64,000 nt of DNA from a bacterium (GTDB lineage: Archaea; Thermoplasmatota; E2; JACPAO01; JAHFTW01), in contig JAZJZE010000005.1 in the NCBI GenBank assembly GCA_040390065.1, positions 277,170 to 341,169 on the forward strand, given 5' to 3'. This document shows, piece by piece, positions 1 through 64,000 of this stretch. The position numbers and the translations under genes were made by a program. Under the pieces are notes generated by a model. It made no database searches. It was not told where the DNA came from and saw only the letters and a list, made by a program, of their open reading frames with translations. Each line of letters begins with the position of its first letter. Within the stretch, counting starts at the first letter, position 1.

Positions 1-810
1 GGTATCGCCCCAGCCCTGGACGAGCAGGGTCGGCGCCTTCAGTGCGCCGGGATGGACGCTGCGGACCCAGCCAATCTCGGTGCCCATCTCATCCGTGGGC
101 CCGTTTTGCGCGGACGACTCGGCGTACCACTCGCTGAGCTTCTGGCTGGGCCCATTTGCGTCCGGCTTGTCGCCTGGATGCGTGCTTGGCGCGGGCGCTC
201 CGCGGGCCACGGTCTCGCCCGTCGCGTACAATTCGCTCACCCAGCCAATCTTCAGCACGTCGTGCGGCGCCAAGGAGAACAGCAGGTTGTTCCACGTGAT
301 GCGGGGAATCAGGGAGTCGAGGCGCGGGTCGCCTTGCGCGGTGAGGAGTTGGATGCCACCACCGTACGATTCGCCCACCATGCCGACGCGCGGGTCCTTG
401 GCGCCGTCCATCTCGATGTGCCACTTCGCCGCATTCGTCGACAGCAGGTCGATGAGGGCGCGCGTGTCGTTCTGTTCCTTGGGCCCGTCGAGTTCGACCT
501 CGCCGCCCGAATTGCCCCAGCCGCGGCTCGTCCAGCCGAGGACGACGTACCCCTGGTTGGCGTAGCGTTCGGCAAGTCGGAGTTCGGTGCCCGTGTCGTG
601 CCGGTTGTTCCAACCGTTCGTGATCAGGATGGCCGGCGTCGGCGTCGTGGCCTTCGGGACCCAGACCGAGGCGGCCAGGACCGTGCCGTCGAAACTCGTG
701 AAGGCGAAGTCGGTGCGGTCCCACGTGGAGGCCGGCGTCTGCGCCTGCGCGGCGCCGGGCACAAGCGACGCCACGACAAGGAATGCGACGACGAGGCAGC
801 GCACCATCAT
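1..810 (-). CDS. Secreted CocE/NonD (peptidase S15 family) alpha/beta hydrolase; 3' end runs off the window
   Basis: Not in the ORF track; translated by hand: MMVRCLVVAFLVVASLVPGAAQA (signal peptide)...SFDGTVLAASVWVP...GYVVLGWTSRGWGNSGG...RVGMVGESYGGGIQL (GxSYGG nucleophile elbow). Confidence 0.8.
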   Translation of the reverse strand, partial: MMVRCLVVAFLVVASLVPGAAQAQTPASTWDRTDFAFTSFDGTVLAASVWVPKATTPTPAILITNGWNNRHDTGTELRLAERYANQGYVVLGWTSRGWGNSGGEVELDGPKEQNDTRALIDLLSTNAAKWHIEMDGAKDPRVGMVGESYGGGIQLLTAQGDPRLDSLIPRITWNNLLFSLAPHDVLKIGWVSELYATGETVARGAPAPSTHPGDKPDANGPSQKLSEWYAESSAQNGPTDEMGTEIGWVRSVHPGALKAPTLLVQGWGDT

Positions 811-889
811 CAGCGCACGATTCGCATTGCACCCGATAAGATTTCCTCCCCCCACAAAGCCTATGCCGGAGCCGCGGCCTCGTTGCGGC

Positions 890-1909
890 ATGCGCTTGCC
901 CGCCATCGCCGCGACCCTTGCCTTCGTCGCGTTGGCCTTTGCCGGCTGCTCGGGCTCGAGCACGCCCACCACCGACCCATTCAACCTGAGCCGCGCGGGC
1001 GGGCCCCACGGCGCCAACGTCACCGTCGACGCATTGCCTTGGCGAGTCGGCGAATCGTGGGACCACCACTGGTTCATCGGCAAGAACGACACGGCGGGCT
1101 TCGTGGTGCGCACGGTCGTTGCCGAGAACCGCACCACGGGCGTCCTCGTGGCCGCGGCCAATGCGACGGATGCGGCCTTCCACGGCGCCTTCCTGTTCCC
1201 GACCTTCGGGGTTTTCCCCAGGACTAACGTGGCTGCCGACGTCGGCACGAACCACTGGCCTTGGTACCGTTTCCCGCTCGCCAACGCCACGTGGACGGAC
1301 ACGCTCGTCTCGCGGGGTGGCAGCGGGGAGGCCTACACCTTGCCCGTCACGGTCGTGCAGAAGTCCACGGGCCATCGCTCGTTTGCCGTGGAGATGCGCA
1401 CTGCGGGCAAACTCGTGGCCACGTACGACTACGACGCGAAGACGCATTGGTTCTCCGAGATGCGCGTCTACGATACGGCGAAGGACTCGACGCCGGATCA
1501 ATGGGTCGCCCGCATCGTCTCCGAGGCTCACGCATACGACTACACGGGCCCGTACTTCGACGACACCGGGGACGTCCTCCTGCAGTTCCAGAACGTACAG
1601 GTCCCGGGAGTCGTCCCGACGCCGTCTGCCAGCTTCACGATGACGGCGGACCAGAACAAACTCCTCATGATCCGCGTCACCTTCGCCGCCGACGGCGCGC
1701 AAGAGACCACCGTCCTGGACCCCAACATGGATCCGGCGACCAAGGCCATCTACCACCAGGAGGCGTATGGAGCGTCGTCACAGTCGGTGTCGACGGACCT
1801 TTTCCACGGCATCCCCGGAACCTGGCAGGTGGTGAGCACCGGCGGCGGCGTTGCGACGGGATCCATCGTGTTCGCCTACGGCATCCACGAACGCGCGGGT
1901 TCGCTGTAG
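890..1909 (+). CDS. Hypothetical lipoprotein
   Basis: MRLPAIAATLAFVALAFAGC lipobox followed by a beta-rich body; GC3-rich codons. Confidence 0.75.
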   Translation: MRLPAIAATLAFVALAFAGCSGSSTPTTDPFNLSRAGGPHGANVTVDALPWRVGESWDHHWFIGKNDTAGFVVRTVVAENRTTGVLVAAANATDAAFHGAFLFPTFGVFPRTNVAADVGTNHWPWYRFPLANATWTDTLVSRGGSGEAYTLPVTVVQKSTGHRSFAVEMRTAGKLVATYDYDAKTHWFSEMRVYDTAKDSTPDQWVARIVSEAHAYDYTGPYFDDTGDVLLQFQNVQVPGVVPTPSASFTMTADQNKLLMIRVTFAADGAQETTVLDPNMDPATKAIYHQEAYGASSQSVSTDLFHGIPGTWQVVSTGGGVATGSIVFAYGIHERAGSL

Positions 1910-1913
1910 CCGG

Positions 1914-2786
1914 TTACTGCGGGGGCTGCTGGCCGGAGCCGCGGACCTGGTACGCGCCGGAGAGCTGTTCCGTCGTGAAGCCGGCGGCCGTGGTTCCCGT
2001 CGTGGCGAAGCGGTACAGGGCTGCCTTGTAGACGCCTTGGACGACGGCCTGGATGGCAAGCACCACGAGGCCGAGGGTCACGAAGACCGCGATGATGGGG
2101 ACGGCGCCGAGCCAGTCCCGCGCCTGGATGAGTGGCGCCGCAAGAGCGTAGCCAAGCATGGCAAGGAGCATGAAGACCAAGCCGAAGACTAGGCCGACGC
2201 CGCCGTTGCCGATGACTTGCTCGCCCCAGGTCTTCTTGAAGAGCGCGCCGGAGCGGCCCACCGAGCCGACCATCGGGACCTCCTCGAACAGGAGGACCGG
2301 GACCATGAAGTACGTCGCAAGTGACCAGGCCATGTTGCCGAGACCTGCGACGATGCGGCCGGCCATGCCGCCGCGCTCGCGCAGCATCTGCAGCAGGATG
2401 TTGACCGTCGCCAACACGGCGGACCAGACGAGGATGCGGCCGGCCTTTCGGCTTGCGGCCTTGAGGGCGGAGCCCAAGGTGGGGTTGCCACCGGACAGGC
2501 GCTCCATGGCGCCGGCCACGACGGCGGCGGCGAAGAAGGTCTGGATGAACGCCAGGCTCAGGTACAGAAACGCGGCCAGCGCAAGCTGCAGCGGGGCGAC
2601 GTCGCCGGTCTGCTCGTTTGTAATCGGGCCGAGCAGGTGGTACCGCGCGGCGACCCCGATGACCAAGGCAAACGACGCGACCATCGCGAGCAGCGACAGC
2701 ACAGGCAGGATGAGCAGTTCCTTGTCGGCGGACGCGACCTTGAAGCTGGTCTTGGTGAGCTCCCAGGAGTTGGCGAAGCGGCCCAT
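1914..2786 (-). CDS. DUF6159-like multi-pass membrane protein
   Basis: MGRFANSWELTKTSF...DKELL, W-x-LATYFMVPVLLFE, S-x-x-LFKKTWGE and YKAALYRFATTG motifs; several TM helices. Confidence 0.75.
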   Translation of the reverse strand: MGRFANSWELTKTSFKVASADKELLILPVLSLLAMVASFALVIGVAARYHLLGPITNEQTGDVAPLQLALAAFLYLSLAFIQTFFAAAVVAGAMERLSGGNPTLGSALKAASRKAGRILVWSAVLATVNILLQMLRERGGMAGRIVAGLGNMAWSLATYFMVPVLLFEEVPMVGSVGRSGALFKKTWGEQVIGNGGVGLVFGLVFMLLAMLGYALAAPLIQARDWLGAVPIIAVFVTLGLVVLAIQAVVQGVYKAALYRFATTGTTAAGFTTEQLSGAYQVRGSGQQPPQ

Positions 2787-2935
2787 GGCGGGGGCATGCA
2801 GGGCCGGTGGGGAAAAGCGTTCCGCAGTGCGCCGTCGCACGGCTTTTCCCGGCGTTTTTGCCCTTTCTGTGGCCTTCCTGCGCGAACCGAAGCTACGGCA
2901 AAGGGTTGTATGGGCGGTGGATCGTCGGTCCGGCC

Positions 2936-3061
2936 ATGGCGGATGCCACCAAGAGCGTTGCTTGCAAACAGTGCGGCGCCGAGATGATTCCTCTGACGGC
3001 CGTGTGGCGTTGCCCGGCGTGCAGGTACCGCGAGGTCATGCGCAAGGGCCGTGCGCCGTAG
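2936..3061 (+). CDS. 41-aa zinc-ribbon microprotein
   Basis: MADATKSVACKQCGAEMIPLTAVWRCPACRYREVMRKGRAP has two CxxC pairs and fills the gap between two minus-strand genes. Confidence 0.65.
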   Translation: MADATKSVACKQCGAEMIPLTAVWRCPACRYREVMRKGRAP

Positions 3062-3075
3062 TCAACGCACCGTCG

Positions 3076-4542
3076 TCAACCGAGCACGCGCGGCTTGCCG
3101 GAGACAAGGCTCGGGCCGTCCGACAACCAGGCCACGTACACCGTGTCATCGCGCGACGATGTCACGTCGGTCTGCCCGGGGGTCAGGCACTTGGCGCTGG
3201 TGCAGCCATCCGCGTACGACACCCACGGCCGGCCGTCGGGCCCCACCGAGATGTCGATGAAATCCAAGAGGTTGCGGTCGTCGTGCTTGCACGGCAACGT
3301 CATGCAGATGCTGCCGCGCTGGACTGGGTCGTTGACGGGATTGACTCGAACCGTGGCAAACGTCGGCTTGCCCGCCGCGGCGTCGAGGCTCATGCCCACG
3401 TACAGGTTCCATTGCGTGCGGGACCCGGCGGCATCGGGGCCCTCCGTGGTCTGGGTCGTCCCGAGGAAGGCGTAGGCGATGCGGCCGTCAGAGCCGCCCA
3501 CGACCGCCGTGAAGACGCTGGACTTCACTTCGGGCGGCGACAGGGCGTACGGCCCCTCAAACGAGGCGAACCTGTCGTGGCTGCGCAGCATGTACACGTG
3601 ATGGTCCGTGCCGCGGTAGACGTAGTAGGCGGTTCCGTCCGGCGTGGTCGTGATGGATGGGTCGAGCTCGAGTTCCCCTTGCTTCGGGTCGCGGCGTGTC
3701 CACGTCAGGCCGCCGTCGGTGGAGGTTGCGATGCGCGATTCCTTGCACTCGTAGCCGTAGGGCACGTAGATGGTGCCGTCCGGGGCGTGGTGCTGATGAC
3801 CGTTCAGGCCGCCGCAGTTGCCAATGGCCTGCGTGAGAAGGTCGGGCAGTGGGACGACGCTGCCGCCCTGGTACCCGTCCACGTTGGTGTCCTGCGGGAA
3901 CGTGATGCCTCCGTCGAGGGACGCCGCACAGTGGGTCGACCCAAGATTGTTGTAGCACAACGTGACCAGTTGGGGATAGGGCGATGCAGCGGCCGTGGCG
4001 GCTTGCGGTCCGGCGTACTTCCCGGTGGCCAGCTTTTGGTGGTCGACCTGCCCAAGGGATTGTGCGGGGCAGATCATGGGGAAATCCATCCAGGCATCGC
4101 CGTCGTTGTCGCTCACGGCGATGGTGCGGCACGTCTTTTCGGGATTGATGTGCGTGGCGAAGATGCGGTCGGTCTTGGGGTCCACCCAGAGCATGGGGTC
4201 GAAGTCCTGGCCCCCCGAGGCACGATGCACGGACTGCCACGTCTTGCCGCCGTCACGCGACCGCAGGACGTCCTCGTAGGCGGCCACGAAGACGGAGGCC
4301 TTCGACGTCACCCCGACGGAGGGTTCGGCGCCATCGAAGCCGGTGGCGACGGTGGAAAAGCGCAGGGTCTTGCCGAAGGCGGCTGGCAGGGGTGCCGCGA
4401 GGATGGTCGTGCCGTCTGCCTGGTGGACGTACAGGTCGGCCCCGGTCGAGGTCGACGGCGGCGGCGGGCGAGACGTGGACGACCCGCCAAAACACCCCGA
4501 GGCAGCGATGGCCAGGGCGAGCAGCAACCCCAGGACGCGCAC
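3076..4542 (-). CDS. BNR/Asp-box (sialidase-like beta-propeller) lipoprotein
   Basis: Lipobox IAASGC; Asp boxes SRDGGKTW, SDNDGDAW, SLDGGITF, STDGGLTW. Confidence 0.8.
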   Translation of the reverse strand: MRVLGLLLALAIAASGCFGGSSTSRPPPPSTSTGADLYVHQADGTTILAAPLPAAFGKTLRFSTVATGFDGAEPSVGVTSKASVFVAAYEDVLRSRDGGKTWQSVHRASGGQDFDPMLWVDPKTDRIFATHINPEKTCRTIAVSDNDGDAWMDFPMICPAQSLGQVDHQKLATGKYAGPQAATAAASPYPQLVTLCYNNLGSTHCAASLDGGITFPQDTNVDGYQGGSVVPLPDLLTQAIGNCGGLNGHQHHAPDGTIYVPYGYECKESRIATSTDGGLTWTRRDPKQGELELDPSITTTPDGTAYYVYRGTDHHVYMLRSHDRFASFEGPYALSPPEVKSSVFTAVVGGSDGRIAYAFLGTTQTTEGPDAAGSRTQWNLYVGMSLDAAAGKPTFATVRVNPVNDPVQRGSICMTLPCKHDDRNLLDFIDISVGPDGRPWVSYADGCTSAKCLTPGQTDVTSSRDDTVYVAWLSDGPSLVSGKPRVLG

Positions 4543-4631
4543 ACCTCGCCAGCCCGCAGCAGGACTACAAGCGTTGCGGTCGCCCCGGAGTCAAAAGGGC
4601 TTTCATGGCCCCTCTTGTCGCCCGACCCAGA

Positions 4632-5468
4632 ATGGCGCCGGTGGAGACCGCCCACGCGCAGGGGCTTTGGGGAACGCAGCGCAAGGACATGTGGTGGGTC
4701 GAGCCCGCCCTCATCTTCACCATCCTGACGGGCTTCGTCGTGTATGCGACGTACCGCATCTTCGAAGGCAACAACCCGGCGACGCGCTTCTTCGAAGTGG
4801 ACGGCACCGGGGCGCATGCGTACCATTACCTGTCGCCGTTCGGAACGCCGGACCTGACCATGTTCGTGCCGAGCTTCCTGAAGACGTTGCCGGGCATCGG
4901 CCCCATCGCGGCGCCGTTCCTGTCGAACCCGGCGTTCCTGATCCTGCCCATCCCGGCCGGTTTCCGCTTCACTTGCTACTACTACCGCAAGGCGTACTAC
5001 CGCAGCTTCGTGCAGCGCCCGGCGGCGTGCGGCGTCGAGGCGGCGAAGGGCTACCGCTACGAGGGCGAGCGCGGCCTCATGATCCTGCAGAACGTTCACC
5101 GCTACTTCCTCTACCTCGCCATCATCGTGACGGGGTTCCTGGCCTGGGACGCCATCCGCGGCATCTGGACGCCGACGGGCTTGTACTTCGGCATCGGGAA
5201 CGTCATCATGGTCGCAAACGTCGGGCTGCTTGGCGCGTACACATTCGGTTGCCACTCCTTCCGCCACCTCGTCGGCGGCAAACTGGACTGCTTCTCCTGC
5301 GACGCCATCAGCCAGACGCGGTACTCCATCTGGAAGCGCGTCACGATGCTGAACCAGCGCCACATGCTCATGGCCATGGCGAGCCTGTTCTCCGTCGCGC
5401 TCACGGACGTCTACATCCGCTACGTCGGCATGAACCACATCCAGTCCATTTGGGGGCTGCCGCCATGA
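4632..5468 (+). CDS. sdhC: Succinate dehydrogenase membrane anchor, mycobacterial Sdh1 (Rv0249c-like) type
   Basis: YLSPF, GFRFTCYYYRKAYYR, QNVHRYF, YTFGCHSFRH and CFSC motifs; overlaps sdhA (ATGA). Alternative start at 4605. Confidence 0.8.
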   Translation: MAPVETAHAQGLWGTQRKDMWWVEPALIFTILTGFVVYATYRIFEGNNPATRFFEVDGTGAHAYHYLSPFGTPDLTMFVPSFLKTLPGIGPIAAPFLSNPAFLILPIPAGFRFTCYYYRKAYYRSFVQRPAACGVEAAKGYRYEGERGLMILQNVHRYFLYLAIIVTGFLAWDAIRGIWTPTGLYFGIGNVIMVANVGLLGAYTFGCHSFRHLVGGKLDCFSCDAISQTRYSIWKRVTMLNQRHMLMAMASLFSVALTDVYIRYVGMNHIQSIWGLPP

Positions 5469-7306
5469 GCTCCGACGTGAAGGCCCACGCCTACGACGTC
5501 GTCGTCGTGGGCGCAGGCGGGGCCGGAATCCGCGCCGCCGTCGAAGCCGCCGCAATGGGCGCTAGGACGGCGCTCATCTGCAAGTCGCTCCTGGGCAAGG
5601 CCCACACGGTCATGGCCGAAGGAGGCATCGCGGCCGCGCTGTCCAACGCCGACGCGCGAGACAACTGGAAGGTGCACTTCCGTGACACGATGCGCGGTGG
5701 CAAGTTCCTCAACAACATCCGCATGGCGCAGATCCACGCGCAGGAGGCGCCGGCTCGCGTGCGCGAACTCGAGATATGGGGCGCCGTCTTCGACCGCACG
5801 AAGGACGGCTGGATCAACCAACGCAACTTCGGCGGCCACCAGTACCCACGCCTCGCCCACGTCGGCGACCGCACCGGCCTCGAGATCATCCGCACGCTGC
5901 AGGACAAGGGCGTGCACTCCGGCATCGACGTCTTCATGGAGCACACCGTCACGCGCGTGCTCAAGGACCCGCAGACCGGCAACGTCTCGGGCTGCCTCAC
6001 CTACGAACGCGAGACCGGCGCTCTCAACCTGTTCCGCGCCAAGTCCATCGTGCTCGCCTGCGGCGGCTTCGGCAAAGCGTTCGTCGTGACGTCGAATTCG
6101 TGGGAGTACACGGGCGACGGCTACGGGTTGGCCTATGAGGCCGGCGCGGAACTCATGGACATGGAGTTCATCCAATTCCACCCGACCGGCATGGTCTGGC
6201 CCATGAGTGTTCGCGGCATCCTCATCACGGAAGGTGTCCGCGGCGAGGGCGGAATCCTGCGCAACTCCGAGGGCGAGCGTTTCATGTTCCGCTACGTCCC
6301 CGAGATGTTCAAGAACGATTTCGCGACGACGGAGGAAGAGGCGAAGCGCTGGCTCGACGGCGACAAGACGGCCCGCCGCCCGCCCGAACTCCTCACGCGC
6401 GACGTCGTGGCCCGCGCCATCATGTCAGAGATCAAGGCGGGCCGCGGCACGCCGCACGGCGGCGTCTGGCTGGACATCTCCTGGCGACCCGCCGAGTACG
6501 TGAAGGCGAAGTTGCCGTCCATGTACCACCAGTTCAAGGAGCTCGCGGGTGTGGACATCACGAAGGAAGCGATGGAAGCCGGCCCGACGATGCACTACAC
6601 GATGGGCGGAGTGCGTGTCGACGCCGAATCGCAGATGACCAACATCCCCGGGCTCTTCTCTGCCGGCGAGAACGCAGCGGGCCTGCACGGCGCCAACCGC
6701 CTCGGCGGCAACTCGCTTAGCGACCTCATCGTCTTCGGCAAGCGGGCCGGCGAGTACGCGGCCAAGCACGCAAAGACAATCTCGGTATCGCCCGCAGTGC
6801 GGGACGAGGACCTGCAGGCAGCCCTCGCCGAGGCAGTGGCCCCCCTCAGCGGCGCAGGCGGTGAGCGCCCCGCCGCAGTGCACGAAGACTTGCAGCGAAC
6901 GATGGACGCATACGCCGGCATGATCCGCTTCGAGGATGACTTGCAGAAGGCGCAGACGGAACTCGAGCGCCTCAAGGCCCGCGCCACCAAGGTGAAAGCG
7001 CCGGGAACCCCGACGTTCAACCCCGGCTGGCATTTGGCCCTCGACTTGCGCAACATGCTCATCGCCTGCGAGGCCACCGTGCGCAGCGCCATCCTTCGCA
7101 AGGAATCCCGCGGCGGCCACACGCGCGGCGACTTCCCCGAAACCGACAAGGGCCAATGGTCGAAGCAGAACATCGTCTGCCGCAAGGGCGCGGACGGCCG
7201 CATGGAGGTCGTCACGATTCCCCTGCCGCCCTGGCCGGCGGACTTGAAGACCATCATCGAGGGCGAAGTCGCTGCCATCGAGAACAAGGCGGCGGTGGTG
7301 GCGTAA
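5465..7306 (+). CDS. sdhA: Succinate dehydrogenase/fumarate reductase flavoprotein subunit
   Basis: GAGGAG FAD motif, AHTVMAEGG covalent-FAD His, QFHPTG, HYTMGG, LHGANRLGGNSL, ESRGGH. Confidence 0.95.
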   Translation: MSSDVKAHAYDVVVVGAGGAGIRAAVEAAAMGARTALICKSLLGKAHTVMAEGGIAAALSNADARDNWKVHFRDTMRGGKFLNNIRMAQIHAQEAPARVRELEIWGAVFDRTKDGWINQRNFGGHQYPRLAHVGDRTGLEIIRTLQDKGVHSGIDVFMEHTVTRVLKDPQTGNVSGCLTYERETGALNLFRAKSIVLACGGFGKAFVVTSNSWEYTGDGYGLAYEAGAELMDMEFIQFHPTGMVWPMSVRGILITEGVRGEGGILRNSEGERFMFRYVPEMFKNDFATTEEEAKRWLDGDKTARRPPELLTRDVVARAIMSEIKAGRGTPHGGVWLDISWRPAEYVKAKLPSMYHQFKELAGVDITKEAMEAGPTMHYTMGGVRVDAESQMTNIPGLFSAGENAAGLHGANRLGGNSLSDLIVFGKRAGEYAAKHAKTISVSPAVRDEDLQAALAEAVAPLSGAGGERPAAVHEDLQRTMDAYAGMIRFEDDLQKAQTELERLKARATKVKAPGTPTFNPGWHLALDLRNMLIACEATVRSAILRKESRGGHTRGDFPETDKGQWSKQNIVCRKGADGRMEVVTIPLPPWPADLKTIIEGEVAAIENKAAVVA

Positions 7307-8175
7307 TGGCCGACAAGATCGACGCAGGCGTCGCCGGCGCCATGGTTCGTGAGAGCAAGGCGAAGGCCGTCGAGTCCGCCGTGACTGGGAAGTCCGTGCA
7401 CCTCAAGGTCTTCCGCGGCACTTCCGAGGAAGGGACGTGGCAGGAGTTCGACGTCCCCCTCGACACGGGCATGGTCGTGCTCGACGCCGTACACCGCGTG
7501 CAGTCCACCCAGGATTCAACACTGGCATGCCGCTGGAACTGCAAGGCCGGCAAGTGCGGCTCCTGCAGCGCAGAGATCAACGGTGTGCCGCGCCTCATGT
7601 GCATGACGCGCATCTCCGACTTCAAGGAAGGCGAGACCATCCAGATCGCCCCCATGAAGGCCTTCCCCGTCGTGAAGGACCTCGTCACCGACGTCAAGTG
7701 GAACTACAAGCAGAACGCCCGCATCCAACCCTTCACGCCACGCGAGATGACGGCGGAGGAGAAGGCGCGCGGCGAATTCCAGATGAAGCAACGCGACGTC
7801 GACCGCGCGCAAGAGTTCCGCAAATGCATCGAGTGCTTCCTCTGTCAAGACGTCTGCCACGTCCTTCGCACGCAGAAGCTGCACGACGAGTTCCAGGGCC
7901 CGCGGTTCATGGTGCGCATCGCCAGCCTCGAGATGCACCCCGCCGACAACGCGGACCGCCTCGACGCCGCGTGGACCGACGGCGGCATCGGGCTGTGCAA
8001 CATCACGAAGTGCTGCACCGAGGTCTGCCCGGAGCACATCACCATCACGGACAACGCGATCATTCCGATGAAGGAACGGATTGTCTCTCAGCGGTTTGAC
8101 CCGATTGCCATCGTGTGGCGCAAGTTGACGGGCAAGAGCGGCAAGACTGCGAATCTGCCGATGGCGAAGAAGTAG
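7306..8175 (+). CDS. sdhB: Succinate dehydrogenase iron-sulfur subunit
   Basis: CKAGKCGSC [2Fe-2S] motif, CIECFLCQDVC and CNITKCCTEVCP; TAATG coupling to sdhA. Confidence 0.95.
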   Translation: MADKIDAGVAGAMVRESKAKAVESAVTGKSVHLKVFRGTSEEGTWQEFDVPLDTGMVVLDAVHRVQSTQDSTLACRWNCKAGKCGSCSAEINGVPRLMCMTRISDFKEGETIQIAPMKAFPVVKDLVTDVKWNYKQNARIQPFTPREMTAEEKARGEFQMKQRDVDRAQEFRKCIECFLCQDVCHVLRTQKLHDEFQGPRFMVRIASLEMHPADNADRLDAAWTDGGIGLCNITKCCTEVCPEHITITDNAIIPMKERIVSQRFDPIAIVWRKLTGKSGKTANLPMAKK

Positions 8176-8341
8176 ACGACGCCCGCCGACGTGTCAACCG
8201 ATGCAACCGACCGACGCCTGGCCCGGTCAGTTGCTTCCGTTGCTTCGGTTGACTACGGAGTCGTCGTCCGGCGCGAGGACGATTCCACGCCGTCCGTCAT
8301 CCGTTGCATCTGTTCCATCTGTTGACCCGTCGGTCGTCGTC
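8175..8341. repeat. Intergenic imperfect inverted-repeat element built from 9-bp subrepeats (three arms)
   Basis: GACGACG...GTCAAC-[9-mer]n arms: forward from 8175, reverse ending 8268 and 8341; lies between the convergent sdhB and PINA stops. Confidence 0.65.
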
Positions 8342-10238
8342 ACGCCGGTACAACCGAAATCTCGAGCCCGCGCTTCTCCGCCAACAACAGCGCCTGCCCT
8401 TCGGGCGATTCCGTCTTGAACCGGATCTTCCCGTCCTTCGAAGCAGTCGCCTCGCCGACGACGGCGCCTTCCACTTCCACCCGATAAATCCCCGGCTGGC
8501 CGCCGTTCAGGAACAGGAACACGTTCGTGCTCGTCCGCTTGAGTCGCACGCGCGGGACCGAGTCGGCGCCGCGCCGCGGCCGCTCTTCGTCCACCACGCC
8601 GCCGAGGTAGCGTTCGTCGTTGGATTCGCGGCGACGCGGAGCACGTTCGTCCAGAGCCTTGATCTGCAGCCCAATGCCGAGTTTGTTCTCCAGCATCTGC
8701 ACGGTTCGTCCGCCTTTGCCGATGAGGGCAGGCACTTCGGATTCGCTCACCATGATTGTGGCGGAGTTGCCGCGCACGCGGATCTCCATGGGGCCCTGCA
8801 CGTACTTTCGTAACATCGACGCTAGCTGCTTCTCTGCGAGTTGGCTGGCGGGGTCGCGCGTCGTGCCGATCTGGTCGAGGGGCATGACGACGACTTGCTC
8901 GCCGTACGTGTACAACTCGTAGACCGGCTTGCCGCCTTCCATCACGTCCTTGACGACGACGACGGGGCGCGCAAGGTCGGCGTCCTGCATGCCGGACGGG
9001 ACCTTGACCGTGAATTCGAGTTCGAGGACTTGGGCAATCCTGCCGGCCTCGACGAACAGGACGGTGTCGACGACTTGGGGAATCATGCCGAGTTCGACGC
9101 GGCCAATGAGACGCTGAACCGCGTCGATGGCGCGGTTGGCGTGCGTGACCCCGATGAGGCCGACACCGGCGAGGCGCATGTCGGCGAAGGTGCGGAAGTC
9201 CTCCGTCGTGCGGACCTCGTCGTAGATGACGTTGTCCGGGCGAACGAGCAGGATGACGTCGCCGGTCCACTTCATGTCGCGGTCGAGGGCGCCGTACTGT
9301 GTCACTTCCTTGGGGACTTGCAGGTCGCGCGGCTGCTCCATGGTCTTCACGACGCGGTGCAGGCTGTGCAAATGCTCGGCGACGGCTGCTGCGAAGGTGG
9401 ACTTGCCCGAGCCCGGCGGACCTGCCACGAAGACGCCGCGGCTGTGACCCTCCAGGCGCTCCATGAGAATCGGTTCGAGTTTGTAGTCCGAGATGTGCTT
9501 CTTCGTGATGGGCCGCACCGCGGTGATCTCGAGCCCGTCGGCAAAGGGCGGCTGCGCGATTGTGATGCGCAGGGGGCCAAGTTGGATGACGGTGCAGCCG
9601 TGCTTCTCCATCTCGATGAAGGAGTTGTAGTCGCGCTTGGCGAACTCGATGCACTCCTTCGCCATGGCGCGCAGTTCCGCGTGGCCCGAATCTCGCGTCG
9701 TGGCACTGAAGGGCTCGTACCGGACGGCGCCGGGCTGGCCGCGCTTGACCATCGGCTTGCAGTCGGACTTGAGGTGGACACTCATCGTCTGCGCGTCGAA
9801 GAAGGACCAGAGTTTGAGGCCCGTGAGGTCGATGTCCTTCACGACGGGCCGGATGTAGTGGTGCCGGATTCCTTGGGCAGCGGCGGCGTGGGCCTGCACG
9901 CGGTCGCTCGTCACGAAGATGGCCTTCTGCGCCACGGCGACGTCGCGGATCCTCGCATCGATGGCGCCGCTGCGGGCTTGGCCGATCTCGTCGCGGTGCG
10001 GGCGCTCGCCGACGAATTCGACGGTGATCTGGCCGGCGGCCGCGAGCTTCTGCAGGCTGGCCAGTTCGTCGAGCCCGGCGACGCCCGTCTCGAGCCCACG
10101 GTTGGCCTGGGCTTCCAGCTCGGCGATTGCCGCCAGCGGCACGACGACGCGCGCCTTGGGGAATTCGCCGGATGCCAAGAGTTCCGTGATGCGCCCGTCG
10201 ACCAGGACGGACGTGTCGGGAACCAGGGTTTCGCTCAC
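8340..10238 (-). CDS. PINc/VapC-family ATPase with KH domain (PINA, Holliday junction branch-migration ATPase)
   Basis: N-terminal PIN (VPDTSVLVDG, ELEAQANRG), Walker A GPPGSGKST, DEVRTTEDF, DMRLAGVG, KH LIGKGG; GTG start assumed. Confidence 0.9.
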   Translation of the reverse strand: MSETLVPDTSVLVDGRITELLASGEFPKARVVVPLAAIAELEAQANRGLETGVAGLDELASLQKLAAAGQITVEFVGERPHRDEIGQARSGAIDARIRDVAVAQKAIFVTSDRVQAHAAAAQGIRHHYIRPVVKDIDLTGLKLWSFFDAQTMSVHLKSDCKPMVKRGQPGAVRYEPFSATTRDSGHAELRAMAKECIEFAKRDYNSFIEMEKHGCTVIQLGPLRITIAQPPFADGLEITAVRPITKKHISDYKLEPILMERLEGHSRGVFVAGPPGSGKSTFAAAVAEHLHSLHRVVKTMEQPRDLQVPKEVTQYGALDRDMKWTGDVILLVRPDNVIYDEVRTTEDFRTFADMRLAGVGLIGVTHANRAIDAVQRLIGRVELGMIPQVVDTVLFVEAGRIAQVLELEFTVKVPSGMQDADLARPVVVVKDVMEGGKPVYELYTYGEQVVVMPLDQIGTTRDPASQLAEKQLASMLRKYVQGPMEIRVRGNSATIMVSESEVPALIGKGGRTVQMLENKLGIGLQIKALDERAPRRRESNDERYLGGVVDEERPRRGADSVPRVRLKRTSTNVFLFLNGGQPGIYRVEVEGAVVGEATASKDGKIRFKTESPEGQALLLAEKRGLEISVVPA

Positions 10239-10339
10239 AGGGCCAAGAGTGGGCCAGGAGGGATAACGGTGATGATTCCCGAAGGGGGGTTTCCTGTGGA
10301 GGAAATGCGGCGGCCAATCCGGCTTCGGCGGGCCGTTGC

Positions 10340-10603
10340 CTACGGCCGCGGCACGACGCAGACGGAGTACGGGCCGGCAATGGTGTCGTACACGGCGAGG
10401 ACCAGGCAATCGGGGTCGTAGGCCTGGACGCATGCGGCAACACCGACGTCCGCTCCCGGCGTCTCGATGACGCAGACGGTGCCGTGTTCAGGGTCCGCGA
10501 CGACGCGGGGCAAATAGGGGGACCCGGCCGAGGCCACGGGCGCACAAGCGGCGACAGCCAGGAGGGTCGTGAGCATGGCGGCGGAAACGAGCATCGTGCG
10601 CAT
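10340..10603 (-). CDS. Small secreted Cys-containing protein
   Basis: Signal peptide ending PVASA; ~60 aa mature region with 4 Cys. Confidence 0.55.
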   Translation of the reverse strand: MRTMLVSAAMLTTLLAVAACAPVASAGSPYLPRVVADPEHGTVCVIETPGADVGVAACVQAYDPDCLVLAVYDTIAGPYSVCVVPRP

Positions 10604-10694
10604 CAAGGCACCAGCCGCGTCATTGGCCCATCCCACTTCAGCGTTGCGTGGCCACGGGCCGAGCCTCCCGTTGCCGTCACCCGGCGGCTTTTTC

Positions 10695-11624
10695 CTATGC
10701 CTCGGGCGAGGGGGAGGCCGCTGGTTGGCGACGCGCCTTGGACCAGACGATCAGCACGACGGCGCCGACGATGAGCACCGAGGCGGCCAGGGTGATGGCG
10801 GTGACGGGCTCGTGGCCGGCGATGCTGCCGACGGCCACGGCAACCGCCGGATTGACGAATGCGTACGTCGTGGCCACGGCCGGGCTGGTCGAGCGCAGCA
10901 GCCACAAGTAGCAGCCGAGGGCGACGACCGAGCCGAAGACGCTGAGGTAGAGCACCCACAGCCAGGCCGACAGCGGCACGAGCGAGGGGTGGAAGCCTAC
11001 AGGTTCGCCCAGCGCGGCGCTCCCCAGGGCCAGTAGCGCACCGCCCGCCAACATCTGCATCGCCAAGTCCTGCCACGCCGACGTCGGTCGTCCCGGACGC
11101 CGCGCGAGGATCGAACCCAACGCCCAGCAGAGCGAGCCCACCATGATGATGCCGAAGAACAACGGCTCGACGCCGCCTGTCCACCCTTCGCCCTGCCGCG
11201 ACAGGACGCCCACACCGGCCAGCCCAAGGGCGAGGCCCGCGACGACGAAGGCGTTTGGCGGGCGGTGCTCAAGCCCCCATTCCCACACCGCCGTCCAGAG
11301 CGGCACCATGGCGACCAGCAAGGCGGCAATCCCGGAGGGCATGCGGGTCTCGACGAGGGATACTGTGCCGTTGCCGACCGCAAGCATGAGGCCGCCGACG
11401 AGGAAGGCGCGCCGCCACTGGGCCTGGGTGGGGCGTCCCGCCTTGCGCCGCGTCCACGCATACAGGATTGCGCCGGGCGCAAGGAATCGCAAGGACGCCA
11501 TCAGCAGGGGCGGGATGGAGGCGACGGCTTCCCGAATGCCGAAGTACGTCGTTCCCCAGATGACGTAGAGCGCGCCCAAGGCGAGCACGATTCCCGTGCG
11601 CCGCCGTGCCGCGTCGTCCGCCAC
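10695..11624 (-). CDS. EamA/DMT family transporter (YedA-like)
   Basis: YVIWGTTYFGI, PSGIAALLVA.VPLW, TYAFVNPAVAV; about 10 TM helices. Confidence 0.9.
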   Translation of the reverse strand: MADDAARRRTGIVLALGALYVIWGTTYFGIREAVASIPPLLMASLRFLAPGAILYAWTRRKAGRPTQAQWRRAFLVGGLMLAVGNGTVSLVETRMPSGIAALLVAMVPLWTAVWEWGLEHRPPNAFVVAGLALGLAGVGVLSRQGEGWTGGVEPLFFGIIMVGSLCWALGSILARRPGRPTSAWQDLAMQMLAGGALLALGSAALGEPVGFHPSLVPLSAWLWVLYLSVFGSVVALGCYLWLLRSTSPAVATTYAFVNPAVAVAVGSIAGHEPVTAITLAASVLIVGAVVLIVWSKARRQPAASPSPEA

Positions 11625-11681
11625 GGGTCGCGGCAGGCGGGCCCGTCTCAAGAAGCCGACCCGGCACAGGTGCAATCCCGG

Positions 11682-12515
11682 TCAGTCCGCTGCGCCGTCC
11701 CAGACCTTGATGCCGATCTCGCCGCACCAGGCAAGCACGCGCGACCGCTGCGGCCCCTTCAGCCCTTTCTTGTGCACGTGGACGGCATCGCACCCGGGCG
11801 TGGCTGCGATGGCCTTGGCAAGAACGTCGCGTGTTGCGTCCTCGGGCAAGGCGTGGGCGGGGACGAGGTGGCCGAAATCGGCGCGGCCCGCGAGGGCGAT
11901 GTCCGTCTGGCGCGGCGCGTAGTGTCCGCCGCCGACGCCGACCAGTACGGGACCAGTCGACTTCCCCTCGCCACGCAGGACATCCTGGATGGCTCCCGCC
12001 ACGGCCTCGGCGCCCTTGCGGTCGGTGTACCAGGCCTCGTCGGAGCCAATCTCGACGAACAGCGTCGGCAGCGACATGAGGGGACCGTGGTGCGTGGCCT
12101 CATACGTCACGGAGTGCGGCAGGCCGGCGGCGTCGCGGTGGTGGCGCAGGCGCCGCAGGAGCGCTCCCATGTCGCGGGCGGCGGCCGGGCTTGGCGTGTG
12201 CGCGCGGCCACCGAACTTGGCTTCGCCATGGTTGCCAATGGGATGGACCGTCAGGCTTGGGTGACCGGACTCGGCGCGGTGCTTCGACAAGAACCAGACG
12301 TCGCGCAACGGCAAGCCGAGGGCGTGCAAGTCGCCGTCGAGCGCCTCGTCATGGATGCTCGGGCCCTCGACTTCAAGCAGGATCGCTTCGCTTTGCGACC
12401 ACACCGCATGGCCGCGGAAGGTGCGGTTCGTGCGCTCCCAGTCTCCTTGCTCGAGCAAGCGGTCGCGCAGGTTGACGCTCGCGGGGTCGACCCGGCTGCA
12501 TACGAGCACGCGCAC
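11682..12515 (-). CDS. dtdA: D-aminoacyl-tRNA deacylase (archaeal/plant DTD2)
   Basis: DPASVN, FLSKH, SLTVHPIGN, YEATHHGP, FVEIGS, GGGHYAP motifs; start uncertain. Confidence 0.9.
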   Translation of the reverse strand: MRVLVCSRVDPASVNLRDRLLEQGDWERTNRTFRGHAVWSQSEAILLEVEGPSIHDEALDGDLHALGLPLRDVWFLSKHRAESGHPSLTVHPIGNHGEAKFGGRAHTPSPAAARDMGALLRRLRHHRDAAGLPHSVTYEATHHGPLMSLPTLFVEIGSDEAWYTDRKGAEAVAGAIQDVLRGEGKSTGPVLVGVGGGHYAPRQTDIALAGRADFGHLVPAHALPEDATRDVLAKAIAATPGCDAVHVHKKGLKGPQRSRVLAWCGEIGIKVWDGAAD

Positions 12516-12568
12516 AGCCCTCGCGAGCACAGTCGGCTCAAAAGGGACGCGGCCGGCGCCGGACACAC

Positions 12569-12574
12569 TTTAAA
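12569..12574 (+). promoter_or_regulatory. TATA box (TTTAAA) between divergent dtdA and the HhH-protein gene
   Basis: TTTAAA lies 21 nt upstream of ATG 12596. Confidence 0.55.
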
Positions 12575-12595
12575 TGAGGGGTCTCATGGCGCCAC

Positions 12596-14014
12596 ATGGC
12601 CAAGAAAGTCGTCGACGACGCCTTGACGGCGGAAGTCGTTGCGCAGGAAGACGTGCCGTTCACGGAGCATGAGGCGCCGGTCGAGACGGTCGAGCACGCG
12701 CCGCTGGAACTCGTCACCGATCCCGGCATGAAGAAGGTCATCGTCTTCGCCGCCGACGAGGCCGTGCCGCAGGACGACACGCCGGCCGAGGAGCCGATGC
12801 AAGTGGTCAGCAGCCACCGGGGTGCACCCGCGGGTCCCAGCGACAGTCTCTATTCCATCCATGCCGGCGTCGACAGCCTCGGCCCCGACCCGTCTTTCCC
12901 CGGTCGCCCGCGCGGCGCCAACCTTGCGCCGATCCCCTTCCGCACCAGCCGCACCGTGTACCGCACCGAATCCGGATCCGAAGTGCGCTCGTACGAGTCC
13001 GGCTCGCGCCGCAACCTGACACTCGCCAATGCCTCCGGCGAGGAGGTTGCGTTCCGCAGCGAGATGGTCGACCAAGTCGTCGGCACTCCGGCGCAGCCCG
13101 AGACGACGGCCCCCCAAGTCATCGAGGTCGCCCCCCAGGAGGAGAAGGCGCGCCGCCGCTTCGGTTTTTTCGGACGACGAAAGCCGAAGCCTGAGTTCCA
13201 CGCTGACGGGAAGGGCGACCCCTCCATCTCGCACGTCTACCAGACCGCCGTCATCGGCGAGCCGGAACCTGCGCCGGCCGCTGCGCCCGAACCTGCGGCC
13301 ACCGCATGGGACCCTGGCCAGGGCGGCGTCGTCTTCCACGACACGCCAGTGCGCGTCGAAGTGAAGGAAGAGACCTGGAAGGCGCCGCGCCCGGCGGCCC
13401 GCCGACCAGCACGCCCCGCTCGCAAGGCCCGCAAGGCAGCCAAGCCCGCTCGCAAGGTTCGCAAGGCCGCAAAGCCGCGCAAGCCGAAGACCGTGCTCGC
13501 CTACGCCGGCGACAACCATCCGATCATCGACATCGAGGGCATCGGCCCGACCTATGCCAAGCGCCTGGAGAAGGCCGGCATCGCCACGACGGGCCAGCTC
13601 GCCGTCGCCAAGGCAGGGAAGGTCGCCAAGACGGTCAAGGCTCCGAAGAAGACCGTCAAGGGCTGGCAGGCCCAGGCGGACCTCCTCAAGGTCAAAGGTG
13701 TCGGCCCGCAGTACGCAGAAGCCATGGCGCGCGCCGGCATCCGCGGCATCGACGACCTCAAGAGCAAGCCGGCGGACAAGATGGCCAAGACGGTCACGAA
13801 GTACCTCGACTCGCTCGACGTCAACGTCGTCGGCCAGCCCGTCACCGCGAAGCGCATGGCGAAGTGGAAGCGCACGGCCTCCCACATGCGGAAGGTCAAG
13901 GTGGACAAGGCCAAGCTCGCCGTTCCCGACCACGGCATCCCGCCACCCTGGCTGCGCGACAAGGGCAAGGGCGCGAAGAAGGCCGCGAAGAAAGCGGGCC
14001 GCAAGAAGCGATAA
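12596..14014 (+). CDS. Helix-hairpin-helix (DUF4332-like) protein with acidic N-terminus and Lys/Ala/Arg/Pro-rich segments
   Basis: IIDIEGIGPTYAKRLEKAGI and ADLLKVKGVGPQYAEAMARAGI HhH pair; ARKARKAAKPARKVRKAAKP repeat. Confidence 0.75.
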   Translation: MAKKVVDDALTAEVVAQEDVPFTEHEAPVETVEHAPLELVTDPGMKKVIVFAADEAVPQDDTPAEEPMQVVSSHRGAPAGPSDSLYSIHAGVDSLGPDPSFPGRPRGANLAPIPFRTSRTVYRTESGSEVRSYESGSRRNLTLANASGEEVAFRSEMVDQVVGTPAQPETTAPQVIEVAPQEEKARRRFGFFGRRKPKPEFHADGKGDPSISHVYQTAVIGEPEPAPAAAPEPAATAWDPGQGGVVFHDTPVRVEVKEETWKAPRPAARRPARPARKARKAAKPARKVRKAAKPRKPKTVLAYAGDNHPIIDIEGIGPTYAKRLEKAGIATTGQLAVAKAGKVAKTVKAPKKTVKGWQAQADLLKVKGVGPQYAEAMARAGIRGIDDLKSKPADKMAKTVTKYLDSLDVNVVGQPVTAKRMAKWKRTASHMRKVKVDKAKLAVPDHGIPPPWLRDKGKGAKKAAKKAGRKKR

Positions 14015-14065
14015 GCGCGGCCCGCTCGAGCCGGCCACCACCCCAATCTTCTAAGGGGAGAAGGT

Positions 14066-15868
14066 GTGGGCACAACTGTGCTGGAAGTCAGGGCCACCGA
14101 TGGCCGGGGCCGCTTGGGCGACTGGATGCCCGACGGCAAGGGAGGCCGCTCGGCCGCGTTTCCTGGACTCATCGTCCCCGACACGTCGCTCGCCGCGGCG
14201 CCAGCCTGGGCGACGGCCACCCTGACCCTGCGCGCTCGCAAGGATCCGGGGCGCATCGAGCTCCTGTCCGGCGGCACGTGGTTCTACCCCAACGCGGCGA
14301 CCGACGGCCTCGTCGTCCCGGCCATCATTCCGGCACCTACGACGACGGTGCAAACCATCCAAGTGGGCACCGACCTCGCGGTGTTGCACGACGCTGCGGG
14401 CTGGGCATCCAACCCCAAGAACCTCGTCCCTGCCCTCATCCAATCACGCCGCGAGGCCACACCGGCCCGCCTCCTATGGGCGCCCGGCCTCGGCACGCCG
14501 GAGGACTACGCGCTGTGGGTCTACCTTGGCGTCGAGCTCTTCGATGCCAGCCCGCTCCTGCTTGCTGGTGCGCGCGGCCAAGTCCTGACGACGGACGGCA
14601 CACTGGCCGTGGCCGACGCGCAGCGCATCCTCGGCGACGGCACGGCGTGGGACCAGACGCGCATCGTGGCGCACAACTTCGAAGCGGCGCGCCAGGAGCT
14701 CGAACGCATCCGCGACGCCATCGCGACGGGCACGCTGCGCGCCCTTGTCGAACGCCGCATCTACTCCAAGGCCGCCTCCGTCGAGGTCCTGCGCCGCTTC
14801 GACCGTGACCACACCTACTTGGAAGCCGCAGCACCGCGCCACCGCACGACGCCGCTGCCGGCCATGACGATGGATTCGCTGTCGATGCCGGAGGTCGAGG
14901 CGTTCCGCCGCCGCCTGCGGACGACGTACCAGCCGCCGCGCAGCGCCAAGATCCTCGTCCTCTTGCCGTGCAGCCAGCGCAAACCGTACAAGACCAGCCG
15001 CAGCCACCGGCAGTTCGCCCGCGTCCTCGACGAGTCCGGTATCCGCGGCCTCCTGCACGAGGTCATGGTGACGTCGCCGCTTGGGCTCGTCCCGCGCGAA
15101 CTCGAGGAAGTCTATCCGGCAAACCAGTACGACATCCCCGTGACGGGGCACTGGACGCGCGACGAGGAGGCCATCGTCAAGGAGCAACTCGCGGCCCTCC
15201 TGTCGGCACACGACTACGACCACGTCGTCGTGCACTGCGGCCAGGCCACGTTCGACATCCTTCGACACCTGCTGCCCGAGCACACGCGGCACACCTGCCT
15301 GCACCACCCGACGAGCCAAGAGGACCTCGCGCGCCTGGCCGCAGAACTCGCCCGCATCAAGCGCGAGGTAGGTGGCGTCGATTCGTGGTCCGCCGGAAAG
15401 GCCCGCAAGCTCGAGGACCTACGCGCACTCGCAACCTTCCAGTTCAACGCCGCCGTCGCGGACGAACTGCTCGACGGAGCCGTGGCCCATGGCCGCATGC
15501 CCTTTGTCAAATTGGAACGCCACGGCTTGCAAGTCGGCATGACGACGCCGGACCGCGGCGTGCTGTCGCTGACACTGGACGGGGCGCAGGTGCTGGCGAT
15601 GCACAAGACGCACCGCGTCAACATCGGCGACTTCCGCCCGAAGGGCACGTCGAGCCTGTTTGCCATCGGCGTCGAATCCGCCGACCCGGACATCCGCGTC
15701 GGCGACGAGGTCGTGGTCGTCCACAACGACGAGGTCCGCGCCTGCGGCGTCGCCACCATGTCGTCCGAGGAGATGGCCCACATGGAACGCGGCATCGCCG
15801 TCGTCCTGCGCCACACCGCCACGCCCGTCAAAGCCGACAAGCCCGCCACTCAGGAGGTCGCCGCATGA
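14066..15868 (+). CDS. arcS: Archaeosine synthase alpha subunit with C-terminal PUA domain
   Basis: LLPCSQRKPYKTSRSH, VTSPLGLVPRELE, YDIPVTGHW; PUA ADPDIRVGDEVVV. Confidence 0.85.
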   Translation: MGTTVLEVRATDGRGRLGDWMPDGKGGRSAAFPGLIVPDTSLAAAPAWATATLTLRARKDPGRIELLSGGTWFYPNAATDGLVVPAIIPAPTTTVQTIQVGTDLAVLHDAAGWASNPKNLVPALIQSRREATPARLLWAPGLGTPEDYALWVYLGVELFDASPLLLAGARGQVLTTDGTLAVADAQRILGDGTAWDQTRIVAHNFEAARQELERIRDAIATGTLRALVERRIYSKAASVEVLRRFDRDHTYLEAAAPRHRTTPLPAMTMDSLSMPEVEAFRRRLRTTYQPPRSAKILVLLPCSQRKPYKTSRSHRQFARVLDESGIRGLLHEVMVTSPLGLVPRELEEVYPANQYDIPVTGHWTRDEEAIVKEQLAALLSAHDYDHVVVHCGQATFDILRHLLPEHTRHTCLHHPTSQEDLARLAAELARIKREVGGVDSWSAGKARKLEDLRALATFQFNAAVADELLDGAVAHGRMPFVKLERHGLQVGMTTPDRGVLSLTLDGAQVLAMHKTHRVNIGDFRPKGTSSLFAIGVESADPDIRVGDEVVVVHNDEVRACGVATMSSEEMAHMERGIAVVLRHTATPVKADKPATQEVAA

Positions 15869-17022
15869 GCCTGCGGGTCACGACGACGACGCAGGCGGAG
15901 GCGGACAAGGCGGCCGCGGCGATGCAGGTCGAGCCAGCGGCCTTGAAGGTCATCGACTACAACGTCGTCAACAAGGACCTGAACGCCGAGGCGCGCGCCC
16001 TGCGTTCCCGCATCGCCATGCGTTGGGACCCCGGCGACCTCACCGAGTACACGAAGTGTTGGTCCGAGGAGGACATCCTGGACAACCGGCCGTGCAAGGC
16101 GTTCGTCGTGATTCTGAAGACCCGGGGCTGCACCTGGGCCCTGGCCGGGGGCTGCACGATGTGCGGCTACGCCAACGATTCCGCGTGGACGAAGGTCAGC
16201 GAGGAGCAGCTCGTCGCGCAGTTCAAGCGAGCATGGACGCGCTACGCTGGCGAGGAGCTCGTCAAGATCTACACCTCCGGCTCCTTCCTCGACCGCTTCG
16301 AGGTCATGCCCGGCGCGCAGAAGGCCATCCTCTCCACCATCGGCAAGGCCGCGAAGAAAGTCGCATTCGAGTCGCTGCCGAACTTCGTCCAGGACGACAC
16401 GTTCGCCCAACTCGACGGCATCTGCGAAAAACTGGAAGTCGGCATCGGCGTCGAGTCGTCCAACTTCCGTGTCCTCAAGGATTCCGTCAACAAGGGGCAC
16501 GACTTCGAGGCGTTCCCGCGCGCCGCCGCCGTCTGCAAGCGCCACGGCGTCTCGGTCAAGGCGTACCTCATGTGCAAGCCGCCGTTCCTGAAGGAATCCG
16601 ACGCGCTTGCGGACTCCACGGCAACCATCATCGCGGCGGCGCCGTACAGCCAGATGGTCAGCCTCAACCCCACGAACGTGCAGGGCAACACCATCGTCGA
16701 CGCGCTCTACAAGAAGGGCTCGTACCGACCGCCGTGGCTGTGGACCATCGTCAAGTCACTGCTTGACGGACGCACCGTCGCCGAAGCCGCCGGATTCGCG
16801 GGCATGCTCAAGTCCGATGTCATCGCTGCCGGCCAGGACCGCGGCGCCCACAACTGCGGCAAGTGCGACGAGGACGTCGCCGGCTACCTGAAGAAGTACA
16901 AGGCGACGCAGGACAAGCGATTCTTGCAACAGTGCCTCGACAGCGTGCAGTGCTCCTGCCGCACGGAGTGGCAGTTGACGCTGGAGTTGGGGCCGCTCAT
17001 TCCGGCGTACGCCAAGTTGTGA
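15865..17022 (+). CDS. Archaeosine biosynthesis radical SAM protein RaSEA
   Basis: ILKTRGCTWALAGGCTMCGY, KIYTSGSFLD, YRPPWLW, RGAHNCGKCD; ATGA overlap with arcS. Confidence 0.9.
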   Translation: MSLRVTTTTQAEADKAAAAMQVEPAALKVIDYNVVNKDLNAEARALRSRIAMRWDPGDLTEYTKCWSEEDILDNRPCKAFVVILKTRGCTWALAGGCTMCGYANDSAWTKVSEEQLVAQFKRAWTRYAGEELVKIYTSGSFLDRFEVMPGAQKAILSTIGKAAKKVAFESLPNFVQDDTFAQLDGICEKLEVGIGVESSNFRVLKDSVNKGHDFEAFPRAAAVCKRHGVSVKAYLMCKPPFLKESDALADSTATIIAAAPYSQMVSLNPTNVQGNTIVDALYKKGSYRPPWLWTIVKSLLDGRTVAEAAGFAGMLKSDVIAAGQDRGAHNCGKCDEDVAGYLKKYKATQDKRFLQQCLDSVQCSCRTEWQLTLELGPLIPAYAKL

Positions 17023-17073
17023 TTTCCCCAACCATCGCCATACCTCCTTGAACGAAGGAGTGTTGACACGGCC

Positions 17074-17487
17074 GTGAAGCCAGCACTCCTTGCGGCGGTC
17101 GTGACGTGTCTGCTTGTCCCGGGCTGCAGCGGGAACTCCCGGCTAGATCCTGACCTGCGATGCGCTGGCCACGAGATTCCTGGCGTGGACCAGGTCGTGG
17201 TCGAGATTCAGACGAGTCTTGACCGGCGCGTGGACATGTACGGCCAGAGCATCTTCAACGGGCGCCTACGCACCGACCAGGAGAAGACCCAGTCGGGACG
17301 CGAGCTTGCATTTTCACCCGACGCTTGCGCTGCGCTTGCCGTCCCTGACCATGGCCACTACACCGTCGAGGCCGATACGGGCGGTTACGAGATGTGCTTC
17401 TGGATGGGGGAGCAGGGCTTCGCCTTCAACGGCGGCACGCAGTACGTCGTGCTACAACTGAACCACACAATCATGTGCCACGGTTGA
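17074..17487 (+). CDS. Hypothetical lipoprotein
   Basis: GTG start, LLVPGC lipobox; several further Cys residues. Confidence 0.6.
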   Translation: MKPALLAAVVTCLLVPGCSGNSRLDPDLRCAGHEIPGVDQVVVEIQTSLDRRVDMYGQSIFNGRLRTDQEKTQSGRELAFSPDACAALAVPDHGHYTVEADTGGYEMCFWMGEQGFAFNGGTQYVVLQLNHTIMCHG

Positions 17488-17576
17488 CTGAGGCGACCCC
17501 GCGACGGCCAACAACTGTCCGAATTCACTCGCCGCACCATGGACTCCAAGGCAGCCCCCGCTTTCCCTCGTCCGAG

Positions 17577-17593
17577 GTGTTAAGAATCAACAC
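17577..17593 (+). promoter_or_regulatory. Candidate HicB operator overlapping the promoter
   Basis: GTGTT-N7-AACAC inverted repeat containing TTAAG, 25 nt upstream of the hicB ATG. Confidence 0.45.
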
Positions 17594-17609
17594 ATCACAT
17601 GCAAGCACC

Positions 17610-17816
17610 ATGGACTTCCTGGTCGTCTTGGAGAAGGACGAGGACAGCGGCGATTTCGTCGCGGACGTCCCCGAACTCCCGGGATGCCACACCCAAGGAC
17701 GGAACAAGAAGGAAGCCCTGGCCAACATCCGTGAGGCCATCGAATTGTACCTGGAAGTCAAGGGCGCGCCAACGCGGCGCGAGGTCACCATCGAACACGT
17801 GACCGTCGAAGCCTAG
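17610..17816 (+). CDS. hicB: HicB-family antitoxin
   Basis: MDFLVVLEKDEDSGDFVADVPELPGCHTQG...EALANIREAIELYLE. Confidence 0.9.
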   Translation: MDFLVVLEKDEDSGDFVADVPELPGCHTQGRNKKEALANIREAIELYLEVKGAPTRREVTIEHVTVEA

Positions 17817-17817
17817 G

Positions 17818-18042
17818 ATGCCCATGGTCCCCAAGATTCCTGCGTTGCCCTACCGCAAGGTCCACCGCATCCTCCACCGGGCAGGATTCCGCCCGATTCG
17901 CCAACGGGGAAGCCACATCTTCTACGAGCATCCGGACGGCCGGTCGACCGAAGTTCCGCGCCATGCGCGCGACATCAACGCAAGCCTCGTCAAGAAGATC
18001 CTGGAGGACGCGAAACTGGATCCCGCCGCGTTCCGCCGCTGA
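17818..18042 (+). CDS. hicA: HicA-family toxin (mRNase)
   Basis: GFRPIRQRGSHIFYEHPDGRSTEVPRH: GSH catalytic motif. Confidence 0.9.
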   Translation: MPMVPKIPALPYRKVHRILHRAGFRPIRQRGSHIFYEHPDGRSTEVPRHARDINASLVKKILEDAKLDPAAFRR

Positions 18043-18054
18043 CAAGTCGCGAAA

Positions 18055-18423
18055 TCAATCAATCGTGATCCCCACGAACGGCTCGTTGCCGATGACCCAA
18101 ACCTCGTGGCCAGGCGGGATGACCTGTGCCTGTCCGGGCTCCAGCACCATCTCCGCGCCATCGCGCATCTGCACGCCAAGCCGGCCAGACACTTGGTAGG
18201 AGAAGTGCGTTCCCGGACAGCGGTCGACGCCCATGATAGGACCCATGTCCTTGCTCCACCGGAACCCCGGCAGGAACGTGAACCGCGTGAAGGTCTTGCC
18301 CTGCAAGCGCGTGATCTCGACCTTGCAGTGCGGGGCGTTCTTCGTCTCGTCAGGCTTGTCCATGGCCCGGGCTTCCAATCGGAGCGCCGTGGCCGTCCCT
18401 GCGGTTGCCTTGGGCGTTGTCAT
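18055..18423 (-). CDS. Cupin-domain protein
   Basis: PGFRWS...C.GTHFSYQVSG...IPPGHEVWVIG; start could be 18483. Confidence 0.8.
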   Translation of the reverse strand: MTTPKATAGTATALRLEARAMDKPDETKNAPHCKVEITRLQGKTFTRFTFLPGFRWSKDMGPIMGVDRCPGTHFSYQVSGRLGVQMRDGAEMVLEPGQAQVIPPGHEVWVIGNEPFVGITID

Positions 18424-18482
18424 GCAGTCCCTCGCCACAGGATGGATTTCCAGCGTATCAAGGCTCGCCCGCGGAGCCGTCA

Positions 18483-19601
18483 TCACGACGGGTGGTCCCG
18501 CCGCGCGGCGTCCCCGTAGATCTCCAGCAACTCCGCCGTGATGCGGTCCCAGTTGAACAAGTCGAGCCGGGCCGCACTCGCCTTCGACATCTTGCCGCGC
18601 AAGGCGACGTCGGCTGCGACCTTGCCGACCTCGCGCGCCCAATCCTTCGGGTCATGCCCGAGAAGCGGCCCTGCATCCCCGACGGCTTCGGGGATGCCGC
18701 CGACGTCGGAGCAGACGAGCGGTGCACCGGCGGCCATCGCTTCGAGCAGGCTGAACGGGAACGACTCGAACCGGGCAGGATGGACGTAGACATCAGCGGC
18801 CTTCAGCAGCCGCACCTTCTCCTCTTCGCTGACCCAACCCGGGAACTTGACGCGGTGCGCGATCCCCAAACGTTGAGCCCGCTTCTTCCAAGCCTCGAGC
18901 ATCGGGCCGCGACCGACGAGGACGAGGTCGAAGGGCTCGGGGACGTCACGCCAGGCATCGATCAAGACGTCGAATCCCTTGAGGGCCACGAGGCGGCCCA
19001 CGGCGACGGCAAACGGATGCGGCAGGCTGGTCGCAGGCCGGCCTTCGATGCGCTTGATCTCGTCGAGTTCGACGGCGTTGTAGTTGAGGCGCAGCGGTTC
19101 GGCAGGAAAGCCATGTTGCACGAGGTCGCGGCGCACACGATCGCTGACGCAAACGACGCGGCGAGCGGCGCGCAGGGTCCGCATGTACATGCGGTCGTTG
19201 ACTTTGCTCGCCAAGCCAAGGATCCCTTTCCCTTCGCCGTAGGTGTTGTGATACGTGATGACGCCCGGACATGAAATCTCCCGGAACGCCTTGTTCCAAC
19301 TCGGCGACCAGCGGAAGTGGAAGTCCACGACGTCCGGAGCCAAGGCGTTGACGTACGCGGCGACTCCTTTCGTGCGTACCGGCGGCGGGTTGTAGAAGCG
19401 CTGCAGGGGGAAGGAGGACGGCAGCCGATGGACCGTGACGGCGCCTTCCTTTTCGATGCCGGCGGCCGTGCCTTCGAGCTGGGCGGTGACGATGTGCACG
19501 TCGTGGCCTTGCGCGGCCAGCCGCTGCGTGATGCTGCGGATGCGTCGCTCGATGCCGCCAGCGAAAGGAAAGTAGAAGGGGTTGAGGTGGACGATTCTCA
19601 T
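18483..19601 (-). CDS. Glycosyltransferase family 4
   Basis: FYFPFAGGIE, VGRLVALKGFD, ESFPFSLLEAMAAG (Ex7E), SDVGGIPE. Confidence 0.9.
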   Translation of the reverse strand: MRIVHLNPFYFPFAGGIERRIRSITQRLAAQGHDVHIVTAQLEGTAAGIEKEGAVTVHRLPSSFPLQRFYNPPPVRTKGVAAYVNALAPDVVDFHFRWSPSWNKAFREISCPGVITYHNTYGEGKGILGLASKVNDRMYMRTLRAARRVVCVSDRVRRDLVQHGFPAEPLRLNYNAVELDEIKRIEGRPATSLPHPFAVAVGRLVALKGFDVLIDAWRDVPEPFDLVLVGRGPMLEAWKKRAQRLGIAHRVKFPGWVSEEEKVRLLKAADVYVHPARFESFPFSLLEAMAAGAPLVCSDVGGIPEAVGDAGPLLGHDPKDWAREVGKVAADVALRGKMSKASAARLDLFNWDRITAELLEIYGDAARRDHPS

Positions 19602-19839
19602 GGCAACCCCCAAGCACTGTGTGGGGCCGGAGGCTTGGAAAGCCGCAGGCCCCACCCGTGTTGATCGACCTGACTGCAGGTCGCAGGGAAGTAGAAGGGG
19701 TTGAGGTGGACGATTCTCATGGCAACCCCCAAGCACTGTGTGGGGCCGGAGGCTTGGAAAGCCGCAGGCCCCACCCGTATTGATCGACCTGACTGCAGGT
19801 CGCAGGGAAGTAGAAGGGGTTGAGGTGGACGATGCGCAA
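19566..19839 (-). repeat. 119-bp tandem repeat (about 2.3 copies): 36 bp of GT4 5' end plus an 83-bp hairpin core
   Basis: Units begin near 19570, 19689 and 19808; one SNP between cores (19660 G / 19779 A); the third copy starts TTG CGC rather than ATG AGA. Confidence 0.95.
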
Positions 19840-19946
19840 GGCCAACGACCGGCCCACGGGCCGCTCCCTCAAGACCCTGGCGCCTCCCTGGGGCTACATA
19901 AGGGTTAGGCGGCACTCTCAAGCCTTTTGGAGGGGAATCCTGGGGC

Positions 19947-20201
19947 ATGCCGGGGCGAAGCAAGTGCGCAACATGTGGGCGCCCGTTTGCCCGTCCGGAC
20001 CGCATCTGCCGGACATGCGAGCCAGGGCATGAGGCTCCCGCCGTGCACATCCCGGAGCCGCCGCCGCAGTACCATAGCCCGCCTGCCGGTATCTTCCGGG
20101 CCTCTTGGCCGCCGATCTTCGTGGCCGTCTTGGTGTTGACCTTGCTCGTTGCGATGTCTACGCTGGTCCTGGCCGTCGCCGTGGGCGCGGCGGGGCCGTG
20201 A
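19947..20201 (+). CDS. Small zinc-ribbon protein with C-terminal TM helix
   Basis: CATC...CRTC, Pro-rich linker, hydrophobic C-terminus. Confidence 0.55.
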   Translation: MPGRSKCATCGRPFARPDRICRTCEPGHEAPAVHIPEPPPQYHSPPAGIFRASWPPIFVAVLVLTLLVAMSTLVLAVAVGAAGP

Positions 20202-20241
20202 CAGGGAGAAGCCTGAAGCCGGGGTCGCCGTCGCCGCAGCC

Positions 20242-21483
20242 ATGCCCCTCCCCCCGCAGGCGCAGGGCCTGTGCGACCGATGCCTTGGTCGTCGGCTGAT
20301 TGGCGCGGCAGGGGAGGCACCGCAGCGGGCGTCCGGTGCGGCGGCCCGCACGGCCGAAGGCTGGACCGAGGTGGCCGAGGCCTCCTGCTCAGTATGCGAG
20401 GGAGCGTTTGCCGATGCGCCGCAATGGCTCGCCGCGGCGCTGGAAGCCTCCAAGCCGTACGAGTTCACCACGTTCCAGGCCGGGACCAAGTTTCCCGGAG
20501 GATGCGAGGCACTCGAGAAGGCGCTATCCGCGGCGATTGGGCAGGACAAGGTCGGCGAGACCATCCGCACGGAGGCCAATCGGCTGCTTGGCGCGGGATT
20601 CTCGGCCGCGACCGGTGCCAAGCCCGTCGCCGAAGGCGGCCGCCCGGACCTCGTCCTCACGGTCGACACGCGGTTCTGGTCTTGCGACGCGCAGGCCGGG
20701 CCCGTCTTCGTGCGTGGTCGGTACAACAAGCTCCGCCGCGACATCCCGCAGACGCATTGGCCGTGCCGGCGCTGCCAAGGAACGGGCTGCTGGCAATGCA
20801 ACGATACGGGTGTCACGTATGCCGAGTCGGTCGAGGACGCCATCGGTGATCCGACGCAGCCGCTGTTCGGTGCCACCTCCTTCAGTTTCCACGGCGCCGG
20901 CAGGGAGGACATCGATGCCCTGATGCTTGGCACCGGCCGACCTTTCATCCTCGAACTTGCGGACCCGAAGCGCCGCGCCGCCGACCTGCGTGAGATGGAG
21001 AACCGCATCAACGCCGAGACCGCGACGTCGGGCACGCGCGTGCAAGACCTGCGCATGGCGAACCGGGAGGAGGTCGTCGCCATCAAGGAAGGCGAGTACA
21101 ACAAGGAGTACCTGGCGCATTGCCTCGCCGAAGCGCCGTTGACCAGGACACAGGTCGAAGCACTCTGCCAGCAACTCACGGGCACGATTCTCGAGCAGCG
21201 CACCCCGGAACGCGTCAGCCACCGCCGCGCCGACCTCGTGCGCCGCCGCACGGTCCACCACGTCGTCGTCGAGGCCATGCCAGCGGACCCGGGCGTCCGC
21301 TTCTCGCTGCGCGTGCTTGCCGAGTCGGGCACGTACATCAAGGAAATGGTCAACGGCGACGAAGGCCGCACGGTGCCGTCGTTTTCGTCCCTGGCCGGGG
21401 TCCCCGTCAAGGTCGAGTTCCTAGACGTCATGGCGATCCTCGACGACGTGGCGCCCACCGGGGCTCCCGCTGACGCCGGCTAA
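20242..21483 (+). CDS. pus10: tRNA pseudouridine(54/55) synthase Pus10
   Basis: LCDRCLGRR, GRYNKLRRDIPQTHW, FHGAGREDID, QRTPERVSHRRADLVR, GTYIKE. Confidence 0.95.
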   Translation: MPLPPQAQGLCDRCLGRRLIGAAGEAPQRASGAAARTAEGWTEVAEASCSVCEGAFADAPQWLAAALEASKPYEFTTFQAGTKFPGGCEALEKALSAAIGQDKVGETIRTEANRLLGAGFSAATGAKPVAEGGRPDLVLTVDTRFWSCDAQAGPVFVRGRYNKLRRDIPQTHWPCRRCQGTGCWQCNDTGVTYAESVEDAIGDPTQPLFGATSFSFHGAGREDIDALMLGTGRPFILELADPKRRAADLREMENRINAETATSGTRVQDLRMANREEVVAIKEGEYNKEYLAHCLAEAPLTRTQVEALCQQLTGTILEQRTPERVSHRRADLVRRRTVHHVVVEAMPADPGVRFSLRVLAESGTYIKEMVNGDEGRTVPSFSSLAGVPVKVEFLDVMAILDDVAPTGAPADAG

Positions 21484-21487
21484 ACGG

Positions 21488-21494
21488 TTATAAA
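21488..21494 (+). promoter_or_regulatory. TATA box of the rpl21e operon
   Basis: TTATAAA immediately after the pus10 stop. Confidence 0.55.
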
Positions 21495-21566
21495 CCTGGA
21501 CCGGTCCCGTGAGTCCACCGAGTGCGGTGCCCTACATGGGGTGCCGTGCCAATCCAAGGTTTGACC

Positions 21567-21869
21567 ATGCCCGTCCGCTCCAAGGGACTCCGCAGCAAGA
21601 CCCGCCACCTGCTCCTCAAGGACCCGCGCAAGCGCGGTGTTCTGCCCCCCAACCGCGTCCTGCGGCAGTTCGCCATCGGCTCGACGGTCGCCGTCAAGAT
21701 GGAGCCGTCGCAGCACAGCGGCATGACGCACAAGCGCTTCCAGGGCCTGACCGGCACCGTGCGCGCCAAGCAAGGCGAAGCCTTCGTCATCGACGTCATG
21801 CACGGCAACATGGCCAAGACGCTCGTCGTTCGCGCCGAGCACCTCATCCCGATCCAGTCCCAGAAGTAA
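21567..21869 (+). CDS. rpl21e: 50S ribosomal protein L21e
   Basis: SKGLRSKTRHLLLK...HSGMTHKRFQGLTG...RAEHL. Confidence 0.95.
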   Translation: MPVRSKGLRSKTRHLLLKDPRKRGVLPPNRVLRQFAIGSTVAVKMEPSQHSGMTHKRFQGLTGTVRAKQGEAFVIDVMHGNMAKTLVVRAEHLIPIQSQK

Positions 21870-21882
21870 GGAGGCCCTCACC

Positions 21883-22248
21883 ATGTCCGACGCCGACGTC
21901 ATCCTTGAAGAGACCGTGGAGGAAGGCCGCCTCGTCAGCCTCGGCGAAGTGAAGGCGATGCTGGAGAAGGCCCAGGTCGACCGCGACGAACTGACTTACG
22001 AGCAGAAGATCGCCCTCGAGCACGCCAAGCGCTTCGCCCGCATCGACGGGAAGACCGCGAAGACGCTGGCGGCCGACGTCGGCAAGGCCCTGCCCGGCCT
22101 CGAGGAGAAGTTCTGCATCCGCGTCGCCGACCTTCTGCCGCAGCACCCCGACGACGTGCGCGCCATCCTGCAGAAGTCGCGCCACGACCTGACCGACGAC
22201 GAGATCGCCAAGATCATCGCCATCGTGGACCAGCACTACACTGCGTAA
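21883..22248 (+). CDS. rpoF: RNA polymerase subunit Rpo4 (RpoF)
   Basis: ELTYEQKIALEHAKRF, ADLLPQHPDDVRAIL; conserved position after rpl21e. Confidence 0.9.
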   Translation: MSDADVILEETVEEGRLVSLGEVKAMLEKAQVDRDELTYEQKIALEHAKRFARIDGKTAKTLAADVGKALPGLEEKFCIRVADLLPQHPDDVRAILQKSRHDLTDDEIAKIIAIVDQHYTA

Positions 22249-22265
22249 GCCCAGGAGGCCAACCC

Positions 22266-22853
22266 ATGGAAGACTACGTCCACATCCTTGACTACTTGCC
22301 CCAAGGCCGCCCCGACTCGCCGCCCAGCCGGCGCGAGCCGACGCTGCTTGGCCTCGGCGAGCAGCAGTTCACGCTCTTCGAGCTCGTGCCCAAGTCGGGC
22401 GCGCAGTTCACCATCGGCGACCGCGCCTACGTCGGCAAGGACGTCGACCAGCGCACCCTGGTCCAGAAGATCCGGGGCCGCATCCAATACCACGAGTTGA
22501 CACCTGCCGCGCACGGCGAGCTGCCGTACGTCATCGAGGACGTCGTCAAGACGGACCCGGCGCGCTTCCTGAAGTTCTTCAACGACGCGCCATCGATCTC
22601 CGTGCGCTACCACGCCCTGGAACTCCTGCCTGGCATCGGCAAGAAATCCGTCGAGCACCTCGTCACCGAGCGCAAGAAGCCCTTCGAGTCGTTCGAGGAC
22701 CTCGAGGCGCGCGGCAAGGTCGCCCATCCGATGAAGGTCGTGATTGGCCGCATCCTGCACGAACTGCAGGACCCCACTGAAAAGTATCACATCTTCGTGC
22801 GCCCTCCCGCTCAGGAGAGGGAAGAGTGGCGTGGTCCCCGCAGGGGACCGTAG
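22266..22853 (+). CDS. DUF655 family RNA-binding (S1/HhH) protein
   Basis: MEDYVHILDYLPQG, FFNDAPSISVRYHALELLPGIGKK, PFESFEDL; conserved synteny. Confidence 0.9.
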   Translation: MEDYVHILDYLPQGRPDSPPSRREPTLLGLGEQQFTLFELVPKSGAQFTIGDRAYVGKDVDQRTLVQKIRGRIQYHELTPAAHGELPYVIEDVVKTDPARFLKFFNDAPSISVRYHALELLPGIGKKSVEHLVTERKKPFESFEDLEARGKVAHPMKVVIGRILHELQDPTEKYHIFVRPPAQEREEWRGPRRGP

Positions 22854-23040
22854 CGCCCTCGACCCCGATTCCTCGGGAGGGCGCATCGGGCTACGGCCCG
22901 CAAGGGCCGTAGCGCAGGTCAGCCCTCCTGCTCAGGAGAGGGAAGAATGGCGCGGGCCGCGGCGCGGCCCGTAGCGCGCCCTCTGCGCGAATTGTCGGCG
23001 GACGCATCGGGCTACGACCCGCAGGAGACCGTAACGCCCG
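22801..23040. repeat. 121-bp duplication of the DUF655 3' end within a ~60-bp-period hairpin array (GTAG-REP/BIME-like)
   Basis: GCCCTCC.GCTCAGGAGAGGGAAGA at 22801 and 22922; CCGTA(G/A)CGC at 22848, 22907, 22969 and 23029; CGCATCGGGCTACG twice. Confidence 0.85.
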
Positions 23041-23145
23041 TGGGATAAAGGCCGAGCCGGGGGTCCGGTCGGTGTGAGTGTTGAGCCTTGCCGCACTTGG
23101 GCAAGCGGCCCCCGGACTCGACCATCCCGCCAGTGGGCCTCACGG

Positions 23146-23214
23146 TATTTCACTCGTATGGGCCGATTGTTGCAACGTCCAGGCGCTCTATTTCACCCAT
23201 GTGGGCCAATCGTT
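23146..23214. repeat. 26-bp direct repeat pair (period 43)
   Basis: TATTTCACTCGTATGGGCCGATTGTT (23146-23171) and TATTTCACCCATGTGGGCCAATCGTT (23189-23214). Confidence 0.7.
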
Positions 23215-23263
23215 TCGTGGCGGCGGGGGGCCGGTTGAAATCCCGGCAGGCGGTGGGCACGGC

Positions 23264-24067
23264 GTGGGCCAGCGGCTCGGCCAGCACTTCCTTCGCGACG
23301 ACCGCGTGCTGGAGGACATCGTCGCAGCAGCCCAACTCAAGCCGGGCCAGCGTATCCTCGAGATTGGGCCAGGCCCTGGCAACCTGACGGCCCGACTTGC
23401 TGCGGCGGCCGGATCAAGCGGCGAGGTCGTCGCCATCGAGGCCGACCGGGAACTCGCCACGGCCCTGGAAGGCAAGTGGCCCAACGTCCACGTCGTGGCG
23501 GGCGATGCCGTGCGCGAGGACCTTGCCGCGCTGGGCCGGTTCCACCGCATCGTCGCCAACTTGCCGTACCTCATCTCCGGACCGATCACGATTGCGTTTC
23601 TCGAGTTGCTGGCCAAGCCCGCCACGCGCTGGGACCTCGCCGTCCTCATGTATCAGCGGGAATTCGCCGAGCGCCTGCTTGCCCACCCGAGCTCGCACGA
23701 CTACGGCCGGCTGACGGTGCAGGCCGCGCGTTGGTGCCGCGTCACGCCAGTGCGGGACGTTGCGCCGGGTGCATTCAATCCGCCGCCGCGCGTCGACTCC
23801 ATGGTCGTCGCACTGCAGCCACACGCAACGCCGCCGTTTGCCGTCGACGACGAACGCGTCTGGCAAGCCGTGCTCGACGGCACGTTCCAGCGCCGCCGCA
23901 AGCAACTGCGCAACAGTCTGCCCGCCGCCGTCGGGGGAATCGGTATCCCGCAGGACCACACGCTTGCGACCCTCGACAATCTCGGTTGGACGACGCGTCG
24001 GCCGGAGAACCTGTCGCCGCGCGAATTCGCCGAACTGGGAAACGCCCTGGGACGTGCCGCGAGATGA
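23264..24067 (+). CDS. rsmA: 16S rRNA adenine dimethyltransferase KsgA/RsmA
   Basis: LGQHFL, LEIGPGPG, VANLPYLIS, FNPPPRVDS; GTG start 23 nt after TTGAAA. Confidence 0.95.
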   Translation: MGQRLGQHFLRDDRVLEDIVAAAQLKPGQRILEIGPGPGNLTARLAAAAGSSGEVVAIEADRELATALEGKWPNVHVVAGDAVREDLAALGRFHRIVANLPYLISGPITIAFLELLAKPATRWDLAVLMYQREFAERLLAHPSSHDYGRLTVQAARWCRVTPVRDVAPGAFNPPPRVDSMVVALQPHATPPFAVDDERVWQAVLDGTFQRRRKQLRNSLPAAVGGIGIPQDHTLATLDNLGWTTRRPENLSPREFAELGNALGRAAR

Positions 24068-24669
24068 ACTGGAAAGGACCGGACGGCCACGCCTACTTCG
24101 TGGCCACGCATCCCGACGTGTACGTGCCCAGCGACGACACGTTCCTTCTGGCGAAGGCCGTGGCCCAGGAAGTCGTGCCAGGCCAACGTTTTGTCGAGGT
24201 CGGCTGCGGCGCCGGCCTGGTCAGTCTCGTTGCGGCCCACGCCGGAGCGGCGGTCACTGCCACGGACCTGAATCCGCACGCCATCGCGACGGCGCGGCAC
24301 AACGCCCGCGAAAACCACCTCGGCATGGATGTCGTGCAGGCCGACCTGTTGGCCGGCCTGTCCGGGCCGTTCGACGTGGTGGCCTTCAATCCGCCGTACC
24401 TGCCGACGGCCCCCGACGAGGTCGTGCCCGGCCCGCTCAACCTGGCCTTCGACGGCGGCAAAGACGGAAACGGCACCGTGCTGCGCTTCGCCCAGCAGCT
24501 CAGCCGCCTCGCGCATCGCCCCCGCACGGTCCTCGTCGTGCACAGCTCCCTTTCAGATCCAGGCCCGCTTGCCGCGGCGATGGCTGCGCTCGGCTACACC
24601 TGCGACGTGGTGCTCGAGGAGAACCACTTCTTCGAACGGCTTGCCGTGCGGCGCTTCCGTCAGGGTTGA
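24064..24669 (+). CDS. HemK2/Mtq2-like N5-glutamine methyltransferase
   Basis: VYVPSDDTFLL, EVGCGAG, FNPPYLP, DGGKDG. Confidence 0.9.
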   Translation: MNWKGPDGHAYFVATHPDVYVPSDDTFLLAKAVAQEVVPGQRFVEVGCGAGLVSLVAAHAGAAVTATDLNPHAIATARHNARENHLGMDVVQADLLAGLSGPFDVVAFNPPYLPTAPDEVVPGPLNLAFDGGKDGNGTVLRFAQQLSRLAHRPRTVLVVHSSLSDPGPLAAAMAALGYTCDVVLEENHFFERLAVRRFRQG

Positions 24670-25808
24670 CGGCGCCGCGCGAGGACCACGAGGGCGACGG
24701 CGAGGACGTTGAGTGCGAATTCGATGCCGGGAGAGGCCTTGGAGGAACCGCCCGTGTCGCCTTCACGCGTGAAGCCGTTGTCGTCGGTCGTCGTGGCCGG
24801 CTGCGTCGTGTCGCCGCTGGGGCCGCCGCTTGGGCCCGTCGTCGGCGGCGGGGCCGTCTTGATGACGTCGATGGACACGTCCACCGTCTTGTTGGCGCCG
24901 GCCGTGCTCGTGACCTTGACCTTGAACGGCACGTGCGTGCCGCCCGTCGCGGTCGACGAGATCGTGACCTTGAGGACCGTCGGCGTCGAAGCGTCCTTGG
25001 CGATGTCACCAGTCAGCGGGTTGAATGCCGCCGTGTAGCCATTAGGAAGGCCCACGGTGGACATGGTGAACTTGGTCGCAGCGCCGAGATTCTTCACGGT
25101 CAGGTTGTAGAAGCCCGATTCGCCGGGCGGAGCCGACGCAGACGTCTTGGCAGCCACGAGGTCGAGCGCCTCGCCTCCGACGGCTTGGACGGCGCCCGGG
25201 ATCCCCGTTGCGGTGAGCGCCGACGTCGTGGCACCCGTCATGATGACGATGTTGTTGGCCGCGGCATTGGATGGCGGGTTCTCGGAGAAGACGATGATGC
25301 CAGTCGAGACGATTTGCCCGGACCTCACTTCGGTTCCGGCGGAGCCGACGACGGGGATGTCGACTTGCACTGAGCCGCCCGGGATACAGGTGGCCGGCGG
25401 CAGGTACAGGACGAACGGGTCGCCGGAGTTGGAGATCTCCGTCCCGTCGAGGTACACGTGGCCGTCGACCTCGATGGCCGCCCACGCAGCCGTGCAGCCG
25501 AGAAGGGCGTGGATGGTGATGTCGCCCGTGAACGTGAAGTCCTGGGTCGCCGTGTAGTCCCAGTAGTTGTAACACGAGTCGGCGCCATACGAGGCGGCCG
25601 CGGCAGCGGTCCCGGCCGGCGGCGCGGTCGTGGTTGCCTCGTAGTGGTTCTCGAAGACGGCCTCGGGGCAGGCCGCGTTCGCCGTGACCGTGCTCTTGAG
25701 CGTGCTACCGAAGTAGATCGCCCCCGCCGGCGCCTGCGCACCCGCGTGCGGGACGGAGACGGCCGCGAAGGCCAAAGCTAGAGCGAGGAGGAACCCACCT
25801 GTTCGCAT
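24660..25808 (-). CDS. Cell-surface protein paralog 1 (signal peptide, variable domain, Ig-like domain, SPG-TM-RRR anchor)
   Basis: YNLTVKNLG...YTAAFNPL...GGTHVPFKVKV...GANKT; KASPGIEF-TM-RRRQP. Confidence 0.85.
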   Translation of the reverse strand: MRTGGFLLALALAFAAVSVPHAGAQAPAGAIYFGSTLKSTVTANAACPEAVFENHYEATTTAPPAGTAAAAASYGADSCYNYWDYTATQDFTFTGDITIHALLGCTAAWAAIEVDGHVYLDGTEISNSGDPFVLYLPPATCIPGGSVQVDIPVVGSAGTEVRSGQIVSTGIIVFSENPPSNAAANNIVIMTGATTSALTATGIPGAVQAVGGEALDLVAAKTSASAPPGESGFYNLTVKNLGAATKFTMSTVGLPNGYTAAFNPLTGDIAKDASTPTVLKVTISSTATGGTHVPFKVKVTSTAGANKTVDVSIDVIKTAPPPTTGPSGGPSGDTTQPATTTDDNGFTREGDTGGSSKASPGIEFALNVLAVALVVLARRRQP

Positions 25809-25851
25809 GGCTGGGGACTGTACCCCGACCCACTTCAAGGTTGCGGCATCG

Positions 25852-27027
25852 TTAGGCGACGCGGCGACGCATGGCGACGACGAGCATGCCGACGGCCAGG
25901 ACGTTGAGGGCGAACTCGATGCCGGGCGACTTCTTGGCCGTGCCCGTTTCGCCTTCGCCGGTGAAGCCTTCATCGGTCGTCTCGCCGCCGGGGCCGGTTC
26001 CGCCCGGGCCGGAGGTGCCGCCGGGGCCGGTCGTGCCGGGGCCGCCCGGCGTCTTTAGGACGTCGACTGCGAGGTCGATCGTCTTGTTGGCGCCGGCAGT
26101 GCTCGTAACCTTCACTTTGAAGGGAACGTGGGTGCCGCCGGTGGCCGAAGCCGGGATGGTGACCTTCAGGACCGTCGTCGCCGTCGAGTTGGCTGCCAGG
26201 TCGGCCGAGAGCGGGTTGAACGCCGCGGTGTAGCCGGTCGGCAGGCCCGTCGTCGACATGGTGTACTTGGTGGCCGTGCCCAGGTTCTTGACCGTGAGGT
26301 TGTAGAACGCCGGGTTGCCCGCGGGGGCGGAGGCGGCGGACTTGGCGGACGACAAGCCCACGGCCTCCGTGCCGACCTTGTTGATGGCCTCGACGATGAA
26401 GGCCGGATTCGTCATGGCGGAGGCCGCAGCCGCGGTTCCGGTGCTGACGTAGACCGTGCCTTCGGGGGCGGGTGGGCTGCCGTTCGGGGGGCTTGCCGTC
26501 TCGAAGAAGCCGGAGAGGCCGACGCTGACGAGGTCGCCAGCCACGAGGGGCGTGGTGTCGGCGGGGTCAAGGTCGACGCCGCTTGCCGTCAGCGAACCCG
26601 GCGTGCAGACGATCTGGTCGAACGTGTCGACGCGGGCGCCGAGGGCAGCGCCGTTGAGGTAGAGTTGCCAGCGCAGCGTGGTCGTGAGACCGCCGGCAGC
26701 TGCGGGGACGTCGCAGCCGATGTAGACGTTGACATGGACGACGGAGTCAAGCGTCGAGTCGCCGGTCATGGTGAACTCGAAGTAGATGGAGCAGAAGCTG
26801 AAGCCCGGGTTGGGGGCGTCCAGGTAGGCCTTGCCCTCGGTGGTTCCCGTAGGCGCGATGAGCGTCGTGCCGTAGTGGTTCTCGACAGGGCAGATGCCGC
26901 CGGCCGCGGGCGTGTTGGTCGCTGTGAAGTACACGTTGCCGGTCGCCGCTTGGGCGGTCGTCGTCTGCGTTGCGGCGAGCACTCCGAATGCCAGGAGCGC
27001 GGCCAACAGGATACCACTGGTTCGCAT
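25852..27027 (-). CDS. Cell-surface protein paralog 2
   Basis: Same constant C-terminal half; KKSPGIEF-TM-RRRVA. Confidence 0.85.
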   Translation of the reverse strand: MRTSGILLAALLAFGVLAATQTTTAQAATGNVYFTATNTPAAGGICPVENHYGTTLIAPTGTTEGKAYLDAPNPGFSFCSIYFEFTMTGDSTLDSVVHVNVYIGCDVPAAAGGLTTTLRWQLYLNGAALGARVDTFDQIVCTPGSLTASGVDLDPADTTPLVAGDLVSVGLSGFFETASPPNGSPPAPEGTVYVSTGTAAAASAMTNPAFIVEAINKVGTEAVGLSSAKSAASAPAGNPAFYNLTVKNLGTATKYTMSTTGLPTGYTAAFNPLSADLAANSTATTVLKVTIPASATGGTHVPFKVKVTSTAGANKTIDLAVDVLKTPGGPGTTGPGGTSGPGGTGPGGETTDEGFTGEGETGTAKKSPGIEFALNVLAVGMLVVAMRRRVA

Positions 27028-27076
27028 GCGAAAGCAGGTAGGCTGAGGGTTCTTCAACGTTGCGGCAACCCACTCT

Positions 27077-28249
27077 CTACTGGCGGCGTCGCAGGCCCAC
27101 GACGAGCAGTCCGACGGCGAGGATGTTGCCTGCGAACTCGATGCCGGGCGAGGCCTTCGACGAGCCGGCCGGGTTCTGGCCTTCGCTGGTGAAGCCATCG
27201 CCGGGCGTGGTGCCCGGGTCGGGTGATCCGCCGGGGCCAGGGCCGCCGCCCGGAGGTGTGGGCGTCGGGTTGGTCGCGGCCTTGAGGACGTCGAGCGAAA
27301 CGTCGATCGTCTTGTTGGCGCCGGCGGTGCCGACGACGCTGACCTTGAAAGGAACGTGGGTTCCGCCGCTCGCCGATGACGGCACGGTCACCTTGAGTTG
27401 CGAGGCGGCCGTCGTGTTGCCGGCGAGATTGCCCGTCAGGGGGTTGAAAGCGGCGGTGTAGCCGGACGGCAGACCGCTCGTGGACAGCGTGAACTTGGTT
27501 GCCGTGCCCAGGTTCTTGATGGTGAGGTTGTACAAGGCGGAATTGCCGGGCAGGGCCGAAGCCGTGCTCTTCGCGATGCCAAGGTTGAGCGACTCGGTGC
27601 CCACCACGGCCGGGGCGCCCGGGATGCCCATCGCGGTCAAGCCCGAAACCGAGACTGCGTCACCCGTTGCGATGAACAGGTTGCCCTGCGGCGACTGCGA
27701 GGGTGGATTGGCTGCGCCATAGATGTCGACGTTGATGTTGACGAGGTCGCCAGTCGCCACCTTGACGGGTGTCGTGGGCGTGACCGTGGCGGTCAGCTTC
27801 GTGTAAGCAGTTCCGCCGGAGCAGTTGACCTGGTCGAGGCCCTGGCCCGAGAACTGCGCCTTGCCACCGACAGAGACCGTGAAGTCCCATGAAGGAACGT
27901 CGCCGAGGACCGGCAACGTCTGGCCGGCGGGGACAACGGCGGGTTCGTCGCAGCCCACGTACATGGTGAAGACGATGGCGCCGCTCATGGAGAAGTCCTC
28001 GCTCGCCGTGTAGTCGAAGTTCGCCGCGCAGTTCGAGGTGCCAGCCTGGAGGCCCCAGTACGCCTTGCCCGCCGCAGGGATGGTCGTCTGCGCGGAGTAG
28101 AACGGCCCGGCGCACGGCGCCGTGGCCTTGGTGGCGGAGAGGGTCTTGTCGAAGTACAGCGTGCCTTCGCCGGCCGCTTGGGCCACGGGCATCACGTTCA
28201 GGACCGCAAGGCCCGCCAGGAGTGCAATCAGGACAACGCCGACACGCAT
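27077..28249 (-). CDS. Cell-surface protein paralog 3
   Basis: Same constant C-terminal half; KASPGIEF-TM-RRRQ. Confidence 0.85.
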   Translation of the reverse strand: MRVGVVLIALLAGLAVLNVMPVAQAAGEGTLYFDKTLSATKATAPCAGPFYSAQTTIPAAGKAYWGLQAGTSNCAANFDYTASEDFSMSGAIVFTMYVGCDEPAVVPAGQTLPVLGDVPSWDFTVSVGGKAQFSGQGLDQVNCSGGTAYTKLTATVTPTTPVKVATGDLVNINVDIYGAANPPSQSPQGNLFIATGDAVSVSGLTAMGIPGAPAVVGTESLNLGIAKSTASALPGNSALYNLTIKNLGTATKFTLSTSGLPSGYTAAFNPLTGNLAGNTTAASQLKVTVPSSASGGTHVPFKVSVVGTAGANKTIDVSLDVLKAATNPTPTPPGGGPGPGGSPDPGTTPGDGFTSEGQNPAGSSKASPGIEFAGNILAVGLLVVGLRRRQ

Positions 28250-28310
28250 GAAGCCCAGGGGGGCGGGACCCATCTTCAAGACTATGGCTAAGTCGCCGAA
28301 ACTTGGGCGC

Positions 28311-29768
28311 CTACGCGCGCAATCCGACGAGGAGGCGGTGCTGCTGCACGACGGAGTCGACGGCGTGGGCGCCGGCGTTGACGCGGGCTTGGGCCTGGGC
28401 TTCCGTCATGCCGGGCCCCGTGATGCCGAGTCCGACCGGCTTCTCGACGTCGAATGCCAGGTCGGCAAGCTTCCGTGCCGTTTCGCGGGCGATGATGACG
28501 TCGTGCCCGGTCTCGCCCTGCACGACAGCTCCGACCACGACGAGGGCGTCGATGTCGTTGCGGCGCAGCAGGAGCTTAGCGGCGAGCGGCACGTCGAAGA
28601 CGCCGGGGACATGGTGGTGCGCCGCGATGGGCGCGCCGAGGATCTGGGCCCGCGCCTTAGCGGCTTCCGCCATGCGCGTCGTCGTGTCGAAATGGTAGTC
28701 GCTCTGCAGAATGGCGATGCGCGGGCTCGTTCCTCCGGGCTTGATGGGCGGGGCTCCGCTCGTGTGCGGCGTGCCAGACGTGCTGTGCTGAGCGTCAGCC
28801 GCGGCGTGCGTGGTCGGCGCGTGGCTGGGCGCTGCATGCGTCGGGGCCGGCGCGGCGCGGGGCACCTGCACGGCGGCAGGCGGGCGGGGGACGTACGGTG
28901 TGGCTGTCACAGGGACCTCGGCGGGGGCGGAAATGGTCGGAGCGGGACGGCTGGCGGCGGGTGGATGGGGCAACGGCGAGGCGCCGTGTACGGCGGGCGG
29001 AATCTCGGGGATGGGGGCGAAGATGTCCTCGCCTTCGGGATGCTCGACGACGGTCTTGCTCGGGCCGTACGCCGACGACTTGGACATGACGAGTTCGGGC
29101 GCCGAGGCGAGGTCCGCGGCTGCGTCGAGCACGGCTTGGTCCGCGACGGCGGCTTCGTGCGCGGCGACTTTTTCCTGCGCCGCTTTTTCCTCCGGGCTGC
29201 GCGGCGGCGGCGCCTCCTTCACCGGCATGACGCCGAAACGCTTGGGCGTCGCGACCTCGATGTCCGGCTCCTTCATCTTGGACAGGATCTCGTGCGCCTT
29301 CGGGGGCGGCGGCGGCTCGTGGCGGATTCCCTTGCCCGTCCGCGGATGCTCCTTCAGGTCCGGGCGCTGGTATTCCTCGAAGAGCGGATCTTCCGTGACC
29401 TTGACGGAGGGCGGCGGCGATGGCTTGTCGACGACGACCTTGGGATCGGCTGCGGCGACGGCAGGCATGCCGGGAAGCGGCGGCACCGGCCACGTCGACT
29501 TGGCCGTCGGCGCGCTGCGGGGGACCTCGGGGACGCCGATGCCCTTTGCCAAGTTGGCCTTGGTCAGCGGGGGCTGTGGGCCGCCGGCCGGGGGGAATTG
29601 GTAGCCCGCGGCGCGCAGGCCCTTGGACTTGGGCAGCGGGTTGCCGTGCTCGTCGAGCCGCGGCGGAGCCGTGTACTCGTCGAACTCGGCGGTGGTGTCC
29701 GTGATGGCGGGCTGGTCGCGCGGCGGCGGCTCCTTGCCGTGCGGCTCGGCGGCCTTGTCGTGTGCCAT
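28311..29768 (-). CDS. ribH: 6,7-dimethyl-8-ribityllumazine synthase with long Pro-rich N-terminal extension
   Basis: C-terminal ~140 aa: VPGVFDVPLAAK, GAVVQGETGHD, KPVGLGITGPGM; the frame is open from ATG 29768, with TTCAAG 25 nt upstream. Confidence 0.85.
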   Translation of the reverse strand: MAHDKAAEPHGKEPPPRDQPAITDTTAEFDEYTAPPRLDEHGNPLPKSKGLRAAGYQFPPAGGPQPPLTKANLAKGIGVPEVPRSAPTAKSTWPVPPLPGMPAVAAADPKVVVDKPSPPPSVKVTEDPLFEEYQRPDLKEHPRTGKGIRHEPPPPPKAHEILSKMKEPDIEVATPKRFGVMPVKEAPPPRSPEEKAAQEKVAAHEAAVADQAVLDAAADLASAPELVMSKSSAYGPSKTVVEHPEGEDIFAPIPEIPPAVHGASPLPHPPAASRPAPTISAPAEVPVTATPYVPRPPAAVQVPRAAPAPTHAAPSHAPTTHAAADAQHSTSGTPHTSGAPPIKPGGTSPRIAILQSDYHFDTTTRMAEAAKARAQILGAPIAAHHHVPGVFDVPLAAKLLLRRNDIDALVVVGAVVQGETGHDVIIARETARKLADLAFDVEKPVGLGITGPGMTEAQAQARVNAGAHAVDSVVQQHRLLVGLRA

Positions 29769-29847
29769 CCCAACACTCGCCACGACGTCATCCCTTGAAG
29801 CCTTTCTGTTGGGCCGCCCGCATCGCGGCAAGACCGTTTCACCCACC

Positions 29848-29884
29848 CCATACAAACATGTTTATCGTGTAAAGAACTGTATGG
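29848..29884 (+). promoter_or_regulatory. Candidate operator/promoter of the putative toxin-antitoxin pair
   Basis: CCATACA...TGTATGG inverted repeat with the internal perfect palindrome AAACATGTTT in an AT-rich patch. Confidence 0.45.
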
Positions 29885-29888
29885 CTTC

Positions 29889-30155
29889 ATGCAGATGCAG
29901 AGAGTTGATGTCAACGTCGGGACGCTGCACAACGTCGAGGAGGTCCTGCGGGCAGCCTCCGTTCCTGTCAGTCGGTACTTCATCCTGGAGCGACTGAAGG
30001 AAGCGGGTCGCGCCACAAACCAGCCCCGGCTGAACGTGGCCATCGCCTACCTCTGCAGTCACGAACTTGCCATCGAAGGTGAACGCGGCATCCAGTGGAC
30101 CCAATCCGGCTCGGCAGCGCTGCGGCGCGCGGCGGCGGCCGGCCGGCGGGTGTGA
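29889..30155 (+). CDS. Small winged-helix-like protein, putative antitoxin
   Basis: 88 aa helix-helix-helix-hairpin pattern, directly upstream of a RelE-like ORF. Confidence 0.55.
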   Translation: MQMQRVDVNVGTLHNVEEVLRAASVPVSRYFILERLKEAGRATNQPRLNVAIAYLCSHELAIEGERGIQWTQSGSAALRRAAAAGRRV

Positions 30156-30156
30156 C

Positions 30157-30501
30157 CTGGCCAGTTTCAGGGCCAGCGAGGTCGTCATCCACCCCGACCT
30201 CGACGCGGCCTTCCGGCGCATTGAAGCCGAAGCCGCCGCCGGGCGGCAACCGTCGGCCGCCATCTGGAAATCGCTCCTGACGGCCTTCCAGCGCGCCAAG
30301 ACGAGCGCACAGTTTGCCGACCCGATTCCACCGCGCCGGATTCCTGCGCATGTTCGGCGCTACGGGCTTGCCAACCTGTACTGCGTCGACTTGGCGGACT
30401 TCCATCGCGGGTTCTACACCCTCGAAGGCCGACGCGTCATCTTCCTCGATGTCGTCGACCACCGGCAGTACGACGAATGGTTCCCCAACAAGGGCCGCTG
30501 A
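30157..30501 (+). CDS. RelE/ParE-like protein, putative toxin
   Basis: NLYCVDLADFHRGFYTL...VIFLDVVDHRQYDEWF; no in-frame ATG/GTG near the 5' end, so CTG at 30157 is assumed. Confidence 0.55.
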   Translation: MASFRASEVVIHPDLDAAFRRIEAEAAAGRQPSAAIWKSLLTAFQRAKTSAQFADPIPPRRIPAHVRRYGLANLYCVDLADFHRGFYTLEGRRVIFLDVVDHRQYDEWFPNKGR

Positions 30502-30502
30502 T

Positions 30503-31099
30503 TCAGCGCGACGCGGGCCGTAGGTGCCCGGTCTCGCGGCGCGCCGGGTCTGCGGAGCCGACATCGGAGAATCCTTGGCGCTGGCCGGTGCCGGCGCGGG
30601 CGACGAGCTCCTCGGGCTTCTCCAGGATCCAGTGCGCATTCACGGCGTGCTCGGCGACGCGGTTCTGCACGATGCGCAAAAGCTCGGCGTCGTCGCGGGC
30701 CTCGTCCATGTGGACGAAGACCTCGAGGATGTGCGTCGAGGTGAGCAGCTGGGCCTGCCCGACGGCGAGGCTCGACTCGTGGGCGCACTGCTTGTCGATG
30801 GGCTCCGGGCCGACCATGCCGCAGGCGAGCATGATGTTGCAGCCGCCCTCGATCATCTGCTTGGCGGCGACCGCGAGGTCCTTGAAACCCGGAACGGTGC
30901 GGCGCAGGATGCGGTTGTCGGCGATGCCGAGGCCCTGCAACGTACGCACCGCGATGTCGCCCATGTTGACGGTCGCGAACGTCGTGTCGACGATGCCGTA
31001 GCGCGGGCCCGTCGTCCCCATCGGGCGCGGCTGGGCCTTGTGGACCATGACCTTGGGGGGCGGACGGCTGCCGTCCTCGGGGCGCCAGATGAGGCTCAT
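30503..31099 (-). CDS. ribC: Archaeal riboflavin synthase
   Basis: GIVDTTFATVNMG, TVPGFKDL, HILEVFVHMDEA, AGTGQRQGF. Confidence 0.92.
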   Translation of the reverse strand: MSLIWRPEDGSRPPPKVMVHKAQPRPMGTTGPRYGIVDTTFATVNMGDIAVRTLQGLGIADNRILRRTVPGFKDLAVAAKQMIEGGCNIMLACGMVGPEPIDKQCAHESSLAVGQAQLLTSTHILEVFVHMDEARDDAELLRIVQNRVAEHAVNAHWILEKPEELVARAGTGQRQGFSDVGSADPARRETGHLRPASR

Positions 31100-31224
31100 C
31101 GGGGATTGGACGGCGGCTGGGGAATGTAAAGGGTGAGGTTGGCGCCTGCGGCTGGAGGCGGCCGCGTATTGCGCCACGAGGACGGAATCGTAGCTTCTTT
31201 GCGGGCAGCGGACGTCGGGTCCAT

Positions 31225-31755
31225 GTGACGCTGCTAGCACAAGTCGGCGCGCCCGCCGGACAAGCCAACGTCGAATGGGTTGGGTGGATTATCGTTGCCG
31301 CCCTCGTCATGACGCTTCTTTGGCCCTGGTTCATCCTGGCTGCCCTGAACCGAATGAGCCGCGCCCAAGAGAGATTGGCAAGGGGCTTGACAAATGAGCC
31401 AGGGCGCCCGAGCCAGGCAGAAAGCATGGCGAGGATGGCACACGCGCTGGCGCGGCTGGCCGATGCCGAAGACCGGAAGGAGACGGCATTGGCCCGGCTG
31501 GCAGCTGCGCACGAGGCCCTGGCCCCCGCCCCCCGCGGAGAAAAGAGAAAAGGACCGGAAGCGGTGGCCGCAGTCCCCACCGTCCAACCAGACGCTGCAG
31601 CGAGCGCCGACCTGACGGACCCCCCGCTCCGACCGCGCCCGCAGTACGAGACTCCGAGCCACAAGCGCGCGATTGTAAGTTCAACGGATTGGGCCATCAT
31701 AGCGGGCATCTCGGGCGCTGCCTTGCTGTTCCTTTGGTGGCTTTTCCGCCACTAA
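31225..31755 (+). CDS. Hypothetical membrane protein (N- and C-terminal TM)
   Basis: Two hydrophobic helices flank a coiled-coil/Pro region; antisense to the rib cluster. Confidence 0.5.
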   Translation: MTLLAQVGAPAGQANVEWVGWIIVAALVMTLLWPWFILAALNRMSRAQERLARGLTNEPGRPSQAESMARMAHALARLADAEDRKETALARLAAAHEALAPAPRGEKRKGPEAVAAVPTVQPDAAASADLTDPPLRPRPQYETPSHKRAIVSSTDWAIIAGISGAALLFLWWLFRH

Positions 31756-31762
31756 TGGTCGG

Positions 31763-32311
31763 TTAGCCCGCGGCCTTCCCCCCGTACAGGGTCTGCTCCG
31801 CCGCCCTCTCCGCCACTTTCTCGATGATCTTGCGCGTGCCATCCAAGTCGCCCAAATAATGGGGAAGCCGAACCACCTTGCACTTCCATCCGCGCTTCTC
31901 GCACTCCGCCGCGACCGCCGCTTCGTCGTACTTCTGGTCGAAGCCGAGGGCGATGATGTCGGGCTTGAGCTCGACGACGATGCGGTAGTAGTCGCCGCGG
32001 TGGCCCAGCACGGCGCGGTCGACGGGCTTCAGGGCCTCGACCATGCGGCGGCGGTGCTCCTCCGACGTGATGGGCTTGTGCTTCTCCTTCGTCGCGGATT
32101 CGTCGCGTGCGATGACGACGACGAGTTCGTCGCCGAGTTTCTTGGCTTCCTCGAGCATGTGGAGGTGGCCGGGGTGCAGGAGGTCGAAGACGCCCGTCGT
32201 CATGACGCGAACGTGAGGGCGCAGGCCGCGTGGCGACGCGGGAGCCGATGTCGCGGCTACGCGGGGACTGCCGGACTCGGCGGGCTTGCGCGGGCTGCGT
32301 TGTGGTGCCAT
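31763..32311 (-). CDS. ribL: Archaeal FAD synthetase
   Basis: VRVMTTGVFDLLHPGH (HxGH), LKPVD, PDIIALGFDQ, GTRKII; start 32311 (overlapping ribB) or 32203. Confidence 0.85.
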   Translation of the reverse strand: MAPQRSPRKPAESGSPRVAATSAPASPRGLRPHVRVMTTGVFDLLHPGHLHMLEEAKKLGDELVVVIARDESATKEKHKPITSEEHRRRMVEALKPVDRAVLGHRGDYYRIVVELKPDIIALGFDQKYDEAAVAAECEKRGWKCKVVRLPHYLGDLDGTRKIIEKVAERAAEQTLYGGKAAG

Positions 32312-32994
32312 GCCGTGATGACGTCCTGGCCGGTGAGGAACACCAAGCCGTGTCGCTCCGCGTAGGCGCGCGCGTCCTTTTGAGACAGCGCCTTGCCCGT
32401 TGCGTCCAGCATCTCGCAGATTGTGGTCGACGGCACGAGGCTCGCCTGTCGAGCGAGCTCGATGGAGAGTTCCGTGTGGCCTTGGCGGGCTGCGAGTCCG
32501 CCGTCGGCGCCGTTCAGAAGGATGACGTGTCCCGGGGTGCGGAATTGTGCACCGAAGCGTTCGCGGGCCGTCGCGGGCCCGACGCGTTCGAGGTCGCCAA
32601 GGAACGCGGCCAATTCCTGGATGGTGAGGCTGCGGTCGCCGTCGGGGATGCCGGTGAACGTGCGCCGTGAATTGAGGGTGATGCCGAAGCTGGACTTCGA
32701 CGGGTCGTAGCGCAGGTCGTGCGCTTTCATCTCGGCGAGGACCGGGTGGCGAGCTGCTGCGTCGGCCAGAAGGTCGGCGAGAAAAGGCAGGCCCAGCTTG
32801 CGGTGGTGCTCCGGCGCGACCGTCGTGCACAGGAGGCCGCCGGCGTCTTGCCGGAGGCGTCGGATGGCGGCGGGAGTCGCGTGCTGTGAGGCGATGACCA
32901 GGTCGGTCTCGCCTTCCCGGGAGTCGGAGTCGAACAGGAGGACCGGGTCACCGCGGCGCAGGGCTGCCGTTGCGCGCTCGACGGGGGATTGCAC
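32257..32994 (-). CDS. ribB: 3,4-dihydroxy-2-butanone-4-phosphate synthase
   Basis: FDSDSREGETD, RTFTGIPDGDR, FRTPGHV, RQGHTELS, CEMLD. Confidence 0.92.
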   Translation of the reverse strand: MQSPVERATAALRRGDPVLLFDSDSREGETDLVIASQHATPAAIRRLRQDAGGLLCTTVAPEHHRKLGLPFLADLLADAAARHPVLAEMKAHDLRYDPSKSSFGITLNSRRTFTGIPDGDRSLTIQELAAFLGDLERVGPATARERFGAQFRTPGHVILLNGADGGLAARQGHTELSIELARQASLVPSTTICEMLDATGKALSQKDARAYAERHGLVFLTGQDVITAWHHNAARASPPSPAVPA

Positions 32995-33043
32995 GGGGGC
33001 CGCGAGCACGACCACGGATATCAAGAATGAGTTGCAAGCAGAA

Positions 33044-33087
33044 AATGAGTAGGTTAGCTTTCCAGGAGAGAAAAGCCAGCGAACTCA
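33044..33087 (-). terminator. Hairpin followed by a U-tract after rps17e
   Basis: Minus strand UGAGU..UGGCUUU-loop-AAAGCUA..ACUCA followed by UUUUC. Confidence 0.35.
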
Positions 33088-33122
33088 GAAAAGGGTTGGA
33101 AGAAGGGGTGGACGAAGACGGG

Positions 33123-33380
33123 TTACGCTGCGGCCGGGACGTCGTCGACGACGGGCTTCGTGCCCGATTCCTCGGCGGCCTCGACGGTGGCGGCTTCCCA
33201 GTTCTTGCGGTACGTGGTTACGTAGCCCGCGATGCGGTTGCGGAACACGGTGGTCTTGACGTCCGTCAGTTGGCCTACAACCTTCTTGTTGTGCTCGAAG
33301 TCATCGCTGAACTGGTCGTTGTACTTCTTGACCAGGTCGATCGCGACGCGCTTGATGTAGGTCTGACGGATGTTTCCCAC
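33123..33380 (-). CDS. rps17e: 30S ribosomal protein S17e
   Basis: GNIRQTYIKR...FSDDFEHNKK...RNRIAGYVT. Confidence 0.95.
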   Translation of the reverse strand: MGNIRQTYIKRVAIDLVKKYNDQFSDDFEHNKKVVGQLTDVKTTVFRNRIAGYVTTYRKNWEAATVEAAEESGTKPVVDDVPAAA

Positions 33381-33385
33381 GAATG

Positions 33386-34273
33386 TCACCGGGTTAGGGC
33401 GCCCTCAGCCAACCTTGGATATAAGCGTTGGCCGGCCGTCGGAGGCGTTGGCGCCAGAGTCTCCAGGATTGCCAAGCGGTAGGTGGCGTCGCGAAACAGC
33501 CCGAGATGCTCGCCCCGCAGACGCATGACCCGCGTGCGTTCGGCTGGCAGGCCCGCCGCGACGGACTCGGACAGGCCGATGGGCGTGACGGCGTCGTCCG
33601 CGCTGGCGACGACGAGGATGCGCTGTGCCCGCACGGCCGCCGCATTCGCCCCGGCGTCGATGCGACGGTAGGTCGTGCGCGCGACGGCACCGAAAGCGGA
33701 GTTCAGGACGCCCAGCGCTCGTTGGCCACGGGCCTCTGCGTACCATGAGGCAAACGTCGGGTAGGGCGACTCCAGCACGAGGCCATCAATGGGTGGCAGT
33801 CGGGGCGACGCGTTGATGCAGGCGAAGGCGCCCAGGCTCAAGCCTACCAGGTGCAACGGCAAGTCGGGGCGAGCCTCATGCGCGTACTCGCAGGCGGCGG
33901 CGACGTCGTCATGGAAGTACGTCGAGCCGCCGGAGGATTCCCCGTACGCCGCGAAATCGAAGAGCACGGCCTCCAACCCGTTCGACAGGAGCCAGTCGAC
34001 CCAACCCTCGCGCAGGAACCAGTGCTTGCCGTAGCGACGGTCGGGATGCGCGAGGACGACGATGCCGCGCGGTGCATCATGCCGGACGTGCAACGCAGCG
34101 ATGCGCGCACCGGAATTGCCAGTCAGGGTGACCCGTTCGGCGGACAGGTGATCGGGGACAGGCCAAGGTCCACCGCGCCGGCCGCGCAGGAAGAAGCCGC
34201 GCACGACGGCGCCCACGATGCGCTTGGACGCGGCCGACGGCTCCTTTGGCGGACCGCCCTCCATTGCTTTCAT
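33386..34273 (-). CDS. Alpha/beta hydrolase
   Basis: FDFAAYGES, GLSLG nucleophile, DDAVTP, GEH. Confidence 0.85.
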   Translation of the reverse strand: MKAMEGGPPKEPSAASKRIVGAVVRGFFLRGRRGGPWPVPDHLSAERVTLTGNSGARIAALHVRHDAPRGIVVLAHPDRRYGKHWFLREGWVDWLLSNGLEAVLFDFAAYGESSGGSTYFHDDVAAACEYAHEARPDLPLHLVGLSLGAFACINASPRLPPIDGLVLESPYPTFASWYAEARGQRALGVLNSAFGAVARTTYRRIDAGANAAAVRAQRILVVASADDAVTPIGLSESVAAGLPAERTRVMRLRGEHLGLFRDATYRLAILETLAPTPPTAGQRLYPRLAEGALTR

Positions 34274-34386
34274 AAGGAAAGTCTATGTCTGATGGACAGC
34301 ATAAAGGATGCGTGGCCACGCGGACAGTCGCTGTCGTGCGGGAAAGTGCCCTCCCCGCCCATTGCCCCCTGCGGGACCCGGCAGCC

Positions 34387-34791
34387 ATGGCGTCCTTCCG
34401 TGCCGCGCTCAAGGCCGGCTCCGACCTCAGCCTCGCCACGCGGGATTTCCTCGCGACGAAGCCGCCCGCGCAGACCGGAGCGTGGATGCGCGAGTCGCTG
34501 CGCCAGAGCCACCTGTTGTTCACGCCTTGGACCATGGAGATCCTGATGCTGGTTGGCGCCTTCGGCTCGACTCGCTTCTCCACGCTGCAGCAACTTCTCG
34601 GTGCGAGCTCGCGGACGCTCAGCAACAAGTTGCGCGCCCTCACGGAAGGCGGCTTCCTCGAGCGCGTCGTGGACGCCGGGCCGCCGCTACGCACGTCGTA
34701 CCGTTTGAGCAAGCATGGCCGCGCCACGGCGGCTGCGGCAAGCCCGCTCCTGGCGCACCTCAACCTCGCCGCCATTGGCGCCCTCCGCTAG
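34387..34791 (+). CDS. HxlR-family winged-helix regulator
   Basis: WTMEIL...RFSTLQ..L.ASSRTLSNKLRAL..GFLER.V...PLRTSYRLS. Confidence 0.85.
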   Translation: MASFRAALKAGSDLSLATRDFLATKPPAQTGAWMRESLRQSHLLFTPWTMEILMLVGAFGSTRFSTLQQLLGASSRTLSNKLRALTEGGFLERVVDAGPPLRTSYRLSKHGRATAAAASPLLAHLNLAAIGALR

Positions 34792-35477
34792 AACGCAGCC
34801 AGGCCGGGCGGCCGCCACGGCAGCGGCGCCTTTGCAGCAGGGAAAGCGTCGCGCAACACGTCGTCGTGCACGCGGTACGCCCCCAGCAAGTCCGTCGTCG
34901 CGGGACGCAGGAGCTTGCGGCACGCGGCGTCGTCCCCCGCCAACCAGGTTTGGCATTCCTTCCAATCGCGGAGCGCCACAATCTCGCGGGGCGTGTCATG
35001 GATCGGGTCGAAGACCGGGCCGGCCTCCACGGTGACCATCGTGACGTGCCACTCGGTGCGGAACTTCCCGTTCTGGATGCGACCGAGACCCGGCACCCAC
35101 CACGGCTCGTCGGGATTGTCTTCCCGCACGACGCACGACCAGCGCCGGTCGCCGTGGCGCTTCGTCATCTCGTAGCCATGCGAGACGGGGATGACGACGT
35201 GGCTCGCCGCCTTGCCCCACATAGCGCTCCAAAGGGGGCTCTCGGCCAAGCGGTCGTCGCGCGCATTCCAATCGAACCGTCCCGTGTTCATGCCCCAATT
35301 CCCGACGGAGGCGGCGGGGCCACCGGCGTCGCGGTTGTGCACGACGTCGATGGGCTGGTTGGGGCGGATCTTGCGGGGATAGGCTCCGTCACCCCGCTTG
35401 TCGAGCCCGACCTCCTCGACGCTGTACCTCTTGTACGCGAAGCGCACGTTTCCGAACTGATCCACGAAGATGCACAT
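34788..35477 (-). CDS. SOS response-associated peptidase (SRAP/HMCES/YedK family), divergent
   Basis: Met-Cys start, WG, NAR, GYE, IH..PR, WL pattern of SRAP proteins. Confidence 0.7.
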   Translation of the reverse strand: MCIFVDQFGNVRFAYKRYSVEEVGLDKRGDGAYPRKIRPNQPIDVVHNRDAGGPAASVGNWGMNTGRFDWNARDDRLAESPLWSAMWGKAASHVVIPVSHGYEMTKRHGDRRWSCVVREDNPDEPWWVPGLGRIQNGKFRTEWHVTMVTVEAGPVFDPIHDTPREIVALRDWKECQTWLAGDDAACRKLLRPATTDLLGAYRVHDDVLRDAFPAAKAPLPWRPPGLAAF

Positions 35478-35479
35478 GT

Positions 35480-35968
35480 CTAGGTGCGGTGCCACCGCAG
35501 CGGGGTGCCATCGACGCGGCGCAGCACACCCTTGGCCTCGAGGTCCAGTTGCACGCACTTGGCCCACCAGCGCTCGGTGGAGCCGGGGAACTTGGCGCGG
35601 CTCGCCTTCGCACGCACGGCCTCGAACATCTCGCCCTGGGTGATGCCTGGCGCCTTCGCGGGCACGACGGCCAACAGCACGTCCTTCATGGCGGCATACT
35701 TCTCGGCGTCGACGAAATTGCTGTAGCCCGGAACATTGGGGGTGCCGACGGCGACTTGGCCCGGACCCGGGCGCCGCGCGGGTGGCGTCTTCTTGGCATG
35801 CACGGTTGCCTGGTACGCGGCCGTGCGGTCGTTGGCATGGATTCCGGTCGCGCGCTTGGCAGGCCGGCTGGAGGCGGCCGCCTTGGCTTCCTTTCGGCCG
35901 CTGCCGATGGCGGCCTGCTTGCGGGTCTTGCTGGCGACGGCCTCGCGTGTCGCTTTGGGTTTCGGCAT
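35480..35968 (-). CDS. DUF6958-like protein with basic N-terminal tail
   Basis: VDAEKYAAMKDVLL...WWAKCVQLDLEAKG. Confidence 0.7.
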   Translation of the reverse strand: MPKPKATREAVASKTRKQAAIGSGRKEAKAAASSRPAKRATGIHANDRTAAYQATVHAKKTPPARRPGPGQVAVGTPNVPGYSNFVDAEKYAAMKDVLLAVVPAKAPGITQGEMFEAVRAKASRAKFPGSTERWWAKCVQLDLEAKGVLRRVDGTPLRWHRT

Positions 35969-36039
35969 GCCCGGGCCTAACCTGGTTCGGCATAAATGCA
36001 AGTCGCAAGAGTCAAGCCGGTCGGGTTGGTCGTGCCGGC

Positions 36040-36429
36040 GTGGCGCTCGACTGGAAGGCCATCGTCCTCGTCGCCGCCGGCGCCATCGTCGGCGCCTTGC
36101 TGCGCTTCGGCGTCTCCGCTCTCGTGCCAAGCAAGACGTTCCCGTTTGCGACGTTTCCGTGGGCCACGCTGGCCGTCAATCTGGCCGGCGCCTTCGCGAT
36201 TGGTCTGCTCGTGCTTCCCTCCGGCGTCGACCACGACGTGAAGATGCTCGTTGTCGTCGGCTTCCTGGGAGCGTTCACCACGCTCAGCACGTATTCCGTC
36301 GAAACCGTCGACCTGTGGCGCACGTCTCACCGCGACCTCGCCGTGGCAAACATGCTGGCAAACGGCCTTGGCGGACCGCTCATGGCCGTCGCCGGATGGA
36401 AGGTCGCCGTCGCGTTCGGGGCTGCCTAG
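36040..36429 (+). CDS. crcB: Fluoride efflux channel CrcB/FluC
   Basis: GAIVGALLRF, FPWATLAVNLAG, GFLGAFTTLSTY. Confidence 0.9.
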   Translation: MALDWKAIVLVAAGAIVGALLRFGVSALVPSKTFPFATFPWATLAVNLAGAFAIGLLVLPSGVDHDVKMLVVVGFLGAFTTLSTYSVETVDLWRTSHRDLAVANMLANGLGGPLMAVAGWKVAVAFGAA

Positions 36430-36567
36430 AAACCGAACAGCCCCTTCTACCCCGCGACCTTCAAACGAAGGTCGATCACGTTGCGTCGTGGGGCCTCATT
36501 CCATGTCGGCCCCACATAGCCGTCCCCTGGGGGCCGCCTAGAAACCGAACAGCCCCTTCTGGCCCGC
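36418..36567 (+). mobile_element. 74-bp hairpin core flanked by a 38-bp duplication of the crcB/rfcL stop region; homologous to the 19.6-kb repeat
   Basis: GGGGC(T/C)GCCTAGAAACCGAACAGCCCCTTCT..CCCGC at 36418-36455 and 36530-36567; core GCGACCT..AGGTCGATCA..GTGGGGCC..GGCCCCACA.AG..TGGGGG. Mobility is inferred. Confidence 0.65.
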
Positions 36568-38007
36568 TTTCGGCGTCGGCTTCTTCGGCTTGTCGTCCAC
36601 GGCGGCCGGTTCGTCATCGTCGTCAACCTCTGCGACGGCTTTCGGGGCCGGCTTGCCGGTGGGCTCGGCGGCCTCCACGGCGGCGCGAATGTCCTTCACG
36701 GCCTTGCCCGTGGCATCGGGTCCGAGCAGCAGCACGACCTCCTCGTCGGCGAGTTCCAGGACGCGCGTCTGTTCGACGGCGAATTCGCGGTCCGTGCGAA
36801 ACAGCAGAGCGAAGGGTTCGACTTGTTCGGCGCGCGCCTTGCGCTTGCCTTGGTGGGTCGCGCGGCCCAAGTGCAGGGCCAGTTCATCTTTCGTGCCGCG
36901 CAGTCCCTTCGTGCGGCCCATGCGCGAAAGCCACTGGGGAAACCCGTACGGCGAATACTCGTGGTACTCCTTCGTGCGCGCCGTCATGACGCCAAGGGTC
37001 GCAAGCTCCCCGGCATACGACCACAAGCCGTAGTCCTGCGTCGAACGCGTGCGGCCGAGGAACATGTCGGCGCGCGACAGGCGCTCGTAGCCCGCGACGA
37101 GGTCGGCCGGATCCTTGTACTCGCGCGGCAGGTTCTCGTCGATCCACAACACCAGGTCCTCGGGCGTCGCGTCGACGTCGTAGATCTCCTTCTTGACGTC
37201 CTCGAGCTTGCGGCCTTTCAGCACGTGGCGCACGAGGTCGAAGAGCGTCGACGTCGTGTCGCGGCTGCCGAGGCTCTGCGCTTCCTTGAGGGTCACGTGC
37301 TTGCGGCCGACGCACAGCGATTCGAGGTCGCGCACGGCGGCGCGCAGGTCGCCTTCGGCGCGCACTGCGATGGCTTCGAGGACTTCCTTGTCCACGAGGA
37401 CGCCCTCTTCGTGGGCGATGCGGGCAAGCGCGTTCGGGATGGAGCGCACGTTGACGCGGGTGAACTTCAGCACCTCCGTCAGAGACTTCAGGGCCGCGCC
37501 GGACCCTTTCTCGAGGGCGTACAAGTCGTTCACGATGAGGATGATGGGCTGGCGCGTCTGGCGGATGGTGTCGATGATGGCGCCCTTGCCACCCTTGTCA
37601 GAGAGGTCGTTGCCCGCAGCATCGGATCCCTCGGCGCCGGCGCGCTCGTACAGGCTGTCGGCTTCGTCGAGGATGATGAGTTTGCGCCCGCCCTCCGACG
37701 AGGTGTGGAACGAGCCGTCAGAGGCAAACGTCTGGTGCACGGCTCCCGCGGTCGCGACCTTCTGGATCGTAGAGGCGTTGCGGGCGTCGGAGGCGTTCAA
37801 CTCGATGACGCTCCATCCCATGTCGTTGGCGAGCGCGAGCGCCGTCGACGTCTTCCCGGTCCCCGGCGGACCCGCAAGCACGACGGCGCGGCGGTCGGGC
37901 ATGCCGTCCTTCCACGCATCCGCCCACTGCCGGAGCCGCGACAGCGATGGACTGTTCCCGACCACCTGCGCGAGGGTGCGCGGGCGATGCGACTCGGTCC
38001 AGTCCAC
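36538..38007 (-). CDS. rfcL: Replication factor C large subunit
   Basis: WTESHRP, GPPGTGKTS, IELNASDAR, ILDEAD, GDLRAA; C-terminal PIP-like QKGLFGF. Confidence 0.95.
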   Translation of the reverse strand: MDWTESHRPRTLAQVVGNSPSLSRLRQWADAWKDGMPDRRAVVLAGPPGTGKTSTALALANDMGWSVIELNASDARNASTIQKVATAGAVHQTFASDGSFHTSSEGGRKLIILDEADSLYERAGAEGSDAAGNDLSDKGGKGAIIDTIRQTRQPIILIVNDLYALEKGSGAALKSLTEVLKFTRVNVRSIPNALARIAHEEGVLVDKEVLEAIAVRAEGDLRAAVRDLESLCVGRKHVTLKEAQSLGSRDTTSTLFDLVRHVLKGRKLEDVKKEIYDVDATPEDLVLWIDENLPREYKDPADLVAGYERLSRADMFLGRTRSTQDYGLWSYAGELATLGVMTARTKEYHEYSPYGFPQWLSRMGRTKGLRGTKDELALHLGRATHQGKRKARAEQVEPFALLFRTDREFAVEQTRVLELADEEVVLLLGPDATGKAVKDIRAAVEAAEPTGKPAPKAVAEVDDDDEPAAVDDKPKKPTPKAGQKGLFGF

Positions 38008-38097
38008 GAAGGGCGGGACCGGTTGGCGGGATAAGAGGAAGGCGGGGGGGCGGGCGGACGCCGGTGTCGATTCGCTTCCTGGGGCCGACGACCGCCT

Positions 38098-39537
38098 CTA
38101 CGTGGCGTACATCATTTCGATCGGCACGTTCCACATGGCCCCGCTGCCTGGCCAGTCCGCGTTCCAGGACATCCACGGCCCACCGAGCGCCGCTTCCCTG
38201 AGGATGACCTCGACGCCACGGGACCTCTCGGGGTCCGGATCTCCTGCGGGCGCGGGCATCACCAAGGGCGCGACGGCGGGTGCGGGGCACGTCTCCTCGG
38301 TGAAACGATTGTGTTGGCCTGATGCGTACGCACTGTACAGCGTCACCTCGACGTGCTGGGCCGTGTGGCCGGCGACTCGCTCGAAGGCGGCTTCGTACGG
38401 TTTCCAATCCGCGACGCGCACGGCAGGACGCGCCCACTCCGGGGCCGCATGCTCGTCGTAGAAGTATCCCTCGCAGGCGCAAAGGAACGAGCCGGCCCCT
38501 TCGCCCGAGTCAAGACGGTCGCAGGTCTCTTCGATTCCATCCGTTGCCCCCGGCGCGACGAAGTCGAGCACCCACCTCGTCCCGTACGGGCCATCGACCC
38601 AATCGGTGCGGGCAGACTGCAGGTAGTAGTCGGGGTGTTTCAGTTCGAACGCCTGCAGGCCCAACAGCAACGGGTCGGTGCGCACCTGCTTGACCAGCGC
38701 CGCAAGCGAGAAACCCAGTGGCGGGTCCGACTCAGGCCCCCACCGCGTCCACGCGGTCGTCGACAAAGGGTGGGTCAGGCCGGCGGCGGGGCATTCCGGA
38801 GCAACCCCGTCGTTGGTCCACGATTGCAGGTCAAGGGTCTCCCCAGGCAGCGCCCCTGTCACGCCGGCGTGCGACGGAAACGGCATGCCGGATTGCCAGA
38901 CGAGCGTGTAGGAACCGCGCCACGTCTCCGCGGACTCGTCTTTTTCACGGGAGGCGTTCCACCGCGCCAAGTAGTGGTCGGCAACGGCCGCCACGTGAAG
39001 GAAGCCGATGCCGCGCTCCAGAACGGTCTGCGCGGATGCGGGGACGAGGCCGCCGCCGGGTGCGGGATGCGTCGGAAGCTCCGACGTCTGCATGGCAAGG
39101 ATGGTCTCGGACATACCGGGCCCCAGCCAATCGGGCCGTGACGTGCCATCGAGGTGCTTCACGACCCCGACCAGCCAAACGTCGTGTTGGACGGCATGCA
39201 GGAGGGAACCGTCGTTGTCGTAATGGCTCCAGAGAGGCGTTCCGCAGTCGTCCACGGCCACGGCGACATGGACCGTCGTGCGGACGACCTCCGCTGCAAC
39301 GACTTGGCCGAATTGGTTCCAGACCCGGTGCGGCTCGAATGTCCAGTTCTCTTCCACCGGCTGAAGGGACGTTGCGCCCTGCGCATGTTGGTAGCTGGCG
39401 GTCGCCCGGTCATTGCGGTCAAGCAGCCTCGGCTCGCCGCTCGCCTGCAACGGGGCCTCGGATGGATGCACCGGCCCGCCGCACCCCGATACCAACACCA
39501 CGACGACAACGCCGAATGCCCACCAGCCCACACGCAT
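38098..39537 (-). CDS. Hypothetical lipoprotein
   Basis: VLVSGC lipobox; no recognised domain. Confidence 0.6.
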   Translation of the reverse strand: MRVGWWAFGVVVVVLVSGCGGPVHPSEAPLQASGEPRLLDRNDRATASYQHAQGATSLQPVEENWTFEPHRVWNQFGQVVAAEVVRTTVHVAVAVDDCGTPLWSHYDNDGSLLHAVQHDVWLVGVVKHLDGTSRPDWLGPGMSETILAMQTSELPTHPAPGGGLVPASAQTVLERGIGFLHVAAVADHYLARWNASREKDESAETWRGSYTLVWQSGMPFPSHAGVTGALPGETLDLQSWTNDGVAPECPAAGLTHPLSTTAWTRWGPESDPPLGFSLAALVKQVRTDPLLLGLQAFELKHPDYYLQSARTDWVDGPYGTRWVLDFVAPGATDGIEETCDRLDSGEGAGSFLCACEGYFYDEHAAPEWARPAVRVADWKPYEAAFERVAGHTAQHVEVTLYSAYASGQHNRFTEETCPAPAVAPLVMPAPAGDPDPERSRGVEVILREAALGGPWMSWNADWPGSGAMWNVPIEMMYAT

Positions 39538-39596
39538 GGCCGCGTACGGGGCCGGACCCGGGATAATGCCTGCGGTGAGCTCGCTCAAGCGTTCGG

Positions 39597-40958
39597 CTAT
39601 TTCTTCACCAGTTTGGCGCACTCGCTGGCCGCGACAATCAACGGGTCATAGACAGGCGAGAAGTGGGGCGCGTACGCCGTCTCGATCTCTGCGAGCTTGT
39701 GCACCTTCATTCCGGCTTGCACGGCAACGGCGGCCGCGTTGATGCGCAGCGCCGCTTCGGAGGGGCACGCGATCTGGACGCCGAGGAGTTTTCCCGAGCC
39801 GCGTTCCGCGAGGACCTTGACGGCCATGTCGGCGGCGCCGGGCATGTAGTTGGCCTTGTCCTTGCTCTCGATGAGGGCGGCGACGGCGTCGATGCCTTCC
39901 TCCTTGGCCTGCGTCTGCGTGATGCCGGTCTGCGCGAAGGCCAGGCCAAAGAGGTGCGTGATCGCCGTGCCGAGCACGCCGGGGAAGTACATGCAAGGGC
40001 CTGGGATCTTCTCTGTGCTGGCGCCGATGGCGTCGCCGGCGACGCGTCCCATGTGGTTCGACGGCAAGGCAAACGGCATGGCCGTCGGGCGACCCGTGAT
40101 GAGGTGCCGCGCAGCCACACAATCGCCGGCGGCCCAGACGTCGTGGTAGTTCGTGTGCATGTTGTCGTCGACGAGGATGTGGCCCTCCTTCGTCGTGGTG
40201 ACGCCGGACTTGACTGCGAATTCGGTGGCGGGCTGGACGCCCACCGCGACGATGGCGGCGTCCGCGGCGACGTCTTTCTTCGCCTCGACGGAGCCGAGGT
40301 GGCCCTCCTTCTTCCCAGCGGAAAAGCCCTTCACGCCGGCTTCCAGGTGAACGGTGATGCCCGCGTTCTCCAGCCACTCGGTGAGGCCGTCGGTGATGTC
40401 GGCGTCCATTGCGGTCAACAGGCGCTTGCCCCTTGTCAGGAGATGGACGTTGGCGCCTCGCGCCTTGAACGCGGCAGCCATCTCGAGGCCGAGGTAGCCG
40501 CCGCCCACGACAGCGACGTTCTTGGCGCCCTTCGTGCCGTCCACGAGGCGAGCCGCATCGTCGAGTCGGCGAACCGCGTAGACGCCGCCGAGGTCGCCGC
40601 CCTTGAACGGGTTCTTCGGCGTTGTCCCGGTCGCGATGAGGAGTTTGTCGTAGTGCGACGAGTCCCGGCCCTTGGCGCCCTGGAAGACGACTTCCTTCGT
40701 GTAGGCGTTGAAGCTGATGACGCGGCACTGGGTCCGGACGGTGATGCCGCGTTTCTTGGCGTCCTCGGTGGAAAGCACGCGCAACTGCTCAATGTCGGGC
40801 ACGACGCCTTCGACGAGGTAGGGCGCGCCGCAGACGGAGTACGAGATGTCCGGGCCGGCCTCGAGGACTTCGACTTCCAGTTCGGGCGCGCGGCGCTTGG
40901 CCTTCGACGCGGCGCTCATGCCGGCGGCGTTGCCCCCGATGACGACGAGGCGGGTCAT
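39597..40958 (-). CDS. CoA-disulfide reductase / NADH oxidase family flavoprotein
   Basis: GGNAAGMSAA, SYSVCGAPY redox Cys, GGGYLGLE, WAAGDC, YAPHFSPVYDP. Confidence 0.9.
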   Translation of the reverse strand: MTRLVVIGGNAAGMSAASKAKRRAPELEVEVLEAGPDISYSVCGAPYLVEGVVPDIEQLRVLSTEDAKKRGITVRTQCRVISFNAYTKEVVFQGAKGRDSSHYDKLLIATGTTPKNPFKGGDLGGVYAVRRLDDAARLVDGTKGAKNVAVVGGGYLGLEMAAAFKARGANVHLLTRGKRLLTAMDADITDGLTEWLENAGITVHLEAGVKGFSAGKKEGHLGSVEAKKDVAADAAIVAVGVQPATEFAVKSGVTTTKEGHILVDDNMHTNYHDVWAAGDCVAARHLITGRPTAMPFALPSNHMGRVAGDAIGASTEKIPGPCMYFPGVLGTAITHLFGLAFAQTGITQTQAKEEGIDAVAALIESKDKANYMPGAADMAVKVLAERGSGKLLGVQIACPSEAALRINAAAVAVQAGMKVHKLAEIETAYAPHFSPVYDPLIVAASECAKLVKK

Positions 40959-40986
40959 GGCCTGGTCCGGACGGCGGGTCCTGGGC

Positions 40987-41490
40987 TTAAGGTCGGCGCT
41001 TGCCGGCCGGCGGGGCGCATTCGACGAGCCCGTCGAGGCAGCTCTCGGGTCGGGCCTCGCCGAGGATGAACTGCTCGCGGATGACGCGCAGGCTCTCGCG
41101 CTGCCCCGGCCACGGGTACCGTTTCTGCGCCTCGTCGGGCGAAACCCACAGGAATTCCGTATGCTCGTCGGACAGCGCGACCGCGGCGTCCCCGGCGACT
41201 TCGGCGGCAAAGACCGGCGTCAAGATGATCTGGTCCGTCGCGGCGAGGTAGAAGCGGTTCACGAACGACGCCTGGTAGAAGTGCAGCGGACGAAGGCCCG
41301 TCTCCTCGAACAACTCGCGCGCGGCCGCCGCGTATGCCTTCTCGCCTTCCTCGATCGTGCCGGAGACCATCTGCCACGTCCCGGCAAGCCGGATGTGCGG
41401 GGCGCGCTTGAGGACGAGCCACTCCTCCTCCCCGGCGCCGCGGCGGAAGATATGCACGTCGACGAAGCACGCAGCGATTTCCGGCAACAT
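40987..41490 (-). CDS. Nudix hydrolase (NudB-like)
   Basis: WQMVSG.IEEGE...AAARELFEETGL Nudix box; LSDEH. Confidence 0.85.
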   Translation of the reverse strand: MLPEIAACFVDVHIFRRGAGEEEWLVLKRAPHIRLAGTWQMVSGTIEEGEKAYAAAARELFEETGLRPLHFYQASFVNRFYLAATDQIILTPVFAAEVAGDAAVALSDEHTEFLWVSPDEAQKRYPWPGQRESLRVIREQFILGEARPESCLDGLVECAPPAGKRRP

Positions 41491-41511
41491 CCGGGCCAAG
41501 ATGATAGCGGC

Positions 41512-42654
41512 TCATGGCGTTTGCGGGCAGCCCCGCAGTCGGCGGCTCCGGACGAACGCAAGCGCCGCGAGAAGGGCGGGCACGGCAGCGGCCGCGTCGG
41601 GCGTTGACCTGGCTGGAGATGCGAGGCCGCCGCTTGACGCGCCGTTGGCCTTGTTGCCCGACGGCTGGCCCTTCCCCGGCGTCCCGTTCGACGTCGCTGG
41701 AGGCGGGTTTGATGACATCGCCGAGGGTTGGGGGCCGGCAGGGCTCGGGCCGGTGGCGCATGGATAGAGGAAGTCGCGGCCACCCACATCGTCGTTGGTC
41801 AGGTTGGCATGGACACGTTCCGGGGCTTCCGAATTCATCAGGGTCGCGGCGGCTGGCGCGGACAGGTGCAAGCCGGCGGCGGGATCCTGGCAGTCGATGG
41901 CCAGGACGTCGGTCGGGTCACCGTCATTGTCGAAGTTGCGGTCAGGAAACCGGTTCGGGTGGTCGAGGCCCAGGCCGTGACCCGCCTCGTGCGTCACCAG
42001 CGACGCGTAATGGTTGCAGTTGCCCGCCGCCAGCGCCGCGGCCAAGACGAAGCACATTGGGCTGCGTGTACTAAACACAATGTCGACGGCTGCCAGGCGT
42101 TCCCCCTTGCCCGTCGCCCCATTGGTAAGGACCGGCGACGCGGCCTCCGGGAAGTAAGCCGTAAACGCGCCGAAGGATGCCAGGGCCGGATACTGCGCCG
42201 GGTCCATCGCGAAAAGGTCGAACTCGGCTCCACCGAGGGACGTCGTGTCGTTCGGAAGGGCCGGAGGCAGGGATGTGCTGACGTCCGTGAAGTGGAGAGC
42301 GGATTGGCCCTGCGACCAGACATTGAGGGCTTGCTCGGTTGCGCTGCGCAGCTGGTCACACGTGAGCTCCGGCTCCAACGTGAAGCGGGGCAGCAAATTG
42401 GCGCAGAAATCCGGGGCGATGGAATACTCCAGGCCGCCGCCAAGTCCACGCTGGCCGGATGCCGTGAGAGCGCCTGTGGCGGCACTCCAGCGCAGGGGCG
42501 ACTGGATATCATCAGAGGGGTCGTTGGGGGTGCCATTCGTCGCGGTCGAGCTGAGGACAAAACCCGACGCCAATGGCAGGGCGCTCAAGCTCAACGAGAC
42601 CACGACGACCCATCCGGCCGCCACATGGGCCGGCCTTGCCGGGCGGACTGCCAT
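41512..42654 (-). CDS. Matrixin-like (metzincin) metalloprotease with C-terminal membrane anchor
   Basis: HEAGHGLGLDH, Met-turn TLMN, signal peptide, STPD-TM-RSRR tail. Confidence 0.8.
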   Translation of the reverse strand: MAVRPARPAHVAAGWVVVVSLSLSALPLASGFVLSSTATNGTPNDPSDDIQSPLRWSAATGALTASGQRGLGGGLEYSIAPDFCANLLPRFTLEPELTCDQLRSATEQALNVWSQGQSALHFTDVSTSLPPALPNDTTSLGGAEFDLFAMDPAQYPALASFGAFTAYFPEAASPVLTNGATGKGERLAAVDIVFSTRSPMCFVLAAALAAGNCNHYASLVTHEAGHGLGLDHPNRFPDRNFDNDGDPTDVLAIDCQDPAAGLHLSAPAAATLMNSEAPERVHANLTNDDVGGRDFLYPCATGPSPAGPQPSAMSSNPPPATSNGTPGKGQPSGNKANGASSGGLASPARSTPDAAAAVPALLAALAFVRSRRLRGCPQTP

Positions 42655-42762
42655 TTCCCCTGCCGTGGCCGGGAGGGTTGGCCGCCGGGCCGCGCGCTGC
42701 AACGCTTTGCAGATCGGTCGCACCTTGGCCGCAGATTGCATGCCGGCCGATGCGCTGCCGGA

Positions 42763-43836
42763 CTACTTCAGCATCCCGGCCAGGCGCTCCAGCGCTTCCT
42801 TGCAATCCGCCCGACTCACGTTGCGGTGCGTCACGAAGCGCACGGTCGGCCCCGCATCGCGAAAATTCCCCAAGACGCCCACCTTGCGCGAGGCCTCCAA
42901 AAACGCCGCGGCCGTCATCTTCGTCCCGGAAATGTCGGCCATCACCATGTTCGTCTCAACGGTCTTGAGGTCGACCTTGACGCCGGGCAGGTTCGCCAAC
43001 CCCTTCGCCAGGAACTTGGCGTTGGCGTGGTCGTCGGCGAGGCGCTCGATGCCCGTGTCGAGGGCAACGATGCCGGCTGCTGCGAGGTGGCCGGCTTGCC
43101 GCATGCCACCGCCGAGGACCTTCCGAGCCGTATGCGCCTTGTGGATGAACTCCGTGCTGCCGCACACGAGGGAACCCACGGGCGCCGAGAGGCCCTTGGA
43201 CAAACAGAACATGACGGAGTCTGAGCCCTTCGTGAGTTTGGCCGCGGTCGTCTTGCGTGCAATCGCGGCGTCGAAGATGCGCGCGCCGTCGACGTGCAGC
43301 ATGGCACCCTTGTCGTGGGCCAAGTCGGCGATGGCCTTCGTCTGCGCCGCCGACCACGTGCGGCCGCCGGCGTAGTTGTGCGTGTTCTCGATGGCCACGA
43401 GTTTCACTGGCGAAAAGTGCGCGTCGTCGGGCGGGAACAGGTGGGCCACATCCTTCGGCCCAAACGTGCCATCGGCGGACCTGAACGTGCGCAATGTGAC
43501 GTTGGAAAGAAGGCTTGACGCGCCGCCCTCGTACAGCGCCAAGTGGCAGTTCTCCTCGCAGACCATCGATCCCGTACGGCCTGAGTGGACCCAGACGGAG
43601 ACCTGGTTGCCCATCGTTCCAGTCGGGACGAACAGGGCGGCCTCCGTGCCAAGCAGACGGGCGGCCTTGTCCTGCAACCGGTTGACGGTCGGATCCTCGC
43701 CGTACACATCGTCACCGACGTCGGCATCCGCCATTGCCTTGCGCATCGCCGCCGTCGGCTGCGTGATGGTGTCACTGCGGAAGTCGATGATGCGCGGGGC
43801 TGCCAGCCTTGCCACGCTGGTGGACGGCACGATCAC
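42763..43836 (-). CDS. ltaE: Low-specificity L-threonine aldolase
   Basis: [44 protein letters not shown]. Confidence 0.92.
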
Positions 43837-43863
43837 GGCGATAAGGCTGGCGGGCCGCGCGGG

Positions 43864-44217
43864 CTACTGCGGAGGCTTGCCATCTCCCAGATCGCGGGGT
43901 CTCTTCGGATCCGGCCCGTCGAGGTCGGGATCGTAGGCCCATGGGTCGGCGACCCGGTGCAGCCGCCAGCCGAAATAGGCCCAAGCGACCAGAGACGCGC
44001 CGAGCGCTGCGACCGCGACGACAATGATGCCCGCCTGGATGTTGGCGAGGTCGATGGACAAGTTCCCAATCTGCACGCCGCGCATGGGCACGCGGGCGAC
44101 CGTGAAGCCGACGCCGAAGATGAGAAGGGCCACGAAGGCGACGAGGAGGACTGTCCGAGAACGGTCGCGGGCGCGCCGCAGCCGATGGATCAACGCCTCG
44201 TCGCGCACGATGGGCAA
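43864..44217 (-). CDS. Small two-TM membrane protein
   Basis: Two hydrophobic helices and a [12 protein letters not shown] tail. Confidence 0.6.
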
Positions 44218-44245
44218 CCTGTAGCGGCGTTCCTAAGCCTGCCCA

Positions 44246-44374
44246 TCACATGTCGAGGAGAATGATCTCCTCTTCGGGGCGGTGCATGGCCCGCAGCTTC
44301 TGGAGCCATTCCTGCAAGGCGGGGTCGCGCAGGTCTGCCCGTGCGTTCTTGGCCTCTTCGTGTTGAATGCTCAT
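44246..44374 (-). CDS. 42-aa microprotein (paralog of 44421-44564)
   Basis: Hand translation MSIQHEEAKNARADLRDPALQEWLQKLRAMHRPEEEIILLDM*; TTCAAG box 22 nt upstream. Confidence 0.6.
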   Translation of the reverse strand: MSIQHEEAKNARADLRDPALQEWLQKLRAMHRPEEEIILLDM

Positions 44375-44420
44375 GGGGTTGCCTCGTTTCTCCCTGCTTG
44401 AATCCATTGTGGTGCAAACA

Positions 44421-44564
44421 CTACAGTTCGAACAGGACCGGCTCGGGGTCCGCCGCGTCGGCGTCCTTCAGGTGGCCAAGCCATGCCTCTAGGTCCTGGT
44501 CGAGTCGGTAGGAGGCGAATTTCTCCTTCGACCCTTCATGGTGGGCGTGTGGTGCGCGGGCCAT
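44421..44564 (-). CDS. 47-aa microprotein (paralog of 44246-44374)
   Basis: Hand translation MARAPHAHHEGSKEKFASYRLDQDLEAWLGHLKDADAADPEPVLFEL*; TTTAGA box 21 nt upstream. Confidence 0.6.
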   Translation of the reverse strand: MARAPHAHHEGSKEKFASYRLDQDLEAWLGHLKDADAADPEPVLFEL

Positions 44565-44609
44565 ACCCTTTCGTCCGGTCCCGGTTCTAAAGCCTGTTTC
44601 GGCGCAGGG

Positions 44610-46631
44610 TCAAATAGTCCGGCGTCGCCGCATCCCGGCCAGCCCCGCCAACAGGAGCACAGTCAGGGCAGCGACAGGGGCGGGTGACTTCGCGGGCTCG
44701 GCGCTTGCCGTCGCGGGCACCGAGCGGCCCTGGTAGGCGGGTCCGGGCGTCAACGTCAGGTTCGTGGCGGCGCCCAGGCGAGCGGCGTCGGTTGCGTTGA
44801 GGTACAGCGTGCCTCCGGTCTTCCCCGAGAGCACGGCGATGGACGTGGGGACATCGACGCTCGCGCCGGCCGAGGCGGCCACCGCGGGGACCTGGGAAAT
44901 TGTCGCGAGGATGTCCTGAACCCCGTCCTTGTCGACGTCGCCGGCGGCTTGCACGGCGATGTCCACGGGTGTCGTCGCCTGCGACAGGACGCCCGTCACG
45001 GCCCATTGGACTTGTCCGCTTGCCGCGTCGAGCAGCGTCATGACTGGCGTCGTGCCGCTGCCGATGACAAGGAGCGCGGTGGGGGCGGCATTCGTCGCCA
45101 TGCGGACGGCTGGGCCTGCCGTCGCAAGCACGATCGGGACGACCGATGAGGCGGCTTGCACCGTGGCGTTCCAGCTCACCTTGCCCGTCACGCCGTCCAG
45201 CACCTGGATGGCAAGGTCGGCGCCCGTCTGGACTGCGACGCCCACGTCGGGGATGCCGTCGCCGGTCAAGTCGGTGAATCCTGTGACGTCTTGGGTGTAG
45301 GCGTCGAGCGCCGCGTTGATGGGCATAGCGGCCGCGTCGATTGTGGCCGTCCATCCGACGGCGCCCGTCGCGCCGCCGGCGACTGCCTGCAGCATGGAGA
45401 TCTCCATCGTTGCGGCGCCGGCGACGCGCTTCACTTGCACGAGGGCGTCACCCGTCGGCAGGGCGCCCAGCGGCACGACCGCGAGAAGGCCGCCTACGGC
45501 CGCCCCCGAAGCGAGAACGACGTGGCCGTCGACGCCGGAGAGGACCTGGAATGCGGCGGCGGGCGCGGTCTGCACGCCAGATTCCACGGTCTCGACGATG
45601 AGGTCGGGAACCCCGTCCAAGTCGAGGTCGCCGGCTCGGGGCAGGATCATGGGAATGCCGGTCGTGGCGGCGAGGCTCTGCGTCCACGCCACCGTGCCGT
45701 CCACGTTGTATAGCACGATCTTGGGCACGGACGCCGCCACTTGTTCAACCGGCGACACGACGGTCTTGGTGAGGACCGCGACGTCGGGTAGGCCCCCGCC
45801 CAACGGAATCGGCGCCATGGCAAGGACTTGCGTCGCCGGGTCAGAGATGTCGATCGTGGCGGCGACTTCCCCTTGCGCATCCAGCAGGAGCATGTGGACC
45901 GAGGCCTGCGCCGTGGTGGTGAGCGCGCCGACCGGCAGGCTTGGCAGGGGGACGGGAACGACCGCGAACTGCTTGACGGTGCTCTCGACGTACGCGGCTG
46001 CCCCAGCGGCTGCGGGAAGGAGGGCGGACGTGGCGTCGTCGGCTGCCCCGATGGCGGCCCCTCCGGTGGCGGAGCCGGCGCCGCTGTGGCTGTCCATGTG
46101 CAGGCGGCCCAGCACGGGCAGGCCGGTGGCGCCGCTGAGGACCTGCAGGACCTGCTGCGACGACTGCTGGGCCGTGCCGACGCCCATCTCGGCGGCCGAC
46201 GTCACGGGACCGATCAGGCGGACGACGGGGTCCGCAAGGCCGTCGAGGTCGATGTCCGGCGCGCAGGAAAGGATGCGCTGCAAGGACGTGACCTGTGTCC
46301 ACACGACACGCGTGAAGTCAGGGCCGGCCAGGGCACGCAACCGCAACAGTTGGCCGGTCTGGTCCTTGATCTGCACGACGAGGTCGGCAACACCGTCGCC
46401 AGTGAGGTCGCCGACAGCGCACGCCACGGCGTTGGTGACGGTCCCAGAAAGGTCCGGCACGCCGCCCCCCATGGGTGGCGAGAACCGCGTGGTCCACGCG
46501 GCGTCCATCGGCGCGACGCGTGGCTGGTCGGCGGCCGTAGGCAGGATCCAGGCGTTGCCCGTCGGTGCAAGCACGACGGTCACGGTCAGGAGGGCCATCG
46601 AGAGAGTTGTGGCCCGGTTTAGGAGGGACAT
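44610..46631 (-). CDS. FG-GAP/VCBS-like repeat surface protein with C-terminal anchor
   Basis: Five DxxxDGxxD repeats (GDLTGDGVAD, DIDLDGLAD, GDLDLDGVPD, DLTGDGIPD, GDVDKDGVQD); KSPA-TM-RRRR. Confidence 0.8.
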   Translation of the reverse strand: MSLLNRATTLSMALLTVTVVLAPTGNAWILPTAADQPRVAPMDAAWTTRFSPPMGGGVPDLSGTVTNAVACAVGDLTGDGVADLVVQIKDQTGQLLRLRALAGPDFTRVVWTQVTSLQRILSCAPDIDLDGLADPVVRLIGPVTSAAEMGVGTAQQSSQQVLQVLSGATGLPVLGRLHMDSHSGAGSATGGAAIGAADDATSALLPAAAGAAAYVESTVKQFAVVPVPLPSLPVGALTTTAQASVHMLLLDAQGEVAATIDISDPATQVLAMAPIPLGGGLPDVAVLTKTVVSPVEQVAASVPKIVLYNVDGTVAWTQSLAATTGIPMILPRAGDLDLDGVPDLIVETVESGVQTAPAAAFQVLSGVDGHVVLASGAAVGGLLAVVPLGALPTGDALVQVKRVAGAATMEISMLQAVAGGATGAVGWTATIDAAAMPINAALDAYTQDVTGFTDLTGDGIPDVGVAVQTGADLAIQVLDGVTGKVSWNATVQAASSVVPIVLATAGPAVRMATNAAPTALLVIGSGTTPVMTLLDAASGQVQWAVTGVLSQATTPVDIAVQAAGDVDKDGVQDILATISQVPAVAASAGASVDVPTSIAVLSGKTGGTLYLNATDAARLGAATNLTLTPGPAYQGRSVPATASAEPAKSPAPVAALTVLLLAGLAGMRRRRTI

Positions 46632-46754
46632 AAGCACGCAAACGACCGCCAGTACGAGTGCTTTGTGGCAAGGCACCCATTGCCGTCAAGGAAAATGCCT
46701 TGGATGGTGGAGAGGGCGCCACGGGGTTTTGCAAGAACCCTGCGATGGAGGCCT

Positions 46755-47402
46755 TCACAGGGGAAGGGGCGGTCCTGCGCCCGCTTGGCCGCGTCCATAA
46801 CCCAAGAGGACGAGTCCCCCGACGGCCGCGAGGGGAATTCCCCACATGGCCGCCGCGAGAACCAGGGATTCTGCGCGGACGACGGTTGAAATCAGGAAGG
46901 CCAAGAAGAATAGGCCGAGAGCCGCAGCGATGAGGCGCAGGCCCCAGCGTCTGGGGATTGGCGGGAATTGTCGACCGAGCCATGACCCAAGGAACGAGGC
47001 GAGGCCAATCCAGGGAGCGGTGGCAAGAAATACCAACACCGGGACGGTCAAGAGCGCCTTGAGACCAAACCAATCGGTGTTCCAGGTGACTGCCCCCGTT
47101 GCCACGACCGGCCAGAGCACCCCCGGCACGAAGACGGTGGCCCATAAGCCAATCCAGGCCATCACAGCGTGGGCCCACCAGACCCCGCCGCGGCGCTGTT
47201 CGGTCATGATGAGGCAGAGCACGACGAAGAGGCAGATCATCAGGGAATTGAACGCCAGCTCGACGGTGCGGGTGGGCAGGGTTCCACGGACCTGATGCGC
47301 CGACGGAATGGCGGCAACGGCGTACATCGCCGCGCCGAACAAGATGCCGAGGACGAGGGAGGGCGTCGCCGCGCCCAACGAGGCGGGCATCGTGCGCCCC
47401 AT
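46755..47402 (-). CDS. Hypothetical multi-pass membrane protein
   Basis: About 6 hydrophobic helices; TGATG coupling to the mutase gene. Confidence 0.6.
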   Translation of the reverse strand: MGRTMPASLGAATPSLVLGILFGAAMYAVAAIPSAHQVRGTLPTRTVELAFNSLMICLFVVLCLIMTEQRRGGVWWAHAVMAWIGLWATVFVPGVLWPVVATGAVTWNTDWFGLKALLTVPVLVFLATAPWIGLASFLGSWLGRQFPPIPRRWGLRLIAAALGLFFLAFLISTVVRAESLVLAAAMWGIPLAAVGGLVLLGYGRGQAGAGPPLPL

Positions 47403-49114
47403 CAGAACACGGCCGGTTCGCGGTATTCGCCATGGACGGAAACCATGGCCTCGCGGATCTCGCCGAGCGTGCAATAGGCGCGGCTGCAGTCCAACAGGAG
47501 CGGCATCATGTTCGGGCGCCGGCCGGAACGCTCCTGTTGGCAGCCCTCGGTGAGGTGGCGGAGGGCCGCGGCGGCTTTCTGCTGGTCGCGGGACTTGCGT
47601 AGCGCCTTCAGTTCGGCGACTTGGCGGGCTTCGCCGGCTTCGTCGATCTTGAGGATGTCCGTGTACGGCGGCTCCTCGATGCGATAGTCGTTGACGCCCA
47701 CGATGATGCGCTCACCCTTCTCGATGGCACGCTGCTGCTGGAACGCCGCGTCCGCAATCTCGCGCTGGAAGAAGCCGTTCTCGATGCCGCGCACCACACC
47801 GCCCATCTTGTCGATGCGGCGGAAGTACTCGTTGGCCTCGCGCTCCATCTCCGTCGTGAGCGTCTCGAGGTAGTAGCTGCCGCCGAGGGGGTCGATGGTG
47901 TTGGCCACTCCGGATTCGTGCGCGATGATCTGTTGTGTCCGCAGCGCGATGCGGACCGCCTTCTCCGTCGGCAGGGCGAGGGCTTCGTCGAAGGAATTCG
48001 TGTGCAGGCTCTGCGTTCCACCCATGACGGCTGCGAGTGCTTGGATGGCCGTGCGCACGATGTTGTTCTCCGGCTGCTCGCGCGTGCACGACACGCCGGC
48101 CGTCTGCGTGTGGAAGCGCAGGAGCAGGCTGCGCGGGTCCTTGGCCCCCTGTGCCTGCATGAAGCGCGCCCAGATGCGGCGGGCCGCACGGTACTTCGCG
48201 ATCTCCTCGAAGAAGTCGTTGTGCGCGTTGAAGAAGAACGACAGGCGCGGCGCAAACGAGTCGATGGGCAGGCCCCGGGCCACGCCACGGCGCACGTACT
48301 CCATGCCGTTGGCGAGCGTGAAGGCGAGTTCCTGGACCGCCGTGCTGCCGGCTTCGCGGATGTGGTAGCCCGAGATGCTCACGGTGTTGAAGCGCGGCGC
48401 GTGCTTCGAGCCCCATTCGAAGGTGTCGAGCACGAGTTCGATGGAGGGCTCGGGCGGGAAAATGAACATCTTCTGCGCCTGGTACTCCTTCAGGATGTCG
48501 TTCTGGATGGTGCCGGAGACCTGCGTGAGTGGCACCCCTTGGCGCTCGGCCGCGCCGAGGAAGAAGGCCCATACGATAGGCGCGGGGCCGTTGATGGTCA
48601 TCGAGACCGACACGTCCTGGAGGGGAATGCCAGAAAACAGCGTCTCCATGTCGCGCTGCGAGTCGATGGCAACGCCCACCTTGCCGACCTCGCCGTGGGC
48701 GTACTCGTGGTCCGAGTCGAAGCCCTGCAACGTCGGGAAGTCAAACGCCGTGGACAGGCCGGTCGTGCCTTGCGACAGGAGGAACTTGAAGCGCTCGTTG
48801 GTCTCCCGCGCCGTGCCGAAGCCGGCAAACTGCCGCATCGTCCACAAGCGGCCACGATACATCGTCGGCTGCACTCCCCGAGTATACGGGAACTCTCCGG
48901 GGAAGCCCAAGTCGCGCTCGGGGTCGAAGCCGACGCGCGTGAGGTCGTGGCGATCGTACAAGCGCTCGACGTGGTGGTTGGAGAGCGTCGTGAATTCCTT
49001 GCGGCGCTCCCCGCCCTTCTCCACGGCTTTCTTGAGCGTCGTCTGCTCCCAGCGCTCTCGGGCCGAGGCATGGGTGGCCGTCGCGGACGGCGCGGCGGAG
49101 GCGGTCTTGCTCAT
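47402..49114 (-). CDS. mcmA: Methylmalonyl-CoA mutase, substrate-binding (large) subunit
   Basis: [63 protein letters not shown]; no B12-binding domain. Confidence 0.92.
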
Positions 49115-49235
49115 GCTGGAGGCCAAAGAGACGGACAGGAAGAATGTAGCGGCCGATGGCCGCACCGGGGGCGAAAGCCTCCTATGGCTGCCGAGGGGTG
49201 CCAGTGTCGTGGCCACGCGCCGTCGGGCGGATTGA

Positions 49236-50378
49236 GTGGGACTCTACTGGAATCCCTACGGCGCCGCGGGAACCACCGTGATGCTCGTCGGCCTCGGGCT
49301 GGCTTCCTGGGTCTTCTTCACGAATCCGGGGCGCTCGCAGAACCGCCTTCTCGCCCTCGTCATCACCTTCCAAGCCATCATTGTCGGGTTCGCCCAGGGC
49401 GTCATGTTCTTCTTCGACGATCCGGCGTCCGTCTACGCCCTGCAAGGCGTGGCCTTCACTTTCTTCTGGCCCTACGTGCTCGCCTACCTCGCCTTCCTCG
49501 GGACCCTCGACACGCGGGCGACGAGGTGGCTGCGCTTGGGGTGGGTCCGCTGGTCCTTGCTCGGCCTGGCGGCCGTTGGCTTCGTGGCGTACGTGTCGCG
49601 CTTCGACCTCTTTGTCACGGGCACCGCGCCGGCCCCCTACGCGCGACTCGACGCCGAGTTCACGCAGCTCGCTATCCTGCACCAGGTCTTCGTGCCCTTG
49701 CCGCTTTTCCTCTTCGGCATCTACGCGGCCCTGTCCAATCTCCGGAGCACGAAGCCCGGCACGCCGGCGCGCTCCCGGGCCAAGGCCTACTTTGGCGCCT
49801 TCCTCTTCAATGACTTGCAGAACCTCATCCTGACGTTGGCCTTCGTGGTGGCGTTGTACGCGCCGGAGCACATCTACGAATCCATCAACGCCTACATCGT
49901 GGTCAGCTACTTCGTCGTCCTGCTCTTCTTCGTCCTACTCGCCTACGGCCTCCTGAAGACGCAACTCTTCGACATTGACCTGAAGGTGAAGTGGACCATC
50001 CGGCGTGGCTCGTTGGCGGCGTTCTTCCTGGCCGCGTTCTTCGTCGCCTCACAGTTGGCGCAGGCGGTGTTGCCCGGCGTCCTCGGCGGCCCAATTGTGG
50101 GCGCGGTGGTCGTCGGCCTTCTCATGTTTGCCGTACGACCCCTGGAACGTGCCGCGGGCAAGTTCGCGGACACCGCCATGCCGACGGTCAAGGACAACGA
50201 AGACTATCGGACCGTGCGCAAGAAGGACGTCTACCGCGCCGCCGTTGAGTCCGCCCTTCGGGACGGGAGTGTCAGCGAGAAGGAGCGCGGCATGCTCGCC
50301 GCCTTGGCAGACCAGTTGGGTCTGGCGGCGGGCGAGGCGCACGGCATCGAAATCGACGCGCGCAGGACGATGGCGTAG
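49236..50378 (+). CDS. Multi-TM sensor-like membrane protein with C-terminal TerB-like helical domain
   Basis: About 9 TM helices, [14 protein letters not shown], tail [31 protein letters not shown]. Confidence 0.65.
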
Positions 50379-50415
50379 AGCGCGCAACGCGGGCGGCGGC
50401 CTGCGCCGCAGCGGC

Positions 50416-51162
50416 CTACCAGGCGCCCTTGCCCGGCACGGCTGCGCCGACTTCGCGCATGTCCGTGATGATGCAACGCACGCCCATCGCCACGAGGGCC
50501 TTGGCCCGCGCGGCGTCGTTCACGGTCCAGGCCGCGACGCGCAATCCGGCCTTCTGCCAAGCGGCGACTTCGCCTGGGGCGTCGATGAAGTCGTGGTCGA
50601 CGTTGATCCAGGTGCAGCCCGTGTCCTGCGCCGTCGCAACGTCGCCGTCGTCGGGCGGCCCGAGGCAGATGAGGCCGCGGGCGATCTCCGGGGCCAAGTG
50701 GTGCACTTCGGCCAGTGCCTTCGGGTCCATGCTGGAGATCTGCACACGCGCACCAAGCCGCTGCTGCCGCACCACATCGACCGTCGGCTTGGCGGCCGAC
50801 GTCGACTTGAGCTCCAGGTTGTACAATCCGTCCCAGCTGCGCAGCATCGTGACCAAGTCCTCGAGGCGCGGCACGGGGCCACCGCCCGCATCGAAGTCCT
50901 GCACCTCCCGCAGCACGAGGGTCTCGACGCGGCCGCGCCCATCCGTCGTGCGCTCCAGGCTCGCATCGTGCAGGATCACGAGTTGCCCGTCCTTCGTCGT
51001 GCGCAGGTCGAGTTCGACGGCGGGGAAGCCGGCGGCGACGGCGGCGCCAAAGGCGGCCAGCGTGTTCTCGGGCTTCTCGCCGGACAGGCCGCGATGGGCG
51101 CAGGCGAACGCTGGAGTGGGACCCGCCACGGCGCTGCTCACTCGGGGATGCGTTTTGACCAT
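50416..51162 (-). CDS. Glycerophosphodiester phosphodiesterase
   Basis: AHRGLS..PENTL, ELDLRTTKDG.LVILHD, NLELK, WTVND, IITD. Confidence 0.92.
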   Translation of the reverse strand: MVKTHPRVSSAVAGPTPAFACAHRGLSGEKPENTLAAFGAAVAAGFPAVELDLRTTKDGQLVILHDASLERTTDGRGRVETLVLREVQDFDAGGGPVPRLEDLVTMLRSWDGLYNLELKSTSAAKPTVDVVRQQRLGARVQISSMDPKALAEVHHLAPEIARGLICLGPPDDGDVATAQDTGCTWINVDHDFIDAPGEVAAWQKAGLRVAAWTVNDAARAKALVAMGVRCIITDMREVGAAVPGKGAW

Positions 51163-51256
51163 GCCGGAAAGCGCCAACCCCGAACGACTCCTTGCGCCCA
51201 GGATAAAGGATTAAGGGCGCCCCGGGTTGGGCCGCCCAGGAAACGGTTGGAACCCC

Positions 51257-52429
51257 ATGGCGGCCTCCTCAACTTCCAGCACTGTCTCGCGGGGCCTGGA
51301 AGGCATCATCGCCGCGCAGTCGGGCATCTGCTTCATCGACGGCGAAAAGGGCATCCTGTCCTACCGCGGCTACGACATCAACGAACTCGCCCCCAACTCG
51401 ACGTTCGAGGAGACGACGTTCCTGCTCTGGGAGGGCCGCCTGCCCACGAAGGAAGAGTTGGCCGCGTTCTCCGAGCAGATGGCAGCCCACCGCGCGTTGC
51501 CGGCGACCGCGATGCGCGCCCTCGTGCTGTGCGCGCCAGTGATGGGACCGATGGACGCCCTGCGCACCACGGTCTCGGCCCTTGCCGCCGACCGCAAGGA
51601 CGCCGATGCCTCCTCCGTCGTCATCGACCGCCAGAAGGCGGTCGAGTGCGTCGCCCAGACGGCCACCATCGTCGCCGCGTACCACCGCATCCGGAGCGGC
51701 AAGCCGCCTGTGGCGCCCGACTCGAAGTTGAGCCACGCCGCGAACTTCCTCTACATGCTCAATGGCGCCAAGCCGACCCCGGCGGCGGAGAAGGCCTTCG
51801 ACGTCGCCCTCATCCTGCACGCGGACCATGACCTCAATGCCAGCACGTTTGCGGCGCGCGTCACGGCGGGCACCCTCGCCGACTACCATGGCGCCATCAC
51901 GTCGGCCATCGGAACCCTGAAGGGCCCGCTGCACGGCGGCGCCAACATCGAGGTCATGAAGGCCTTGATCGAGATCGAGAAGACCGGCATGCTGGTCGAG
52001 AGCTGGGTCAAGGACCGCCTGTCGCAGAAGCGCAAGATCCCGGGCTTCGGCCACCGCGTCTACAAGACCCTCGACCCGCGCGCCATCCACCTCGAGCGCC
52101 TCAGCAAGTCGCTCAGCGAACAGGCGCACAACATGAAGTGGTACGACATGAGCCTGCAGTTGCAGAAGATCATGAAGGCCGAGAAGGGCATCGACGCGAA
52201 CGTGGACTTCTTCTCAGCCTCGATGTACTACGTCATGGGCATCCCTCTCGACCTGTACACGCCCATCTTCGCCGTCGCGCGCGTGGCCGGCTGGTCGGCG
52301 CACGTCATGGAGCAACACGGCGACAACCGCTTGATTCGTCCGTTGTCCGAGTTCACCGGAACGCTCGGCAAGAAGTGGACGCCCATCGAGAAGCGCACGG
52401 CTCCGGTACCGACGCCGCGGGCCGGCTAG
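51257..52429 (+). CDS. gltA: Citrate synthase / 2-methylcitrate synthase
   Basis: HADHDLNAST, GPLHGGAN, GFGHRVYKT.DPR, NVDF, RLIRP. Confidence 0.9.
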   Translation: MAASSTSSTVSRGLEGIIAAQSGICFIDGEKGILSYRGYDINELAPNSTFEETTFLLWEGRLPTKEELAAFSEQMAAHRALPATAMRALVLCAPVMGPMDALRTTVSALAADRKDADASSVVIDRQKAVECVAQTATIVAAYHRIRSGKPPVAPDSKLSHAANFLYMLNGAKPTPAAEKAFDVALILHADHDLNASTFAARVTAGTLADYHGAITSAIGTLKGPLHGGANIEVMKALIEIEKTGMLVESWVKDRLSQKRKIPGFGHRVYKTLDPRAIHLERLSKSLSEQAHNMKWYDMSLQLQKIMKAEKGIDANVDFFSASMYYVMGIPLDLYTPIFAVARVAGWSAHVMEQHGDNRLIRPLSEFTGTLGKKWTPIEKRTAPVPTPRAG

Positions 52430-52451
52430 CCACGCCGTCGAGTCGAACGCC

Positions 52452-52566
52452 GATTGGGTTCATTGGGCACGATGTGGTTCATCGTCCTCCCCATGGCCGG
52501 CAAACGGAACGCACCGAAGGCGTAGGGCAGAAACGATGAACCCAATGGGCTCGATGAAACCCATGC
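52452..52566. repeat. Imperfect ~33-bp inverted repeat with 9-bp periodicity
   Basis: GATTGGGTTCATTGGGCACGATGTGGTTCATCGT ... ACGATGAACCCAATGGGCTCGATGAAACCCATGC. Confidence 0.55.
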
Positions 52567-52635
52567 GCGGCGGCACAGGCATAGCGCAACTATTTCCGCG
52601 CCGCCGGGATTTCCCGGGCTAGCCGGGATGATTCC

Positions 52636-53022
52636 ATGGTGCACGACCACAGCCACGCCGACCTGCTTGAGGAACTCACCAACCACTTCCAGCCAGTCCT
52701 GGACGAGTGCCCAGAGGGTGTGTACCTATGGCTTGGCGACCGGGAGACGGTCTGCAACGACCGCTTCGCCGACCTTCTAGGCATCACGCCGAAGGAGTGG
52801 GCCGACGAGCCCGACATCCTGGGACGCTTCATGGCGCCAGAAGACCAGGAGCGGTTCGCTGGCAACTTTGCCAAGGCCGTCGGGCACCTGCAAGGGCCGG
52901 TGCGCTTCAAGTTCACGGGCATCCGCAAGGACGGCAAGAAGGTCGCGTTGGAGACGGACATGATTCCCATCACGTTTGGCGGCCATGCGGTCGCCTACCA
53001 TTTCGTGCGGCCAGCGAAGTAG
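52636..53022 (+). CDS. Stand-alone PAS domain protein
   Basis: VLDECPEGVY...CNDRFADLLG...FMAPEDQE...IRKDGKKV. Confidence 0.8.
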   Translation: MVHDHSHADLLEELTNHFQPVLDECPEGVYLWLGDRETVCNDRFADLLGITPKEWADEPDILGRFMAPEDQERFAGNFAKAVGHLQGPVRFKFTGIRKDGKKVALETDMIPITFGGHAVAYHFVRPAK

Positions 53023-53075
53023 CTTCACTCGACCCACCCGACGGCTTAGGGGGCCACGGAGGTTCCAGCGGTCGC

Positions 53076-53828
53076 ATGCACCTGGTCGCCCTCGACACCG
53101 AGACTTGCGCACTCGGCCCGGGCCGCGACCGCGTCGTGCAGTTCTGCGCCGAGGAACTGGACGGCGACCTTCGCACCTTGTCGCGGTGGATCCAGCTCGT
53201 CCATCCGGGCCGCCCCATCCCCGCTTCGGCGACGGCTATCCACGGCATCACCAACGACATGGTGCGCGACGAGCCGCGCTTCGACGAGGTCGGGCCTGCG
53301 CTTCGCCGCCTGTTCCGGCCCGACAGCGTGCTCATCGCCTACAACGCCGGCTTCGACCACGGCGTGCTCAACATGGAATTCACGCGGTGCGGCATCGACC
53401 CCCTGCCGGACGACATGGCCGTCCTCGACCCTTTGCAGATCGAACGCCGCGTCACCAGCCGCAGCCTCGGGCCGACCTACAAGCGGTACACCGGCCACGA
53501 CCTCGCCAACGCCCACACCGCGGACGCCGACGTCGGCGCCATGCTGACTGTCCTGCGTTCGCAACGGCTGATGCATGCCGACCAGCTGCCGCAACGTCTC
53601 GAGGACTTGGTCGGGTGGCCTGGGCCCGACCCTCGGCCGCGGCGCGGTCGCCACTTGTTCAAGGATGCCGACGGCATCGTGCGTCTCGGGTTTGGCAAGC
53701 ACGCCGGCCGCGCGGCGCACGAAGTCCCAGACTACCTGGCCTGGATGCTGGAGGAGGACTTTCCTGAGAGGACGAAGCGCACAGCGCGGCGCGTCCTGGA
53801 AGAACGGACGTTGCCCGTCAGGCCGTGA
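53076..53828 (+). CDS. DnaQ-like (DEDDh) 3'-5' exonuclease
   Basis: LDTET, IHGIT, AYNAGFD, AHTADADV; C-terminal FGKH...PDYLAWM. Confidence 0.9.
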   Translation: MHLVALDTETCALGPGRDRVVQFCAEELDGDLRTLSRWIQLVHPGRPIPASATAIHGITNDMVRDEPRFDEVGPALRRLFRPDSVLIAYNAGFDHGVLNMEFTRCGIDPLPDDMAVLDPLQIERRVTSRSLGPTYKRYTGHDLANAHTADADVGAMLTVLRSQRLMHADQLPQRLEDLVGWPGPDPRPRRGRHLFKDADGIVRLGFGKHAGRAAHEVPDYLAWMLEEDFPERTKRTARRVLEERTLPVRP

Positions 53829-54096
53829 CGAGGATCTCTGCCTCGTCGCCGAGGATGAACTGCTCCTCGAGCCGGGCCACCGTGGCTTGGATGAGTTGAC
53901 AGGCCTCTTGGGCGCCAGTCAAGCGCTCGATTGCTGAGGCCGGCGCCTCCTGACCAACCGCTTCGTAGCCCCCCACGGCCGCCGCGGCCACCCGCAGGTC
54001 CTTGCGGGCCGCAAGAAGTTCACGCCGCGCCGCGGCCAGGGCTGCTTCGATTGCCGGGCTTTCGGGCACGCCGCGCGCCCGCACGTCCACGTTCAT
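53818..54096 (-). CDS. Small coiled-coil hypothetical protein
   Basis: Helical 92-aa ORF filling the gap. Confidence 0.45.
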   Translation of the reverse strand: MNVDVRARGVPESPAIEAALAAARRELLAARKDLRVAAAAVGGYEAVGQEAPASAIERLTGAQEACQLIQATVARLEEQFILGDEAEILVTA

Positions 54097-54164
54097 CTGT
54101 TGCACGACTCCACCTGCTGCGCCATTGGCGATTCGCCTCTTGACCCTTGCGCACCGAGCGCGCC

Positions 54165-54899
54165 CTAGCGGAACTGGGCTGGCGCCGCCAGGTTCTGGAT
54201 GCGCCACAAGTCGATGTTGCGCGCCACAGCCGGGACCATGCCCTGCCACCGACCGGCCCCGATGTCGACGTCGGGCCGATGCGGCAGGACGCCAAGGACC
54301 GGGAGGCCCGTCATGCTGGCGATCACTTCGGGATTCATGCGCTCGGCAATGGTCGGGTCATCCGGGTAGTCGTTGACGACGAGGCCGAGGATGGACAGAC
54401 CTTTCCGCCGCGCGTACTCGACTGTGAGGACAGTGTGGTTGATGGTTCCAAGGCTCGCACGGCAGACGATGACCAATGGCAGGCCCCACGTGAAGGCCAA
54501 ATCCGCCATCGTGAACCATGGGTCGCGAAGCAGCGGCACGGCGAGCCCGCCCGTGCCCTCCACGACGACGAGCTGTCCGCGCTTGGTCAACGACTCATAG
54601 GCCCGCTCCAGGACCGTGAGGTCGATGTGGATGCCGTCGCGTTGGGCCCCGACGGCCGGGGCAATGGCCTCGGACAACACGTAGGGAACGACCTCTTCGC
54701 GGCGCAGGCGCATGCCCGAAGCGGCCAGAAGGGCAGCCGCGTCCGGGGGCAACGAGGCCGACGGACCCTGCCAACCGGATTCGACGGGCCGGAAGGGCGC
54801 CGCTTGGATGCCACGCTCCCGCAGGGCACCAAGGATGCCGCACGCCACAGCCGTCTTGCCGACGCCCGTGTCCGTCCCCGTCACGAAGATGCCAGGCAC
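54165..54899 (-). CDS. bioD: Dethiobiotin synthase
   Basis: FVTGTDTGVGKT, VVEGTGGLAVP, LGTINHT.LT. Confidence 0.92.
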   Translation of the reverse strand: MPGIFVTGTDTGVGKTAVACGILGALRERGIQAAPFRPVESGWQGPSASLPPDAAALLAASGMRLRREEVVPYVLSEAIAPAVGAQRDGIHIDLTVLERAYESLTKRGQLVVVEGTGGLAVPLLRDPWFTMADLAFTWGLPLVIVCRASLGTINHTVLTVEYARRKGLSILGLVVNDYPDDPTIAERMNPEVIASMTGLPVLGVLPHRPDVDIGAGRWQGMVPAVARNIDLWRIQNLAAPAQFR

Positions 54900-55084
54900 G
54901 GGACCACCTCGTTCTCCACGTCGGCACCCGGACGTTGGTCGCCCCTCATGGCCTTTGGGGCGGACCGCGCTCGGCTGGCCGTCGCCGTTAAGCCTTGTGC
55001 AGAGGGGATTAAGGCCGCGGGGACGGCAAGCAAGGGTAGGTCGATGCTATGCCGCCACACCATCCTGTTGTCCGTCGCTTTGCC

Positions 55085-55648
55085 ATGCCGCCCCTCGCCG
55101 CCGTCTCCCACCCCAGGGCGGAGTTGTACGATCACCAGGAAGGCCGTTGGCGCCACGTCGGCATCCGCTTCCTTGGAGCCGCGCGCCTCGCGCTCGGCGC
55201 AATTTTCCTGTGGGCGTTCCTCGACAAACTCTTCGGCTTCAGTTTCGCGACGCCACCGGCGCGAAGCGTGTTGCAAGGCGGCAGCCCAACCAAGGGCTAC
55301 CTTTCCGGCGCCGTCGGCCCCTTTGCCAACCAGTTCCATGCCATCGCGGGCAACCCCGTGACGGATGTCTTGTTCATGGCCGGTCTGTGCGGTGTCGGCC
55401 TCGCGTTGCTGTTGGGCGCCGGGGTGCGCATCGCCGGTGTGGCCGGTGCGTCGATGATGCTGTTCATGTGGCTGTCGCATCCGCCTTGGGCCGTCACACC
55501 GGCCGCCAGCCACCCATTCCTGGACGACCACATCGTGTACGCCTGTGTCCTGCTGGCCTTCGCCTTCCTGCACGCGGGGCGCGCCCTCGGCTTGGGCCGA
55601 GTGTGGCAAGGGCTTGCAATCGTGCAGCGCCACCCGTGGCTCGAGTGA
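55085..55648 (+). CDS. DoxX/DoxD-like membrane protein
   Basis: RLALGAIFLWAFLDKLFG, GGSPTKGYL, PFLDDHIVY. Confidence 0.8.
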   Translation: MPPLAAVSHPRAELYDHQEGRWRHVGIRFLGAARLALGAIFLWAFLDKLFGFSFATPPARSVLQGGSPTKGYLSGAVGPFANQFHAIAGNPVTDVLFMAGLCGVGLALLLGAGVRIAGVAGASMMLFMWLSHPPWAVTPAASHPFLDDHIVYACVLLAFAFLHAGRALGLGRVWQGLAIVQRHPWLE

Positions 55649-56056
55649 CTACCCGCCCTTTGTGGCGGCAAGCATCGCCATGGCCTTCTCGACGACTTGG
55701 ACGTGGCGCCCCTCTTCGGCCGCCAGCTTGACGAACAGGTCGCGCAAGGCAGGGTCGGCCAGGTCATCCTTGCGCCCGAGGTAGAAGCCCTGCGCCATGC
55801 GTTCGCAGTCGAGCATCGCTTGCAGAAGGTCGAGGGGAGTGAGGAGAACTTCCCGGGCCTTCACGTCGGCGTTGAGACGACCCAGCGCGGCCGTCAACGC
55901 AGCATGACCCGGTCCGCCCTGGAACACGGGCTGCAAGGATTCGCGGATGGGCCCGGGTGGGATGCGGCGCTCGAAGGCGCGTTCCAAGCCCTCGAAGGAA
56001 TCCTCCAACTGGTGGGCAAGGTACAGGAGGCGCAGGTCCTTCAGTTGCTCGTGCAC
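55649..56056 (-). CDS. Ferritin/rubrerythrin-like protein
   Basis: DCERMAQGFY...LFVKLAAEEGRH; GTG start. Confidence 0.6.
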   Translation of the reverse strand: MHEQLKDLRLLYLAHQLEDSFEGLERAFERRIPPGPIRESLQPVFQGGPGHAALTAALGRLNADVKAREVLLTPLDLLQAMLDCERMAQGFYLGRKDDLADPALRDLFVKLAAEEGRHVQVVEKAMAMLAATKGG

Positions 56057-56138
56057 GCCGGGGCAAGGCCCCTGCCTGATTTGGCCTTGCCTGGCAAGCC
56101 GCGACCTACTTGACGGGCCTCGTGCCATGCGATGCGCG

Positions 56139-58283
56139 ATGAACGGCGACCAGCCAGACGCCCGCCTGGCTGCAGGTTTCAGTCCCCGCGTCGTGGCCGT
56201 GGTCGGCGCGTCCCCGAACGGAGGCATCGGGGCGCAGGTGCTTGCCAACATCGTGGCGGGCGGTTTCACGGGGACCGTCTTTGCCGTGCACCCGACAGCC
56301 ACGGCCGTCGCGGGCGCCCGCGCCTTTGCCACCATGGGCGCCGTCCCCGGGCCGGTGGACCTGGCCGTCGTCTGCGTGCCGGCTGGACGGGTGGTCGATG
56401 TGGTGCGCGATTGCGGCCGCTGCGGCGTCAAGGCCGTGGTCGTCATCTCGGCCGGCTTTCGCGAGGCCGGAGAGGCAGGCGCCCGGCTGGAACGTGAATT
56501 GCGCGCAGCCGTGCGCGACGGGGGCATGCGCATGATCGGCCCCAACTGCCTCGGCATCATGAACATGGACCCGTCCATCCGGCTCAATGCGACGTTCGCC
56601 GCGACCCAAGGCCACGACGGCGGCGCGGCCCTCATGACGCAGTCCGGCGCAATCGGCATCGCGCTCTTGGAGCACACGGCGGCGACGCGCTTGGGGCTGG
56701 CCCGCTTTGCAAGCATGGGCAACAAGACCGACGTGTCGGGCAACGACCTGCTGCTGCTCTGGGAGGATGACCCGATGGTGAAGACCGTTCTCCTGTACCT
56801 CGAAAGTCTCGGCAACCCGCGAAACTTCCTGCGCATCGCCTCCCGCGTCGGCCGCAAGAAACCCATCCTCGTGCTGAAAAGCGGACGAAGCGAGGCCGGC
56901 GCGCGCGCTGCTGCGAGCCATACTGGCGCACTTGCGGCCTCCGACGCGATGGTCACGGCGCTGTTCTCCCAAGCGGGCGTGCTGCGCGCGGCAACGGTGG
57001 AGGAATTCCTCGACATCGCCCAGGCGCTGGAAGGGTCGGTCATGCCCCATGGTCCGCGCGTCGCCATCGTGACGAATTCCGGCGGGCCGGGCATCCTGGC
57101 AATGGACGCGTTGGCCGCGTCTGGATTGGCGCCAGCCGCCTTGTCGGAGAAGACCCAGAATGCCCTGCGACCGCTCCTGCCCGCTGCTGCAAGCCTCGCC
57201 AATCCAATCGATTTGCTGGCAAGCGGCGGCCCACGCGAGTACGCCACGACGATTGCTACCCTGGCAGAGGATTCGGAGGTCGACGCGATCATCGCCATCC
57301 ACACCCCGACAGCGTCATGGCCCGAGGCCGATGTTGCCCAGGCGCTCGTCGGATCCGCCCGCAACGCCGGCAAGAGCGTGCTCGTCGTGTTCATGAGCGG
57401 CACACGGCGGTCGCCGGGATACACGACGCTCCTCGAAGCGCACGTCGCGACCTACTCGTTCCCGGAGAACGCGGTGGCGGCACTCGGCGCCCTCGGCCGC
57501 CTCGACGGCTTCCGTCGCCGCGATGCGGGCGCGCATCCGGCCATCGGCGAGGACCGCCCCGCGGTGCGCTCCATCATTGCCCGCGTCGTCGCAGACGGCC
57601 GCGAGTGGTTGAAGCAGCACGAGGCCTTGGCGCTGGTCGCGGCGTACGGCATCCCAGTCGCACGCCATGCGGCCGTCACCTCCGTCGATGGGGCCGTCCA
57701 GGCGGCCGAATGGATTGGCTACCCCGTCGTCCTCAAGGCCGAATCGCCGAGGCTGCTGCACAAGAGCGACACCGGCGGCGTGCGCCTCGGTTTGAAGGAT
57801 GCGGCCGACGTGCGCGCAGCCTTCGCCGCAATGAAGCGGGACTTGGCAGGCCGCGGCATCGCATTGGACGAGGCGGTCGTGATGCAGCACGCCCCGACAG
57901 GGACAGAGCTCATCCTCGGAGCCACGCACCATGCCTCGTTCGGGCCCGCCGTGGCCTTCGGGCTTGGCGGCGTGCACGCCGAAGTCCTTGCCGACGTGGC
58001 CGTCGGCCTCGCGCCCCTATCCGACGCCGAATGCGGCCGGCTCGTGCGTTCCATCCGCGGTTGGGCCCTGTTGGCCGGCCATCGTGCGCCGCCGGCCGAC
58101 GTGATGGCACTCGAGGCCGCCGTGTTGCGCATCTCACGCTTGGCAGCCGACTTCCCGGACATCGCCGAATTGGACCTCAACCCGGTCGTGGCCTACGCGG
58201 TCGGTGGCGGCGCGCTGGCCCTCGATGCGCGCATCCGCATTGCGGCGGTTTCATCACCGTCTGCGGCCTCGCCGTCGCCGTGA
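56139..58283 (+). CDS. ADP-forming acyl-CoA synthetase (fused alpha/beta)
   Basis: VAVVGAS, IGPNCLG, QSGA, ASHTGALA phospho-His, NPIDL, HKSDTGGV, ELDLNP. Confidence 0.9.
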   Translation: MNGDQPDARLAAGFSPRVVAVVGASPNGGIGAQVLANIVAGGFTGTVFAVHPTATAVAGARAFATMGAVPGPVDLAVVCVPAGRVVDVVRDCGRCGVKAVVVISAGFREAGEAGARLERELRAAVRDGGMRMIGPNCLGIMNMDPSIRLNATFAATQGHDGGAALMTQSGAIGIALLEHTAATRLGLARFASMGNKTDVSGNDLLLLWEDDPMVKTVLLYLESLGNPRNFLRIASRVGRKKPILVLKSGRSEAGARAAASHTGALAASDAMVTALFSQAGVLRAATVEEFLDIAQALEGSVMPHGPRVAIVTNSGGPGILAMDALAASGLAPAALSEKTQNALRPLLPAAASLANPIDLLASGGPREYATTIATLAEDSEVDAIIAIHTPTASWPEADVAQALVGSARNAGKSVLVVFMSGTRRSPGYTTLLEAHVATYSFPENAVAALGALGRLDGFRRRDAGAHPAIGEDRPAVRSIIARVVADGREWLKQHEALALVAAYGIPVARHAAVTSVDGAVQAAEWIGYPVVLKAESPRLLHKSDTGGVRLGLKDAADVRAAFAAMKRDLAGRGIALDEAVVMQHAPTGTELILGATHHASFGPAVAFGLGGVHAEVLADVAVGLAPLSDAECGRLVRSIRGWALLAGHRAPPADVMALEAAVLRISRLAADFPDIAELDLNPVVAYAVGGGALALDARIRIAAVSSPSAASPSP

Positions 58284-59302
58284 AGGCGGCCTTCTTCGAA
58301 CGCCATGGCGGACTGGACGTCCTTCAAGTCGGCGAGCTTCCCAGCCGCGGCCTTGGGGCGGGCGACGTACGCGTCAAGGTCAAGGCCTGCGCCCTCAACC
58401 ACCTCGACCTGTTCGTGCGCGAAGGTTGGCCTGGCCTGTCGGTGCCGCTGCCGCACGTCGGCGGGACCGACTTGGCCGGGGTCGTCTCCGAGGTGGCGCC
58501 GGGCGCGGCGCGCGTGCGCGTCGGCGACGAGGTCATCGTGAACCCGGGCCTCAACTTCGCCGCAGGTCCTGACGGCGAGCAGGTCATCCCGCCCAACGTC
58601 AGCATCATCGGCGAGACGCGCTGGGGTGGCCTGGCCGCCGACTGCGTCGTTCCGGCCACGCACGTCCTGCCGAAGCCCAAGGCCATGTCGTGGGACGAGG
58701 CCGCGGCGATTCCCCTCGCGAGCATCACGGCGATGCAGATGGTGCGGCGCAAGGCCCGGGTCCGTCGCGGTGAACGCGTCCTCGTGGTCGGGGCTGGTGG
58801 TGGCGTCGCGGTCATGGCGGTGCAGTTGGCCAAGCAGGCTGGCGCCTGGGTGTGCGCCACGACCGGCGGCGCGGACAAGGTGGCGAAGGTCAAGGCCCTC
58901 GGCGCCGACCACGTCATCGACTACAAGGCCGAGGCCGACTGGTCGAAGGCGGCGTACCTCGCGACCAAAAAGCGCGGCTTCGACGTCGTCATCGATTCCG
59001 TCGGCCAGGCCACCTTCCAACACAGCGTGCGCAGCCTGGGACTCGGCGGCCGCCTGGTCACGTGCGGGGCGACGACGGGGCCGGCTGGGCAGATGGACCT
59101 GCGCCCCATCTTCTGGAAGCAGCTGTCCATCCTCGGTTCGACCATGGGGATCCCATCGGACCTTTCCGACGCCGTCGGCATGTGGCAGCAGGGGGCCCTG
59201 AAGGTCCCCATCGACTCCGTGTGGCGCCTGGAGCAGGTCCGCGATGCGCAGGCCAAGATGGCCGCAGCCGGCCAATTCGGCAAGATCGTGCTCCACCCGT
59301 AA
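58280..59302 (+). CDS. MDR-superfamily zinc-type dehydrogenase / quinone oxidoreductase
   Basis: ALNHLD, VVGAGGGVA, LVTCGATTG, ILGSTMG, FGKIVL. Confidence 0.88.
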   Translation: MKAAFFERHGGLDVLQVGELPSRGLGAGDVRVKVKACALNHLDLFVREGWPGLSVPLPHVGGTDLAGVVSEVAPGAARVRVGDEVIVNPGLNFAAGPDGEQVIPPNVSIIGETRWGGLAADCVVPATHVLPKPKAMSWDEAAAIPLASITAMQMVRRKARVRRGERVLVVGAGGGVAVMAVQLAKQAGAWVCATTGGADKVAKVKALGADHVIDYKAEADWSKAAYLATKKRGFDVVIDSVGQATFQHSVRSLGLGGRLVTCGATTGPAGQMDLRPIFWKQLSILGSTMGIPSDLSDAVGMWQQGALKVPIDSVWRLEQVRDAQAKMAAAGQFGKIVLHP

Positions 59303-59351
59303 CGGCCAGGGCCCAAGCTACGCTATTAAAACCGCCCCGGCCCATCAACGC

Positions 59352-59357
59352 TTATAA
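59352..59357 (+). promoter_or_regulatory. TATA box of the suf operon
   Basis: TTATAA, with a second TATTAAA about 30 nt upstream. Confidence 0.45.
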
Positions 59358-59456
59358 CCGCGCCCCATGGGCGAAAGCAGGCAGACGCAAGCCGCCGGCG
59401 CCGCCGGCCCATTGCAGAAGCCCAATCTGGTGGCATCACCAGGGATAGAAACGGCA

Positions 59457-60907
59457 ATGGCAACCACCGAAGCGATCGCTGCCGACCTTGCGCAGCAATC
59501 CTACAAGTACGGCTTCTCCAGCCCCATCGAGTCGGACACGGTTCCGCCCGGCCTGTCGGAGGACGTGGTGCGCCTCATCTCGTCGAAGAAAGGCGAACCC
59601 GAGTGGCTGCTGGAATGGCGCCTCAAGGCGTACCGGCATTGGCTTACCATGAGCGAGCCGACGTGGGCCAACATCCACCACGATCCGATCGACTACCAGA
59701 AGATCACGTACTACTCGGCGCCCAAGAAGCGCGCCGGAGGCGACAGCCCGAAGAGCCTTGCCGAGGTCGACCCGGAACTCGTCAAGATGTACGAGAAGCT
59801 CGGCATCAGCCTGAACGAACAGGAGCGCCTGACGGGTGTCGCCGTCGACGCCGTCGTGGACTCCGCGAGTGTGGCCACGACGTTCAAGAAGCAGCTTGGC
59901 GAGATGGGCATCATCTTCTGCAGCTTCAGCGACGCCGTGCGCGAACACCCTGACCTGGTGCGCAAGTGGGTCGGCTCCGTGGTGCCGACGACGGACAACT
60001 ACTTCGCCGCCCTCAACTCGGCGGTCTTCTCCGACGGCTCCTTCTGCTATATCCCCAAGGGTGTGCGCTGCCCACTGGAACTGTCGACTTATTTCCGCAT
60101 CAACGCCGCTGGGACCGGCCAGTTCGAACGAACGCTGATCATCGCCGACGAGGGCTCGTACGTCAGCTACCTCGAAGGCTGCACGGCGCCCATGCGGGAC
60201 GAGCACCAACTGCACGCCGCCGTCGTGGAACTGGTCGCCTTGGACGACGCCGAGATCAAGTACAGCACCGTGCAGAACTGGTACCCCGGCGACGCCAACG
60301 GCAAGGGCGGCGTCTACAACTTCGTGACCAAGCGCGGCAAGTGCATCGGCCGCCGCAGCAAAATCAGCTGGACGCAAGTCGAGACCGGCTCGGCCATTAC
60401 GTGGAAGTATCCCAGTTGCATCTTGCAAGGCGACGATTCCGTCGGCGAATTCTTCTCCGTCGCCGTGTGCAACCAATACCAACAAGCCGACACCGGTACG
60501 AAGATGATCCACATCGGCAAGAACACCACGTCGACCATCATCTCCAAGGGAATCTCCGCGGGGCATGGTCAGAACACCTACCGCGGCCAAGTCAAGATCA
60601 TGAAGGGAGCCGATGGTGCTCGCAATTACTCGCAGTGCGACAGCCTGCTCATCGGCGACAAGTGCGGCGCGCACACCTTCCCCATGATCGACGTGCAGAA
60701 CCCGACGGCCGTCATGGAACACGAGGCGACGACGTCCAAGGTCTCCGACGACCAGATCTTCTACCTGCGCCAGCGCGGCATCGGCGAACAGGACGCCATC
60801 AGCCTCATCGTCAACGGATTCTGCAAGTCCGTCTTCCGCAAGCTCCCCATGGAATTCACCGTTGAAGCCCAGAAACTGCTGGACGTCAAGCTCGAAGGCG
60901 CGGTGGG

Positions 60908-60911
<4 letters not shown>
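59457..60911 (+). CDS. sufB: Fe-S cluster assembly protein SufB
   Basis: [51 protein letters not shown]; alternative start 59367. Confidence 0.95.
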
Positions 60912-61651
<740 letters not shown>

Positions 61652-61653
61652 CG

Positions 61654-62991
61654 ATGGCCCAAGCCGCGCAGTCCCAGACCGCCGCCCCTCACCAGGCCTA
61701 CGTTGACGCGAGCAGCGACCTCGCGCAGCGCGGGCCGGGCTTCGTCCGTGAGGCGCGCGCCCAGGCATTGCGCACCTTTGCCGCACGCGGCTTCCCTACG
61801 ACGAGGGAGGAAGCATGGAAGCACACCTCCATGCGCGCCCTGGCCGCGACCACGTTCCGCCCCCTTGCCCATCCGGCGCGCAACCTCGCCGCCGCGGAGA
61901 TTGCCGCCTACCGTCTGCAAGGTGCGCATGAACTCGTGTTCGTCGACGGCCACTACGTCTCCGGCCTGTCCACGTTGCTCGAGCTGCCGCGTGGCGCGAC
62001 CGTGCAGAGTCTCGCCGCGGCCCTCCTGCGCCCAACGGAAACTTTGGAGCATCACCTCGCAAGGCACGCCGACAACGACCTGCCGTTCGTGGCCCTGAAC
62101 ACCGCATCGTTTGCGGACGGCGGCTTCGTCCACCTCGCGGCCGGCGTCGAGGTCGAGCCGCCCATCCACCTCCTGCACGTCTCGACGGACCCGCGAACAC
62201 CCGGGGCGTCGCACGTGCGGCACCTGCTCGTCGCCGGACCGCACGCACGGGCCACTGTCGTGCAGTCCTTCGTCGGTTTGCCGATGGGCGACGCGTCCCT
62301 GACGACGGCCGTCACGGAGATCGTCGCCGGCAGTGGGGCACGCATCGAACACCTTCGCCTGCAACGCGAGAACCTGCACGCCTTCCACGTCGGCCACGTG
62401 GCCATCCGCCAAGACAATGATTCGTCCGTGTCCGACCTGCTCTTCTCGGTCGGCGCCGCGTTGGCCCGAAACGAGGCCCACGTGGTGCTTGGCTCCCCTG
62501 GCGCCGAGGTCCGCCTGGACGGGTTGTTCCTCGCCTCGGGCAACCAGCACGTCGACAATGCCACGACGGTCGAGCACGCTGTGCCGCACACGACGAGCCG
62601 CGAACTCTACAAGGGCGTCCTGGACGGCGCGTCGCGGGGCGTCTTCCTTGGCAACGTCAAGGTGCAGCCGGACGCCCAGAAGACGGTGGCCGAGCAGACG
62701 AACAAAAACCTCCTGCTGTCGACGCGAGCCCTCGTCGACACGACGCCGCAGCTGGAGATCCACGCCGACGACGTCAAGTGCAGCCACGGCAGCACAATCG
62801 GGCAGATCAGCAAGGACGCCCTCTTCTTCCTGCGCAGCCGCGGCATCGGCGAGGAGGAGGCCCGCATCATCCTGACCCAAGCCTTCGCGCATGACGTGCT
62901 GGAGCACGCCCCCGCGCGGCTGCGCGGCCTGCTCGACGAATTGCTGGCCCAATGGTTCGCGTGCCGCAAGGTCCAGGGGGCGATGGGATGA
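61654..62991 (+). CDS. sufD: Fe-S cluster assembly protein SufD
   Basis: [29 protein letters not shown]. Confidence 0.92.
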
Positions 62992-64000
62992 GCCCGAAGC
63001 CGGCGGCGCGCAAGCCACCGTACGATGTGGCGGCGATTCGCAAAGACTTCCCGATTCTGGCCACGAAGGTCCACGGCAAGCCTCTCGTCTACTTGGACAA
63101 CGCCGCGACCACCCAGAAGCCCAAGGCCGTCCTCGTAGCACTCACCCGCTACTACGAGGCGGACAACGCCAACGTGCACCGCGGCGTGCACCTCCTGTCG
63201 GAGCGAGCCACGAAGGACTACGAGGACGCGCGCGGCAAGGTTGCCCGATTCATCGGCGCAAGCCAAGCCCAGGAGATCGTCTTCACGCGGGGCACGACGG
63301 AGGCCATCAACCTGGTCGCCAACGCGTTCGTCCGTCCGCGCCTCAAGGCTGGCGACGACGTGGTGGTCTCGGCAATGGAGCACCACTCCAACATCGTGCC
63401 ATGGCAGATGGCCTGCCAGGCCACGGGCGCCAGGCTCAAGGTCATCCCGGTCAACGACGCCGGCGAACTCGACATGGTGACCTTCGGCAAACTGCTTGGC
63501 AAGCGGACGAAGTTCCTGTCCATCACCCATACCAGCAACGCCCTCGGCACGGTGAACCCGATCGAGGACATCGTCGAATTGGCGCACGCCAAAGATGTCC
63601 CCGTCCTCGTCGACGGGGCCCAGGCGGTGCCGCACAGCGCGGTCAACGTCGCGAAACTCGATTGCGACTTCTTCGCGGCGTCGGGCCACAAGATGTACGG
63701 CCCGACCGGCATCGGCTTCCTGTACGGTCAACGCGAACACTTGGAGGCCATGCCGCCGTGGCAGGGCGGCGGTGACATGATCCGCTCCGTGTCGTTTGCC
63801 GAGACGACCTACAATGACGTGCCGTACAAGTTCGAGGCGGGGACCCCTGCCATCGCGCAAGCCATCGGCCTCGGCGCCGCCGTGGATTACCTGCAGGGCA
63901 TCGGCATGCAGCGCATCGAGGCTCACGAGTCGCAACTCTTGGCGTACGCCACACCGCTCCTGGAGGCCGTTCCCGGCCTGCGCATGATTGGCACCGCGAA
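62988..64000 (+). CDS. sufS: Cysteine desulfurase SufS; runs off the window
   Basis: Hand translation: [52 protein letters not shown]. Confidence 0.93.

Follow-up and report, generated by a model that had tools for sequence, protein, structure and literature searches.

A duplicated and silently respelled DUF655 gene end with hairpin-bearing spacers in an uncultured archaeon, and its possible origin by allele replacement between lineages

The window, a stretch of 64,000 nucleotides, belongs to the assembly of an uncultured archaeon (2.68 Mb in 50 contigs, 67% G+C, 89% complete) and contains the classical archaeal gene order of Pus10, ribosomal protein L21e, the RNA polymerase subunit Rpb4/F, DUF655 and an rRNA adenine dimethylase. 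The PF04919 domain covers residues 1-179 of the DUF655 protein, and the tail that concerns us here, residues 180-195 plus the stop, lies outside this conserved domain. Behind the gene body the DNA is organized as two units, in each of which a gene end (T) is followed by a spacer (E) of some 68 bases, in the order T1-E1-T2-E2 (Table 1); the second gene end is thus itself followed by a second, homologous spacer. The repeat finder pairs the blocks holding T1 and T2 at 84% identity and a spacing of 121, and further pairs 22876-22902 with 22997-23023 at 89% identity, while TRF describes 22801-23023 as 1.8 copies of a 121-base period with 78% matches. The 68 bases between T1 and T2 hold no ORF and nothing other than hairpins, with no toxin/immunity or endonuclease cargo among them. 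An Rfam search gave no match at the gathering score across the window, and none at E-values up to 1 in 22700-23300. In the family-level relatives the dimethylase gene begins within a few bases of DUF655.

Table 1. Features of the DUF655 locus and of the two other duplicated gene ends in the window
Feature	Position	Strand	Basis
GT4 gene start duplication, 2.3 units of 119 bases (CDS 18483-19601, minus strand)	19566..19842	-	repeat finder, TRF
DUF655 gene, 195 aa	22266..22853	+	ORF; Pfam PF04919, E 8.3e-57
T1, final 16 codons + TAG, copy in use, alpha spelling (repeat block 22801-22856)	22803..22853	+	sequence, repeat finder
T1 internal hairpin, 7 bp, GGTCCCC / GCA / GGGGACC	22833..22849	+	folding
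E1, 68-base spacer with two intact hairpins (22854-22883; 22890-22913, the latter with a 10-bp stem and GCAA loop)	22854..22921	+	folding
T2, second intact copy of the final 16 codons + TAG, beta spelling, 121 bases downstream (repeat block 22922-22977)	22924..22974	+	sequence, repeat finder
T2 internal hairpin, CGGGCCGC / GGC / GCGGCCCG, with two outer pairs in the 30-nt fold	22950..22974	+	folding
E2, homologue of E1 with both hairpins degenerate	22975..23045	+	alignment, folding
rRNA adenine dimethylase (KsgA/Dim1 type), next gene after DUF655	23264..24067	+	Pfam PF00398, E 3.3e-51
Convergence of crcB (+) and the RFC large subunit (-), 38-base copies 36418-36455 and 36530-36567, spacing 112	36418..36567	.	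repeat finder

The tandem is real DNA and not an assembly join. Logan contigs, made by a second assembler at k=31, from the likely source run, which holds all sampled words of the locus, include one of 16,316 bases at a depth of 14.8 that spans 20500-36119 with a single other letter and no gap, and its depth is even across the DUF655 tandem. None of the 14 joints listed among the contigs of this run skips the 121-base unit; these are contigs of the same reads and not the raw reads, and rare variants are invisible in them. The crcB/RFC tandem is not independently bridged, since the Logan contigs there end at the repeated element, and three other runs yield only short, diverged pieces of the region that are uninformative on the tandem.

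T1 and T2, of 51 bases each, encode the same 16 residues followed by TAG and differ at nine bases in eight codons, eight of these at third positions and one at the silent first position of an Arg codon. The original prediction that the DUF655 end is duplicated with only synonymous changes in eight codons is hence confirmed, with nine differences and all nine silent. A single random change is silent about 25% of the time in this sequence; among 300,000 simulated sets of nine substitutions, starting from either copy, none was entirely silent, and if just one copy had been free to drift the probability of nine silent changes would be about 2.9e-4. Both copies evolved under coding constraint, and the downstream one is not a dead duplicate, as had been argued from the same differences.

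E1 and E2 agree at 51 of 65 aligned bases, and the corresponding spacers of the genome studied (G000) and of its congener G007 agree at 46/60 (E1) and 47/65; orthologous DUF655 genes of the genus show 70-95% identity per 60-base window. Because E1 and E2 are as far apart as the spacers of these two species, the units have diverged to the extent of orthologues from different species, yet their coding parts differ only silently. Unit 2 is decayed in its non-coding part and intact in its coding part. T1 and T2 are also mosaic in make-up, with first halves that hardly differ and are lineage-specific, down to a shared lineage-specific Glu codon, and second halves as diverged as those of different species. 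The shared Glu codon requires either a crossover right at this point or a later homogenization of the copies. A genome-wide search for a second full-length copy of the spacer E1 found none, the best matches elsewhere being only 16-21 bases long.

DUF655 is present in all 41 related genomes searched, and a second end was found in just one, G007, among the 19 other loci that were read. There the tandem has a period of 120, and the second copy carries a frameshifting one-base deletion and an internal stop. None of the seven closest of at least 80 metagenome loci shows a second copy, several of these contigs ending soon after the gene. Within the genus the last eight codons of DUF655 occur in two spellings, which we term alpha and beta. 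The genome studied has alpha in use with beta behind it, and G007 shows the reverse order, with beta in use and an alpha-like relic. Single ends are found in G012 (beta-like) and in four metagenome contigs (alpha-like), and G004 has a single chimeric end that consists exactly of the first 14 bases of T1 and the last 12 of T2. From these comparisons T2 belongs to a class of alleles that serve other lineages as their working end.

Aligning the ends of relatives, as had been suggested for finding the ancestral copy, picks out no single one: T2 is closer than T1 to the in-use ends in 7 of 12 comparisons, amounting to seven of the eight genus genomes, and T1 is closer in the other five, namely to G004 and the four metagenome contigs. 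G004 provides the best match among relatives for both copies (T1 40/48, T2 38/48), with neither being near-identical to any sampled relative, and no donor was identified among these. Likewise, when the DUF655 gene was compared with eight relatives in sliding windows, no clear recombination breakpoint emerged.

The DUF655 tandem is one of many. A scan of the genome for direct repeats spaced 40-400 bases apart, with at least 21 of 24 bases matching, returned 329 pairs in 140 clusters, of which 68 lie inside genes, 16 at protein stops, two at protein starts, 16 over tRNA genes (52 of which were found in the genome) and 32 in otherwise intergenic DNA; the remaining six flank N gaps and are artefacts, being unmerged scaffold overlaps. 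The genes with duplicated ends include those for SecY, a proteasome subunit, ThyX, an aminotransferase, cytochrome oxidase subunit II, GAPDH and the RFC large subunit, along with ribosomal protein S15 and the DnaG primase, the last two being named from sequence only. The anchors of duplication are conserved sequences, as illustrated by the tRNA genes, SecY, the proteasome, RFC, S15 and DnaG. Spacings differ between loci (112, 119, 121, 225) and the duplicated lengths range from about 19 to 91 bases.

At 13 protein ends besides DUF655, codon differences between the copies are silent in 38 cases and not so in 23 (P 8e-10 against an expectation of 25% silent, 3.6e-4 against 40%). This tally leaves out two paralogue pairs, one low-complexity repeat, one mis-called start and blocks shorter than nine codons, and the proteasome locus was entered in it by hand. 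Many of the 23 non-silent differences fall on the outermost codon, where homology ends, and the silent signal is driven by a few loci, with eight silent differences at SecY, seven at the aminotransferase and eight at the proteasome subunit, the other pairs being near-identical. The scan that was proposed along with the duplication, of duplicated starts and stops across the genome, thus gives a divergence that is not random. Taken together, the duplicated ends support a mechanism that is probably common to them, and the downstream copies resemble functional alleles more than relics in decay.

SecY provides a case of conflicting affinities. Stacked SecY ends occur in five species (G000, G001, G004, G006 and G007), reaching four ends in G007, each with an in-frame stop (TAG, TGA, TAA, TAG) and the most distal with 30 bases identical to the end in use. 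Across the stacks one Ser codon falls into two spelling families with no silent path between them. In the genome studied, the last 14 codons of the in-use copy are identical to G008 at 41 of 42 bases, and the gene body is only 79.0% identical to that species, while the displaced copy is 40/42 identical to G009, whose gene body is the closest at 84.6%; these are matches of 42-base segments, each the best of 10 comparisons. At DUF655 the comparison of end and gene body gives no such resolution. By eye, the sequence after the imported-looking SecY end is unlike that downstream of the gene in G008, so an end and its flank may move separately.

The aminotransferase and proteasome ends show the same polarity. 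The displaced aminotransferase copy is closer than the in-use copy to the relatives in eight of 10 species, and it keeps the Lys of the relatives where the in-use copy has Arg; the displaced proteasome copy is equal or closer to the relatives in 10 of the 11 species compared. These affinities indicate that at loci other than DUF655 the displaced copy carries the native spelling.

Based on the above, we favor a reading in which DNA from a related lineage replaced the allele at the end of DUF655 and displaced the resident end, followed by exchange between the two copies, and we hold it with about as much doubt as confidence. Within the genus, the last 17 codons of DUF655 and the hairpin-rich 3' flank behind them would exist as diverged natural alleles. 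Incoming DNA would pair with the resident chromosome at a conserved anchor, which may be a gene end or a tRNA and which at DUF655 would be the sequence just upstream, and its non-homologous, hairpin-rich flank would be joined illegitimately a few tens of bases back. Such a step of one-sided homologous and illegitimate joining is our inference. The resident end would thereby be pushed downstream, leaving T1+E1 to be read as the gene end with T2+E2 behind it, and T2 would be intact on account of it, or its source, having been a working gene end until recently. Later recombination between the copies would homogenize their first halves, swap their order and, by loss of a spacer, produce single chimeric ends; this would explain the mosaics, the chimeric end of G004 and the swapped order in G007. 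The arrangement itself is real DNA and is met again at many conserved anchors, both here and in sister species. At DUF655 the event may have run with T2 as the resident end.

Of the readings first offered for the locus, a displaced original together with recombinational exchange between copies is favored by the G004 chimera, the reversed order in G007 and the half-and-half mosaic, with T2 as a candidate for the native end at DUF655. The accompanying suggestion of an in-use end rewritten where it stands is not needed, for its spelling is an alternative natural one that serves as the in-use end in other lineages.

A different view of the same stacks, which we consider unlikely, is that they were built from miniature integrative cassettes: gene-less hairpin modules that carry a silently diverged target end as their attachment site and owe their insertion and stacking to a recombinase acting in trans, whether site-specific or guided by homology, as tiny analogues of the elements at tRNA and icd ends and of their recombinase-less derivatives. 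The targets, gene ends and 16 tRNA-gene clusters, are those expected of such elements, and stacks such as the four SecY ends of G007 look like tandem accretion. The duplicated ends at GT4 and crcB, which had been reported along with that of DUF655, are indeed present (Table 1). Each GT4 unit comprises a copy of the first 12 codons and a copy of a dispersed hairpin element, and G004 shares this insertion down to the codon. The ancestral spelling of G010 and G006 is kept by the relic start of GT4, the in-use start being derived, which counts for the allele replacement favored above; between G000 and G004 the relic starts differ at five sites, all silent or start-preserving, a pattern that would fit either separate acquisitions or a continuing constraint on the relic. 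At crcB/RFC, a 74-base copy of the dispersed element (36456-36529) lies between the 38-base copies, and G007, where the two stops overlap by four bases with no insertion, provides the empty site for this duplication; one of the crcB-side differences is a nonsense change in the RFC reading frame. The differences at GT4 and crcB are few and carry little weight.

The dispersed element is present in 26 copies in the genome and has one sharply fixed end; at GT4, RFC, ThyX and the proteasome alike it directly adjoins the displaced copy, a point in favor of cassettes. However, 10 of the 26 copies, plus two in tandem, lie between duplicated targets, the duplicated lengths at those 10 being 31-91 bases, and for 14 of the 26 no flanking duplication was detected within 400 bases; the duplication is hence not an automatic product of the insertion of the element, and a long target duplication as its built-in property was rejected. 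The dozens of targets would each demand a specificity of their own, the duplicated lengths vary, and the DUF655 spacer, without another full-length copy, does not behave as a dispersed module. The proposal of a mechanism shared with GT4 and crcB accordingly stands for the genome-wide pattern, and it is qualified by the involvement at those two loci of a dispersed element different from the DUF655 spacer.

Nor do the recombinase genes offer an evident agent. Six tyrosine recombinase genes (Phage_integrase matches) are encoded in the genome, which speaks for cassettes, but the window has none, and the closest integrase match found lies on the same contig about 32 kb before the first base of the window. 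Searches of the 89%-complete assembly for the Y1/RAYT transposase (PF01797) and TnpB (PF07282) gave no match, whereas these models match in 6 and 8 of 14 genomes used as controls, and neither a Cas1-type integrase nor a reverse transcriptase was found in that assembly. The fixed 3' end and ragged 5' end of the dispersed element had prompted a search for a retroelement-like origin, which was set aside as RVT_1 found no match in the assembly. A dedicated enzyme is thus probably absent. We nevertheless put forward, as a doubtful conjecture, that the genus may have an undescribed and possibly enzyme-driven way to place hairpin cassettes without genes at the ends of tRNAs and essential genes. A silently respelled replacement end would then come with each cassette, and the stacks would be kept readable by cycles of recombination; such cassettes would be portable 3'-end modules (with translation restart at GT4) and markers of gene flow between species.

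The hairpins themselves invite another explanation, namely that slippage or template switching at them duplicated the segment locally in tandem and that the copies then diverged in place. The differences would be silent because the varying sites are the sole unpaired or mismatched positions of a Gly-Pro-Arg palindrome driven to perfect pairing in each copy. Both hairpins that had been quoted for T1 and T2 do fold, using different bases, and two of their base pairs are fully compensatory. Against dinucleotide shuffles the T1 hairpin has -13.9 kcal/mol (z -2.06; in 30-nt context -17.0, z -2.74) and that of T2 -18.9 kcal/mol (z -1.89; in 30-nt context -21.2, z -1.49). The spacer E1 holds stronger structures, its first hairpin having -16.9 kcal/mol (z -2.49) and its second -25.1 kcal/mol (z -4.96, matched by none of 200 shuffles); those of E2 are degenerate (z -0.62 and -0.80). 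By eye, the 3' arm of the second E1 hairpin resembles the T1 end.

We folded 12 further DUF655 ends, comprising 10 orthologous in-use ends of relatives, the G007 end in use and its second copy, and only two reach z <= -1.9, while five, including that of the nearest relative G004, fold no better than shuffles; the pairing register, too, varies between alleles. The palindrome arises largely because the first two bases of the Gly, Pro and Arg codons are self-complementary. The covariation is real, and these models weakly suggest a selected, covarying structure; the notion of the hairpin as a structural constraint accordingly holds for the folding and is weak for selection. Perfect hairpins with stems of at least eight are not in excess (330 observed versus 365 in a mononucleotide shuffle), and a common GCAA-loop hallmark was dropped on finding no dominant loop.

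We judge divergence in place to be quite unlikely as the origin of the tandem. Young, near-identical tandem units do exist (98% identity at GT4, 97-100% at three tRNA genes), seven of the nine T1/T2 differences fall within the hairpin region with two pairs being complementary alternatives, and the 3' arm of the second E1 hairpin looks derived from the end of T1. At DUF655 alone, hairpin constraint could explain part of the silent pattern, because the Gly, Pro and Arg codons in a paired stem leave only silent positions free. Yet the silent differences of SecY (8), the aminotransferase and the proteasome (7-8) lie outside any hairpin, the displaced SecY copy has a 40/42 match in another species, decay in unit 2 is confined to the non-coding part, and the hairpin is missing from G004 and four other ends.

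Very unlikely, in our view, is that both copies are kept functional, either by frequent loss and regain of the spacer or through a role of T2/E2 in forming RNA 3' ends before the dimethylase gene. Recombination between the identical first halves would place each end cassette in use part of the time, and selection would keep all of them readable. The mosaic of near-identical first and diverged second halves at DUF655 recurs in the SecY stacks of G000 and G007 with identical first halves, and it agrees with this view, as do the chimeric end of G004, the swapped order in G007 and the retention of an in-frame stop by every stacked SecY copy. Against it, no alternative joined form appears among the contigs of the source run (which drop rare variants), the second DUF655 copy of G007 has lost its reading frame, and frequent exchange should have homogenized the second halves too.

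Finally, the fear that the alleles of two co-occurring strains had been joined in series by the assembler, which the 50-contig metagenome-type assembly, its six other duplicated ends at N gaps and minor related contigs in the same run might encourage, is scarcely credible and was not borne out, as the k=31 contig (a contig and not raw reads) spans the locus, the spacings of 112, 119, 121 and 225 track no k-mer size, and comparable stacks occur in independent assemblies of sister species.

If replacement by DNA of a related lineage is the right account, these scars would record the exchange of DNA between species at base resolution in an uncultured genus of soil and watershed archaea, marking both the entry of the crossover in a conserved gene or tRNA and the point of non-homologous joining of the foreign flank. 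They would also carry a caution for annotators and population geneticists: a run of silent differences at a gene end may reflect a single recombination event, and a downstream 'pseudo-end' may be the native end. The stacks could be mined across metagenomes for the rate of recombination between lineages and for whether the hairpin-rich 3' flanks are passengers or helpers.

Several known systems share parts of this arrangement. The E. coli icd/e14 site (and that of phage 21), with the icdC pseudogene, has the end of a protein gene present twice with copies that differ mainly silently, and recombination between icd and icdC yields a chimeric working gene (PMC13626634). DUF655 resembles these sites in that two copies of a gene end flank an insert and all nine differences between the end in use and the displaced one are silent; in contrast to the 15-kb prophage with its own integrase that lies between the icd copies, DUF655 has 68 bases of hairpins that encode no recombinase or other gene, and dozens of loci are affected. 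In the mitochondria of Glomus (atp6, atp9, cox2, nad3) and Allomyces (atp6), a foreign C-terminal part has been installed in frame via endonuclease ORFs, and the native part remains downstream and matches the sister species, which the inserted copy does not (PMC3630166). The logic is that of the SecY comparison above, but the fungal inserts carry a homing endonuclease gene that accounts for their mobility, whereas the archaeal ones have neither an endonuclease nor any other ORF.

The archaeal stacks also bring to mind one-sided recombination in bacteria. With the orphan C-terminal modules of rhs and CDI loci, and with homology-facilitated illegitimate recombination in transformable bacteria, a crossover lies in conserved sequence upstream and a non-homologous junction on the other side, and old ends accumulate downstream. 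The displaced end of such systems resembles the working ends of relatives, as is seen at DUF655, SecY, the aminotransferase and the proteasome; unlike DUF655, where the protein is unchanged and there is no cargo, the rhs/CDI loci swap toxin/immunity cargo under diversifying selection. A literature search turned up no account of archaeal gene ends that are silently respelled and stacked with hairpins lacking genes, and such a paper may exist. The present scars differ from those documented in having no cargo or enzyme gene between the copies, in leaving the protein unchanged and in being common at housekeeping genes and tRNAs of one archaeal genus.

Small GC-rich hairpin repeats behind genes are likewise familiar from bacteria as REP/REPIN elements with their RAYT transposases and as MITEs. 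The GT4 and crcB spacers are like these in belonging to a dispersed hairpin family of 26 copies, but differ in that no Y1/RAYT gene was found and that their target duplication is not short and of fixed length; the DUF655 spacer belongs to no dispersed family. The tyrT distal repeats (rtT) of E. coli are made of units that include a copy of the 3' end of a tRNA gene, and the palindromic MJRE elements of Methanocaldococcus jannaschii are tolerated at or in coding ends.

Read from the relic start of the GT4 gene on the minus strand, an open frame runs through that start and the hairpin element (window 19599–19839; locus L157 in the sister species G004) and closes at a TGA that shares bases with the present start codon, as ATGA in the genome of the window (G000) and as TTGA in G004. 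This TGA arises from a silent respelling of an Arg codon in the copy in use. An overlapping stop created in this manner suggests that translation of GT4 may be coupled to the old start by termination and reinitiation.

The hairpin element itself belongs to a dispersed family with one sharply fixed end, namely TGATCGACCT followed by 4–8 bases and AGGTCG, and a ragged opposite end, with additional G-rich hairpins in its long forms. Flanking duplications are absent from 14 of the 26 copies.

In a further sister species, G007, the end of the SecY gene (loci L034 and L041) is present as four stacked ends, each with an in-frame stop (TAG, TGA, TAA and TAG, respectively), the number of units being uncertain as an assembly break falls within the stack. 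One Ser codon is spelt AGC in some of these copies and TCC in another. A second repeat family, built on CACAGATTTC-like words, is found in the duplicated 3′ flank of the aminotransferase gene in G000. Many members of the genus carry this family repeatedly downstream of genes.

Across G000, 16 repeat clusters overlap tRNA genes, of which 52 were found (e.g., C9:116753, C1:345447 and C31:1–415). Several consist of near-identical tandem units of 103–208 bases, with the tRNA end copied in each, and one is located at a contig end. Within the window, the lengths predicted by ARAGORN for tRNA-Ile and tRNA-Asp suggest that both may contain introns.

Certain duplicated ends were set aside. Six flank runs of N and are scaffolding overlaps left unmerged rather than biology. 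Another candidate (C1:19027–19429) is the acidic C-terminal peptide common to ribosomal stalk proteins of the P0 and P1 types; the differences between its copies are mostly silent, and as an ordinary feature of paralogues the pair was left out of the duplicated-end counts.

Coordinates of the repeat families, tRNA genes and N-flanking ends (C, contigs of G000; L, loci read in relatives)
Feature	Position	Length or extent	Source
Dispersed hairpin element	window 19596–19684 and 36456–36529	26 places genome-wide	
tRNA-Ile	window 9120–9211	92 bases	ARAGORN
tRNA-Asp	window 32416–32511	96 bases	ARAGORN
Second repeat family (CACAGATTTC-like words)	L002, L008, L012, L046, L051; G000 C5:87218–87555	intergenic, several genus members	
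N-flanking duplicated ends	G000 C2:102634, C9:314726, C43:26462, C1:249895, C50:8785, C50:15455
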